A stretch of DNA of 62,018 bases, the filler included. It is 7 parts of 7 records of this genome, joined end to end, with 100 filler letters (N's around TTAATTAATTAA, not from the genome) between each part and the next. Parts side by side here need not be neighbours in the genome. Positions count along the whole stretch, not along the records: positions 6,816 to 16,417 come from SRR7504441_9060; 6 more parts are not named here. The stretch is one strand, 5' to 3'. This document shows positions 1 through 62,018 of this stretch, one piece after another. Made by a program: the position numbers and the translations under genes. Numbering within the stretch: position 1 is the stretch's first letter; each line of letters starts with the position of its first letter. A model generated the notes under the pieces. It had not been told where the DNA came from, made no database searches, and saw only the letters and a list, made by a program, of their open reading frames with translations.

Positions 1-5
1 TTCGT

Positions 6-1394
6 TCATACAACGGATATGGCTGTTTGCGCCTGTGAGCCCATGACTGGTAGAACCGACTGCTTGCTCCACTCATCCGCAACCATGCATTCATCGACAT
101 GCACCACCTTACCCGCATAGTGTTGCGCCTCATCCGGCTCGTTCTGCAGGCTGATCTCGGTCAGCCTCCGATAGAGCTCCTCAACGATTGTATGCTCAGC
201 CTCCCAGCAGCTGTAGCTCGTGCCCCACTCAGACCAGTCGAGCCCTCTTTCAAGCTCAATGGCCGCCGCCACCCTCCGTGCACTCTCGCCTGGCACCACC
301 GCCGTGCGCATCGCCCGCAGCACAGCGTGGACAAACACCGACGCGTGAGACGCCATCAGGTCGTGCCCTGCTCCACGCAGCACGTAGCACTGCGTAGGCA
401 AGAGGTGCGCCAGCAGGCTGCCATGGTGCTCGGGAACGAGAGGGTCTTGTTCTCCGTAAACAAGCCCAACTGGCACTCTGAGCGACAACAGATGACTCAG
501 CATGGGCTGAGAGCACCACAGGTGAGTGCAAGACATCTCGGTCACCTGTGCATGCATTGGGAGTCGATCCGGCATCGCAAATATCTGATAAGTTGACAGC
601 GCAAACAGCAGCCAATTCTCCTCACCAGCCGCATACAGGCTAATCAGCCGACTAAACACCCACCAGCCACACCCTCCCGCCGCCTGGAGCAGACTGAGCG
701 ACTTGAAAAACAACCCGTAATACGCACTGGCCTCACTACTGGTTGGCAGCATCCCCGCTGGCGCCACCAGAACCACACTCTGTATCAACTCTGGCCGGAG
801 GTGTGCAGCGGCCACAGCGCAGTACCCGCCAAACGAGTGCCCGACCAGAACAACCTTTCGCCGGTCGCAACTGGCCTCGATCACCTGCGCGATGTACTCG
901 CCCAGGAAGCCTGCTGGGTCGGCCATCTGAGCGGCCGTCTCGGTGTCGCAGTTGCCAAACCCGGGCAGATTGACTGCCACCGTCCAGATTCCGAGCTGCT
1001 CAGCTTGCCGAATCAGCCCGGCCCAGGTGCACATGCTGTCCGTTGCCAGCCCGTGCAAGAGCACCAGCACCGGGCCCGACGCCCCCCTGGCCGGCCGGGT
1101 GAGCAGCACGTGCGCTTCCAGCCCGCAGGCTAGCGGCAGACTGGCCGCGGTGGTGTGCTCGAATCGCCGGTCGATCCAGCGCTGTTCCAGGGCGCGTAGC
1201 TCCGCCCTCGAGATGCTCTTGGGCGCCCAGTCGGGCAGCGGCCGGCAGCACGAGAGCGCCAGCAGTGCCGGGAGCGCCAGCAGCAGCAGCGGGCAGAGCA
1301 GCAGCAGCAGCAGCCCCAGCCCGATCCACCAGCCCAGCGCGCACAGCCCCACCCCGCACTGGCAGCCGGGATCCCGGTGCAGCGGGTGCTGCAT
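6..1394 (-). CDS. Alpha/beta hydrolase (ABHD4/5-like lipase/esterase) with N-terminal transmembrane segment
   Basis: LVLLHG oxyanion region, VNLPGFG, nucleophile elbow GHSFGG, LVAPAG, YGEQD and AGH triad candidates; hydrophobic N-terminus; apparently intronless; start taken at MQHPLH. Confidence 0.85.
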   Translation of the reverse strand: MQHPLHRDPGCQCGVGLCALGWWIGLGLLLLLLCPLLLLALPALLALSCCRPLPDWAPKSISRAELRALEQRWIDRRFEHTTAASLPLACGLEAHVLLTRPARGASGPVLVLLHGLATDSMCTWAGLIRQAEQLGIWTVAVNLPGFGNCDTETAAQMADPAGFLGEYIAQVIEASCDRRKVVLVGHSFGGYCAVAAAHLRPELIQSVVLVAPAGMLPTSSEASAYYGLFFKSLSLLQAAGGCGWWVFSRLISLYAAGEENWLLFALSTYQIFAMPDRLPMHAQVTEMSCTHLWCSQPMLSHLLSLRVPVGLVYGEQDPLVPEHHGSLLAHLLPTQCYVLRGAGHDLMASHASVFVHAVLRAMRTAVVPGESARRVAAAIELERGLDWSEWGTSYSCWEAEHTIVEELYRRLTEISLQNEPDEAQHYAGKVVHVDECMVADEWSKQSVLPVMGSQAQTAISVV

Positions 1395-1601
1395 TGAGCC
1401 GCTCACAGCACGCACGCTCAATGCAGCACGGTGTGCACAGCACGCACGCTCCGGCCCTCCGGCCACCGCGGCCGAGCAAAGTCGAACTCACTCAGCAGCG
1501 CCGCGGCCGTTGCTGGCAGCACCAATCAAGGCCTGTGCCTCTTGGACGCCCGAAGGGAGTTGAATCACACGCTCGAAGGAGCCGCTCGAACAAGGCAATC
1601 C

Positions 1602-2241
1602 ATGGTCCGCCCTCTGCACCGCAAGCCGGCGCTGACCCTTGCGTGCTGGCAGGAAAGAGTCGCCTATCTGATCGCGCTCGCCCTGGCCGCCACTATGATA
1701 GCCACCGCCTCCGAAGCCCCGCTGTCGGAGGAGCGCATGGAGGCTATCGTCCCCGAGAGCGCACCGGAAGCCGTGGCCGCACAGAGCGGAACTCTCCCGA
1801 CAGCCGGCCCACAGAGCGGAGCCCAACCGGCCCGTCAACCAGCCGACCTGGCGCGGGTGGCGCAAAATCTTCCGGGCCACCGAATGCTGGTGCGCCAGCC
1901 TCGGGAGCTTTGGCTGGAGCAGGGGTAGGCGGAAGAATTGCTTGAGCGCCGCGCGGAGGCTGTTGGCTCCAGGCCGGCAGGGACGACCGAGCTGGCCCAA
2001 GTATTGACCCGTAGCGGTCGCCGTACTAATGCACTGCATTCAGGTGCTCATGCAAAAAGCCCGGCGCAGACGGAGACGGCGGACACACAAGCACGTACGG
2101 CCCCCGCCCCCGCCCCCGAAGACGCGGCGGCGACGCGATGGGAGAAAAAGGGGCGCGCCATGCGAGAACTCATGGCAATGCCAAGGCAACTGCGTCAAAT
2201 GGCCGTGGGGTCCTTACGGCTATAAGAAGTCGTGCTACTAG
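1602..2241 (+). CDS. Secreted pre-pro-peptide with C-terminal 4-Cys peptide (spliced)
   Basis: Removing introns 1605-1652, 1925-1972 and 2001-2043 gives an open frame MERVAYLIALALAATMIATA-SEAPL...TTELAQVLMQKARRRRRRR...DGRKR-GAPCENSWQCQGNCVKWPWGPYGYKKSCY*. Confidence 0.7.
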
Positions 2242-2584
2242 AGGTTAGACGGTCAGAAATAGGACGATTCAAGGGTGTACGGCATAACAAGGTACATGCT
2301 CATGATTTGACCAAACAAGTACGGTGTTCGCTCGTTGGATTTCGTTGGATTTCATATTCGGAGTCCGAATATTTGATATGATTAACATCGATTGATTATA
2401 TAGATATTTCAAATGAGGCTTGTTCGAAGTGTATGGCTCAGCATAGCATAGCACACCGTTGAAATGCCGTATTCTATGCATCGGGTTCTGCTTACGCGCC
2501 TGTACCCACGAGAGTGACGAGACCACCGAGACCCCAACCGCCGGCCTTCATCCACGTCCCGGTAATAATAAAACAGAGAGAGGG

Positions 2585-3221
2585 ATGCCGCTCTGCAGCG
2601 CAGGGTTGCCGTTCCGGCCCAGGCGGGAGGCGGCCCAGGCGGCTCGCTGAGCCAGGCGGGCAGGCCGCGGCGGGCCCGTCACGACCGCTACCAGCTCGGC
2701 CCGTCCCCTGGCGACCTTCGGCCCACCCTGAAGCTGCTGGAGGATCTGGAAACCTGGAAGGCCCAGAAGCACCAAATCGAGCGGCAGGTTGTCCCACCCC
2801 GGCCAGGCTACCAACTGACCGACCGGAAAGGCCAACCCATCCATGCCTGTCAACGGGCTGCTGCCAGTCCAGCCGCCCTGCCGCCGACTGCAGGTTGGTT
2901 AGGTCCCCCGGCAACTTGAGCGGCCACACGGCAGATGTCGGCTCTTCAGGCCGCGGCCAGCGCCGGGCGGGGCAGCGCGGTGTCTGTGCTGCTCAATCAC
3001 TGGAACGCAGACGCTACCGAGCTAGACCGGGTGGCCCCGGGGGGGGCACACACGCTCACTCGCGGCAGTGGGGGCGGCGCACCGATGAGCTTGCCGCGCA
3101 CGCCGGATGCTTGGAGCTCCGGGGCACCCTGCGGCGATGGAAGTGAGTGGGTTAGGCCGGCAGCGGTTGAGGCTGCCACAGGCCCAAGCTCATGTTGTCG
3201 CCCTACGACCGGTTCAGCTGA
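2585..3221 (+). CDS. Small ankyrin-repeat protein (about 5 short introns)
   Basis: Spliced product contains MSALQAAASAGRGSAVSVLLNHWNADATELDR|WGRRTDELAAHAGCLELRGTL, which fits the ankyrin consensus; intron 3031-3068 joins DR|WG. Confidence 0.65.
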
Positions 3222-3363
3222 TGAAGCTCGATACTTGCACTGTACATTTTACATAATTATCAGGCGTCCGTAATCATACGATACAAAGACAACTTATAAC
3301 ATCAAAAGGCACTTCAACAGCTAGCGCGTAAACCGCCTGCGGACGCTCTCTTTACGGACGGAC

Positions 3364-4844
3364 TTATTGTGCATGGACCAACGCCGGCGCTTTTGCCTCC
3401 GGGTCCCATCGCACTGACCCCTTGCCGCGCAAGATCCCGTCCACAGCCGGCCCCACCAGCTCCAGCTGCCACTCAGCCAGCCCGATCGGCTCGCCGGCCG
3501 CCGCCGCCTGCAGCTGCTCCCTCGAAGCGAGCAGCCTGGGTGAGATGCCATGCTCCGCCGCCACCGCTTGCACGGCCGCTTCCAATAGCATAATCAACCC
3601 CATCGGCTGCCGCCGCCTGCCGAGTAGCCGGCCCAGCTCCTGCTCCAGCTCTCTCTCCTGCCGTTGGCTCGCCCACGGCATCCGACGGGGCACACCTCAT
3701 CCGCCTTGGCCATCGCTATCCCGACCGCTATGCAATCAAGCAGCTGCCCGCCCATCCTGGCCCTCGCGGCCTGCTTGAGCCCACCGCACCCGTCCAGCCC
3801 CTCCCAGGTCTCTGGCCGCTGCCCCCGGCTCAGCCGATCGGTCGACCAGTAACACCTGATGAGCGAGCGCCGCTATTGTATCGTCTGAGAGCAGAGCACG
3901 AGGGTGCAGGTTGCGAGCCACCGAGCGCTTCTCGCGCCAACCCGCCAGCTGCTGAGCGCAGTGGACCCCCGGGTGGTCCAGCTTCCTCAGCGCCCGCAGA
4001 GGCAACTGCTGCCAGGTTTTCTTAGGGTCCGGCGAAGATAAAAGCGCTTCCTCGCCAAACCTGTTAGCCATCTCCAACTCAAACCAGCGCTGCCACCGGT
4101 CAGCCCGGCCACCGGAGCCAGCACCTGCCGCTCCGGCTGGGCGGCCAGTTTGTCGGCCAGCAGCTTGTGCAGCGCCAACAGCTGCTCCACGTCGCCGATC
4201 GCATACTCGAGCATCTCCGGGTCCAGAGGCCGCTTAGCCCAGTTACCCTGACTCTGCCCCACGGATCACCCCCCTCTTCGGGGGGGGGGGCACCCATCGC
4301 TTGTCCAGGGTCTGTCCGAGCTGCTGCTGTATCAAGTCGGCAAGACCGATTGAGTCGCCAAGCCCTAGAACGTCCGCCGCTAGCTGAGTGCAAAACCCGT
4401 TGGCCGGCAGCCGGTGGCACGCGCGGTGGATCAGCTTGAAGTCCTGCTGTGGCGCGTGCGCGATCAGCAGCTCTGCCTCGCACAGCTGCCCCTCCGTTCG
4501 CCGGGCCAGCTAGGCCCTGAGCGCCTGCTGGAGCAGCGGCGCTACAGCGGCAGGGCTTCCGAAGGCCTGGACGTCTAGCACCGCCTGGAGATCCCGGGTG
4601 GCGATCTGGGCTGCGGGCTCAGTGGCTGGCTGGCCCCGGTCACCTGAACTAGTTGGAGCTCCGGCACCCGCCGAGGGAAGCTCACGAATTCCGTGTCCAC
4701 AGCCACAGGCCCCCTGGCCGACAGCGCCGACTCCAGACGGGCCAGCCCGGCTGGGGAGTCCACCAGGTCGAACCCCGCCGACGCAGCAGCCCGGCCGCGC
4801 GACCACCGGGCCCCAGCCAACCGGCCCAGCCCCGCTCGGAGCAT
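3364..4844 (-). CDS. rnd: Ribonuclease D-like 3'-5' exonuclease with HRDC domains, probable organellar targeting peptide
   Basis: ExoI VAVDTEF, HAPQQDF, NWAKRPL..LEYAIGDV, HRDC-like LAGWREKRSVARNLHPRALLSD, C-terminal AAEHGISPRLLASREQL..WQLELVG; about 6 short introns; Arg-rich N-terminus MLRAGLGRLAGARWSRG. Confidence 0.85.
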
Positions 4845-4935
4845 GTGGGCGAGTTTTACGGACTTTCATCAACTCGGTTGGGTTTTGGAGTTGGACTGGG
4901 CGCTTGGGAGCTGCTTGGACCGCCGGGCTGGGGCA

Positions 4936-5244
4936 ATGGCGGGGTATGTCGGGGTGTACATTGCGGTCTCGATAACGATCGGGCTCATCGGGCTAGTGGC
5001 GTGCTTGGCCGTACTCGCCGGTATCCGCTCACTGGCGCAGCCCCAGCGGTCCGGCATTCTGCCGCAGCCGATCCCGATGGACGAGCACCCGTCCGAGCAG
5101 CCAGCCGCCCCGACGACCATGGGCGCGCAGGAGCAGCCAGCTGACCCGATGACGCCGACCATGGGAGCCCAGGAGCAGTCGGGCCTCGCTGCAGACCGGG
5201 TGTTCCCCGACGGCTTGCCGAGAGCGGCCGGCGCGCCCGGCTAA
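4936..5244 (+). CDS. Small single-pass membrane protein
   Basis: MAGYVGVYIAVSITIGLIGLVACLAVLAG TM helix; duplicated TMGAQEQ motif. Confidence 0.6.
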   Translation: MAGYVGVYIAVSITIGLIGLVACLAVLAGIRSLAQPQRSGILPQPIPMDEHPSEQPAAPTTMGAQEQPADPMTPTMGAQEQSGLAADRVFPDGLPRAAGAPG

Positions 5245-5579
5245 AGAGGCGGGACAAGGCCGTGGCCGATCGCTAGCCTAGGCACGCTGGGTGGAGTCGC
5301 ATGCATCCGTGAGTGGTTTGAGAATTGCCGCGTGATGGCCCGCGCCGGCAGGTAGCCGGCAGGTAACTGGTCTTCTTGTTCAGTGACCAACGAATAATCG
5401 GGACCTCTCAATAGATTCACTCTACTATATGGGTTGCACTTTAATCGATCCCCCGATTATGCCCCCAAGGGGATTGCGGGCTTTCATTCATAATACGAGT
5501 AGAAAAACTCACGAATACGTGACCGGCTCGGCATACGTACCGTACTCGTACGGAGGCGACTCCACCCAGCGTGCCTAGA

Positions 5580-6715
5580 CTAGCGATCGGCCACGGCCAG
5601 GCAGACCCGGGTCTTGTTCGTCCTGTCCGGCCTCACATCCCGCCTCTCCGCTTCCGCCGGGTGCACACGACAAGCCCTCGCGGCACACCGGATAGGCAGC
5701 CAGCACGGGATATCTCTATCCTCCCAGTCGCCCTGGGCTAGCTGACCGGACCGCCCACACCCCCACACCGCCACCGCCCCGTCCGCGCTGACCGCGGCCG
5801 AGCATTCACCACCAGCCGCTACCTCGACAACTCTCTTGCCTTGAAGCAGCGTGAGTAGCTCCGCACGCGACCAGCGGCACAGCGCGTGTGGACCAGTACC
5901 CAGCCGGCCGTGGCTCGGGTCGCCCATGCTGAACACGGCCGCTCCAAAGGTAAGCACCACCGTGTGAGCAGTCCCGGCAGCCACTTGTTCTATCCGCTCG
6001 CTAGCAACAGCAAGCCTGGCCTCGCCCGGCTGCCAGAGCCACATTCGAACCCTGGTCGGGTTGGGCACCACCCGCCCGTCGGCGGGGTCCAGTCCGCACT
6101 GACCGGACGGGTTGTGCCCCCAGCACCAGAGCGCGCCATCCATATCTACCATGGCGGAGTGCCTCGCACCGGCCGCAATCCTCACACCACGCGGCACACC
6201 AGGCACTGGCACCGGCTCCGGCGCCAGCTCGACGCCCCCAAGCCCGAGCTGCGGCCCTTGCCCGCACGCGTAGACTTGTCTCATGTCATCGAGCAGCAAA
6301 GAGTGCACTGAGCCAGCTGCGATCTGCATCACTGAGCGCTTCATCGGAATTCGGCGTGGCACCAGCGCCGGCCCGGGGATCCCGAGCTCCCCGTGCTGCC
6401 CGGGCCCCCAGCCATACGCCACGCCGTCTCGGCCCAGCGCCAGCGAGTGGTGCGCGCCGGCCGCGACAGCAACGGCCTCTAGCTTCCAGCCAGCCACCGA
6501 CTGGAGCGGCGCGGGCGTGTGCAGGTCACAGACAGTCGCGCCCTGGCCCAGCTTGCCCGGGGGCGAGCCCTCGACCAGCTCGCCCAGCGCCCCGCCCCAG
6601 CTGAACACCCCACCCGAGGCGTCCACCGCTAGTCCATGAGAGCTGCCAGCTGCCAGACTGAGCACGCCGCCGACGCCAAACTCTCGCACGGCCTGCAGCC
6701 CCGACCCAACCGCCG
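5580..6715 (-). CDS. RCC1-repeat beta-propeller protein (5' truncated by gap)
   Basis: Repeated AAGxxHSL..G.vy.WG....GQLG units. Confidence 0.9.
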
Positions 6716-6815
6716 NNNNNNNNNNNNNNNNNNNNNNNNNNNNNNNNNNNNNNNNNNNNTTAATTAATTAANNNNNNNNNNNNNNNNNNNNNNNNNNNNN
6801 NNNNNNNNNNNNNNN
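6716..6815. other. Artificial contig spacer (N44-TTAATTAATTAA-N44)
   Basis: Identical 100-nt spacer occurs six times; the linker has stops in all frames. Confidence 0.98.
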
Positions 6816-7453
6816 CTGACCTGTGGGCGTGGGAGAGCGGGTCATCAAGCCATGAGTCTGGCATCAGAGCGAAGCACTCGTCGCACGACAGCCCCTCGAC
6901 GTGCGCCGTTTCGGCAAACACCACGCGATACATGGCCAGTGCCGCCTCGGCGAACGCTTCGAAATCGTAGGGCAGCACCTGGTGCGGCTATCCCAACGCC
7001 CGGCCCTGATGGCGCCTTTATCCGCGGGCAGAGCCGGCGGGCCTCCTTCATCCACATCCCGGCCCGCACCCCATACTCGCGAGCCGGATACCTGCCCAGG
7101 TAGCTCGCAAGCCGGCCTGGCCGCAGCGCACGAGGCACAGGACACTTCGCCGCTGCCCCAGGCCACAACCAGCGGGTCCGGCCGGAGCTCCGGTCGCTCC
7201 CGCGTAGCCACGGAGGCGAAGAAGCAATCCATGTCGATGTGGAAGAACAGCTGGCCGCTCCCGGCCGCCGGGGTGGGCGGGGGCTCCGGCAGGGTGCCGA
7301 TGAACTCCTCGTACCTGACGCCGGCTCAGCCCGGGCCCGGCGGCCAGCCGACCGGTCCTTCCAGGTGCCGATGAAGTGCAGCCGGCTGTGCGCGAAGAAG
7401 CTCTCCATGAACGCCGGGTCCGTCTCCGTGGTCCGCACCGGCCCCGGCTCCAT
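6816..7453 (-). CDS. REV1: REV1-type Y-family DNA polymerase (3' truncated by gap)
   Basis: FFAHSRLHFIGTWK (REV1 N-digit), FHIDMDCFFASV, EVSCASYPAREYGVRAGM, LPYDFEAF, EGLSCDECF; introns at 7315-7352, about 7096-7135 and 6979-7015. Confidence 0.9.
7315..7352 (-). other. 38-nt spliceosomal intron in REV1, near-identical to the EB1 intron
   Basis: gtcggctggccgccgggcccgggctgagccggcgtcag; removal restores KDR|YEEF..HIDMD frame. Confidence 0.85.
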
Positions 7454-7543
7454 CGACACCCAGAGGAGGCACAGTGCCACAGCGGCGCGTTGCCGTTGAA
7501 ACCTGAAATCAGCTGGCCGTTCGGCCTGTTCGGTGGGCTCCGC

Positions 7544-8329
7544 ATGGGGGGGAACTGCTCTAGCTCTAGAGAGGCGGCCCCGGCGCTCGAGCTGGTGGCC
7601 GGCCGGAGCAAGTACGGCGCTGGCGGGCAGTACTGCGGAGGCAATCCACGCCACGCCTTCGGGCACAACCGGGAGAGCCTGATCGGGCTAGTCCTGTTCC
7701 AGACCGAGGCGCAGTGCTGCCGGCTCGAGTGCCGGTACAGCTTCGCCTTATCCTCCGGGCATGGGCACCTGGACCGCGAGTACAACGGCCGCTGGATCAA
7801 AGTGGCTGCGATAAGCAGCCCCGGCTCCTCCAAGGCCGGCCACAAGCTCGGCAAGCCTCTGACGTACTATGTGGTCTTCACTCACGCGCAGGACTTTGCG
7901 GCTCAGACCGGGACCCCTGGGCCACTGAAAGCGCTGGACAAGCCGAGCTTGGTGAAGCTGACGGTGCTGCGGGGACGCGTCATCTTGGACCTAGCCGACA
8001 GCCTGCCGAACGGACTTCTGAGCCAACATTCGCAGTCGGCCGTAATGAACAGTACGACCGCACTAAGCGACGGCACCCCCGCGTTGTTTGACAACGCGGC
8101 GGTGCACGCGGACTTGATCGACGCCAGCCCGGATACGCACAGGAGAACCACCGCACAGGATGACCACGATTCAGTCTTGGTCGAAGCAAGCCCTCTTGGA
8201 AGAGGGCCAGCACATGTGAGCGACCAAGAGGGCTTGCTTGGGCGACCCACGAACCAAAGGGTGACCATACCAGCCAAGTTCCCTATGGACTTGGGTGCAG
8301 CTGCCACCGACATTTTCTGGATAAACTGA
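7544..8329 (+). CDS. Hypothetical protein with N-terminal acylation motif
   Basis: Intronless ORF starting MGGNCSSS (Gly2 myristoylation, nearby Cys), followed by an AT-rich spacer. Confidence 0.65.
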   Translation: MGGNCSSSREAAPALELVAGRSKYGAGGQYCGGNPRHAFGHNRESLIGLVLFQTEAQCCRLECRYSFALSSGHGHLDREYNGRWIKVAAISSPGSSKAGHKLGKPLTYYVVFTHAQDFAAQTGTPGPLKALDKPSLVKLTVLRGRVILDLADSLPNGLLSQHSQSAVMNSTTALSDGTPALFDNAAVHADLIDASPDTHRRTTAQDDHDSVLVEASPLGRGPAHVSDQEGLLGRPTNQRVTIPAKFPMDLGAAATDIFWIN

Positions 8330-8532
8330 GACATGAATAATGAGATGGTAGTACGACATGCATAATTATGTACCGGCAATGATGGTAGCGTTTTTCAAAT
8401 TTATTTAAACCATTTTAATGCGTGAATGAAACCTAGCCTGGGCATTAGATATGACAGAGCCGGTGATAGAGTCCAGCCCGAAAACCATGCTCAACTATCA
8501 CGACCACGCCCTGACGCCTGGCACTATTTGCC

Positions 8533-9607
8533 TCAGTTGGTGATGCTAATATCCGCACATGCAGACCAGACCTGGGCGCTGAACTCGCAGTCCCAACGGA
8601 ACCCGAGCACATACTCGCCCGGCGCCAGATTGTCGGGCACCTTCAGATAGTCGTACATGGTGATATTGGAGATCCACTCGCCCGAGCAAATCCCCTGTCC
8701 GAGCACCTCCGGCTTGGTCGGGTCGTAGCAGGGCGGTGCGAACGGATAGCCCATAGTCTGCAGCCCGGGGCCGCCCCTGGTCATCGGGATCGGCAGCATC
8801 TGCCATGTGCTGCCGGCGGGGAGAGTGCCTTCCGATACGAAGGTCGAGTTCAGGTCGAGCATCGTTCCATTCGACATCATCATCCGCGAATTGCCTGCAA
8901 ACGGGACCGGCGTCTGTTGGAAGCACGCCTCGGTCAGCTCCTCGCCCAGCTTGCAAAGCCGGAATTGCCATCCGCCGCCGTGGTTCGCCCGGATGCTCCA
9001 TCGAGTCTCCACCACAGACCCCGCCTTCCAGACCGCTCCAGACGGCTGTTTCGGGAGCTGCGAGCCCTTGTCGCCCATCTTGGCGTATTTGGTTTCGACG
9101 TAGTACCCCTCTCCGGGGGTGTTGTGGGTGGAGCCCGATGCCAGGCCGCAGGCGTCAAAGACTGGGGCGCTGCCCGGTGCGCGCCACGGATTGAACTTTG
9201 TCCAGTCTTTTTCTGACCCGATGCAGTCGCCCACGCACTCGCGGTTGGTGGTGCGGAGGAGAGGATCGTTGACGGTGGCGTTCATGCCGCTTTTGCACCG
9301 GTCCAGGCTATTGGGGTTGGCCCCCACGGGCTTGCCGTTGATGACGCCCCCGTCACACTCCTTGCACCCGATTGAGCAACCTACCCCCATCCAGAGGCAG
9401 GTCTGGCCGATGTCGCACACGTCAGTCCCGTTCCGGCATGCACAGGCCCGCTTGTCCACGTTCCACCGATCGTCCCAGGTGGCGACGCCGGCCGCCAGCC
9501 CAGCGGGGATCGAACCTGTCGATGGCGTTCCGGGGGATGGGGTAGATCAGGTTGCTGTGCCCGCAGGCCATGTGCGCGAGGAGCAAAGACGCCAGGATGA
9601 GTTGCAT
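8533..9607 (-). CDS. Secreted lytic polysaccharide monooxygenase-like copper protein (frame discontinuity near 9490)
   Basis: Signal peptide MQLILASLLLAHMACG followed by His1 (HSNLIYPIPRNAID), RANHGGGWQFRLC, GEYVLGFRWDCEFSAQVWSACADI; Cys-rich insert. Confidence 0.8.
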
Positions 9608-9731
9608 GGCTCGGATCATGATCATCAGCTGTGCGGATGGCGATCAAGACCTCTAACGGATCCGCAGTCGCCCTATTTTTATCGATAACGTCTCACAGCG
9701 GGCAGCGCCTTGAGAGCAGCGGGGCGCAGCC

Positions 9732-10686
9732 ATGGCGGGGGCTGGGATGGGTGCCAAGGTGCGCCAACAGCCTGGCCGCACGCCGTAACCCTGTCGGGCC
9801 AGATGTTTGGCACCGGCATCCAGAGCCTGGGCGCCGATGACGGCCAAATATGGAACGAATGCCTCGCGCGGGAGGCCAGGCGCCGCCCAGGGCTCTCGCC
9901 CAGCCGGCGAGCGGCGGGGCAGCTCGCAGATGAAGTTCTTTATATCCCAGGGGGTCGACTTCAAAGTCAAGCCCTTCCCCAAGCGCACAGGGTCTGGGTT
10001 CAATCTGGCCGACTGCGCCGCGATCCTACCCCAGTATCACTCCTCTCCGACTAAGATCCCACCGCAGGCAGCCTGCCCGTCGGGGGGGCGCGCCGATGGC
10101 CGGTCAGATCCGGGACCCGAGTTACATCGTGCCCAACGACCCTCGGCTCCGTCCCAAGATCTATAATAGCACCAGGGCCCCGTAAGCCGAGCCGGCGCCG
10201 GCGGCCTGCAGCCGGCGGTCAGGGCTACGTTCGTGCAAGGAGTCGAGACGTCGGCCAGCAGGGTGCCGTCCAAGCCGCTATACATTCCGGGACTCAACAA
10301 AGGCTTTGGAGGTTGCACGCAGTGCATAACGCAGTGACTAACAGCACTTTGAGCAGGCCAGAAGGCACTAGCTCCGGAGGACCAGGCCCGGCTGCAGAAT
10401 TATCCGCCGCCGTTCCCGACCGCTCAGAAATCTCAGGCCACTCCCGGCACCCGGCTGCCGGGCAGCTCCACTTTTGGATTTGGATACAACTTTGATCTTG
10501 CCAAGAAATGCTCGGAATACGGTGCTGGCCCCACCACAGTTTGGGCCGAGTGCGCCGGCAGGAGTGGCCCCTTACGAGAGGAGCTACCGGCCCAACCCGA
10601 TGACTGGCGAGATCTCGTTGTTCGGCAAGCCGATGGAGAGCCCGAGGCCGGCAGAGATCCCGAGAAAGAAGCTCGGCAGATTCTGA
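9732..10686 (+). CDS. Hypothetical multi-exon protein
   Basis: Exons MAGAGMGAK|MFGTGIQSLGADDGQIWNECLAREA|SSQMKFFISQG... linked by short GT/GC-AG introns; the last exon ends KKLGRF* before an AT-rich spacer; internal exon structure only partly resolved. Confidence 0.5.
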
Positions 10687-10952
10687 TTCGCGCTGACGCC
10701 AGGCGCCTTTTGAAAATTAGCATCGTCGCATGTGATGCACACGCACATGTATCGATACATATAAAATTAATGAACTTGAGGAATCAAACTCGATACAGCT
10801 CGATACAGCTCATGTACAGATTTCCATCTATGTATTTTAATACGATATATATTATATTTAGTATTTCGATTATCTCAGCGCTCTTGTAGCGCACAGTTAT
10901 GCACATGGCCGTAGGTCGTGGTCGTACGTAAGGAGCCCGGGCTGCCTCTCTA

Positions 10953-12827
10953 TTACTGCAGGAAGCGACGCCCCCAGTCGGTCTGCCTCTTTTGGTCAAC
11001 CAATTTGCCTTGGTAGTTGATTCGCTTGCCAAAGTCGACAATGGACATCCCAGTTTCCGGCGGTGCGTTCATATGAGCCGGAATCGACTTTCCGGTGAGT
11101 GTGTTTGCCGATTGTGGCCGCTCAATCACAAACTGCCCTCCAGTGTATGGCACCGCCTGAAATACAGACTGTGACATTAATGGCGCTGCTACCACCCTGC
11201 TGGTAGCAATCGGTGGTTTGGCCATTCTTTTCTCGGCTTCTTTGGCTGCTTCTCTGGCTGCACGTTCTCTGGCAGTCCGTTCTCTCCTCTTTGCTTCTCT
11301 AACTGCACGTTCTTGCAACTCCCGAGCGTCGTCGACCTTCTTCTTCGCCTCTTTGGCCGCTCGAAGGTTCGCTGCTGCCACCATTCGCTCCATGGACACC
11401 CGCTGAGCCTGATGGAAGGCCATCTGCCGGGCCTGGCACTGGGCATCCCCGAAGGCCGGATCGTCAGGCCCACCCATTCCGGATCTGGCAGCGCGCACAG
11501 CTCTGAAATCTTCGAGCGCCTTGTTCTTGGCTGCTTCAAGAGCCTCATTCGCCGCTCTAGCCGCATCCCCGAGCTGTATCAGCGAGGCGTTGCCCATGAA
11601 CGGGCCGTCTGCGGATTCGTCTCCAGCCCTGGCTGCTGCTCCCAATTCTGCCAAGCGTTGCCCATGAACGGACGTGCAAGTGAGTCCTTGGGTAGCGGCG
11701 GTTGCGGCTGCGTTGGCGGCCCGGGCGGCTGCTCCGAGCTCCCAAAGCGTCTGGGCCGGGCTCGGGGTGGGGTCGACTGAGATCTTCCTTGGCCTCCCTC
11801 TCCTGCCCACCGAATATTCCTCCTTGGTCACCTTGGAAACCGGATGAGCTGGCGTTCCCTGCACGATCCCAGATTGGAAACAAGAATCGCGTGGGCCAAG
11901 ATCGGTCGGTGCCGAAAACCCGGCCAGCTTGGCGCTCATCTCCATCCGAAGCTCCTCCTCCTCCTCGTCCTCGTCGTCCTCGTCGTCGCTCATCATGTGA
12001 TCTTGTTCATCCACTTGCCAGTTCTGTTGGTCGTTTCGGTCTTGCTCGTGCCCTCGGGTCCCACCTTCAAGACTCATCTGATGGCCTTGCGGGTCCGCCG
12101 CGAAGTTGGCCGCTCTCAGATCACGGATAGCCCGCTCGATCGCCGGATCGTATCGCATCGGTATGATACCACCCATCACAGGGTTCCCCTCCATTTGGCC
12201 GGGCAGATCGGTGCGCTGAGGCTCCGCCACGGAGGCGCCGGCCGACCACTTATCGTTGGGCACGTCGAGTCCCTGGAAGGTGCTTTGGCCGGGCCTGGAG
12301 TTTTGGCCGCCTGGGAGAGTTAAGAAAGGGCGGGGGGGTTCGGTAGGCCCCCACAGGTCCTGGCCTTGATACCGCTCGCAGTCAGGATGAAGCTTGAGAT
12401 AAGCCGGCAAGTTGCACTCGGACGGGGCCGCGTTCCCGCACACCTTGCGCTGGGCTTTCCGGTCCCAAAGCGGGACCCGCCGCCGGTTCAGGGGGACTTG
12501 CTCTTGAGCGGCTCGTTCGAGTTCGGCAAGCATCAGCTCGCCGGTGGGGTCGCCTTCAAGCTTGTCCGGAAGAGCGTCCTGCGAGATTCCAAACCGTTGG
12601 CACAGCTTGGCTTTCTTGGCCTGGACCGATGCGACCCGCCGAGCTGGCCAGCGCTTGATCCCGCACTCGCGGCAGGCGCGCTTGAAGACGGTGATGCCCA
12701 CTCCGAAACGGCGGGCGGCCTCCTTGAGCGGCAGATGAAAGTGGTCCTCCAATACCTTCCGGTTCACTCGGCGGCCGACTCCAATCATGTTCAGCCCCTC
12801 TGGGGCGCGGCGCGGATGGAAGCCCAT
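10953..12827 (-). CDS. RWP-RK transcription factor with BRK-like domain and AT-hook
   Basis: LEDHFHLPLKEAARRFGVGITVFKRACRECGIKRWPARR; RRVPLWDRKAQRKVCGNAAPSECNLPAYLKLHPDCERYQGQD; RRGRPRK; coiled coil. Confidence 0.9.
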   Translation of the reverse strand: MGFHPRRAPEGLNMIGVGRRVNRKVLEDHFHLPLKEAARRFGVGITVFKRACRECGIKRWPARRVASVQAKKAKLCQRFGISQDALPDKLEGDPTGELMLAELERAAQEQVPLNRRRVPLWDRKAQRKVCGNAAPSECNLPAYLKLHPDCERYQGQDLWGPTEPPRPFLTLPGGQNSRPGQSTFQGLDVPNDKWSAGASVAEPQRTDLPGQMEGNPVMGGIIPMRYDPAIERAIRDLRAANFAADPQGHQMSLEGGTRGHEQDRNDQQNWQVDEQDHMMSDDEDDEDEEEEELRMEMSAKLAGFSAPTDLGPRDSCFQSGIVQGTPAHPVSKVTKEEYSVGRRGRPRKISVDPTPSPAQTLWELGAAARAANAAATAATQGLTCTSVHGQRLAELGAAARAGDESADGPFMGNASLIQLGDAARAANEALEAAKNKALEDFRAVRAARSGMGGPDDPAFGDAQCQARQMAFHQAQRVSMERMVAAANLRAAKEAKKKVDDARELQERAVREAKRRERTARERAAREAAKEAEKRMAKPPIATSRVVAAPLMSQSVFQAVPYTGGQFVIERPQSANTLTGKSIPAHMNAPPETGMSIVDFGKRINYQGKLVDQKRQTDWGRRFLQ

Positions 12828-13052
12828 GGCAATTGGCGACTCTAGCGCTCGACCCCTCAATCAAAGAGACACCCCCCCTTTGCGGGGTAGCAAACAGGCA
12901 GACGACTTGCAGACTTTCTGCAAGCTCAACGTCACCCCTCGCACCAACGGAATCGAGGCATCACTCTGTGTGCAGCCGATCGAGCGCCTCCTTGTGCAGC
13001 GCCTGGACCGCCTTCGGCCTATCTCGCTACCCGACCTCGGCACTGTCAGCCA

Positions 13053-13916
13053 ATGGGCGCACCCGGCGCCCTGAGCAGGACCTTCCTGTGGAGCTACCAC
13101 CGGAGCCTCTCGCACGCGCTGGCCCGGTCGGTGCTGCAGCTGCCGTCGGTCCGGGTGCTGCACGAGGTCTATCTGGCAGCGGTGGTCTTCGGGAGCGACA
13201 GGCAGGAGGCCACCTACGCTGGCTTCGGCCCTGTCCGGCCCTGCTCTTCTTTCACGGCCATCCGGGACAAGCTGGCAGCCTGGGACGGCGAAGCGTCTGC
13301 TGATGGGCCGCGTGGCCGGGTCGACCGGCGGCATCTGTTCGCCAAGTGCTCCCCGCTGTATCAACTGGACCAGGACCTGGCGCTAACACTCCCGCGAGCT
13401 CGAGCCCCCCGGTACCGGCACGCTTTCCTGATCCGGCGGCCCGATAAGGTGGCGCTGTCCTTGTGCGAGCTGGCCGAGCAGGCGGGCGGCAGCGGGGCGG
13501 ATTATGAGAACGCTTGCTCGCTGCTGGCGTGCGACCTGGCTGAGACGCACCGGCTCTACAAGCATGTCACGGCTGGTGACGAGCCCACAGTCGTGATCGA
13601 CGCTGACGACCTGCTGGCCGATGCTTCGCGGGTTGTGTCTGGGCTCTGCGGTGCAGTCGGCCTCCCCTTTGAGCCAGCCATGCTCAGCTGGCCGGCCGGC
13701 CCTGTCGAGGGTTGGCTACCGCACGGCACAGCAGGCTGGGAGCGAGGTCCGTTCGCTGGCGTGTTTCGGAGCACAGGGTTCGTACAGCCAGCGGAGCAGG
13801 TAACCGTCAAAGACAACTTGCGCAAGCTTCCGGCAGAGATGCGCTCGGTGGTGCAGCAGGAGTTTCACCTTTACTCAGAGTTGTACGAGGCCCGGAGCAT
13901 CTTTGAGCCGCCGTGA
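13053..13916 (+). CDS. Sulfotransferase-like (P-loop fold) protein
   Basis: FLWSYHRSLS, VLHE, HAFLIRRP, VVIDADDLL..LCGAVGLPFEPAMLSW, STGF, typical of the BCAT-associated sulfotransferase-like family. Confidence 0.75.
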   Translation: MGAPGALSRTFLWSYHRSLSHALARSVLQLPSVRVLHEVYLAAVVFGSDRQEATYAGFGPVRPCSSFTAIRDKLAAWDGEASADGPRGRVDRRHLFAKCSPLYQLDQDLALTLPRARAPRYRHAFLIRRPDKVALSLCELAEQAGGSGADYENACSLLACDLAETHRLYKHVTAGDEPTVVIDADDLLADASRVVSGLCGAVGLPFEPAMLSWPAGPVEGWLPHGTAGWERGPFAGVFRSTGFVQPAEQVTVKDNLRKLPAEMRSVVQQEFHLYSELYEARSIFEPP

Positions 13917-14405
13917 CTCCGTGTTGTAGAACAGACCAAGTCAGAGACTTTTACCGCAGCGCACCGGACCTCTGCCACGGTCTTGCAGGATCTACATGCG
14001 TGCACAGACAGCCGCCCAGGCACCGTCCGGTGCAGACTGCTTCGTTAAATGTCAGTCAGATGTGCCGCAGCGCTGAGGACACGGATCCCAGCAGCAGTCC
14101 AGTGAGAGCGCCTATCCACGACCTTCGCCAATCCGGAGTACTAGGGCTGATTGCTCTACCGAGACTGTACTCGTGTACCTACTACCACCTATCAAGCTGT
14201 ATATAAGCTGTACGCACTCTACGTTTTGAGTTCTGGGATGGTGCAAGTAAATTGTAAGTTTGTAACTAAATGATAATTGAGCGAATAGTAAGCGAATCTG
14301 AAGCGAATAGCACATCATTACATGTACACATTTATTTTTCATTGGAGCCCTCGCCAAACTAATACGCTACTGAATACTAAGCTTACTACGTACTGGTACA
14401 CAATT

Positions 14406-15673
14406 TCAGTTGCTTGTGATCGGCTTGCTGTCAAGCGGGCATGAGTCGCGCCGCGTCAGTAACCACCGATCTGACATTCGCCCCACGATCAGCCCGCACC
14501 CTGGCCCGGCGCGCTGACCTATGCAGTCACTGTGGAACTCATGTCCACACGGCAACCTCCTCACCTGTCCGACACTCGCCAGCTGCCCGACCCGCGGCCG
14601 ACCTCGTCCCCCTCGTCGCAGCTCCCCTGGCACACCGCGCACAGCTCCGGCTCGCCATTCACCGGCCCGACCCGTCGGAGCTGGGTCCGAGCCTCAAGAG
14701 TCGCCCGCGAGACCACTCTGCCTTGCGGCGGCTGGGTTAGCTCATGGCTCTGCATCGACTCCTGAATAACCTGCGCCAGCTCCTGCTGCTCCACCCGCCG
14801 CTCCCGGCGAGCTGCCGCCTGTAGGAGAACGTCAGTTATCCCCCGCTTGAGAGAGGACAAGTCGCGCCTCATCTTACCCAGCTGGCTGTCTCGGAGGGCG
14901 CCATCGGCAAGCCCCTGCAGCCGGGCCAGCCGATCTGACGCCTGCGCTTGCAGCTGCTGGGCATGGTATCTGCGCATCGGCGCCTCCGAGCTGCAAGCGC
15001 CCTCGTCTCGTCTGGACAATCCCGCAGCTGGCTGGTGTTCGGGCTCAGAGGCTCGCGATTGCTCGACTTGCCCGATCAGTTGCTCAACTTCGCCGATCAT
15101 CCGAGCCGCCGCCTTCTGCTCCACCTGATCAATCATCGAGTCCATCGCCCGCAGCAGCCGCGAGGCCTCGATCAGTTTGACTTCGGCCAAGCGCGGCTGC
15201 TCCTCGGTTTCCACCGGCGGCTTCTCCTCCAGTCGGTGCGGGCCTCGCCCGCGGTGGTCAGCTGGGTCGCTGAGTCTCTCAGCCGCGTTTGGCGCCGCAG
15301 GGCCCACAGCCGCCAACGGAGCGTCTAACGCTGCCTCTTCTGGTTCGAGGACGGCATCCTCCGGGAAAAGCTCCCGGCGCACCTGCCGCGACGCCTGCCT
15401 CGGGGCGCCGCCGAGGGCACGATCCATCGCCTGCCGCGCCGCCAGGACCGCGTCGCTCCACCTGGGGGCGCTGTCGGGCATTCGTTGCTCTTCGAGCCCG
15501 AAGATCCTAGCCCGCCACACCCGGCCTTGCGCCGCGGCCACTGAACGGCGCGAGAGTTGGCGCGGGCTGGCGGCGGGCTGGCGGTCGGTCCGGTCCGGGC
15601 CGGGCACCGGGCTTGGGCCGAGCAGTCGATTCATGGCCGACTGGGCCGCGGCGACGGCCGACGACGAGCTCAT
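14406..15673 (-). CDS. RING-H2 E3 ubiquitin ligase
   Basis: Spliced C-terminus CAVCQGSCDEGDE|VRRLPCGHEFHSDCI|DRWLLTRRDSCPLD (last ligand is Asp); coiled-coil middle region. Confidence 0.85.
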
Positions 15674-15736
15674 GCCGCGCCGATCGCGTACCGGTAACTT
15701 CCACCAGTTCAATAAACCGACGGAGCTGACGGTGTG

Positions 15737-16417
15737 ATGAATGAGGGCGGCGAGGCGGCGGCGGCGGCTGGAGAGGAGGAGGAGGAGGAGGGCCACCTGC
15801 TGGCGGGGCTGCTGCGCGCGCTGAGGGCGCTGGCCCGGCCCCGAATGGCCCGGGCCGGACTGGGACGGCTGGCCAATCACGGCAGCAACGCCCTGGACGG
15901 CTACCAGCTGCTGAAGGCCCGGGCGGAGCAACAGCCCAACAACCGGCGCAGCCGTGTGGCTGCGGTGCTCAGCCGAGAGCGAAGCGCTGGCGGGCGGCTG
16001 GGGGTGCTCAGACACCTTGGGTATCCGCTGCTGCTCAACACCGCGCTGGGAGCGGCCATGTTCGACGTTTATGACGCGGCAGCTACCAGGCTGCCGCTCG
16101 ACGGCGGAAGCCCCGGGAGTGAGGGGCTTCGGGGGCTGTGCGGCGGTGCGCGCCGGGCCGGGCATCCCAGGGAGCGGGTGGGCAGGTGTGTGTGCCGGTG
16201 GCTTCTTCGGAGGCTCAACTGCGCTGTGCACCGCAGTGCTCGAAGGAGCGCTCGACCGGCGGCCGCCCGACCGCCGGGCCACACTGGCTCTGACGGCCCG
16301 GGCGGCGGCAACCGAAGCGCCTAGCTGTGCGCTCTGGCTGGGATCATACTTTTACCTCAAGGTAGCCTTGCAGCTGGTGGCTGTTGATGCGGGGCGTAGG
16401 GGCACCTACTGAGGGTG
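15737..16417 (+). CDS. Membrane protein, possibly a divergent mitochondrial carrier (3' truncated)
   Basis: Helices LNTALGAAMFDVYD, WAGVCAGGFFGG and APSCALWLGSYFYLK resemble SLC25 helices; the signature motif is degenerate. Confidence 0.4.
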
Positions 16418-16517
16418 NNNNNNNNNNNNNNNNNNNNNNNNNNNNNNNNNNNNNNNNNNNNTTAATTAATTAANNNNNNNNNNNNNNNNNNNNNNNNNNN
16501 NNNNNNNNNNNNNNNNN
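16418..16517. other. Artificial contig spacer
   Basis: N44-TTAATTAATTAA-N44. Confidence 0.98.
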
Positions 16518-19500
16518 GCCGGCCGGAGATCGAGGACTCCGACTACAACTCTCACACACATTAATTACCCTTACCTGGTGCTTGAACAAATTACTATCCA
16601 TTAGCTTTTGGCCGGATTCCCAACTCGTGCCTGCTCCGCCTATGTTCCACCTGCCTGCCAGCCCGTTGCGTGCGACTGCTCCGACTGTCCTTCAACCTTG
16701 AAAATCCAGTCATCAAACCACCGTCGATTCATATTGCTCACCAGCCAACCGGTACATGATCTAGCTCCTCTGGCCTTTGTTCCCTGCCGCTCACCTAGCA
16801 AGCGCTTGGTGCCCATCAATCAGGTGAACTGCTCACCAGGCCTTTGATCGCAATGTCAAGCCGACTCAGTGACTTGCGGCGCGACCGGTTTTTGTGTCTT
16901 CCCGCCGCTTTTTCTGTGCTTTGGAGCCTCATGGAGGCCTCTGCAAGCTGCTCCTTCAATACACCTACACCAGTGAGACTTAAATCCTGGTTAATCAATC
17001 CATGTGCACTGCAGCTGCGCTCCAGCTCGACCAGCCGCTGGTTGGCCGGGCCATTGGCGACCTTCTGCTCCGCTGCCTCGAGTTGCTTTTTTAATTGGGA
17101 GTTAAGCAGTTCCAGTGCCTCACTGGAGCTCGCTGCCCGCATATATCATACTCGTACTACCTCTTAATGCTCAAATTTCATGCAAGCACCTGACATCACC
17201 TGTTTTTCCCACTCCATCGCCACGCTTGCGATTGCCTGACGAGCATCACACTCCTAATCTGGTCATCGTCAGTTGACCTGCGCTAGCCGGGTTTCCAGCT
17301 CGCTCAGATGCTCTTTCAGCTCGCTTTCGCGCCTCTCTGCCGCTTCCAGCTTCGCCTACGCGCCGCTTAATCCCAACCGGACCGCCATTGCAATTAGGTC
17401 TGAATCTAGGGGCTCAGGCACTTTGAACCATACTAAAATTTGCCTGTAAACTCTTAATAATTATTAAATCGTTAATTCCATCAAGAAACCTGATCGCCCA
17501 AGCACCCCATGGACCACCGCGCCACCGCCAACCTCACCACTGCTTCCTCACCTGAAGGTAACAAGTATCAGTCCATCAAGTTGGTTGTCACAAGTACCAA
17601 ACGCCAGCCAGTCTTTTGCGATCAGCTTACTAGCTGCAAACCTGTTAAACACACCATTCCCTGTTGAGCAGCGCTGTAAATAACCTCTGTTCCCACTGGA
17701 GTAAATTGCGTTGACATGTTCGAATATGCGGCAGACAAACACCTGCTCGAGCCTACGACAATCTACTGAGTAGAGTGGTCCCACTGCAATCAAACGAATC
17801 ACCGGATGTGGCTCTTCTGAAGCCCAAAGCAGCTCTTGTGCATTGTTTAAATCCCTATCAGTTGAGCCTCGCCACGCTTGTACTGAACCCAGCGCCTTGG
17901 TGCATGCCGTCGCCATCCCTGCCATCACTTGATTCAAGCCATATTGTGGACTACCTTTGTGTGCCCGCCGCTCGTTCCGCCATGCATGCATAATTAGACC
18001 GCCCACCCCCCGCCTGACCCCGCTAAACCAATCAAGATGTGTTACATGCACCGCCCGAGCTCCTGCCGCCGCTGCAAGCCAGCAGCCGCCTCCTGTGAAC
18101 CCACTACCTGAGCCAACCCCGTGAACCCACTACCTGAGTCGTCGTCAGAATAGTCAGCCTTGCGTTCAACTCGCTAATTGAGACCTACACACCCTGAGCC
18201 CCAAACTGTACCATATCCAGACCTTCTGGCTTGTCACACAGCCCTCAGCACGCGCCAGCCGCTGTCTCAACCCAGCCTGGTAATAAGTATGTCTCATAGG
18301 TACTAGTAGACATAAATCACCGCCTCGGCTTCACCTGCTGAAAGCCTCTTCACAAAGTCTCTTCTTTCCGTCTCTCGCTCTTGCTTGTGCTGCTCAATCG
18401 CTCGGCTCCTCTCGGTTTCCACCTCGCCCTAATTTAGTAACTGGAGTGGGCCTACACCACCTGCTGGATTGCTGCACGCTTGTCCTTGACCTGTTCAGCC
18501 AGCCGTTGGATGTCTGCCCGAGCCAACCCGAGCTCGGCCCGCAGCCCTGCCTAAACAACCACTACTGAATGCTTGTCCAATCCGGCGCCAAGACCAGCTG
18601 CTGTTCGGAATCTGGCGCAGTCCGCAGGAACTTGCCGCGAGCTGCGGCGTCCGATAGGTCTGCGAGGCTTTTACACCGCCATTGATACATACAGCGCATC
18701 TTGCATACCTATCCCCGTATTATGATTAGAATTTGGTCCAAAAGTCTCCTACCAGCGCGTGGAGCCGCCCCACGGTGTTGGGGGTCCCCAAGCAACGGCC
18801 ACTCCTCAGCAACAGCAGCTCAACGCGTTCTACTCGCTGCCACCACCACTCGACACTGGTTTCATTCGAGAAAATCAATCAATTAATGCAGCCGGCAACC
18901 TGTCCTGGGGCTGCAGCATCGATACACTTCAAAACAGACTCGGCCCACCTGCCTCAATTTATCAGTTCAAATGAAACCTGTGTTGGATCGCACATCCGAT
19001 TGCGACCTTCGAACACCCCCAGCTCGGACTCCAGCGCCGCCACCTGGGCCACAATATCAGTCAGACCGAGGGGACTCGTGACCTTGAGTTTGAGGACCGC
19101 ATCGGCCTTCTGCATCGTGCTGACTTGTTCCACCACCTGGACCGAATTACATTAATGCCATCCGCACTTGAATGCCGTCACCTCGCCCTCCAACGCACTC
19201 ACCAGCCGGCGGAGAGCCTGATTGACACTCTGAGCAATCTTAACACTGAATAAATTGCCTGCTCCGGCGGCTCTTGAACAGACTCCGAGGGAATTTTGGC
19301 CGCTTGCTCTTCAGCAAAGACCAGTGTTTCACCCAGGAGTGCTAGCTGAGCCTCAAGATGACGCATGCGCCCGTGAAGGTCTTGCCCGAGGTCGATCGTG
19401 GGCTGCTGCTCGCACGCCTATAAATAATCTCACACAAAATTGGGCTAAGAAAATCCTGGGCAAGATGGGCCAACTGCGCGGCCAGCTTGACCTCACGGTC

Positions 19501-20880
19501 AGTTGCTGGGCCGTTACTCGAGTATTTCGCCAGGGTCTGAGCCACCTGCAGGCATTCATTTTGCGAATCACGTGCTGACCTGCGCCGCCAGTGTCTCCAC
19601 CACCACCAAGCCGCGCTGCTGCAACCCGCCCACCTGTGCGCCCACCGAATCAACCAGTGCTCAACCTTGATCGAATAAATGGGTTCAACCTCCTGCCGCA
19701 GCATATGTCCCTCCTGCCTCTCCCGAACTAGCTCAGCACGCAGCTCGACCGACACCTGGCTTAACACTGGATTAATTGCCACTCAAAACCCACGCGCTCG
19801 GCCTCAGCCTCAGTCTCAGCCAGCGCCCACGCGATCCTACCGACACAACAAAGCATTCCTCATCTCATGAATATTCCAGACTCACCGACGGTGGCTCTCT
19901 CGCTCCTTGTTCAACTGCATCTGCGAGATCGCTGCCTGCACCCAGAGATTCCGCTAGACAGCAACAGACACCTACCTGCGCCCGAGCCAACTGCTGTCGG
20001 GATCGTGCCCTAGCACACATCCGGAGCGCCAGCCTATGTTTCCTTACAAACACCGGCGCCCGCTGAGTCAGGCTCGCCAAAATTCGTTCGCGCGCCTCCC
20101 GGCTGCACTGGGTTATTTGATACAGGTAAAGGGTGCACCGCTCGGGCTGGTCCTGGGAGGCTCGGCAGGCGGCCTCGGAGAAGGCCCAGTGCCGGAGCAG
20201 CCCCATGAGCCCGCGGTTCAGTTGCCGGAGCCGCTTGTGGCTCAGCTCCCGGCGAACCTAACGCCATTCCATCAGAACCTAACTTAGCACGCTGTTGGGT
20301 GCTCGCCTGCTGAAAGCTGGGCAGCAGCGTACTCCGAGCCAGCCTGGGTGGACATGGCTCAGGGTTGTCCGCCTGGCCGCCACAGTCAGCGCGCCCGCTC
20401 AACTGTTCGCACTGGGCACGCCACGTGCTCCTCCTCCACCGGACTGTCCTCCTCCTCCGTTGGGCGCCCCACCGCCGCGAGCATTGCCAGCAGCGCCTGA
20501 TCCTGCCGCATCACCTGTGTTCCGACCGGTAATGACGCCACAATTCTCATAGCAGCGGACACCTCCCGCTCGAGCTGCGAGTTGCGGGCCGACAGCGTGA
20601 GGTTCTCTGCCCGATTCTCGGCCGGCGCCAGGGTAGTGAATACTAAATATATTCGGTGCGGGTCGCCGGCTAGTGGCCGTTGCATTGCACCAGGCGGGCG
20701 GGGGAGGCTGTGGACAGGGAGGGAACCTTGCAGCGCGAACTCGGCCTGCTCGAATGCGGCTTCGGCGGCCGATAGGGTGCTGACCGCCTGCAGCCAGTGA
20801 GTGGGGATAAGATAAGAATCAACCTGGCCGATCCTTCGGTGCAGTGACCGACTCGGGAAGCTGTCGTCCGACCCGCTCAT
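16518..20880 (-). CDS. Large multi-exon coiled-coil protein (3' truncated)
   Basis: Successive minus-strand heptad-rich exons (e.g. LELLNSQLKKQLEAAEQKV, VELRAELVRERQEGHMLRQE) separated by many short introns; start MSGSDDSF. Confidence 0.65.
18095..18138. repeat. 18-bp direct repeat (period 26) overlapping an intron
   Basis: gtgaacccactacctgag at 18095-18112 and 18121-18138. Confidence 0.9.
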
Positions 20881-20951
20881 CACTGGACCGAACGATCAAC
20901 CACAGTGGACATCTGCTACGAACCGACAGATATTTTTTTGCTGAATCACAA

Positions 20952-21023
20952 GTACCTGGTACAGGTACTCGTACCGGTCAATACCTGGTACAGGTACATA
21001 CAGTACTACGATGTACAAAGTAC
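20952..21023. repeat. GTAC-rich cluster
   Basis: Nine GTAC in 72 nt; tacctggtacaggtac occurs twice. Confidence 0.85.
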
Positions 21024-21056
21024 TGGGGGGGTCTTAATTCTAAGGGCGAAATAAAT

Positions 21057-21156
21057 NNNNNNNNNNNNNNNNNNNNNNNNNNNNNNNNNNNNNNNNNNNN
21101 TTAATTAATTAANNNNNNNNNNNNNNNNNNNNNNNNNNNNNNNNNNNNNNNNNNNN
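21057..21156. other. Artificial contig spacer
   Basis: N44-TTAATTAATTAA-N44. Confidence 0.98.
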
Positions 21157-21237
21157 TCAGATGCCACTGGTATCACCATGAGCTACTTGAAATATCAAAT
21201 ACAAGTAATTAGTTATGCGAGGAGAATGGGCTGCCTT

Positions 21238-24200
21238 CTAGTTCAGTCCCAACTCGGCGCTGACCGATCCTATTAGCTTTAGCACCGCTTGCTGACCAAT
21301 TCTGGCTGTGATCGCCTCCAGCTCGGCCACGACCACAGCTCGCAGATCCAGCTCTCTAATCAGCTGGTCCGCCTGCAGCCATCTACCAGCCCGTTCGCCC
21401 TCGATAATTGCAGCGCACAGCTCGTCCGGTTCGCCTGCCACCAACACTCACAGCCCTGCCAGTATATCCAACAGCATACCTCGTGCCACAATCAGTTCGT
21501 GCCCTAGGTCATCTGGCCGCCCGCCCTGCGCCAGCTGCCCCACAACAGGTCAGCCTCCAAGCTGGTGGTGGGGCCCACCGCACGCAACACCGCGGCAGCA
21601 CCGGCCACCGCCTGTGGCAATAGCAAGGCCAGCTGCTCATCAGGGAGCCACCGAACCATCCCGAGCCCAGCTGCAATCATCAGGCGACGCTGGAGCAGCC
21701 CCGTACTCCCACCGGCCTCACGCACCTGCAGCCCCTTTGGCCATCGCTCCAGCTACCAACTTTCACCATCGCGGCGGCAAGGGCTTCCAGAGCGCGCACT
21801 GGCTCTTGAGCACTGATCAGCTGCGGAAAGAGCTGGCCCGGCTGCACGCACCAACCACGCGCCACGACCACGCCTAGTGAAGCCAAAACTACCCGTGAGC
21901 GCCCAGCGGGCTGCATCCACAGTCAGGGTTGGCGTTTCAGCTCGCACGCACCTCGATGAGCGCTCGGCTAGCCGCAGCAATGATCGAGGCCGCAGCTGGG
22001 AGTAAACCCGCTGGGAGTTGGCTCAATGCCGCAACACAACAGTCGGCCACCAGCACCAGCCCCCTGCCGATGATCAAACCAGACCTGGCAGGAGCGAACC
22101 GATCGCGCAATTTGTCTGTGGCCAGCTGCTCGGCACACCAAGTCAGCAGCTCCTGGCCCGGCTCCGAGGGAAGCATTTCTGGGCCCCAGTGCAGGCTGTA
22201 CAGATTGGCCAGCGCCAGCTCGGCCTGTCCACTCACAATTAAACAACCCAAGCGGCGCAATTCGGATCACCTCCATCCAGTCTGGTTGGGTTCGCAGGAG
22301 CCGCACCAGCCCCGGGACCAGCTCAACCGCCACCGGGCTTCGACCAAGTGGGCCGGACAGCGTAGTATGCCAGAGCGATAGAGCGTCCTGCCCCAAACGT
22401 CAATCAAATCGGACTCGAAGACACCTCGTGCAGCTGCTCATGCTCTGGCTGCTCGAGCACCAGCTTGATCAGCGGGAACGCCACATTAGCTAGCTCTATA
22501 TGATCAGGGCACAGTCTCACGAGCTGAGCCACCATCCGCATCACAGCCCCCTGGATCGGACTTACCGCACCGCTCGCTAAAGGTTCACCTTGATTGCTGC
22601 TTGGCTGCTACTACTGTCCACCATCCACAGCCTGGACACTTGGGGCAGGATCGCACGAGCAGCCGTGATTGCCTGCTCTCCCAGCATTGCCAGCATTAGA
22701 CCGACAGTCTCCAGTGCGGCCAGTGTGTTCTCGCCGGATTCGCATTGGTCGACTAGCTCGAACAGCCCTTCAAGTGCAGTGCAGCAGTGTCCCGCCATGA
22801 GATCAGGTTCAAACCCAGGCGCCGAGAGTAGTTGACACAGCGACCCGACAGCCTCCAGCCGAAGCACCACCGGTCGGCCGGGCTGCAGCATCGAGACCAC
22901 GTGCCCATAGATCTGGCCACCCAGCTTCAGCCTGCCGGCCAGCCATCGACCACCTCGGCCCGCAGCACGTCCGAGAGCTCAGCGCCAAACGCGCCTATCG
23001 CCAGCAAGCAGCGCCGTTGGAGTACAATGTCAGACTGCGCGCTCCCACATGCTGCGCTGCCCAGGTCTGAGCGGGCAGCAGGAATGGACAGTACCGCATC
23101 TCTGGTGCCAATGTGCCGGCCAGCCAGCGGTTGTAATCGAAACTCTCGCCCAGATAGCTGGCAGCCAGCCCAAGCGCGCTGTAGCAGCTGTCTTTGAGCT
23201 TGACCACACGCATGGCCTGCAGCCTCTGCACCGCTCCCATCTGCGCCCCACTGGGTGGCAGGGCGATCTGCCGGCTCTGCTCCACAAGGTCAAGCACGGC
23301 CTGTCGCGCCAAAGCTCAGCTGGGGCCAGCCAGCCTGCACCTGGATGGTCGGCTGAGGCTGTCGGTCTAAGAGCGCTACTAGCAGCGACTCGCCCCCGGA
23401 GCGCAGCCCGCACTTCCAGTGGGAGGCTTGATTGGCCACGAAGAATTCCTCCGGCTCGGCGATCAGCATGTCGATCTCATGCTGCTGGAGGATAAGGAAA
23501 CGCTCGACCTGCTCGACCGCTTAATCGATCCGAATCAGCCACGCACCAGCAACTGCACCAGGGCCTGCACACGGGCCGGCTGCATCCATTCGCCCAGCAC
23601 GCGCCGGCCGGTGGCCAGCGCCTTACTCGAGCCGAATCCGCCGCCATACTCCGGGCACCTGGCCTCCCGCCTTGGCATGTGCTGAGCAGTGCTCCCCACC
23701 GAAGCAGCTCAGCCAGCAGTTTGAGCGCCGCCTGCGCCCATCGGACTGCCCCGGGCCCGGCGGCCGGTTGGCTCTGTCCAATGTCCTGCAGATGGCTCCA
23801 GGCCAGCTCCAGCACAGCCTGCCAAGCAGTCGCCACCAGCCGTGCGGTAAAGCACCTTCAGGCTCGATTCTAGCAGTACTGGTTTCTCCTGCAGTTTAAG
23901 CAGCCCGCCGCCCAGTCCGCCCAGCACAGTGTCCGCGGCCGCCGCCGCCGCTCCCCCGCGTACTCGGCATCGCTGGCAGAAGACCTGGATCTGGGCACAA
24001 CTCTCCACTATCTGAACGGGTCCACTCCCAGGCTCGCCTGCCGCCAGCAACAGAAGCCGCACCACCGCCTGCACCCCAACTCTGTGCCTGGCCAAGCCGG
24101 GTGCCGCACCTTTAGCGCCCGACACACCGCGGCTGCGGGCTCGGTGAGCTTGCTCGCAGCGCCGCTCGGATCTGCTATCCGCTCTGCACTGCACTCACGC

Positions 24201-24814
24201 AATGCGGCCGCAGCCTCCGCCGCTGCATCCGGCGGTGGGGCGGCCGCAGCCAGCTCCCGGCAGAGCGCAGCTTGCTGCCCGGCCCAGGCCGGTTGCACCC
24301 GCTGCAGCCAGCCGAGGGCAGATTCGGCCAGGGTCGAGCGGTCCGCCGGCAGCCGGCGGGAGCTGAGCTGCTTGAGCACGACCAGCAGCCCGTCAGAGGC
24401 CACGTGAAGCCCGCCGGCCGAACCCGGCTGCTCCACCGCCGCCACCAGCTGCTCGACCAGCCCAGGCCACTTGCTGGGCCAGTCTGACCGGGCCAGCCGC
24501 CCGAGCGCTTGGGTCAGGTGGGCTGCCAGCGGACGCGGCACTCTCCCGAGCGCCGGGAGCAGCCCAGCCCGCACCGCCGCCCGATCCGGCTCGGCCAGCG
24601 CGGTCCACCGGCGGCTGGCGTGGTTCTTGAAGCACACAGCCGCCAGCTGGCGGCAGGCGGGCTCGGCGTGGTCGCAGGCCACGAACTGGAGCAGCCGGGG
24701 CAGGAAGCCGGCGGTGCTGTCGGCGTGGTCCACCAGGGCGCGCTCCGCCGGCAGACGGACTGCTGGCTCGGGCTGGAGCGCGCGCTGCAGCCAGTCGGAG
24801 AGCTCGCTGTCCAT
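21238..24814 (-). CDS. IPO11: Importin-11-like karyopherin beta
   Basis: IBN_N motif AVRLPAERAL..RQLAAVCFKNHASRRW, LARSDWPSKWPGL, KQLSSRRL, LKDSCYSALGLAA; HEAT repeats; multiple short introns. Confidence 0.8.
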
Positions 24815-25061
24815 CGCGCGCGAGGCTCTTACCGCCCGGCGGTGTTGGGCCGTTGAGAGCTGGGCAGGATCGTCGATGGCTCTCATGACTAGGAATTCCT
24901 ACTCGTACGACACATTATTAGACTACACTTCGTGGTTACACAATTATTTACACAAACGCTAGATCGTACATAAAAAGTACCGGCAAAGCTCTACATCAGC
25001 CCCAGGCGGAGCTCTACACTCATCACTGCATTGCATATCAATGTCCAATAGGTTCAATAGG

Positions 25062-25161
25062 NNNNNNNNNNNNNNNNNNNNNNNNNNNNNNNNNNNNNNN
25101 NNNNNTTAATTAATTAANNNNNNNNNNNNNNNNNNNNNNNNNNNNNNNNNNNNNNNNNNNN
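25062..25161. other. Artificial contig spacer
   Basis: N44-TTAATTAATTAA-N44. Confidence 0.98.
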
Positions 25162-25293
25162 AGAACGCTCCAGTGGCGTACTTCCAGGCCCGGCTCTCGG
25201 CCTGGTGCTTGGCATCAGGCCCTTCCGCGGCCTCGGCGGGAAGCGAGGCGTACTCGTCCTCGTTCGGACCGATGAGATTGTCAGTTAGCGCCA
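25162..25293 (-). CDS. 5' fragment of an unknown gene
   Basis: MALTDNLIGPNEDEYASL... is open to the contig end and divergent from the next gene. Confidence 0.45.
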
Positions 25294-25363
25294 TCGCATG
25301 AGGACAAGTCACCAGATTCCAGACTCTCTCTCCTCCGCGGCCGCTCGAGCAGAGACGCACAGT

Positions 25364-26410
25364 ATGCCGGATCGACCACCGGACCTGGGTTGCTCGGGCA
25401 GCCAGCTGGTGTTGCTGGAGCACCTCAATCTGAACGTGGGCGCCGACTGGACTGAGCAGCTCGAGACCTTGTATTTTGGCATCCTGGGCGCCGTGCCCGA
25501 CCCGCGGGCCCCCGAGGTGCACCAGCGCACTGTGGCGGCCGGCGGGTCGCAGCGGGACCTGCGCTGGGCCAATCTGGGCTTCCAGCAGTTCCACCTGCCC
25601 TGCGTCCCGGCTGAGGCGTACCAGGCCGCCGGGCTGCCGCACTGGCGCAACCAGCAGGCCATCCCCGGCGTGATAGGAATCGAGTGGCAACCGGGCGCGC
25701 CGTTTGAGCGGATGTACGAACTGTGCCGGGGAGCCCAGGACGGCGCGGCGATACGAGAGCTGCGCCGTCTGGGCGATGTGATCGAGTTCCAGGCAGCTTG
25801 CGGGAATCGATTCCGGGTCAGCGCACAGCAGAGCCGGAGCTACATCGGCCCAAAGTTGGCGCTGCCGGTTGACAGCGTGCCAGCCCCGCTGCCAGGGGGG
25901 GCACCGCAGAGCGGAGTTCTGGGGATCCGGTACGTTGAGTTCTTTGTGCCGATGGGAGCGCTGGGCACGATTGCAGCCACTTACAGCACCGTGTTCCGAC
26001 GGGCCAAGGTGTTGTGCTTCGCAGACGACCAGCCGTGTCAGCCGGACGCAGATGGGCTGAGTCGAGTAGAGGTTTGTGTCGGCCACGAGGCCAACAGTCA
26101 GCAGCTTCGGTTCAGCAGCGGCGAGCCTGGGCAGTGGGATGGGCACCACATCGCCATTTACGTCAACGATTTTGTCGGGGCGTACCAGGAGGCAAAGCAG
26201 CTCGGGATTATATTCGAGAATCCAGCCTTCCCTCAGTTTAGCTACGCCACTGTGGACGATGCGCTGAGGCATGACGAGTTTCGGTTCAAGGACTTTGTCA
26301 GCCTAGAGACTGGGGCATTGGTATTTGAGCTCGAGCACGAAGTGCGGAGCCTTCGCCATCCTGGGTTTGCAGTGAACAAACACGTCTGGTTCTCTCAAGA
26401 TGAGCCGTAA
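25364..26410 (+). CDS. Glyoxalase/VOC-fold-like protein
   Basis: LEHLNLNV, GAVPDPR, WANLGFQQFHLP, WDGHHIAIYVNDF, FELEHEVRSLRHP; intronless. Confidence 0.7.
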   Translation: MPDRPPDLGCSGSQLVLLEHLNLNVGADWTEQLETLYFGILGAVPDPRAPEVHQRTVAAGGSQRDLRWANLGFQQFHLPCVPAEAYQAAGLPHWRNQQAIPGVIGIEWQPGAPFERMYELCRGAQDGAAIRELRRLGDVIEFQAACGNRFRVSAQQSRSYIGPKLALPVDSVPAPLPGGAPQSGVLGIRYVEFFVPMGALGTIAATYSTVFRRAKVLCFADDQPCQPDADGLSRVEVCVGHEANSQQLRFSSGEPGQWDGHHIAIYVNDFVGAYQEAKQLGIIFENPAFPQFSYATVDDALRHDEFRFKDFVSLETGALVFELEHEVRSLRHPGFAVNKHVWFSQDEP

Positions 26411-26493
26411 GCCGTTATATTTAAAGTAGTGATCAACCGACTGATATAAACATGGTTTACTACGAATGCCGTGGACTGTGTCCAGAGTATTGA

Positions 26494-28003
26494 TCATATC
26501 ACGGGTGCTATTCTATCTAGCGCGATTGACTGCCCGTGCCGCACAAATTCTTGGCCTTCAGATTCTCCCAATTTGCCCTCCGAGCACCAGGGCGTCGTCT
26601 CATCAAACATGCTCAAATCAATGTTCAGTATGCCACTCGGAGCGCGGGACAAAGTATCGCAAAACCTTCGCCCGAAGCAGATCTCTCCCTTCACATACGA
26701 GTGACGAACTTCAAAAGTATTGCCGGTGGCCGAAGAAGTGGCCTGGACCACGCACACTATCTCCCATTCGTGCATCGTGTGCGCATCTAGATCCTTTAGA
26801 GGACTGGCATCGTCTATCAGATGCCGCACGCACCAGGGCAGCTGCAGGCAGGGCGGGGCCTCATTCACTAGCTCGAGCTCATAGCACTTGAGATCCAGCC
26901 CAGTCTGCCAGATCTGCCGGCCGGTCTCGCCCGGAGTGTACGTGGTTGGGAAAACAGAGTGTCTGATCGCAATCAGCTTGACATTTGCGTCGACAGTTGG
27001 CTCAGCTGGCAAGTGGTGCACTCGGATTTCGAGCACTCTTGGACCATCGAACGGGCCGTAGATCACTCCCACCTTGGAGCACCGAATTGTCTCCTCCCGC
27101 CTATTAGCCTGGACGGTCATCAGAGGCCGGCTACCGCGTGGTTGCACCCGTGATATCGATCCGAAGAAGACTCCGATACTGTAAGAATCAACGAGCACGC
27201 TGATCACCACCGCTAGCCCACTCAGCACCTACAGCGCGAGTCATACGGCCGGCCAGCGCTTCATGCCTGGGCCGCCGGGGTCACAGGGTAGCTCGTGCCG
27301 TACCCAACTGTAGTCAGCGATTGCCAAGCTACTTGGTAGCACAGCTGGCCCGCTCTCAGCCCGGGCTTACGGCCCGGACGGCTACCCAGAAGGTGGACGG
27401 ATCGAGCTCGGTGCTGTCATTGAACGAGCCCGGGTCGATCGACTCCACAACCATAAACAGCGCCGTGAAGCTCAGGAAGCATACAGCATATGTTATAATG
27501 AACCAGAGCGCCAGCCAGCCCATCTCTGTATTGATCAGCGTGTGGTACGCTGCCCCCACCCTCAGCCGCCCCCCCCCCAGCCTGCCAGCGCACGATCGGA
27601 CCACAGCAGCGACCAGTAAGGCACCGGCCGGTCCAGCTGCCCGGCCCATCAGCCTAACTGGTCCGGCCCACACCGTGAAAAAGCCAGGCCGGTGGTGCGA
27701 GCCGAGCCCGGTGGTCCAGCAGCACCGCTTGCGGGCGATGGCGTCTAGCTCATCGGTATTCAGCTGGCCGTCTTTGTCCAAGTCCAACTCTTCAAACGAC
27801 GACGCCCCGCTCGGAGTCTGTAGCTGCCGGGCCACCCATTCGCTGCCCTCGAGCTCAGCCCGGCCCAGCCCGGCGGCCCACTCGTGCGTGATGCTGCTCG
27901 CCTCGCCGTGCGTCCGCCGGGCTCGGGCGCCGTACATTGTGGCCGGTTCGGGGTGCCGGGAGACTAGCCGCACCAGAGGGCCCACCGGTCGCGACCCGGC
28001 CAT
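26494..28003 (-). CDS. Inward-rectifier K+ channel (Kir) with N-terminal EF-hand
   Basis: M1 helix WLALWFIITYAVCFLSFTALF; pore AWQSLTTVGYG after splicing; M2 helix; cytoplasmic TGNTFEVRHSY..FGRRF..IDLSMFDET; EF loop DLDKDGQLNTDE; start codon uncertain. Confidence 0.9.
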
Positions 28004-28228
28004 TGGGTGCCAGGTGGCCCGGCCGCGGGCCAGGGGGTTGGGCCTGGTGGCATCGGGTGCGTCGATCGGACAGGACTGCGAGCGGCCCAGTGGGTCCGCG
28101 CGCTCTCTGGCTGCCATCCCGGCCGGCTGGTGCGACCGCTGTCAGGCGCTGTGCGCAAGCCGGCAAGGTCGGTCCAACGGCCGCGGCCGCCCGCTCAATC
28201 AGCCGGCCGGCCGACCTCTTGCACCAGA

Positions 28229-31200
28229 ATGCTCCAGCCTGCGGGAGCGCTGGTGGCCCCGGTGTCGGCGGTGGAGTTCGTGTCCGCGGCGGAGGTATGC
28301 CTGGCGGTGGGCCCGTCGCTCCGGCGATACAGCCTGCCCTCCGGCCGGTTGCTCGCCGCATCCCAGCCGCTGCAGCAAGGAGCGCGCGTCCACGGAATCG
28401 CTACGGGCGGTCCGGACCGGCTGCTCGTGCACGGGCGCAAGCAGCTGGCGCTGGTCCGCCTGGCTGACCCGGCGATCGAGCTGGAGTACCGGGCCGCCAC
28501 TCCCGACTGGCTGCTGACCGCTCGGCGGCTGGGCTCGGGATTGATTGTGGCCGGGATGGCTCACAACCAGTTACTGCTGCTCGATCCTACTGGAGCCGCC
28601 CAGGACCGGCTGCTGCCGTCGCCGCACAAGGTGCTGCTCTATTCGATGGCCGTCCACGGCGACCAGCCTGATCAGCTCCGAGTGGCGGCCGGGACTGCAA
28701 TCGGCGGGGTGTTGGTGTGGGAGACTGGCCCCGAGCCGGCCGTGCTATGGCGGATCTGCGGGCACGACGGGGTGATTTTCCGGGCGGTGTGGGTGGATCG
28801 GTCCTGCCTGCTGACCGCGTCGGATGACCGGACCGCCCGGGTGTGGAGGCTAGGGCAGCCGGGGGAGTACGAGCCTGGGCCGGTGCTCTACGGACACCGG
28901 GCGAGGGTCTGGGACGCCCAGGCACTCCCGGGCCAGGATGGGCCTAAGATTATCACGGCCAGTGAGGACGCGTCGGCGCGGGTGCGGGTTGGTAGGACTG
29001 TGCTGAGTGTGTGGAAGGTGTGGAACGGCGAAGGAGTGAGTGAAGCTGTTCTCGAAGGTCACCAAGGCAGGGGCGTGTGGCGGGTAGCGCTTTGGCCGTC
29101 TGCTGAGCAGCCGATGCTGGCGACGGCGGGGAACGACGGCACAGTGCGGATCTGGCGGCACCAGTTGGCTGCTGACGCTGTGGACGTGAGCTTTGAGCTT
29201 CCTCGCCCGGTGCACTGGGGAGCCGAGGAGCGGCGGGGTGTGGCACCGAGTGGGAGCGGGCTGAGATATCTGTGCCAGGGGAGATGGCCAAGTCGATACG
29301 CTGGGAGGGCGGCCAGCTCACTGTCGGGACCAATTGTGGGATGCTCTGGCAGCTGAGGCCGGAAGCAGGCTGGTCGGCCCTGCATAGCGACCATCGTTTC
29401 AGCTTCTGCTCAGTCCGTTGGGTCGAGCTATCCGGTGCTGGCAAGCTACTGCTGGCGGGAACTGGTGCGCCGCCCCCCCTGCCGATCCGCCTGACCTGGT
29501 GGTCTAGGCACTGGAGAGCTGCTGCTTATATCGGGCACACACGCCTGGCCCGCTGTGGTCAAGTCAGTGCACACTATACCCATTCTCGACATGTTCAGTG
29601 TGGGCGAGCCGACCAACCAGTCCGTGCTGGTGGCCTCCGGGGACGGGCAGCTTCACTGGTTCGCGCTCGGGTGGGACTCGACACTAGGACGGCCTCAACT
29701 CGAGCTCTCCGCGACGCTCTGTGGCAGCACCAAGGCCAGGATCACGGCCGTCTGCGCCTGGCCTGATAGAGGGATGGTGGTCTGTGGCACCTCGTGCGGT
29801 GGACTTGAAGGCTTCCGGGCTCCGGATCCCGCGGCTGGGCAGGTTTAGTCCCCGGGCGGCAGCCTGGGTGACGGTGTGGTGCACAGGTGAACATTCCATC
29901 ATGCTTTGTCGCGAAGAAAGTGCACAAGAGCGAGAGAGTGACTCAGATTTGGATTGAGCAAGACGCAGGCGAGAGCAGCCAGGCTGTGCAGCCGCTCAGT
30001 TTCGGGTGCAGTGTTTTCGGCGGGGCGGGATGGGTCAATATTTAGGCTGCAGTTTAATGATCCGGATGCGGGTCCGGTCGTGTGTGGAGTGCAGAGAGTC
30101 GGGGACACGGTGTCCCTGATCGACTCCGTGAGACCCGTGACCAACGGCCTGCTCGTGTCTGGCACCAGAGCCAGTAAATTTGTGGTGTACGACACGGCTA
30201 GGCGATCTGTACTGCTCCAGGTGGCTTGGCGCTGCACAGCGCCTGAGCGAGAGTCGGCAGACCACTTGCGGGGGCTCCAAGCGGCCAATGGACCTTCAGA
30301 TTTGCAAAGCGGAGGACGGCGAGCTGGACGAGCTCAAGTTGGCATTCTACAAGGACGGGCTGGTTCACCTGCACTGCAAGAATGTCAGGGGCGGCTGGTC
30401 GCTCACAGCCGGTTTAGGCGCGCAGTTCCATGGCCGTGAGGTGCGGCCTGTTGAGCCAGTTTGCTGATTGTGGCGCAGGTGGTAGATGTGCTGCTGCTCG
30501 GAGCCAGCACATCTGGGTTCAGTGCATTGACAGCATCTGAAGATACAACGATTCGGATGACAGTCCATCAGGATAGCCAGCTGAGCAGTGGCTGGCGGCT
30601 GGAGGGGCACACGAGCTCAGTTCGTTCGCTCTGCGTGTGCGACGGGCTCCTCTTCTCTGCAGGCGGCGCAGCTGAGCTGATCGCCTGGCAGCTGCATCCC
30701 GACAGCAACTTACCGCCCTCGCGCCTAGCCTCGTTCTGTCTCGGCAGCGCTGCTGAAGAGGTGCTTTGGTTTACATGAGTAGTCCTAATAACAGGACGGT
30801 TGCAGGTTACCTCCCGATGCCTCGCTGTGAGGGTACTCCCCCTTGTGAGCGGCCAGGCTGGCTCTTACCTCGTGTTTGTGGCGGTCTCCGACTCCTCGAT
30901 CCAAGTTCTCAGCTTCGACATGGCCAGTGCCTCATTCATCTGGCGACAACAGCTCCAGAACCAACGAGGGCCAGTGCTCAGCCTGGAGTTGGCGGGATCC
31001 AGCGCTCAAGCTGCAGTGATGGTGACTGGCACTACAGACGGCACTGTGGCAGTCTGGCGGGTCGGCGGAGAGCATGACGCTGTCGAACTCGAGACTGTAA
31101 TACCAGGCTGCCACCAGTCTGGGGTCAATAGCCTTTCGATGCGGGCTGATGCTGCAAGCGCGTTGATTGAAGTTGCCTCAGGGGGCGACGACCAAGCGGT

Positions 31201-31593
31201 GACCAACCGGCTTAATTGGGGGCTGGTATGACTCAGGCACAGGTCGCGTTCACATCCTGGGACGCAGCGACAGCGACGCACACCACAATGAGCTGTACGG
31301 TGCACGGGGCCGCAGTGCGGGGGGTTCAGTTGGCGGAGCAATACGTGGTGTCTGCTGCGGCTGACCAGCGGGTCGTGCTGTGGAAACTTGGCGCCGAGCT
31401 CGTCCCAGCCGCGATGCTGCTACTCGAAGTGGCAGACTTGTCCACGCTAGTGGTCTCGCCCCGGCTTGAAGATGGGTCTCGGCTCGGGCTGGTTGCCGGC
31501 GTTGGCCTCGCATCGTTCTGGTGGCGTGAGGACGACTCCCTCGACGACGATGGTGCAAAGCGGCACAAGCACGGACACTCTCTAGCCTTATAA
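28229..31593 (+). CDS. WDR6: WD-repeat protein WDR6/Trm734-like (tRNA 2'-O-methyltransferase partner)
   Basis: GHDGVIF, TASDDRTARVW, LYGHRARVW, GHQGRGVW, FHGREV, LFSAGG, HQSGVNSL, SGGDDQA; multiple introns. Confidence 0.85.
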
Positions 31594-31720
31594 TCCATGT
31601 ACGATCGCGATTACGAGTATGAATCTTGTACATTCATTATGATACGAGTATATATACGCAGTGTAACGAGTTAGTAACGAGTACAGTTTCACCATTTTAT
31701 CATGCTCGCCACGCACGGAC

Positions 31721-32959
31721 TTACGCTGCGTTGCATAGCGGGCCATTTGATCTGATCCAGCGCTCGTCCACCGTTGTCACCTTGATTGTCCTTCGCTGAT
31801 AAGTATATCCAATGCGGATCTTACCATCAGCAGTTTGGACCACTGACGGGTAGCTGTAGCAGTCGCAGCTGGTCGGGCCGAGCCCTCCGAGCCTGTCCAC
31901 ACCCGGATGCTCCTCGATCACTCTCTTGACCTTGAAGCTTGCCCCGCCATCATCCGACAGCGCAACCGATAACTTATTCCGCAAATTGTGCTTGGTCTGG
32001 CCCTGCATGTCGTTGAACGCCACCAGAACCGCCCCAGAGTCCAGCACGACTGCCTGTATCCCGGCGTTGTTGTTCGGAAGCTCCGTTTGTTCCGGCTGGC
32101 TCCAGCTGCTGCCATCATTGCTCGAAACACTCGTATAAATCCATTCGGCCCTCCGGTCTCTGAAGAACGCCCGCAGGTGCGGCTGACCGGGTCTTAGGCG
32201 GACCACCGATGGCTGCACCAAGTACGAGCTGTTGCCAAACGCAGTGGATGGCCATCTGCTCCTCACTGAGGCACCTGGTGCTTTACGGAGCAGCTGACTG
32301 TGCTCATACTGGTGCCCGAGTGGCTTGAGAGACTCGTTGTACATGGGAAGCAGCCAGCCGCCGTCCAGCCCGACCACAAGCTTGTTCCGGCCCCAGCTGC
32401 CCACCTGCGGCGCCCACAGCTGCGCCGGGGCCCAGCTGTCGCCCCAATTCGTGCTCACGCTGAGCCACAGCTTGCCGTACCGCTCCTGGGACGGGACCGG
32501 GTCGTCCAGGGCCAACCGGTTGCCCTTGGGCTGGCGGGTGTGCCAGGCGTAGAGTGTGCCTGTGCTGGTGTCTGCGTGCAGCACCGGGTTCTGGGCCGAG
32601 AAGCCTTGCTGGCGGGAGACTAGCTGGGGGGTGGACCACTGGCTGCTGTTGCGGGCGAGGCGGGCGAAGACGATCCCGGTCATGTCCCAGCCCTCGACGT
32701 ACCCGCTGAACCAGGCCAGTCCGACCCCGGCCGGGGTGTCCAGCAGGAAGTTGCAGTGATTGGACGAGGCTTTGCACTCGGCGATTCCAGGGGGGCAGGC
32801 GGGCGCGATCATGTAAGCGTCCAGCCGGGCCGGATCAGACGCGCAGGCCCGCACGCGCCCGTCGAACGCTGGGCCGTCCGACACCGGCATCGCGCCGCAC
32901 GTCGCAAGCACCGCACACACGAGTACAGAGCCCAGCAAGGGCGCGCTCTTCATCGCCAT
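31721..32959 (-). CDS. Secreted BNR/Asp-box sialidase-like glycosidase
   Basis: Signal peptide; AWFSGYVEG, QNPVL, Asp boxes STNWGDSW / SSNDGSSW / SDDGGASF, LPNNNAG, YSYPSVVQ; intronless. Confidence 0.85.
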   Translation of the reverse strand: MAMKSAPLLGSVLVCAVLATCGAMPVSDGPAFDGRVRACASDPARLDAYMIAPACPPGIAECKASSNHCNFLLDTPAGVGLAWFSGYVEGWDMTGIVFARLARNSSQWSTPQLVSRQQGFSAQNPVLHADTSTGTLYAWHTRQPKGNRLALDDPVPSQERYGKLWLSVSTNWGDSWAPAQLWAPQVGSWGRNKLVVGLDGGWLLPMYNESLKPLGHQYEHSQLLRKAPGASVRSRWPSTAFGNSSYLVQPSVVRLRPGQPHLRAFFRDRRAEWIYTSVSSNDGSSWSQPEQTELPNNNAGIQAVVLDSGAVLVAFNDMQGQTKHNLRNKLSVALSDDGGASFKVKRVIEEHPGVDRLGGLGPTSCDCYSYPSVVQTADGKIRIGYTYQRRTIKVTTVDERWIRSNGPLCNAA

Positions 32960-32998
32960 CGAGTCGGGGCGACCAGATATTTTTTTTGGCTCTCGAAG
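32960..32998. promoter_or_regulatory. 39-bp bidirectional promoter region with CAGAT(A)T-tract motif
   Basis: Lies between divergent ATGs at 32959 and 32999; the motif recurs at 20927 and 39074. Confidence 0.5.
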
Positions 32999-35160
32999 AT
33001 GGTGAGCTCGAGGCGAAACTCTGTGCCCCCGGACGGGCCGGAGCTGGCCAGCCTCGGGTCGTACGAGGGCATCTCCATCGCCTACGAGCGCAGCCTGCTC
33101 ACTGAATCGGCCGACGAACGCGACCATTTCGGGCCGCCCGACCCGTCGGCCCCCGGACTGCTGTACGCCGACCACTCGCCTAGCGCCCCCGACCAGCCCG
33201 GATTCGGGCAGGCCGGCAGCGCTGCCCGGCTGGGCCGGTGCGAGGCGGGCGGTCGGGGGAGAAACTGGGGTGCAGTGTGAGTGCGTTGCCAACGGATTTG
33301 GAGGCGATGGCGCCCCGGGAGAAAATGCTGCTGCTGCACCACGCGCTGCTGGCAGCCGACGGGCTCAGCCTGGGCGACAGCGCCGACAAGGCGCGCGCCG
33401 ACCGACCGGTCTGACCGGGCGGGGTAGGAGGGCGGTGCGATAAGCGAAGCTGTCCACGCCGGTCTGCGGGCTGAGACGGTGGGTACGCTGCGCAGGCTCA
33501 GCGGGCACTTGGGGCTTCCGTCGGAGCTCTGGCTGATTACCGGGGACCCTGGGTGGCTCTCACGCGAGTGGGCCAGCGCAGAGGGGGCAGGTACGCCAAT
33601 GAGGCTATCATTAAGAAGATGCTTGTCGGGATTGGTGCGGGTGGCCACGCGAAGTACGGGCATCAGGAGCTGCTGGCCGCCACCCTGGAGCTGCTTGGCC
33701 TGCTGCTGCTGGCAGCACCGAACAACCGGACGGCGATGGACCACTCGGGCGTCCAGCTGGTCCGTACCAGGCCGATCGGTTTAAGCAGGGGACAGTTGAA
33801 CATGCTAATGCATAAGCACTCCGACACGCCGGCTGTGGTGTCCTCATGCTGCAAGGGCCTGGCCATGCTGGCTGGGCTCGACGTCGAGCCGTTACTCCGA
33901 GAAGAGGCGCCCCCGTGTCGCCCGGGCCGCACGAGCGTGTTCAGGTGCACGGTCAGCTGCTGAGTGCACTGCATACACACCGTGCGGCGCGCCCGGTGGC
34001 CCGCTTGCAAGCCAGTCGCAGGCGGCGAGCGCGAGGTGGTCGAGCAGGCGCTGACGCTGCTCTGGCGCATAGCCGAGGTCGGAGCACCGCGGCGTTGCGA
34101 GTGATGGCGTGTGGCAGCACCCGGAGGGCGCGAGTAGGCTGCTTGCTGAAGAGGATCACCTCAGGGCGGCGATGAGCGCAATGGAGCAGCACACCTGCCC
34201 ACGGGTGGCCGAGGCCTTCGCAGGCGCTATCTGGCAGGCGCCTCCCCCTCGATGGCTCTGTGTGACGCTTGGATCAGCTCTGTGACTCCGAAGAGCACGG
34301 TGCAATAATAGGCAAAGTCGGGGGGATAGACAGCTTGCTGTGGGAGCTCCAGCTGCACAAGGGCTCGCCCGGGGTCGTCGAGGCCTGCCAGGGCGCGCTG
34401 TGGCAGCTGGCACGGTACCGCTGGCCGCAGTGCGTGCGCTCTCGAGCTGTTGGTAGGTGCGGAATGGAGAATCGGGTGGTTGGTGGCGGAGGGGTGGAGT
34501 GGGCGGTGTCGAGTCTGGTCTGGCACGCCCAGCACCTGGCCGGGTTGGAGTATCGGCAGCTGTGGTGAGATGCCGCGTGGCCTGCTCAGTGCTGGTGCAG
34601 GGCGGCGCCGCTGTGGAAAGCGACCATGGCGGCACTCAAGGATGAAACCAAACTGACTAAGTCGGGCCCGGAGCGGGCCGGGCTGAGTCGAGCCGGGCAG
34701 GCTGAGCATGCCGCTGTGCGGGCTCAGGAACCAAGAAGCCGAGTCAATTGTTCAAGCACTTGTAGTGAACGAGAGCATATCCGAATTGGACCTGTCGCAC
34801 AACAGCATCGAGGACTCGGGGGCGATCGCGATTGCGGACGCGATCAGCAGCGGCAGGCTGACGGACGTGGCGCTCCAGGGCAACCTGATCTCAGATAAAG
34901 GTGTGACCGCTCGATGCCAGAGGTCATAAGAGCGTGCCAGGCGCGTCTCATTTGATGAACGTGGTCCGTGCGTATCCGAGCATACTCCGACTCGACCTAA
35001 AGGACAACTCCATCAGCCCGTCGGTGCTTCTGAAGGTGGGCCTATCTGCGGCTGAGGATGCTGAACGGGTTTTGGTTGAAAGGTTGACAGTTTGCTCGAG
35101 GAGAATCGAGTCGAGCGACGTAGCATTGTAGTGAACGCGCTGACCGGCGGCGCCGGGTGA
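32999..35160 (+). CDS. ARM-repeat plus leucine-rich-repeat protein
   Basis: ARM-like exons (HSDTPAVVSSCCKGLAMLA, GGIDSLL..VVEACQGALWQLA) and RI-type LRRs (LDLSHNSIEDSGAIAIADAI, LQGNLISDKG, LDLKDNSI); many introns. Confidence 0.75.
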
Positions 35161-35371
35161 CCGACGGTGGATCCACGAAGGCTGCCTAGATATAACAGTT
35201 TATATAGATTAAATGTACATGATTTCTATGATTCGTACGTACGTATTCTAAGTACGTAAATCGATTCTTGTGAGGGGCAACAATCAACCGAAGCTCTTTG
35301 CACGATGCTTCAGCCGGGGCCTCGCCTCAGTCTAAGATACTACATGGATGGCACAGCGCTCGGCCGCGGTC

Positions 35372-36050
35372 CTAGTCGGCCACAGCTATGAAATCAGTTT
35401 GTGCTTGCGGTGATGGCGTATCAAACAACCGTACTAAGCTGGGCAGCATGCCTATCGTGAACTCGATCTGACAGCCGCCCATCGTCACGAAAGGGTAGTC
35501 CTCCTCCGCCGTCCCCCCAAACTCGGAGCTCGAGCTCCCGCCAAAGTGACTCAGGATCTCCTCCCCGGCCTTCCCGGCCTCCGGGTCCGGGCTCAGGCAA
35601 CCATCTAGATCCTCCTTCCAACTGTCCAACACGTCGACCAGATCCGCGTCGCAATCCTCGTTCCCCGTGCTCATGATCGTCTCCTTCAACCGGATCAACC
35701 CCGCCGCCTCGGTCTGCCGTTGCTGGCTCATCTGCCCGAGATCCTTCCCTCCTAACTGACTCATCCGCTTCTCGATCTTCTTAAGCTGTCCCCGGGGCTC
35801 GGGCCGAGCCGCCGGACCGGGCGCGCACCTTGCGGAACGGCCATCGGCGTATCTGGTAGGAGCGGCAGAGCCGTTTGAAGACGGTGGTGCAGATCCCAAA
35901 CTCCTTGGCCACGTCGACCATCGGGAGGTGAAAATGCTGCTGGAGCATGGAGAAGGAGATCTTGTTAGTCCGGGAGCGTTTAGGCGAGCTCTCGTCTTGC
36001 ATCCCGCCCCCCCCGCGCGTGGACCCGTCGAGAAGCGGATTCCTCTCCAT
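35372..36050 (-). CDS. Small RWP-RK transcription factor (RKD/MID-like size), 211 aa
   Basis: ISFSMLQQHFHLPMVDVAKEFGICTTVFKRLCRSYQIRRWPFRK|LKKIEK; single 43-nt intron at 35786-35828. Confidence 0.9.
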
Positions 36051-36353
36051 CTGCGGAGCCGCGTCCCTGTGGTTGGGCTTGTGGCTGGTTGTTGCGCAGC
36101 GGGCGAGATCTGCAGACTTCTGTCTTTTCTCGATTAACACTGGAAACTTCCAGCTATAACGAGTGGAAACTCCGGAACATCGGAAACTCCGGCTGTCCGG
36201 GAAGCAGACAAAACAAAGCAGATCTGCACCAGCCCCCGCTGCCACCGGGCCCGGGCCCGCAAACCGGTCGAACCTCCGGGCCGCGGGCGAGCCGCGCTCC
36301 AGGCCTGACCCCATCGCCTCCAGAGGCCGCGCCGCGTATTTACGTCACGCTAA

Positions 36354-37469
36354 ATGAAGATTTGCACCGCGGTCCGTGCATCGTGCACCGCAGCAGCGGC
36401 CGCGGTACTGGTCCTGAAGCCCCCGGCCGGCTGCGTGCCGCATGTGCCGGCGAGCGTCCCAGTGCTCGAGTGCGGCAGCGGAGGAATGCGATCGGTGGCC
36501 GTGCACATCCACCCCAACGGCCCCACCAGCCAGGGGGCCAAACACTGGGTGCGGTATGCGCTCAACCCGCGTGGGAGCCAGACGGCCACCAGGCTGCGCG
36601 ACATCGTGGTACGGCCGCCCGCCGAGGTGGCCGCGGTATGCAGCGCGATCGCCGCTGCTCAGTCGCTGGAGGGCGTGCCCAAGAGCGTCCCGCTGGTGGG
36701 CTTCGCTACCGCCGGGATGCGGCGGGCACTGGAGGAGGGCAGCGTGACCGCCGAGCAGCTGGCTAGCTTCGAGCGGGCGCTGCAGTCGGCGTTGGGGGGG
36801 CGGATGGTGCAGATTCGAGTGATCAGCGGAGAGGAGGAGGCCAGGTATGAGTGGGAGAGCGTTCAGCACAACGGCGCAGCTGAGCGAGTGGTCGGCATGG
36901 TGTCGGGTGGCGGCGTGTCCTTCCAGCTGGCCTACCAGCGGCCGGATGGGAGCCCGCGGGTCCAAAGCTTCCAATATCCGGACTGTTGCACGATGGTCGA
37001 CAGGAACAACTTCTACGGAAAGCTCACTGCTGCCTGGCGCAACGGCGAACCGGTTTCGGACGACTATTTCAAGCAGCACTACCCTGAGGCCAAGGCCGCT
37101 GTGCGTGCAATGATGCAACAGCAAGTGCGACTGGCAGCTCCGCTCGATGGTCGGTTTGCTCTTATTGAGGTAGCGAGAGGTTACGCTGATGGCTTTGGTG
37201 GCCGGTTCCCGGCTGCGAAGAGTACTGCAACGGCAGAATTTGAGATTCGTGTAGAGGATTTGAGCAGGCAACTAGACAAATTAGAGCAGGACCGGTTCAA
37301 TGCCAGCCATATTCGCTCTGCCAGTGTTGATATCCATATGCTGCGGCTTGCAATAGCGTGTGAGGTGCTCGAACAAATATTCACGCCCCAAGCAGTGTTG
37401 GTTCAGATCCGTACGGGCGAGACGGGCCCTCATATTGGACTAGCGTTGGAGGCGTATAGCCATCTCTAA
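36354..37469 (+). CDS. GDA1/CD39 (apyrase/NTPDase)-like ASKHA phosphatase
   Basis: ACR-like motifs VLECGSGG, ATAGMR, ISGEEEARYEW, SGGGVSFQ; hydrophobic N-terminus; intronless. Confidence 0.75.
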   Translation: MKICTAVRASCTAAAAAVLVLKPPAGCVPHVPASVPVLECGSGGMRSVAVHIHPNGPTSQGAKHWVRYALNPRGSQTATRLRDIVVRPPAEVAAVCSAIAAAQSLEGVPKSVPLVGFATAGMRRALEEGSVTAEQLASFERALQSALGGRMVQIRVISGEEEARYEWESVQHNGAAERVVGMVSGGGVSFQLAYQRPDGSPRVQSFQYPDCCTMVDRNNFYGKLTAAWRNGEPVSDDYFKQHYPEAKAAVRAMMQQQVRLAAPLDGRFALIEVARGYADGFGGRFPAAKSTATAEFEIRVEDLSRQLDKLEQDRFNASHIRSASVDIHMLRLAIACEVLEQIFTPQAVLVQIRTGETGPHIGLALEAYSHL

Positions 37470-37706
37470 GCGCAATGTACCATGATTGTCTCATCGGCAT
37501 GCAAGTGCACAAAATTAATCAGTTGATTTAGGTACATGTATGCGGCACCTCTCGCGTTTGGAATGAACCGACAGACACTCGGTTCATACGCGGCACCTGC
37601 TAATTATATAAATACTATCATAGCTACTCGTAAATACTATTATAGGTACCCACACCGCAAGCGCCCTGCGGCGCCTGCACATCGCGTCAGTCGATTCCGT
37701 TGCTCG

Positions 37707-38836
37707 ATGCAGGTGTGCGTGGTCGGGGCCGGCTCGTTCGGGAGCGTGATCGCCCGGGTGCTCGGGGAGCGCTGCCGGGATTCGGGCGGGCAGTTCGCCC
37801 CGACGGTCCACCGGCCGGCCGGCCTCGGCCCGATCGGCCCGGCCAGGTGCGGCTGTGGGCCCGGCGGGAGGCGCTGGCGGCCGAGCTGAACGGGCAGCAC
37901 ACCAACCGACAGTACCTCGGGCCGGACTGCCGGTTCCCAGAGAACGTGACGGCCAGCGCCGACTTGCAGGCGGTGCTCCGCGGGGCCGCGGTGGTGGTGT
38001 TGGCCGTCCCCAGCAGCTTCCTGGAGCAGACGCTGGCTCAGATCCGGCTCCCGCCCACGGCGGTTGTGGTCTCACTGCTCAAGGGGCTGCACTTCGACCC
38101 CGTGGCCTGCCGGATAGACCCACTGAGCCGGCAGCTGGCAGAGCGGCTCGGGTGCGAGGTGGCGGTGCTAATGGGTCCGAATATCTACACAGAGATGGCC
38201 GCCGACCAGTTCGCCGAGGCTACAATAGGCCACCGCGGCACGCACGCCGAGACGCTCGCCCAGCTGTTCAGCGTGCCGCAGCGACTGGCGGTCCGGGTGC
38301 ATCCTGACGTCGTCGGGGTCGAGATGTGCGGCGCACTGAAGAACGTGGCATCACTGGCGGCCGGCTACTGCCAAGGGCTCGGACTAGGAATGAACGTCAA
38401 GGCGGCGGTGATCCGGCTGAGCTATGACGAGATACGCCGGTTCTGTGAGCGGTTTTTCGGGACCGATAGCTCGGTGTTCCTTGAGGCTTGCGGAATGGGA
38501 GATTTAATCCTGACGCTGCTCGCAGGGCGCGGGCAGCAGCTGGCCGAAGCGTTCGTCAAGGCCGAAGGCAAATCAAGCTGGAGCGAGTTGGAGGATCAGC
38601 TGATGAACGGGATGAAGCTGCCCGACTGGCATAACGCGCAGTACATGCATCAGTTCCTCACAGCGAACAAGTGCGAGCAGGACTTCCCTTTGTTCAAGGC
38701 CATCTTTGACATCGGGTTCGGGGGGGCCCCGGCCGCGTCAATCGTCGGCTGCCTGGAGAAGAAGATCCGGATGCACCCGCCGGCTGTCCCGCCGGAGGGC
38801 ACGCACAAGCGCAAGCTCGACGACTTGCAAGCATGA
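37707..38836 (+). CDS. GPD1: NAD-dependent glycerol-3-phosphate dehydrogenase
   Basis: VVGAGSFGS, N..HTNRQYL, VSLLKG, VLMGPNI, GVEMCGALKNV, CGMGDLILT; intron 37806-37846. Confidence 0.93.
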
Positions 38837-39121
38837 TGTCTAAACCGGTGAGAATTCGAACCGTCGAACGCACATACGGTACTCTCAAGAGCTGCGCATG
38901 ATTGTGCGTTAACACGTGCGTACCCAATAAACCACATGTCTCAGGCTTATATAGGGCGTGCACGCACGTCCGCTGGCGGTCGGGCGGTCCACAAAGAAAC
39001 TATACATGTATAGCGCGCTTCCCAAACCGGCTACAAACCGGCGAAACCGGGGTCCGGAGCCCCTGCAGCTCTCCAGATTTTTTTTTGGAACAACTTTCGG
39101 GCAAGTTTGAGAGGCAAGGCG

Positions 39122-42100
39122 ATGCGAGTCGGCTGCTTGGGACTGCTCGTGCTGCTGATCGAGCCGGCGCGGGGACAGTCGGAGAATTACGTGGACAGCG
39201 TGAGTGTGTACCAGCAGTCCGGCTGCACCACCAGCCAGTTCTACGATGTGGTCAACTTCATCTGCGTGGATTGCCTGTCGGCGAGCCAGGACGTCTCCGC
39301 CGATGGGCTCAGCTGTGTTTGCAAGCCCGGCTATTATCGGAGTGACTCGGACACCGCTGTGTTTGCAAGCACAGCGGGGTGCACACAGTGCAGCGCCGTC
39401 AACGCTCCGACTCCGGCCTCCAGTTCAGACCGCCTCGTCTGCATGGGCTGTGATGCCACCACCACCTTCGCCACCACTGAGTCGGCGCAGTCAACCGGCT
39501 TCACTGCACTCGGAACTGGGGGCGGATACTGCGCATGCCCGGCCGACTCTCCAACGCCACTTCCCTCAACCGCCCCTAGCACTACCGCTGCCACCAAATA
39601 CGGGTTGGTGGAGACGGATGCGGCGGGTGCTTATTTGGCCGCGACGCCCGGTAAGTACTGCTTCCAATGCACAGCCGGGAGCTACCTTGACAGCACCACC
39701 GTGACTCCAGGGGTCTGCACCGCCTGCCCGGACCCACGGATGCAAAACGCTGTGGGGATCTCGTCAGCTGATAACTGCGCATGCACAACAACCTACACAC
39801 AAGTACAGGACGTGTGCCTGCATAAAGCCACAGCCGACTCACTGTCAACCACGTACGCAAGCTCCGCCCCGACCACCGTGCAGTACCCGGACGTGGTCAG
39901 CACTGCCGGTGCGTTTACTTCCACTGTGACCTCGGCAGTGCTTGATAAGTGGTTCTACGAGGCCAGCACCAAGTGCTCCAGACAAGTCTCTGGTGGCTCC
40001 GAGTGGTGTCAAATGCTCGCCAATATGTGTGTGCTCAATCTGTACCGCCAGGCCGCCCCGGCCTGTGCGCTCTTCATCTCACTCACCTCATCAAGCAGCC
40101 TTCACGGCTTCAGTGGCTGGAACAGCAACATCGGATTTTTGTATTTCGGGTCCACCTCTCAAGTGCTGAGCGCTACAGATCTCAGCACCCAATTTTCGTT
40201 CGGGTCGTCTGGCGGGTCGACGGTGACAAGTGAGATCAGTATCATGCTTGCAAGCTACGCATTCAATGGGACTTTCCTCGGCTGGCGGAGCCTGGACACA
40301 CAGCTGGCGCTCTGTGGAGGCAGCTACGATTGGGTCACTCAGTGGAAAACCTTCGGTGAGTTGAAGGGCGTGGGCCCAGATGACGGACTGGCAGGTACGT
40401 TCAAGATCATCAGCTGCGACATTGACATCAACCGAATCCTGTATCGCTCCGCCTATTCGAACGACACCATCTTTTATGACCCGTACTACGTCAATGCTGA
40501 TGGCACCTACTATCCAATGCCGGTGTTTATCGAAAACTATCGAGATTCTAGCGGGGGCACGCCAAACGCCGGTCTGCTCAGCCTAGCCCTGTTGGCTGAC
40601 CTCATTGCAGGTGCTAACGAGTACTACTATGCAGCCTACGGGACTGACGCAGTGGCCACTCGCCGCTTCTTCATAGTGGACAATTTATCTGGCCGAGTTA
40701 CAGCCTACAATTCGGCGCCCGACGTGGTTCGGATACTGGCCAAGGCGGGGATTTTGATCCAGGTCCAAAACCCGGATAACCCTGATAAGATCTACCCTCC
40801 GAGGCTGGTGCTGAGCTACCACGAGCTTGATATCAAGGGCTTAAACGCTAATGGAACGTACGATGTTTCGAACGAGTTTGGGTCAGCGTACAAGATGGCA
40901 ACAGGTTCTGGGTCGTGGGATGAGTGGTTTGAGACCTACTGGATAGTGAGTCTTGTGTTTTGTGTGCTGTTATTCCTGTTTCGGGCGTATCGGTACTGGA
41001 AAGCGTATCCAGGCCAAGGCGATTGGGGATTCTTCTTTCAAATGTGGGGCATCGGCTTCCGCACTCTCCCGCACACCTATGGCGTGAGCTACCTTTGCTT
41101 CAGCTACTACTTTTATGTGGTGTTCAAGATGCAAGGCGAGATAACCACGCTCATTCCTGACAATGGCTCAATCAATGAAAACCTCTGTGAGTGCAGCTGC
41201 CCCCACCGCAGCCAACTCACTGGCGCGGTTAGACTGGTACTTTGGGATGGCCGCTGTGGCTTCCTTCTTGGGTGCAGTGTACGTGATTCTTCAACAGTGC
41301 TCCATTGATATCTTCTTTATAGACTGGGAGCCTCCTCACGGCCGCGTGCTGTCCTCCAACCATGTGGTCACCCAGGTTTGCTTCCATGCACTCAATGCGA
41401 TTCAATCTGCGTACAGGTTCCAGTGAGCACATGGCGGAGTCTGTTTGTAGCAAACGAGTTTGCAAGACTGCAGACTCGTCGGCTTATTGACTTTGACATA
41501 ACGTGAGGAACTGGTTTTAGTGAATCTCACTGTTGCGTGCAGATGCATTTGGGTGGTGTTTTTCCTTGCTGGGGTCCCCTCTTGGGGAGCTCCGTATTAT
41601 AACGCCAATTGCAACACTCCTGATGGCAGCAAACAATTTCTTGTAGACTGCACTGACTGGGCGCGGAGTGATCTGCTGAGGATAGCAGTGGACTCTTTCT
41701 TCTTTCTGGCGGTCGCTCTATACCAGGCATCCTGCTGTACTGCAACGTGGCTCTGATTTGAGCCTCAGGTAATCTACACAAAACTAGTATACCAGCGGTA
41801 TGTGCGACACCCCACACTCCAGCTGCTCGATATCATGTCGCTATCAAACATCTCAGCTTGGATCCTCTCAGCCAAGTACACAGGTGCGAGCTTGCTGGAG
41901 CTCAACTCACGACTGGACCGACAGGCTACTACTTGCACGGGCAGTCTAGCCTACAGTATGCAGACACAACGTTGTCCGACTTCTCACAGCTGCTTTCCGA
42001 CGAAGAGGCCAACATTGCGAACACACGTGGCCTGCTGCCTGGCAGTGAGGACCAGGAATTCATAATGTTTCTCTCCGAGACCACACGAGACAAATACGTC

Positions 42101-42739
42101 GACTTCGTAGACCGAATCAGGTGGCGATACCCAAACTCTGTGGAACTGACTCGTACCAGGGATGCCAAGGACGAGGAGACTGCCAATCTGGCGCACGTTG
42201 GACAACTCCAGCAAGAGTTTGTTGGGAAACGCGACCGCGCACATACCGGAACCACCTTCTTGGATGGCCACAAGGCTGTCAATGGTCTGTTGCAGAACAA
42301 CATCAAGCTCATGCAGACGGTAGGCAGCTCGCCTGCCCCCTGCCCGCTGGGCTTGAGAGTGGATGGCAGACGTACAGGGACAAATGTATAGTCGAGCCTA
42401 GCTTCTTCACTACAGTCCATCAGATTCCGCCCGAGCAAGAGGACGTCGAGCACGCGTATTTTTGGGTGGACAAACATCACCAGTGGACGTAGCTGCACAC
42501 GCCCGGGCATTGAGACTGAGACTATCGGGGGCCAGGACTGTGCTCTTCGAGGGGGTGGAGCTTGACTTACTGTTGCTTGATATCTACATGTTCATAGTAT
42601 TTGACTTCGCCTGCAAGCAGCCGATTGCGAGCATGGTCTGCTTGTATTTCTTCCAAAAGCTGGTCGACTTTGTCCGTCTCGAGCTGGGTACCCAGAATCT
42701 GGCTAAAAAGTCTTTCCTCGGACCCAGATTCTTCATGTA
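39122..42739 (+). CDS. TMEM67: Meckelin (ciliary transition-zone membrane protein)
   Basis: Signal peptide, Cys-rich ectodomain, CQMLANMCVL, RRFFIVDNLSG, DIFFIDWE, VSTWRSLFVANEF, SLSNIS..GYYLHG, LGTQNLAKKSFLGPRFFM*; about 10 introns of 39-50 nt. Confidence 0.93.
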
Positions 42740-43043
42740 AACACTGCTTGTATGTAAATACTCAGAGAAAACGTAATCACAATCGCGCACGTGCAAGCTC
42801 AACATTGATTATGTACATGATGGTACTCGTACTTGAAAAAATACGAGTACACATCAACAAATCAGTCGTTGACAATCATGAATAATTGTACATGTACGAA
42901 GATTGTACGAAGATTAGGTACCGCAAAAATAAGTGTAAGGTCAATTAGTATCTACATCATATGCAAGGTTTAGTACTATCAGTTCGACATAGTTTCAACC
43001 GTCTCGAACACGAACACAAATTACACAATCCGATGCCCAAAGT
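42740..43043. terminator. AT-rich, GTAC/TGTACA-rich spacer between convergent genes (candidate 3'-end signals)
   Basis: Nine GTAC between 42813 and 42976; same composition as other 3' spacers in the window. Confidence 0.45.
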
Positions 43044-43840
43044 TCAGCTTTCCGCCCTCACCTCAAATCTGGGCTCCGGCTCATACAATATGTCTGATAG
43101 CTCATCACAGCCCTCTAAATTCGGATAGAACTCGCACAGCATCTGCCAGGCTCGGTCACCCCGCCGCTCGGCCGTCGCGCCACCTCCATCTTGCGCAGCT
43201 TGCCAAACGCCTCAGCGCGCCTCTCCTTGAGCCAGCTCGCCTGCGAATGCACCTGCTCCAGCTCCTGAATCCGCTCCTTCATCTCGGCCGAAAGCGTCTC
43301 GAGCATGTTCTCCAGTTCAACCTTTCGTTGCTCATCTGGCGCAATCACCCTTGCTCACCCACTCGAGCCCAGGCGCACCGATATCGTCCGTAGGCTCCTC
43401 TACCGGGGCTGGCTCGGCCAGCTGGCGCGACTCCCGGCTAAAGTGGGCGTGACACCACTGCAGGAACTCCAGGTTGTCTTGCACCCGGCTCTTGGCCAGC
43501 TTGGCCACTGGCCGCCGGCTCAGCCGCTATGGGCGGGACAGGCGTCACCCTCCACTTCCTTGGGCAGCCCAGCTTTCTTGAAGGCGTCCCGCAACACCCG
43601 CAGGTTCCGGCTGAAGTCCGTCTCGTATCTGGCCTCCACTGCCGCCGGCTCAGCCCGGGCCCGGGGGCGAGCCGCACTATTAAGCCTGTGGAGTTGGATC
43701 TGGCCGGGGTAGCCGCTATTGAACAACTGAGCGTAGGCGATCCCGTCGCCCAGCTGCTCCACCTTGGTGTACTCCCGCTCGGTGAACTGGTTGAGCCAGG
43801 CCAGCAGCTCGTTCCGCCCCAAGCCCGAGTGCCGCGGCAT
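43044..43840 (-). CDS. EB1/MAPRE-like microtubule plus-end protein (CH domain + EBH)
   Basis: GRNELLAWLN..YTKVEQLGDGIAYAQL, coiled coil, FGKLRKME|MLCEFY..DILYE; short introns including 43639-43677; 3' end could extend by one more exon. Confidence 0.85.
43639..43677 (-). other. 39-nt spliceosomal intron in the EB1-like gene, near-identical to the REV1 intron
   Basis: gtgcggctcgcccccgggcccgggctgagccggcggcag; removal gives HRLNMEARYE, matching EB1 CH-domain spacing. Confidence 0.75.
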
Positions 43841-44118
43841 GGCTGCTCTGCTCAACCCGGGTTGCGCTGCTCGCCCCTGTGGCCCAACTCAAACTTGAAG
43901 CTGGACCTCTTCGTCAGCTGCAGTGTCGTCGAGGCTCGCAGATTCATGGCGATTTCGACTCTAGATCTACTCTCACAATTCAATGATACAATCTTGAGTC
44001 TACTAGTGGTACCTGTATGCTTATAGTACCTGTACGTACTCGTTTGCTTACTCAGTACTAGCTAGAGAGCACCAGGTACTGACTGTAACAAGTTATGCTA
44101 AATCCCGAGCGTGGGAGC

Positions 44119-45204
44119 CTAGACGCAGCAAGGCTTGTCTAGCCGGATGGTGCTATTCATCTCACCGGTATCAGCGGCCATCAACGTGGTATAAGTCGTC
44201 CCGTTGTTGAGCACCGGTGGCGTCGAGAGCACGCCATGCAGCCCCTCCAGGCCCACCCGCTGCTGGGTCAGCTGTCTCAGCCCAGCCTCGGCCGCGCCTC
44301 GCCGGTTGTCGTGCGGAGGCGCGGGCAGCCAACGGTCGTAGTTTGTCTCGATCACATACCAGCTGTCCGAGCCGCCCCTCATCGTCCATACGTCCTTGGC
44401 AGCGATTCTGTCCCTCGCCACCACCGCGCCTTCCCCGGGTGCGACCCCGGCGACAATGAAATACACTGGCGCCGCCAATGGTGTGCTCACCATGGTCCGG
44501 AGAGCGCCGTCAAATGTCGAATTCCCATCGAGCAGGTCGCGAACAACCAGCACCGACGACCGCCCGCCGGCCAGCAGCGCCGCTGCCAGGTTGTCCAGTG
44601 GCCCACGATGCCCGTGCTCGTCCCCTTGGTCCGCCGAGTCCCGCTGGTCAATCGAGACGCTGAACCGGCCCTTGCTGACCGCCGTGAGCGCACCGACAAA
44701 CCCTGCGTAGGTGGTCATCGAGTAGCAAGGTCCGTTGCACCGCTTGGCTGTCATGTGAACAACCACAACCAGCCGCTGTAGCTGATCCGCGCTGTCATAG
44801 TCCAGATTACGAGCGTGCACCACCCGGCCGGCCGCGTCCTGGGCCACTATGCTCGTGCAAAAGGCCGTGACGTCATAGACCAACTGAAGCGCGGCGACCA
44901 GGTTCACAGGTATGCCGGTCGAGTTGGCTATCCCAGCAACCTCCTGAGCGCGTTCTGCCGGGAGCACACGCTCGATCGGGACCGCGCTGAGCACTCGCTC
45001 GACGATCGCCGGGGCGGGCAGGAAGGAGTCGATCGCCTGTTTGATCAGACCGGCCCGCGGGGCTACTACGTGATGCCAGCGGGTCTCCGGCGGGGCGTCC
45101 AGGTCGACCGTGTATTCGGGGGCCGCAGTCTCTGGCCCGGGCACGAACGGGCGGCCCAGCACGCAGGCAAACACATAGAATAGGCACAACACGCTCTTCG
45201 GCAT
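44119..45204 (-). CDS. Acid ceramidase / N-acylethanolamine acid amidase (Ntn hydrolase)
   Basis: Signal peptide, VDLDAPPETRW, catalytic CTSIVAQD, HARNLDY, ETNYDRW; intronless. Confidence 0.92.
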   Translation of the reverse strand: MPKSVLCLFYVFACVLGRPFVPGPETAAPEYTVDLDAPPETRWHHVVAPRAGLIKQAIDSFLPAPAIVERVLSAVPIERVLPAERAQEVAGIANSTGIPVNLVAALQLVYDVTAFCTSIVAQDAAGRVVHARNLDYDSADQLQRLVVVVHMTAKRCNGPCYSMTTYAGFVGALTAVSKGRFSVSIDQRDSADQGDEHGHRGPLDNLAAALLAGGRSSVLVVRDLLDGNSTFDGALRTMVSTPLAAPVYFIVAGVAPGEGAVVARDRIAAKDVWTMRGGSDSWYVIETNYDRWLPAPPHDNRRGAAEAGLRQLTQQRVGLEGLHGVLSTPPVLNNGTTYTTLMAADTGEMNSTIRLDKPCCV

Positions 45205-45272
45205 TGCAAGCGTTTCCCAGGATCTCTCAGCCCGGACTTTACGAGGCCGTTACGGAGTCTCCATGCTTTTGA

Positions 45273-45372
45273 NNNNNNNNNNNNNNNNNNNNNNNNNNNN
45301 NNNNNNNNNNNNNNNNTTAATTAATTAANNNNNNNNNNNNNNNNNNNNNNNNNNNNNNNNNNNNNNNNNNNN
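45273..45372. other. Artificial contig spacer
   Basis: N44-TTAATTAATTAA-N44. Confidence 0.98.
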
Positions 45373-45572
45373 TTTGTTGGTGTCTGTTGGTGTCTGTTGG
45401 TGGGCGGACTCGCGGTGAGCCAGGGCGACCGCCTCCAGGGCGCGGTGGAGCTCCAGCTCCGGGTCGGGCTGCGAGCTGCGGGTCTCCATCGGCCGGAGGC
45501 TGGTTCAGGGCGTCCTCCCCATGCCCGCCCGGCGCCTCAGAACCCGCAGGTCGGCCGGCCTGGCCCGCTATC

Positions 45573-47239
45573 ATGGCCACCCTCCATCCTCGCACGATTG
45601 CTAATGATTGGGAGTGGACGAACCTGACGGTCTTCCCGGCAACCGAAACGCCCAGCCCGAGCAATGGACCCTCGGCGGATGATGGCGATGCTCGAGCACC
45701 CGATCGTGCAGCGCATCCTGGACCGGTAGCCCGCCCCCACCCGCGCGGGCCGCACGGCGGGCAGGGTGGAGCGCGCCAAGCAGCGGGGCGGGTTCGTAGA
45801 CGAAGCCATGCGCGAAGAGGCTTGGGAGCAGGCCCGGGAGGCCGTCCGGCGGGAGAAGCTGCTCTACTCTCTGGCGGACGTCACCGGGGCCCAGCTGGCT
45901 GCCGTGGAGCTCCGGCAGCTGATCTATTGGGACGTGGTCGCCCAGCTCGGGCTGCTAATCGCTGGGCTGCTCTTCACGCTGGTGTCTATCGCCAAGCATG
46001 ACAGTCTGGTGTGCCACGTTTACTGGGCCACTCTGGCGTTCCACATCGGGCCGGTGGTCGCCGGATGCCGCGTGCTCGCCGTGGCCAATCAATTCGAGGT
46101 CTGGGCCAACGAGGCGATCCATCAACGGCTGCCGCTCGGCTGGCTGGGCAAGAAGCTGGCGGCCCACAAGCCGCTGCTCGTCTGGTGCTGCCCGCCGATC
46201 GCGCGGCTGAGGCCGGTTTCAGGTACCTCGGATTTGTGTCTGTGGCTGCAGTGGCCGACTTGGGCTGTCTCGCGGGCGTACTCACTATGGACACGCCTCA
46301 CGGGGACGATCTGACGCCGTATGCGTTTGTGATGGTGCTAGTCTGCTCCATGTTCTGCCTCGATCTGGTGATCTTCCTCTGGATACCGCTCGCGCTGCAC
46401 AGAATCCGCGACGAGGTCAGGTATCCGGTCCCACGCGGCTCTTAACTCCGGGGCAGCACTGGGCCAAGCTCAGGCCGAAACTGGTGGCTGCCCTCCCCTG
46501 GTGCAGCTGCTGCTTCTCGGCCGCAACTGTCGACGATCTGAGCCTGCAAGAGCCGGCCACGCCCGGCCGTGGGTGCGCGCTGCTGGGCTTGAGAGTGGCT
46601 CATCTGAGCTGTGGCAGCCGCCGGAGTCTCGGTCTGTTCTTTGAGGAGAACTGTGCAACAGGGCTGCCCAGCACGCCGCTGGGGCCTCTGTTGGCCAAAT
46701 GGTGTGACGTGCGGCGGGGCGATACAGTCGACGGGGGCGGCAGCGTAGACTTGATTCTCACGGTGTCGCCTGTGTGCCGGCTGCGAGCCTGACTCGGCCC
46801 CAGGGCTGCGGTGCAGTCGGGGCCTCGGGGCTGTGCTGGGTGCCGCAAGCTGAGCTGGCCGAAGGTGACGTGCTCCGCTTCTCGGAGTGTTTATTCCGAC
46901 CGACCGCAGGCACCGCCGCCCTCGCCGTGAGTGTGTAACCCTAAGCCCAGATGGGCCCACCCCTAGTGCACGTGGGGAGGCTGGCCGACCGCACTACGCG
47001 GTGGTGGCCGGGCTGGAGGCGGAGGCGGTGCAGCTGCTCGAGCAAGGGCTAGGCCAGGCCAACATAGTGGCGAGCGATTGTGTTTGTTTGGACCAGCTCG
47101 CGTCGGTCTGCCTGCCTGAGTAGACAGGGCTGACCGGCAGGTGCCTAGGGGAATGTCAAGGTGTTCAGACCGGTCGATCAGACTCGAGGGCGGAGCGAGT
47201 CCAGCGATAGCGACAAGTCTCAGCAAGCTAACGGGCTAG
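45573..47239 (+). CDS. Hypothetical multi-pass membrane protein (multi-exon)
   Basis: Several hydrophobic exons (VVAQLGLLIAGLLFTLVSI; FVMVLVCSMFCLDLVIFLWIPL); exon boundaries approximate. Confidence 0.5.
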
Positions 47240-47450
47240 CCAAGCGGGCAAACAGCGACTTACTCTAGTATATTATTAAATTAACCCGGCTCTTACTAAC
47301 TCGCGCGTACTGCCGGGTACTACTTGATCGTAGTAGTCAGTACATGTCAGTACGAGTACGAGTACCGCCTCTAGTAGAGATGTCTAGCTGCGTTAAATTG
47401 GGATTCTTGATAATGCTAAAGCATCTTTTATGTATTGTGGTGGTATACGG

Positions 47451-48677
47451 CTACGGCCCGAATGATAAGCTGCGGCTAGGGAGCGCCCCAATCCCCTTGA
47501 GCTCTAAGCTGTCAGGGTAGACCTCAACAACCCCAAATGACTCTCCGTATGTCAGCGGCGATTGGACAGTGACGTGGTGCACTCCATGACTATCCCTCGC
47601 GTACCCGCCCGAATGTGCGTGCCCTGCAAACACGGCTAGCACCAGCCCGTCGCCCTGTTTGTGCAGCACATCGAGTGCCTCATCGTAGTCAAAGGCGACC
47701 GTCTTAAAGCTCGCAGCACCCGGATTTACAGGAATGTGGGTCAGCACCACCACCTTCTCGCCCTCCCGCCTCGCCTCTGCGAGCACCCCCTTCAGCCAGT
47801 CGAGCTGCTCTCTCCCAAATCCCCTGCCAGGCCCGTCTCAGATCGCCAGTGCCTGGGCAGCTCCTCACCCGTTGAAAGGCACGAATCGCTTGTTTTCAGC
47901 CTCGAGTCCCTCGAAATAGTTGACCCCGGTCAGGTCTTTGGCGATTGACCGCGGGTTGTACCGCTGCAGGATCCGTTGTGCCTCCTTGTATCCTTCGGTG
48001 TCTGGTGGCAGCATGATAGACACCTCATATCTATACCAAAACCCGTCAAGCCCACAGCTACTATGGGGGGGCTCACGAGTTGAGCATTATGAACCGCCAG
48101 CCCTGCACCGACCAGCAGAAGTAGAATCGATCGTCGGCTACCTTGCTCCGGCCGGGCACATTTAAGTAACGGCGCAGCTCGTCGCCGCTGAAGTTGTATA
48201 GTTCGTGGTTGCCTAAAGCGTGGTACCATGGCACTGGACTATTCAACTCGAGCAGCGCCGCCTGTCCCCACTGGCCCGTGGGGGCAGCCGGCCGCACACC
48301 ATCAGGGTCTCCATGGACCTCGCGCTCTGCCCCGGCGGGAGGTCGACCCCCTGGCCGTACCCGCCCGCATTCTGGCCGTCGATCAAGTCGCCCAGCTGCG
48401 CCACGAACGCCACTCCCGGCGGCCGGTTCCAGTACCCCACTGCATTCTTGGCCTGCTGAAGCGACCCCCTGTAGTCGCGGGTCTCTGTGCCCGAGAAGTT
48501 TGTGGCTTTGTCTATCGGGGCCCACTGGATGTCAGCGATCAGCCCGAAACGGAACAGCGGCTCGCGGCCGGCGGCCGGATTGGCGAACGCCCGCTCGTTG
48601 GGATTCAGAGCCACCGCCATCAGCGCCCCGGTCCGGGCGGCCAGGATATGCCCAGAAAGGCGAGCTGCCCTGCGCAT
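47451..48677 (-). CDS. ADPRM: Mn-dependent ADP-ribose/CDP-alcohol diphosphatase (metallophosphoesterase)
   Basis: FGLIADIQW, QLGDLIDG, LGNHELYNF, FVPFNG, LTHIP, FAGHAHSGG; three introns. Confidence 0.9.
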
Positions 48678-48709
48678 CGCCACGAATCCGTTGGAGTTGG
48701 ACTGGTCAA

Positions 48710-51184
48710 ATGGTCTCGACTCGCCGGCGCCAGCACAACGCGCCGGAGCCCGCGCCAGCGGCCACCAAGCGACCGCGGCGGAGCTCTCCGCTGCGGACCG
48801 AGCCGCGCCCGTCAGCCGCCCGGCCGCTGGCGGTGCGGCCGTCCGTCGGGCGCCCGAAGAAGCCGATCGGATGGCGGGCGGCCGAGGAGGAGGCGGCGCC
48901 GTCGGATGGCGGCACGGTGGAGGTGGAGCGCACCGCGCACATCAGCCTGCCTGCGCACAGGCTGTTCTCGGCCACCCTGCGGGCGGTGCGGCCATCCGTG
49001 CGGGAGGAGTTCGTGCGCTTCTGGGAGGTGCTCTCTACGCTGTACCATCTCAAAAGCATGACGCTACTCCGGCCACTCCAGCGCGGGTGAACCGCTGGAC
49101 CCTGGTCACAACCTACTGGCTGCCGGTCGCAGGTACGCCATGTTTTCCGGACCGCAGGCCGAGCAGGAGAGACGGTTCTATAGTGACCTCTCGGCGAGCC
49201 AGGCCGAGAATCTGTGGCGGCGGTGCGATCGCGCCCGGCATGGCTGGCTGATGGGCCGTTGGCAGCTACTTGCAGGACATGGCCCAGTGCTTAGTCCGGG
49301 CTAATTATAGGCTGCTCACCAACGATGCCTGGAGAGTGGCCACCAGCCACAATTTCATCCTTTCCTGCCCGATTCAGATCGACACGCGCTCACTGCATCC
49401 AAGCAGGTCAGCGGCCATCACGTGGCCACCCAGTGTGTTGCCAGGCACTTTCAGGACCTGGCCAACCAGCTGAGTGGAGGCAAACAGCTTACAGAGTTCT
49501 CTGACAAGGTACCACCGCCGACAGTGTCGTTGTCATCTGATCGCCCACATGAAAGGTGCTTATATTCTACCGCGGCACCGGGCTGGTGCATGCCCCGCGC
49601 AACCTGAGGCCGCCGCTCGGTAACGGCAAGCCCAAGTTTTACATCGGGGACAAGGCCGACTTGCTGCTCACCCGAACCCTCGGTGCTTGATTGTGTGCTC
49701 CCGGTGCTGAGTCTAGCGCAGGCCGCGTGCTCCCGGCCTGGTTTGACGACCCCGGGCTGCACCAAGCCGCCCAGCCGAGCTGCTCAGGCGCTAACACGCG
49801 CAAGGTAGCTCGGCGGACCCTGGCTCAGCAGCTGCCCACAATCGGGTCGATATTGCGGTGTGTGCGGTTGCTGTTATCTCGCTGACCAGCACGCTGCAGC
49901 AATTTCTTCACTCGGATGGATCTATCTGAGCCTTCGTTCAAGCACGTGGTGCCCCGCCAGCTGTCCCAGCCCCACTGACGAGTCCTTGGCAGGTGCTCAT
50001 CTACTGTAAAAAGGCCACCAGCCCTGGTCAACTGCCTCGGATCCGGTCAAACAAACTGTTCGGGTTGTAACTGACCTCGGCTGTGCAGCATAAAGAGCTT
50101 TGAGGACATCCCAATGGCCGACCTGGAGGCCTCTGCTGCGGGCCCGGCCCGGCTGATGAGCTCCGTTGTCAGGTGATTTTCCCTCACAAGAATATTCTAT
50201 TCAAGCCGACGCAGATCTTCACTCTCGCAGCAACTGTACCGGATGGCATGTGCAGTGCGTCTTATTAGGAGCGGTAGGTGGTGCTGGCGCTGATCACTCT
50301 TGGCATGAAGTTCGTCAATGGCGGCCAGAATCAGTTCCTCTACTTCTTCCTCTTATTCTTCCTCGCCACTCGCTGCGTGCAGGCATCAGCTCACCCACAA
50401 CTGTATCCGCCTGCCGTGCTTCGATGCATGTGATTCTGTGGCCATGAATTGCAGCAGCTGGGCCAAGCCCGGGCACTCGGCCCGCGCCCAGCCTGGCGGC
50501 TGCAGGTGTGGCTGAAGATCAAAGACACATACAGAAACGCCCAGACAGCCATGTCAGATCTGTTGTACACGCATGCGAGAGACAGTGAGACCTGACCATC
50601 TTGACTGGCTTGACTTTCATGACCAGGCGAGTTGGGAGTTTTGCTCGAGCTGGTTCATTCGAGCGAAATGCAGGCCTGCTCGCTGGGCAGCTGATCGAGT
50701 GTGCTGATCTGCGGTCTGCAGGAAGTCAAGGAGGCGCTGTTGGCCTATTTCATTCTAATGAAGGTACGGATGCGCGTGTTTCTGACCCGCAAGGGGGTGG
50801 CTGGCAGCACGGAGGCCGAGGGTGCACAGCTGAGCAAGTCGACCGCGAGGCCGAGCAGTTGTTGGGCGAGTTGCTCGGTGGTTTGAGTGGCCCGGAGCGC
50901 GAGGTCGACTTCGAGGTTGAAGACGCGCTGGCCAAGGTACCTCGTGAGAGTTAGTCGGGCGCCCGAAGCGCTGGGCCAGGCGGTGAATGACGGCATAGTA
51001 GTGCCAGTCGACCGAGCCGGCAAGTACGTTGCACGACCTCTGCACGAGGTGCCCTTTGGTTGGGTTGCTCAAGTTTTTACTAGTGATGTGCATGTACATG
51101 TAGGTGACGGCGTTGCTGTCGGCTAAACTGACCGACACGTCACATTGGTTAGCCTTGCAGAATGTGAGCGATTACGTGTTGTAA
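48710..51184 (+). CDS. TMEM143/DUF3754-like protein
   Basis: EFVRFWEVLSTLYH, LVRANYRLL, KSFEDIPMADLE, QEVKEALLAYFIL, VDFEVEDALAK; many short introns. Confidence 0.75.
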
Positions 51185-51458
51185 TCGAATCAATTAATAA
51201 TAGCGCACACAGCCAATTTATGAGAGTTAAAGTCGTTTATTGATAATTATCTAATTCCTATTTTTTCCCAGGCTCAACTTACGCTTAACTGTGGCTATAA
51301 CTAACTCTGATTCGGAATACATTTTTGTTGGTAACGTACCGGACCGGGTGTCCTGTGTTATTAATAGTAACAGAGGTGGCATTGCCCAAGTTTTCAGCAT
51401 GTATGGGGTTAGTGTACCAGTAGTGTACATGTAGTGTACATGTACTCATGTAGTCGAG

Positions 51459-51865
51459 CTATCTTATGGCAGGATTTAGTTGGAGCCACTTCCATCTCGG
51501 CGAACCCTCGATCCTCCCCGCTACCTTCTGTATATGGGCCAATGTCGCTTCATACGAAGCTTGCTCAAGCACCACTCTAGATACAGCTGCACTGCCACCC
51601 GCGAGCCCGGGCTGCCCTGCCTCGGAGACCGGTGAATCAGGCTGCTTTGGCACCTCGCAGTCCGGTTGCGCCATGGACTGTTGGACTCGCATGGCTCTTC
51701 TTGCCTTAGGCAGCTTTGGCACCTTGAACTCCCCCTTTACATCAAGCCCCTCCAGGTCCGCAACCCCCCACATGCTGGGGGCTCGTGCCTGTCCAGTCGG
51801 GCTGTAGCACGACTGGTCAGTCAGCCGGTTGCGCCACTCGCTTCCCCGTACGTGCGGCGGACTCA
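51459..51865 (-). CDS. 3' fragment of an unknown gene
   Basis: Open frame ending RWKWLQLNPAIR* next to a GTAC-rich spacer; truncated by the gap. Confidence 0.5.
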
Positions 51866-51965
51866 NNNNNNNNNNNNNNNNNNNNNNNNNNNNNNNNNNN
51901 NNNNNNNNNTTAATTAATTAANNNNNNNNNNNNNNNNNNNNNNNNNNNNNNNNNNNNNNNNNNNN
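51866..51965. other. Artificial contig spacer
   Basis: N44-TTAATTAATTAA-N44. Confidence 0.98.
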
Positions 51966-52109
51966 CCGGGCCGGACGGATGGTACTAATCTACGTACCGC
52001 AAAACTCAAGTACGTGTACAGCTAGTTCCTCTCAGTCTGCAACGGAACGGCTCACCGGCTGCACGGCTGCACCCTCCGCCGGACAGCAGGACTCTCGTCG
52101 GAGCCTGAC

Positions 52110-52504
52110 ATGCAGGGGCTAGTCGACTACAGCTCCGACGAGGGCTCGGAACCGGGGGAGCCGTCGGCCCCGGTTGCCGCCCCGGCCGAGCCGCCCCGGC
52201 TGCCTAGCGCGGCCTCGCTGCTCGGACCGGACCTCCCGGGCCTGCTGCCCGACCCGACCACCCAGCAGCCCGGCAACAAGCGCAAGCTGGGCCCCGGCGC
52301 GGGGTGTGGCCCGCAGCCCGCCCCTGCAGCGCGGCGGGCGATGCTTCTTCCGCCGCAGGTCTGCCCAGCCCCCCGGGGGCAAGGCCGACGGGGCTGTAGG
52401 TGCGGACGGCGCGGAAGAATATAGTGACCGAGGACACCAAGGCGTGGAATAGGAGTCAGGCCAGCAAGGCAGCTCAGAGCAAGCCGCCAACTAACAGCAC
52501 GTAG
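52110..52504 (+). CDS. Small low-complexity protein, probably nuclear
   Basis: MQGLVDYSSDE..LPSAASLLG..KRK..LLPPQ|VRTARKNIVTED; one intron at 52359-52399. Confidence 0.7.
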
Positions 52505-52751
52505 CGCTTGAGCTGTGGCGCGTGCCAGTGTGCCGGGGCCGCTACCAATGATCGATAATGATACAAAGTAATAGTAGGTGCATCAATACGAATAACTCTG
52601 CGCTTGTAGACATACTCGTATAGTAAGTGCATCCATACGACTGACTCTGCGCCCGAACACATACGCGTACGAGGCTACACTAAGTCATCGGCTATACTCC
52701 GAGTTTATTGAGCACTATGTGCTTGACCGGTGCAGTGACTCAGTGTCTGCG

Positions 52752-53703
52752 CTATAACTTGGATGGCATGGCCGCATCGTACCGTTGGTATTGCGTGAAC
52801 ACAGCTGGGCGCCGCTCGACCACCGCACTTAGCCCCTCTGAAAAGTCAGCACTGCCATAGCCGTACGACTGCGCATCCGCTTCTCTCCAGAGGGCGGCCT
52901 CGAGCCCGACGTCTTGCTTCATCCGCAGCGAGCGCACCGTGGCCCTCACGGCGAGCGGCGCTTGGGCCGCAATCCGAGCCGCCAGCTCGACGGCTGCCTG
53001 CACCGCCGAGGGCCCGTCGGGGGTCACCTGCCCACCGGCTCGGCGCCAGGCTGCCGGTGTGGCGCCTGCGAGACTAGACCGATCGCCTTGGCTTGCTCGC
53101 CAGTCACAGTGTCTCCTGTGAGCAACAGCCGCGCCGCCTGCTCTTGCCCCGCCACCAATGGCAGGAAGTGACTCGCCCCCATCCCAGGGTGCAGACCTGC
53201 CCCAAACGCTGGCCGCCCGCCCCAAACGCAGCCGGCACCCAGCCGCACGAACGTGAATCCGAGCTTGGCGCTGCTCGCGGCGATCCGCACGTCGCAGGCC
53301 ATCGCGAAGCACAGCCCGGCCCCGATTGCCGGCCCGTTAATCGCGCAGATCACCGGCAGCGGGCACTTGCGTATGGCCAGGAACTGCCCTCGAAGTCCGG
53401 CCAGGCCGCGCGTCAAAGCACCGTCGAATAGAAGCGGTGCATGATCGCGGAGTTCCTCGCCGGCGAGTCGGCCGCCCGCTCCCGCAGCCAGGCGAGGTCG
53501 CCCCCGGCCGAGAATGCCCGGCCGGCCCCTGTGACGACCAGGCAGCCGACCTGGGCCGGATCGATCTCGGTCAGCGCAGCGGTGAAGTCGGTGGCCAGCG
53601 CGGCGGTCATGGCGTTGAGCTTGTCGGGCAGGTTGAGTGTGAGTAGCTGCACCCGGCCCACCCGAGACAGCAGCACAGCATCTTGCCCTGCCCGGCCCGG
53701 CAT
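52752..53703 (-). CDS. Enoyl-CoA hydratase/isomerase (crotonase family)
   Basis: LNLPDKLNAM, GAGRAFSAGGDL, PVICAINGPAIGAG, ACDVRIA, GLHPGMG; three introns. Confidence 0.93.
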
Positions 53704-53755
53704 CCGCCCAGCTTTGCTCTTTTCCCGACGACGAGTTCCGTTATTCCAGCCCGGC

Positions 53756-54205
53756 ATGCCCGTGCAGGTGCCGGAGCCTCTGGAGGGAACATCGGAGCTG
53801 CCGGTGCACCAGCTTCCGGACATCAAGGCGGAGCTCCAGTCACAGATTGGCCAGCTGGAGCGGAGCAACCTCGAGCTGCAGCAGGCGGTGGAAGGGACCG
53901 GCGAGTGGGCCGACGAGGGCACCGCGGGCGATCCGGAGCTGGCTGAGGCGATACAGGAGAACCTCGGGGTGTCGCTGCCGGGCTCTCCGCTGCTCGAGCT
54001 GCCCGGGACAGGTGATTGCGAGCAAGAGGCATGAGCTGGCCGCTGTGGAGTCCATTCTGGCCCAGAATCCGCACATCGCACCAATAGCAGCGGCGGTGGA
54101 GCCGGCGGCCGAGGGCCCGGCAGGTGCTTGGCAGGACAGGCGGGGGGCTGAGTAGACGGTGGGGCAGCGCCGGTTCCCGAATCCAGCGATGGCGTCTACC
54201 TGTAG
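53756..54205 (+). CDS. Tma17/Adc17-like small coiled-coil protein
   Basis: IKAELQSQIGQLERSNLEL..DPELAEAIQENLG|VIASKRHEL; a second intron (54124-54167) gives the C-terminus DGVYL*. Confidence 0.65.
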
Positions 54206-54451
54206 TCCAACGGAGTTTACTAGAGGCGTCTGCTATTGCATCAGCATCCATAGCTCTGCACTGGTGGTGCGGATGTTCTCATGCAAGTGATCTTTTATTA
54301 TAGATACGCTATAAGATACTCGCATCAAAGGAGCTGGTATAATAATCGAATCGGAGTTGATTTATTGGAGTGGATTTATCGCAATCATACTTGACGTTAG
54401 ATTAGCTATAGCACCGCTTGGTGGATCCTAACTAAAACAAACCCAAGCATG

Positions 54452-57400
54452 TCATTGGAATATTTGATCGCTCATCCCTTGCGTATGTGCACAGCTCTCC
54501 AGAGAAGACGCCAAGATTAAGTTGTTCTTCACCTCTTCGACACTAGTTGATTCAGGCAAGAAGAGCGTATTATTGCAAGACCTCGCTGCCGGCAGCGGTG
54601 ATGTGATATGGATTGGCTTGGCGATTTGTACCTTCATAGAAGGCAGGCCGCCAGGGTCTAGTCCCCTCTTGGCAGTCACGAAATGCAGGAAGTCTTTCCG
54701 TTGCTCATTGTCAAGCTGCACCAGCGCGCCAACTAAATGATGGAACGAGGAGCTTTCCCTCGTGTATCCAGCAATAGGGTGCAGGTACTGAAACAGACTT
54801 TGCCTTTCGGCCTCCTCCACCTGGGCCTGGGGGGTGTCTGTGGGTGGATTCGGCCAGGCCCAGCACACTTGCGTGTCGGTGCACAGCAGTTTGCGCAACT
54901 CGCGTGGCTCGAACAACTGGACTTGTCGAGGCTCGAATACGTCGCTCATCCCCTGCCTGAAAGCCTCTACCTGCTTGGCCACGCCTCTGTGAAACCATAG
55001 CTCGCACAACTCGTCGACAAACCGGCGGAGCGATCCTGCAGTTAATTCGACTTCCTCGTCTTCGCCTCCTGGGTGTAAGTCCAGCTGAGTGATCCACTCA
55101 TCGCGGAAGACCAACCCCAGACCCGTGAAAACATCCGCCACCGAGTCTTCACTGTCACTGCATGACGGGTCGACAGTTGACCAGCGAAGCTTGTTGATGT
55201 CGACATCATTCTGCGACTCAAGAAGCTGCGCCAATTGTGAGAGTCCTTTGATTGGAACCGGCGCAACGGAGGGTAAGTCCGCAGGACCCAGAACACTACT
55301 GAGAACTAGCTTGAAGAATGCAGTGGAAAGAGGCAGGGGCACAGTGTAGTTATCCCTCAGGGCCCGTGCGAGCAATCTCCCAATGAAACGCCACTGGCTT
55401 GTGGCCACGGTCACACTCTCGGGGTTCTCAATATCGATGGGCCGTGGGAATAGCCCCTCATTTGGTACCTCCACTAGGGCATCCGCCTCTTTGCCAATAC
55501 ACCCCGTTGGGAGGAACACCAGATGTGAATCTGAAAAGGTAGACTGCATCTGCAGCGCCGCAATGCAGGTATAGCACTCCTGGGTGACTCCAGAGCCGAA
55601 GGCTTGATCACGATTCTGAGTCATTTCTAGCACAGACCTTGAGGAGCTGTGAGTTTCAAATAATTGCTGTAAATGAAGGAGAGCCTCGCTATTCTTAAGA
55701 TCCGGAACCTTGGCCATTTCTACGCGGAGAGTGCCAAGTTGGTGCTCTCGGATTCTCTCTCTGATCTCTACAGAAACTGCCTGGGCTTGCATCAGCTCCA
55801 TTTCGGCTTGTTGCTTCTGCTCTGCAGTCGAATCTTGTTTCAATTGACCAGCTTGTACCGAGGCCAAGAACTCTCTCTCCAAAGCAAACTGCTCCTGGCT
55901 TCGCAGCTGCTTCCGTCGTATCAGCCTTTCCTGCATCCAATACAGACTGTGCGACACCCCATAGCTTGTACACTCAAACAAATCCTTACGGACACTAAAG
56001 TCGAGTAGCGAATGGGGCACAACAAAGCACCACTTCGGCAGGACCTGGGTAGTCATTGAAAGCGCGTCCTCCAGCTGATATCGAAGCTTCGAAGTCAATT
56101 TACGATTCACCCACTTGAGATTCGCCTTGTCTACAAACTGCTGGTGCAGCAGAGCAAGCAATGTGACCGCAGCCCGCGCCTCCGGGTTCTGCAGCCCGCA
56201 GTTCTTCAAACGCTGTGGGAGTTCCGCAGTTGGGGGAGGCAATAAGAGCTGTCTGCCCGAATCTAGACTGCGAGGCGCCGAGCACAGAGAACGATATAGC
56301 TCGAACAGTCGTTGCCACTGGTTGAGCGAAGCAACCACATTTGGTGGCCCCAATAGACCCATTTTGTGGAGCCAATTTGCTCTTCCTAAGTGTTGCAGGC
56401 TTTGCACAAACTCTTCTTTGGAGGCCGATTGAGACTCGACAGCACTGCAGAGCGTGTCGTCACTCGGCCAAGGCAGGCTTCGGCCCATGCTCGGCTCCAG
56501 TCCCAAGGCAGTGTCTCTAAGCAGGCAACCAGGGCCCACATTTAGTACATTGATGGTGTACTTTAACTCGTACCTGCGCCGCCACGGAGCCTGGGTAAGT
56601 GCCTTCCTGTGGTGATTATGGTATAGCATTTGGATGCACTGGAAGAATGATGCATCGTCTGGCAACTGGATGGTGGCTGGATCTTTTTTGTTGATTGTTG
56701 AGACCGGACTCTTTTTGCAGGTTTCGCTTGGCAGTCCATCAACGCTGAACTCAAAGCGCAGGCTCACCTCAGGGTGACTTGTTTGCTGGTCGGATTGCTC
56801 ATCACTGGAACTCTCTTCGCTGCTAGGGGCTACCTCGATGCGATTGACAGTGCTTTTACCATCCTTGTCGTGCCTCTCGAATGCGGCCATTGCTCGCTCC
56901 AGAGGTACTGAACTATTGGCTGAGCGTGTTCGCCCTAGAGGTGAGCGACTCTGCACCTTAGGGATTCGAAGCCTGCTGGCTGGCACGTTGGTCTCAACGG
57001 TCCCCTCGTCCGAGACCACAGCAAACACCTTACCCTCGTCGGCCTCGTCGATAATAGTGACTTGCATCCAGGGAGATTCCTCGTTTGCTTCCTGCTTCTC
57101 GCATTGCACTCTCTGACCTGTGCGCATCTTGCTTCCGCCGTCCTGAAGTGTTGGAAGGGCAGGCAGCAGCCTAAGACTCTTCTCATGGGTTGTCTTGCGC
57201 TTAATACACTTGACATCGGCATCCGAGAGGTGCTCCTCGAGCGCTGCGGTAAGCATTTGGCACACGGCAGTTGCCTCGGCCTCGGTCTGGACCACTGCGA
57301 TGTCGAGCTCCACCTTATCCTGCCCATCTGGCAGCCCTTTCGCAGCGATTTGTAATGCGGCCACTGTTGAAGCAAACTCGTGAGCGTCTCCAGGAAATCC

Positions 57401-60400
57401 ACGATCACGGAGAGTGTAATTTGAGCCTGGCTGTGAGCTGTAGCATGGCGTGGCGCCCTCAATCGAGGAGGTCTGCGCGGCCATCACGTGATTGAATAGC
57501 GTCTCGAACTTATCCTGCATCGGTCCATGCGCAGCCACGCCATTCATGACCATCTCAGCGCCATCCTTGAGCACAGCAATGAGGTCCTCAATCATCACCC
57601 TGGTAGGCCCGTCAGAGCCAGGCCCGTTGTGCTTGGGGTTGAGGGTGGCCACTAGCAGCTGCACTGAGATCTCGTCCATGTGGTAGGCTTTGGTCATGAT
57701 TTGTCCCACATACATCAGCAGTTCAATCACTGAGTTGATAAATACAGCCAGCGCAATCTGCGAGACCGGTGACAAGTCCTGCCCACTCTCCCCGAGTATC
57801 CCCATTAGGACAGCTGGGTGCAGCATCTGTGATGCCCGCCTCACGTCAACTGAGAATGTGCCATTGGCAGATGCATGCTCTAGAACTTGCTCAAATGTGC
57901 GCTGCATGAAAGAGCCGAGCGACGGACTCCGGCCATCTGTCACTGCGCGGAGCCACATGTGAGGCTCAGCAGCCAGCAGCACTGCATGTCCGTGTGCGTG
58001 CACAAGCAGCTCGACACACTGCTGCAAGTAAGAAATGGCAGAATTGTGCAACGGAATCGCCCCGTCGTTGTGGTACAGCTGCGATAGAGCTGACGAAGAT
58101 TGCGATCGCTCAAGCGAGCCTTGTATCAACGCCGTGCGGATTCCCTGATCCATCAACTTTTTCAGCTTTTCGTCCAAGTCGACTCTGCGAACCTGAGTTT
58201 CATCATCTGTAGAGCCTTGCTTGACAAACACCATCCGCTCGAGAACTACTATGCCCTGGTGGGCCCCATCTGTTAGCTCAGGCTGGGCATTCTTGTCTGC
58301 GTTGTATGCAGACTCCAGGATAGCAGATGGGCCCGGCTCAAAGTCAGACCAGCTGTTGTCCCCAGTTTTTAGCTCCCAGATTGTACTCGGTCCACCTGTA
58401 GAGGAGGACGGGACTGAACCTGACGAGGAGTTCATTGGCACCTGCCCATTAAACAGGAGGTTGATTGCCATCTCGAGGTTCCCATTGGCCAGCTTGAGGC
58501 CCTGCAGGCACAGCTCGCGCGGCAGCTCAGTGATCATCGTGCACTGTGCCAGCTCCTCCTGCCACATGTCTTCAGCAGAGGTCTGCTTGACCGCTTCCCT
58601 GTCTGTAAAGCCGCTACGAGGCAACTGAATCACAACATCGTACTCACGGTCTGCTGCAGTGACATCTTCGAGTACTTGACCTGGCTGGGCAAACGGCTTG
58701 ATGGTGGTGCTCTCTACTTTGACATCGTTCAGGCTGATCACCAGGTAATCTCGTGAAGCAAGCACAACCTGCAGCTGCTGCTGGCTGCCTTCGTACTGCA
58801 GTGTGTGTGCCACCAGCCCATCTGCATTGCAATAGGTGGCCGCAAGCACATGGGCTACCCTGCTGACACTCTTACCAGCCTGGCCATACATCCCTCTATC
58901 GCGGATCTTGGCGCCGAGCAGCTTTGCACACCAAGCCAGGTAAACCTCGCTCTTGATTGGCATTGTGCGCAGCATGTGATGCTTTACCTGAAGCATTCGA
59001 ACCAGGGGCTGCACATGCACTGTGCTTGCCATCTCTGCGCTGCTAAGCGCCAGCTCACACGGCTGGAGCAGCGAAGAAAGGCCAAACCTATGATCTGGCT
59101 GTGTGTATACTGGAAGGTCCTCGCACTCGGACACAATGTGGTGCAGACGCTCGATCAGCAGCCGCAGCGCTTCCGAGTCGGGACCGAAATGTCGCTCGAA
59201 GGCGCTCCAATGCCCTGCAGAAGTCCCATCTTCTGCGGTGACCCACTGCAGCAGAGCACACGGCACCCTGTTCGAGTGCAGTTCGTAAGGCGTCGCCTGG
59301 TGGATCCTTTCGGCCAGCTGAGCCAGCAGAGGCTCGCCCGCCTCCTGTTTGCACTGCCCGAGCTCCGTCGAGAGCGCGCCAAGTGCCTGTGTGATCTCCT
59401 CCCCTTCCGAGCTGATCCCACCCTGGCTCTCCTCTACAGACTCGACCAATGTGATCAGCCTGCTGGCCAGCTTGCTCACAGAGTCTGGGCGCGTAGTCCC
59501 CGAGAGTGTGCGCATCAGCCCGTGTCGCTGCTTATCCCGGCAAGTCTTCAGGTTGGCAATTGCAGGCACCAGCCCGTGTCGCAGCATCTCTCGCACGAGT
59601 GGAGGGCTGGTCGACAGCAGCATCTCGGTCAGCTTGAGCCCCTGCATCGCGGTGGCTAGTGAATCAGTCTCAAACAGCTGCTTGACGAACGCACACAGCT
59701 GTCGATGCGTGCCCAGCTCCACTAGTGCTGCAGACTGCAGCTGTTCCTCCGACAGCCGCTGCACAATCGCCTCCACCACAGTCACAAGCTGCCTCTCGAG
59801 CGCCAGTGGCTGGACCAGCTCGTAGCTTTGGAGCAGCGACGGGAGCAGCAGCGAGAGCACCTGCGGCTGGATCGCCTTCATTGTGTCGTGGCACTCGGCA
59901 GCGGCCTGCTGCAGCTCGAGCACGGAATAGATTACTGGTGATGGAGACACCCCGCTATCGTACGCATCTGCGGTCCAGCCGCTGCTAGGCGGGGTCTCGG
60001 ACGCGCTTTTGTTGCACCGGTAGAATACTTTATCTAGGTTCTTTGTTCTGAAGTCACTCGGGCTGCTGTACGCGCTCATCAGAGCGAGCGTCCACCGGTA
60101 GGCGGAGCTGCAACCGGTGCGGAAGAGATGCATCTGGGGCGTGTCGGGTGTCACTGGGGCAACGCAGTAAACCATGGCCCCGTCGAGCAGCCCCTGCAGC
60201 TCGTAGACTGCATTCACGCTCGGCTCACCCGCCCCTGACACAATCACAGCGGAATCCTGAGGGTCCAGCTCCACAATCAGCTGCTCGGTCTTCTGGGACG
60301 ATTTGGCCGGCCGTTCCATCGGCAGATAGAACCCATTTGTCCCGCGCAAGTACCGGGTGTCTGTGTTGTTGCCTTGCACCACCACACCAGTCACAATTGC

Positions 60401-61777
60401 CCCACTAGGCACAAACGAGCCATGCCCGACCCGATCCGAGAACACAGGCGTGCGCCGGTGGGCCACTCCGCGGCTGGAGGTTACCTGGCATACCACCAGC
60501 TCGTCTGTCTCCTTCCAGTCTAGTGCCACGCTGGCAAGCGTCGAAGCGAGTGACACCGCACTCGAGAGCGTGTTGCTATCCTCGCTGTGAGCCTGGGTCG
60601 TGCCCAGGACCTGGGAGAGCTGCTCCAGTAGCCCTAGCTGGCACAGCTCGCAGAACTGGCGCAGCCCCATCCCGCACCGCTTGATGATCCGGTGGCACGC
60701 CAACTCGTGAGTCGCCATCGTGTCCGCACCCGTGAGCCCAAGGTTGCTCACTTCGGCTGGCCAGTCCACAGAGTCGTCCGCGCAGACGTCCTCATTCCGA
60801 CCGGCGCCCACGTCGCCCATGTCGCCCATGTCGCCCATTAGGCCCATCTCTGCGTGGTTGAACAGCCCTGCCAGCCCGGGCAGTCCGCCATTCGCCTCTA
60901 GCATCATTGCAGGACCAAGCTGTCTCTCCACAGCTCGGAGCAAATCAGGGCCCAGCTGCGCCTCCATCTCCTCCAGCTGCTCCAACCGGAACATCCCACT
61001 CAGGCTGGATTGCCGGAGTAACCGCTGCATCCGCGAGGGCGACGGGAGCTCCGGAGGCTCAGGTTCATCGTCCGGTTCGCCGTCGCCCGAAGGGATGCAG
61101 CGCTTGCACACGTCATACGAGCAGAGCTTGCACAGCCAGCGCTCGGTGCCCGGCGGCCGGGAGGTGCCACAGATGTCGCAGTACCTGCCCGGCAAGTCAG
61201 CTGCAGGCACGGGGCACGGGCTGGGCTGGTGGGCAGGCAGGGAGTGCGCACCAGTTGCCGAGGGCGTACACTCCGTCTGTAGACGTGGATAGCTCGATCG
61301 GGTGGCCATTCCGGCACACGTTCTCCTCGGACGGCGGCGAATTGGGCTCCGGGCCAGCTTCCGGGGCCGGGGGCGTTTCTTGGTGGCTGTCCAGGCTCTC
61401 CAGCAGATCCTCCTCCTCCTCCGAGTTGGAGATCTCGGACTCGACCAAGTCGGTGATGGCCGCCCCCGGCCCGATCATATACTCTGGATCGCACGATTCG
61501 GGCATCCACTCGTCCGGCTCGCCCCCCTGGTTCTCTGCTTGCCCGCACAGATACACCATCGCCTCATCGTAGTCGCCTGCGGCGAAGTCGAGCGCCTCCT
61601 ATCCCAACGCCTCGGCCTCTCCGGCCAGCCCGGCCGGGCGCGGACCTCCAGCTGCTCGTCCGAGAAGCAGTCGCCTGAGAGGCCCTCACATTCCAAGCTG
61701 TTGAGCACCTGACCACCGGCGGTGAGCCCAGCCAGCCGGACCGGGGGCACGTCGCGGAAGTCCTCGAGTTGCGACAT
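54452..61777 (-). CDS. Large HECT E3 ubiquitin ligase (TRIP12/UPL3-like) with UBA, ZZ-like finger, ARM, WWE and Tudor-like domains
   Basis: C-terminal HECT (FIGRLLARALRD, FLHFVT, LPAARSCNNTLFLP); VNRKLTSKLRYQLED; UBA LQGLKLANGNLEMAINLLF; WWE-like WSDFEPGPSAILESAY; introns 61709-61750, 61599-61645, 61185-61251. Confidence 0.92.
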
Positions 61778-62018
61778 GCTCGTGCGCTGCGCTCGTGGGC
61801 TGGGCACGCGCGGCTACCCGACCTGCCTCACGAGGTGCAAGGCGGACTGCGTGTGTGCCGGCGTCAATCGGCCTGGTGAAAAAAAAACTCGCATCACTCT
61901 CGAGAGCTCATGATGCGCAGGGCTGCAGACTAAGGCCGCGAGCAGCGGAGAGGCCAGCCATGGCACGTCACGGGGTCTGGGAGTGGCGGGGCGACCGGCC
62001 CGACCAGTGGCTGGCGTA

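Follow-up and report, generated by a model that had tools for sequence, protein, structure and literature searches.

Two mini-introns of an uncultured marine protist, one in a gene resembling that of the Y-family polymerase REV1 and the other in a gene of the EB1 family, are nearly identical in sequence. The question which they raise is whether one was copied from the other, and if so by which route, or whether both arrived at a similar sequence independently. Where new introns come from is still debated, and introners are known from Micromonas and Aureococcus, the algal introners of these two genera being reportedly the subject of work by Huff and colleagues in 2016. Both introns lie in a 62 kb stretch of DNA that was analysed as a whole and is referred to here as the window, which consists of 7 contigs joined with N spacers.

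Introns were predicted with a purpose-written, frame-aware Viterbi gene finder which was trained on the window itself. Its final output comprises 172 introns in the window; of six reference introns (five seen in RNA and the REV1 intron) it recovers five exactly and calls the remaining one with a donor 6 nt upstream. The set used for all comparisons consists of 161 predicted introns of 30-70 nt, which are our own predictions and surely include false calls; 11 introns outside this range were left out and the mis-called reference intron was swapped for its RNA-supported form. Intron length has a median of 41 nt (interquartile range 38-46) and is unbiased modulo 3, and the mean GC content of the predicted introns in the window is 63%. 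The intron grammar of the organism is narrow. Among the 65 best-scoring introns (score 2 or more) 31 start with GTGC and 33 end in GCAG, CCAG ends also being part of the grammar, and the branch 5-mer is CTGAG in 28, CTGAT in 14 and CTGAC in 13, with the branch A mostly 11-15 nt before the 3' end of the intron. A GC content of 80% or more is reached by 10 of the 161 introns, the REV1 and EB1 copies both included.

Pfam searches with 57 predicted exons point to ordinary eukaryotic genes, and scans of the window for Rfam families and tRNAs gave no matches. Two genes on different contigs, at 10977-12845 and 35829-36335 (both on the minus strand), have RWP-RK domains with E-values of 2e-19 and 3e-20. 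An intron-free predicted exon at 54458-60064 (minus strand) encodes a HECT ubiquitin ligase (1869 residues) that also matches WWE weakly, and sits within a stop-free frame of 2340 codons (54455-61474), which is unusual given that the genome is otherwise dense in mini-introns. RNA evidence comes from one marine metatranscriptome run, the sole run found to contain some of the sequence (share 0.08), whose contigs cover 4 of the 30 bins of a 20-kb stretch.

The REV1-like gene contains the following features.

7315-7352, minus strand: copy 1, predicted GT-AG mini-intron in the REV1-like gene (38 nt, 84% GC, phase 2)
7319-7340, minus strand: exact 22-nt shared core in copy 1, which includes the CTGAG branch motif
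7353-7480, minus strand: REV1-like exon upstream of copy 1, which ends in TDPAFMESFFAHSRLHFIGTWK and matches REV1
7132-7314, minus strand: REV1-like exon downstream of copy 1 (Pfam IMS, E 6.4e-08)

The exon ending in TDPAFMESFFAHSRLHFIGTWK matches the REV1 chains 7t18_A, 2aq4_A and 3gqc_A of the PDB, which are from yeast and human REV1, and its best seven PDB matches are all REV1 at weak E-values of 0.03 to 0.9. The downstream exon opens the Y-family polymerase (IMS) domain and has human REV1 (3gqc_A) as its top PDB match. The two exons are in different frames and can be joined only by taking out 38 nt, which is the sole GT..AG span at this place with the correct length modulo 3. The same span is predicted by the gene finder with a positive intron score, and its branch A lies 11 nt from the 3' end. 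From reading frame and homology we infer that 7315-7352 is a spliced intron.

The EB1-family gene contains the second copy and a further intron beside it.

43639-43677, minus strand: copy 2, GT-AG mini-intron in the EB1-family gene (39 nt, 87% GC, phase 1)
43643-43664, minus strand: exact 22-nt shared core in copy 2, from the sequence match
43678-43842, minus strand: EB1-family exon upstream of copy 2, encoding the CH domain (Pfam CH, EB1/EB3 structures, RNA contig)
43549-43638, minus strand: EB1-family exon between both EB1 introns (RNA contig; aligned to EB3 past a gap of 13 residues)
43508-43548, minus strand: neighbouring EB1 intron (41 nt), spliced out with GT..AG ends in the same 396-nt RNA contig as copy 2

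Copy 2 is a spliced GT-AG intron. A 396-nt RNA contig skips exactly 43639-43677 and otherwise differs from the window by 0 letters; the skipped stretch reads CT..AC on the plus strand, which is GT..AG on the minus strand, and the ambiguity of the joint is 0. The unspliced EB1 translation, when aligned to the CH-domain structures of EB3 and EB1, shows a gap of exactly 13 residues (39 nt) at copy 2. The unspliced EB1 ORF has 0 matches at near lengths in the protein database searched and 1 distant match (37% identity) at longer lengths. Inside the EB1 gene, at 43447 and 43485, two contigs of RNA run X1 part from the window with loose ends of 23 and 135 nt, and these diverging ends could represent another isoform, another strain or a chimeric contig.

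The two introns read exactly as the original prediction had them. They lie on different contigs, as it had said, in the segments 6816-16417 and 25162-45272, and our alignment agrees with its count of 35 identical positions in 39 aligned columns and with its perfect run of 22 nt, CCGGGCCCGGGCTGAGCCGGCG. The four differences are a single-base indel after the GT, two G/C exchanges in the 5' half and one T/G exchange three bases before the AG. With up to 3 mismatches allowed, the 22-mer has 2 matches in the window compared to an expectation of 0.02, and a count of 2 or more came up in 0 of 100 shuffles. Among all 12,880 pairs that can be formed from the 161 introns the REV1/EB1 pair has the longest shared run and a global identity of 90%, the next-longest shared runs being 17, 15 and 13 nt. 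A local-alignment scan over both strands of the window gives the partner a score of 30 and everything else a score of at most 19, and the corresponding null maxima in simulated sequence are 15.5-19.5.

The significance of the shared run was assessed with five nulls of 1000 replicates each, the statistic being the longest run common to any pair, and these include the shuffles preserving composition and branchpoint that had been proposed as a check. The probability of a run of 22 nt or more is 0.001 when each intron is shuffled with its first four bases, branch 7-mer and last three bases held fixed; it is 0 under a Markov model of order 2 trained on introns, under Markov models of order 3 and of order 4, and under a column shuffle anchored at the branch and at both intron ends. 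The usual null maximum is a run of 12-14 nt. Three large collections were scanned with the 22-mer as chance controls only. The JGI metagenome collection holds one match, at the end of a GC-rich bacterial ORF that has no GT..AG frame around it, IMG/VR holds 0 matches, and the GTDB prokaryote genomes (596 billion bases) hold one match in a MAG of the Acidimicrobiaceae. The matches in bacteria are chance ones, and the organism is absent from all three collections. The JGI collection is without the two copies of the window and is therefore silent on the size of any family.

A likeness of this kind could in principle arise by chance or convergence, if two introns obey the same narrow grammar of a GTGC start, CCGG/GGCC filler, a GCTGAG branch and a fixed distance to the terminal CAG without sharing descent. 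The short median length, the frequent CTGAG and the confined position of the branch A all lend this reading some weight, as does the presence of both copies among the few introns at the upper end of GC content, and a wider cluster of introns that carry CCGGGCTGAG is accounted for in full by a Markov model of order 3. Against it stand a probability of at most 0.001 in all five nulls, the fact that the columns outside the 22-nt run are mostly identical too, an alignment score that neither the rest of the window nor simulated sequence approaches, and the fact that the 22-mer is hardly found in GC-rich prokaryote and metagenome DNA amounting to hundreds of billions of bases. The nulls cannot capture all constraints on mini-introns of 85% GC. 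Chance or convergence is nevertheless very unlikely for the REV1/EB1 pair, which is homologous beyond chance with a similarity that is confined to the intron. In blastn with the introns and 20-nt flanks as input, the pair aligns over 36 nt at 91.7% identity (52.7 bits), with an E-value of 1.2e-7 that rests on an assumed intron database of 8 Mb. The alignment opens at intron base 3-4 and closes with the final base of the intron, and there is no relation between the exon flanks; since the match ends at the bounds of the intron, the unit of homology is the intron with its boundaries included, and neither a larger duplicated segment nor an insert inside an older intron. The host genes themselves, which encode a REV1-like Y-family polymerase and an EB1-family CH-domain protein, are unrelated. 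One mini-intron was probably copied from the other.

Two further explanations accept common descent of the sequence and differ in what is thought to have moved. One is a DNA-transposon introner of the MITE type, which spreads by cut-and-paste and brings terminal inverted repeats, a target-site duplication (TSD) and its own splice sites. Both copies do carry a subterminal inverted repeat of 5-6 bp (CGGCT/AGCCG), as the original prediction had pointed out, along with a central palindrome, and TSDs or terminal inverted repeats (TIRs) are given for 59.2% of the 130 introner families with assessable ends in the sections of PMC9860276 drawn on here. The repeat lies away from the termini, however, and confers no gain in folding: the predicted folds, in which CGGCT and AGCCG are paired, have energies of -18.8 and -19.7 kcal/mol, yet relative to 200 dinucleotide shuffles their z-scores are -0.09 and +0.43. 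Any 38-mer of 85% GC folds likewise, and taken together the 161 introns are no more structured than expected (mean z -0.11, p = 0.20). The AGTG direct repeat noted earlier across the EB1 junctions is present, with one copy at offsets -1..+3 and the other at -2..+2 from its junction; this shift of one base in register means that it is no target-site duplication. The RNA joint of the EB1 copy is unambiguous, and a duplication of the AGTG type would leave a frameshift after splicing. The junction repeat in register is 0 nt long in EB1 and 3 nt long in REV1, which is chance level (null probability of 3 or more, 0.33), and there is no excess of such repeats over the 161 introns, 7.5% of which have 5 nt or more compared to 6.75% in the null. 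Antisense or intergenic copies, which a transposon might have left, are absent from the 62 kb, a far too small sample for this purpose. A cut-and-paste route is the less likely one, and we regard a MITE-like element as decidedly improbable.

The other explanation is that both introns are cousins which captured their sequence independently, two separate break repairs having been filled with one and the same dispersed repeat of high GC content, or with part of another intron. That pieces of sequence can move on their own is suggested by the intron adjacent to copy 2 in the EB1 gene, which has the 3' block alone, and by two other predicted introns, unrelated to these and located on separate contigs, that have a 17-nt run in common at different offsets. 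Random filler would not be expected to take in a whole intron together with both splice sites, as the similarity does here, and the window contains no non-intronic copy of the sequence from which it could have been drawn. Independent capture is therefore considered unlikely.

An exact run of 17 nt, GCTGGGCTTGAGAGTGG, is found at 42346-42362 and 46582-46598 (both on the plus strand) in predicted introns on different contigs. It has 2 matches in the window compared to 0.03 expected, and the null probability of a longest run of 17 nt or more is 0.006-0.027. The hosts are the introns 42320-42369, in a Meckelin-like gene, and 46573-46617, and the offsets of the run within them differ. The first of these is a candidate intron of low score, and an RNA contig extends 24 nt into 42320-42369.

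The neighbouring EB1 intron has a 15-nt 3' block, GGCTGAGCCGGCGGC, in common with copy 2 and 13 nt in common with copy 1, and its 5' half is unrelated. The 15-nt run is the longest among 123 adjacent intron pairs; the probability of 15 nt or more between adjacent introns is 0.0125 in per-intron shuffles, and 0 of 400 order-3 Markov replicates reached it. At the variable site near the 3' end the neighbouring intron reads GGC, as does the EB1 copy, compared to GTC in the REV1 copy. The block and the agreement at this site point to a local exchange or a partial copy within the EB1 gene.

The absence of an in-register duplication and of an above-chance terminal inverted repeat, together with a unit of homology that equals the intron, makes it most likely that the intron was copied as such. 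On balance we favour the view that the two are ordinary-sized spliceosomal mini-introns and copies of each other, a GC-rich intron of about 38 nt having been copied boundary to boundary between unrelated genes. The copied unit would have supplied all the splice signals itself, namely the 5' splice site, a branch site with CTGAG and a 3' splice site with CAG. An RNA-mediated route is preferred since transposon hallmarks are absent, the boundaries are kept exactly and each copy lies in sense orientation, although with n=2 the orientation carries no statistical weight. In such a route another transcript would take up the excised intron by reverse splicing and would then undergo reverse transcription and recombination; alternatively, intron-derived DNA may have been captured during break repair. 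Within the EB1 gene, the adjacent intron may in addition have come to share the 3' third locally, through gene conversion or the copying of a part. The direction, the route and the copy number of the copying are inferred.

How far the copying extends beyond the pair is a separate matter. The window contains 2 full copies and 1 intron with the 3' third only, and no further copies in either orientation were found outside introns within its 62 kb. The original prediction had named introns in a gene labelled Kir and an intron in an ARM/LRR gene as weaker relatives. They do carry CCGGGCTGAG, which has 6 exact matches in the window, 5 at the branch site of predicted introns and 1 (45226) outside, but they align with the pair at chance level, the best score being 19 compared to a null maximum of 15.5-19.5. 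Nine introns are linked via common 11-mers, and 24 intron pairs have such 11-mers in common compared to an order-3 Markov expectation of 22.8, with 214 of 500 replicates reaching 24. The introns with CCGGGCTGAG were for these reasons rejected as homologues of the pair; convergence is the better reading for them, and they are GC-rich filler beside a GCTGAG branch motif and not a product of descent. Of the gene labels, LRR near 34680 is confirmed by a domain match, and three exons of the gene called Kir gave an EF-hand match only. There are 5 occurrences of the 9-nt sequence CTGAGCCGG, all of them at branch sites of predicted introns (3825-3833, 7321-7329, 38123-38131, 43515-43523 and 43645-43653); dinucleotide shuffles give an expectation of 1.58 and reach 5 in 2 of 100 cases. 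It may represent a preferred branch-to-acceptor module or decayed copies.

The initial proposal was of an introner family of about 40 nt or of convergence. A copied pair fits an introner and convergence is rejected for the pair, but a family is unsupported. The pair could conceivably be the tip of a large family of tens to hundreds of self-contained mobile mini-introns, with a length of about 38 nt and a GC content of 85%, in a deep-branching marine protist. Such a family would have spread without TIRs or TSDs and probably by RNA reverse splicing, and we hold this extension to be doubtful. To find one homologous pair among 161 sampled introns would imply that a sizeable share of the introns belongs to multi-copy families: one pair per 12,880 corresponds to a sum of squared family sizes of about 1/12,880 of the squared intron count. 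The window was singled out among 32 of the genome, which lowers this sampling estimate about 30-fold and makes it very loose.

Isolated near-identical pairs of introns at unrelated positions are said to have been described from Oikopleura dioica by Denoeud and colleagues in 2010, who reportedly took them as traces of intron copying. The present case resembles these in being an isolated near-identical pair and differs in lineage. A formal definition of introner families is provided by Gozashti et al. 2022 (PMC9860276), the sections of which drawn on here specify a BLAST match of the intron and up to 20 nt of flank at an E-value of 1e-5 or less, similarity that starts and ends no more than 5 bases into the exon or 10 into the intron from the respective boundary, non-paralogous host genes and at least four introns per family in one genome. 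The REV1/EB1 pair lies on the introner side of the BLAST, boundary and non-paralogue thresholds, and 2 full copies are seen compared to the four required. Introner families in the same sections have lengths of 30-654 nt and a GC content of up to 83.3%. The closest in kind are five families of Blastocystis sp. ATCC 50177/Nand II with a mean of 30 nt, 83.3% GC and 4-10 copies, for which the TSD/TIR entry is '?' (PMC9860276, Supplementary Table 6). Going by these table entries, the Blastocystis families are like the pair in being GT-AG introns that are extremely GC-rich and no longer than the usual mini-introns of the organism, and differ in being 30 nt long with 4-10 copies in a gut stramenopile, whereas here the introns are of 38-39 nt with two full copies in a marine protist.

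Other introners are more distant. According to the same sections of PMC9860276, algal introners and those of the DNA-transposon type are near-identical introns in unrelated genes whose similarity stops at the boundaries, which is also true of the pair, but they have TSDs of 3-9 bp and/or TIRs and exist in hundreds to thousands of copies, also outside genes. The pair is negative for both TSD and TIR and has no extra copies in the 62 kb. The introner-like elements (ILEs) of fungi exceed regular introns in length according to the portion of PMC3609843 used, are predicted to fold stably and number in the hundreds. They share with the pair the lack of TSDs and TIRs and, as presented in the sections of PMC9860276 referred to above, are restricted to genes and read as spreading by RNA-mediated reverse splicing. 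The pair differs from the fungal elements in its ordinary length (38-39 nt compared to the median of 41 nt) and in having no excess structure. The string 'Telonem' is not found in the part of the PMC9860276 supplement that was available, and a search for literature on Telonema, introns and genome gave no paper about nuclear introns among those listed, as far as titles and the starts of abstracts tell.

The REV1 and EB1 introns make up a well-supported pair in a lineage of very short introns and are a lead for a genome-wide intron census, not a demonstrated new element. Introners of this kind are already known down to very small GC-rich introns, as the table entries for Blastocystis illustrate; novelty would lie in the lineage and, provided that it is confirmed, in a copy that runs from boundary to boundary without a transposon signature. 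Clean copies of exactly the intron which lack a transposon footprint bear on the question of whether introns spread as RNA. In a copy of 38 nt the splice signals take up nearly all the space, and it would hence set a lower bound on what an intron needs in order to propagate. If the large family were true, an intron could propagate with little more than its 5' and 3' splice sites and its branch site.
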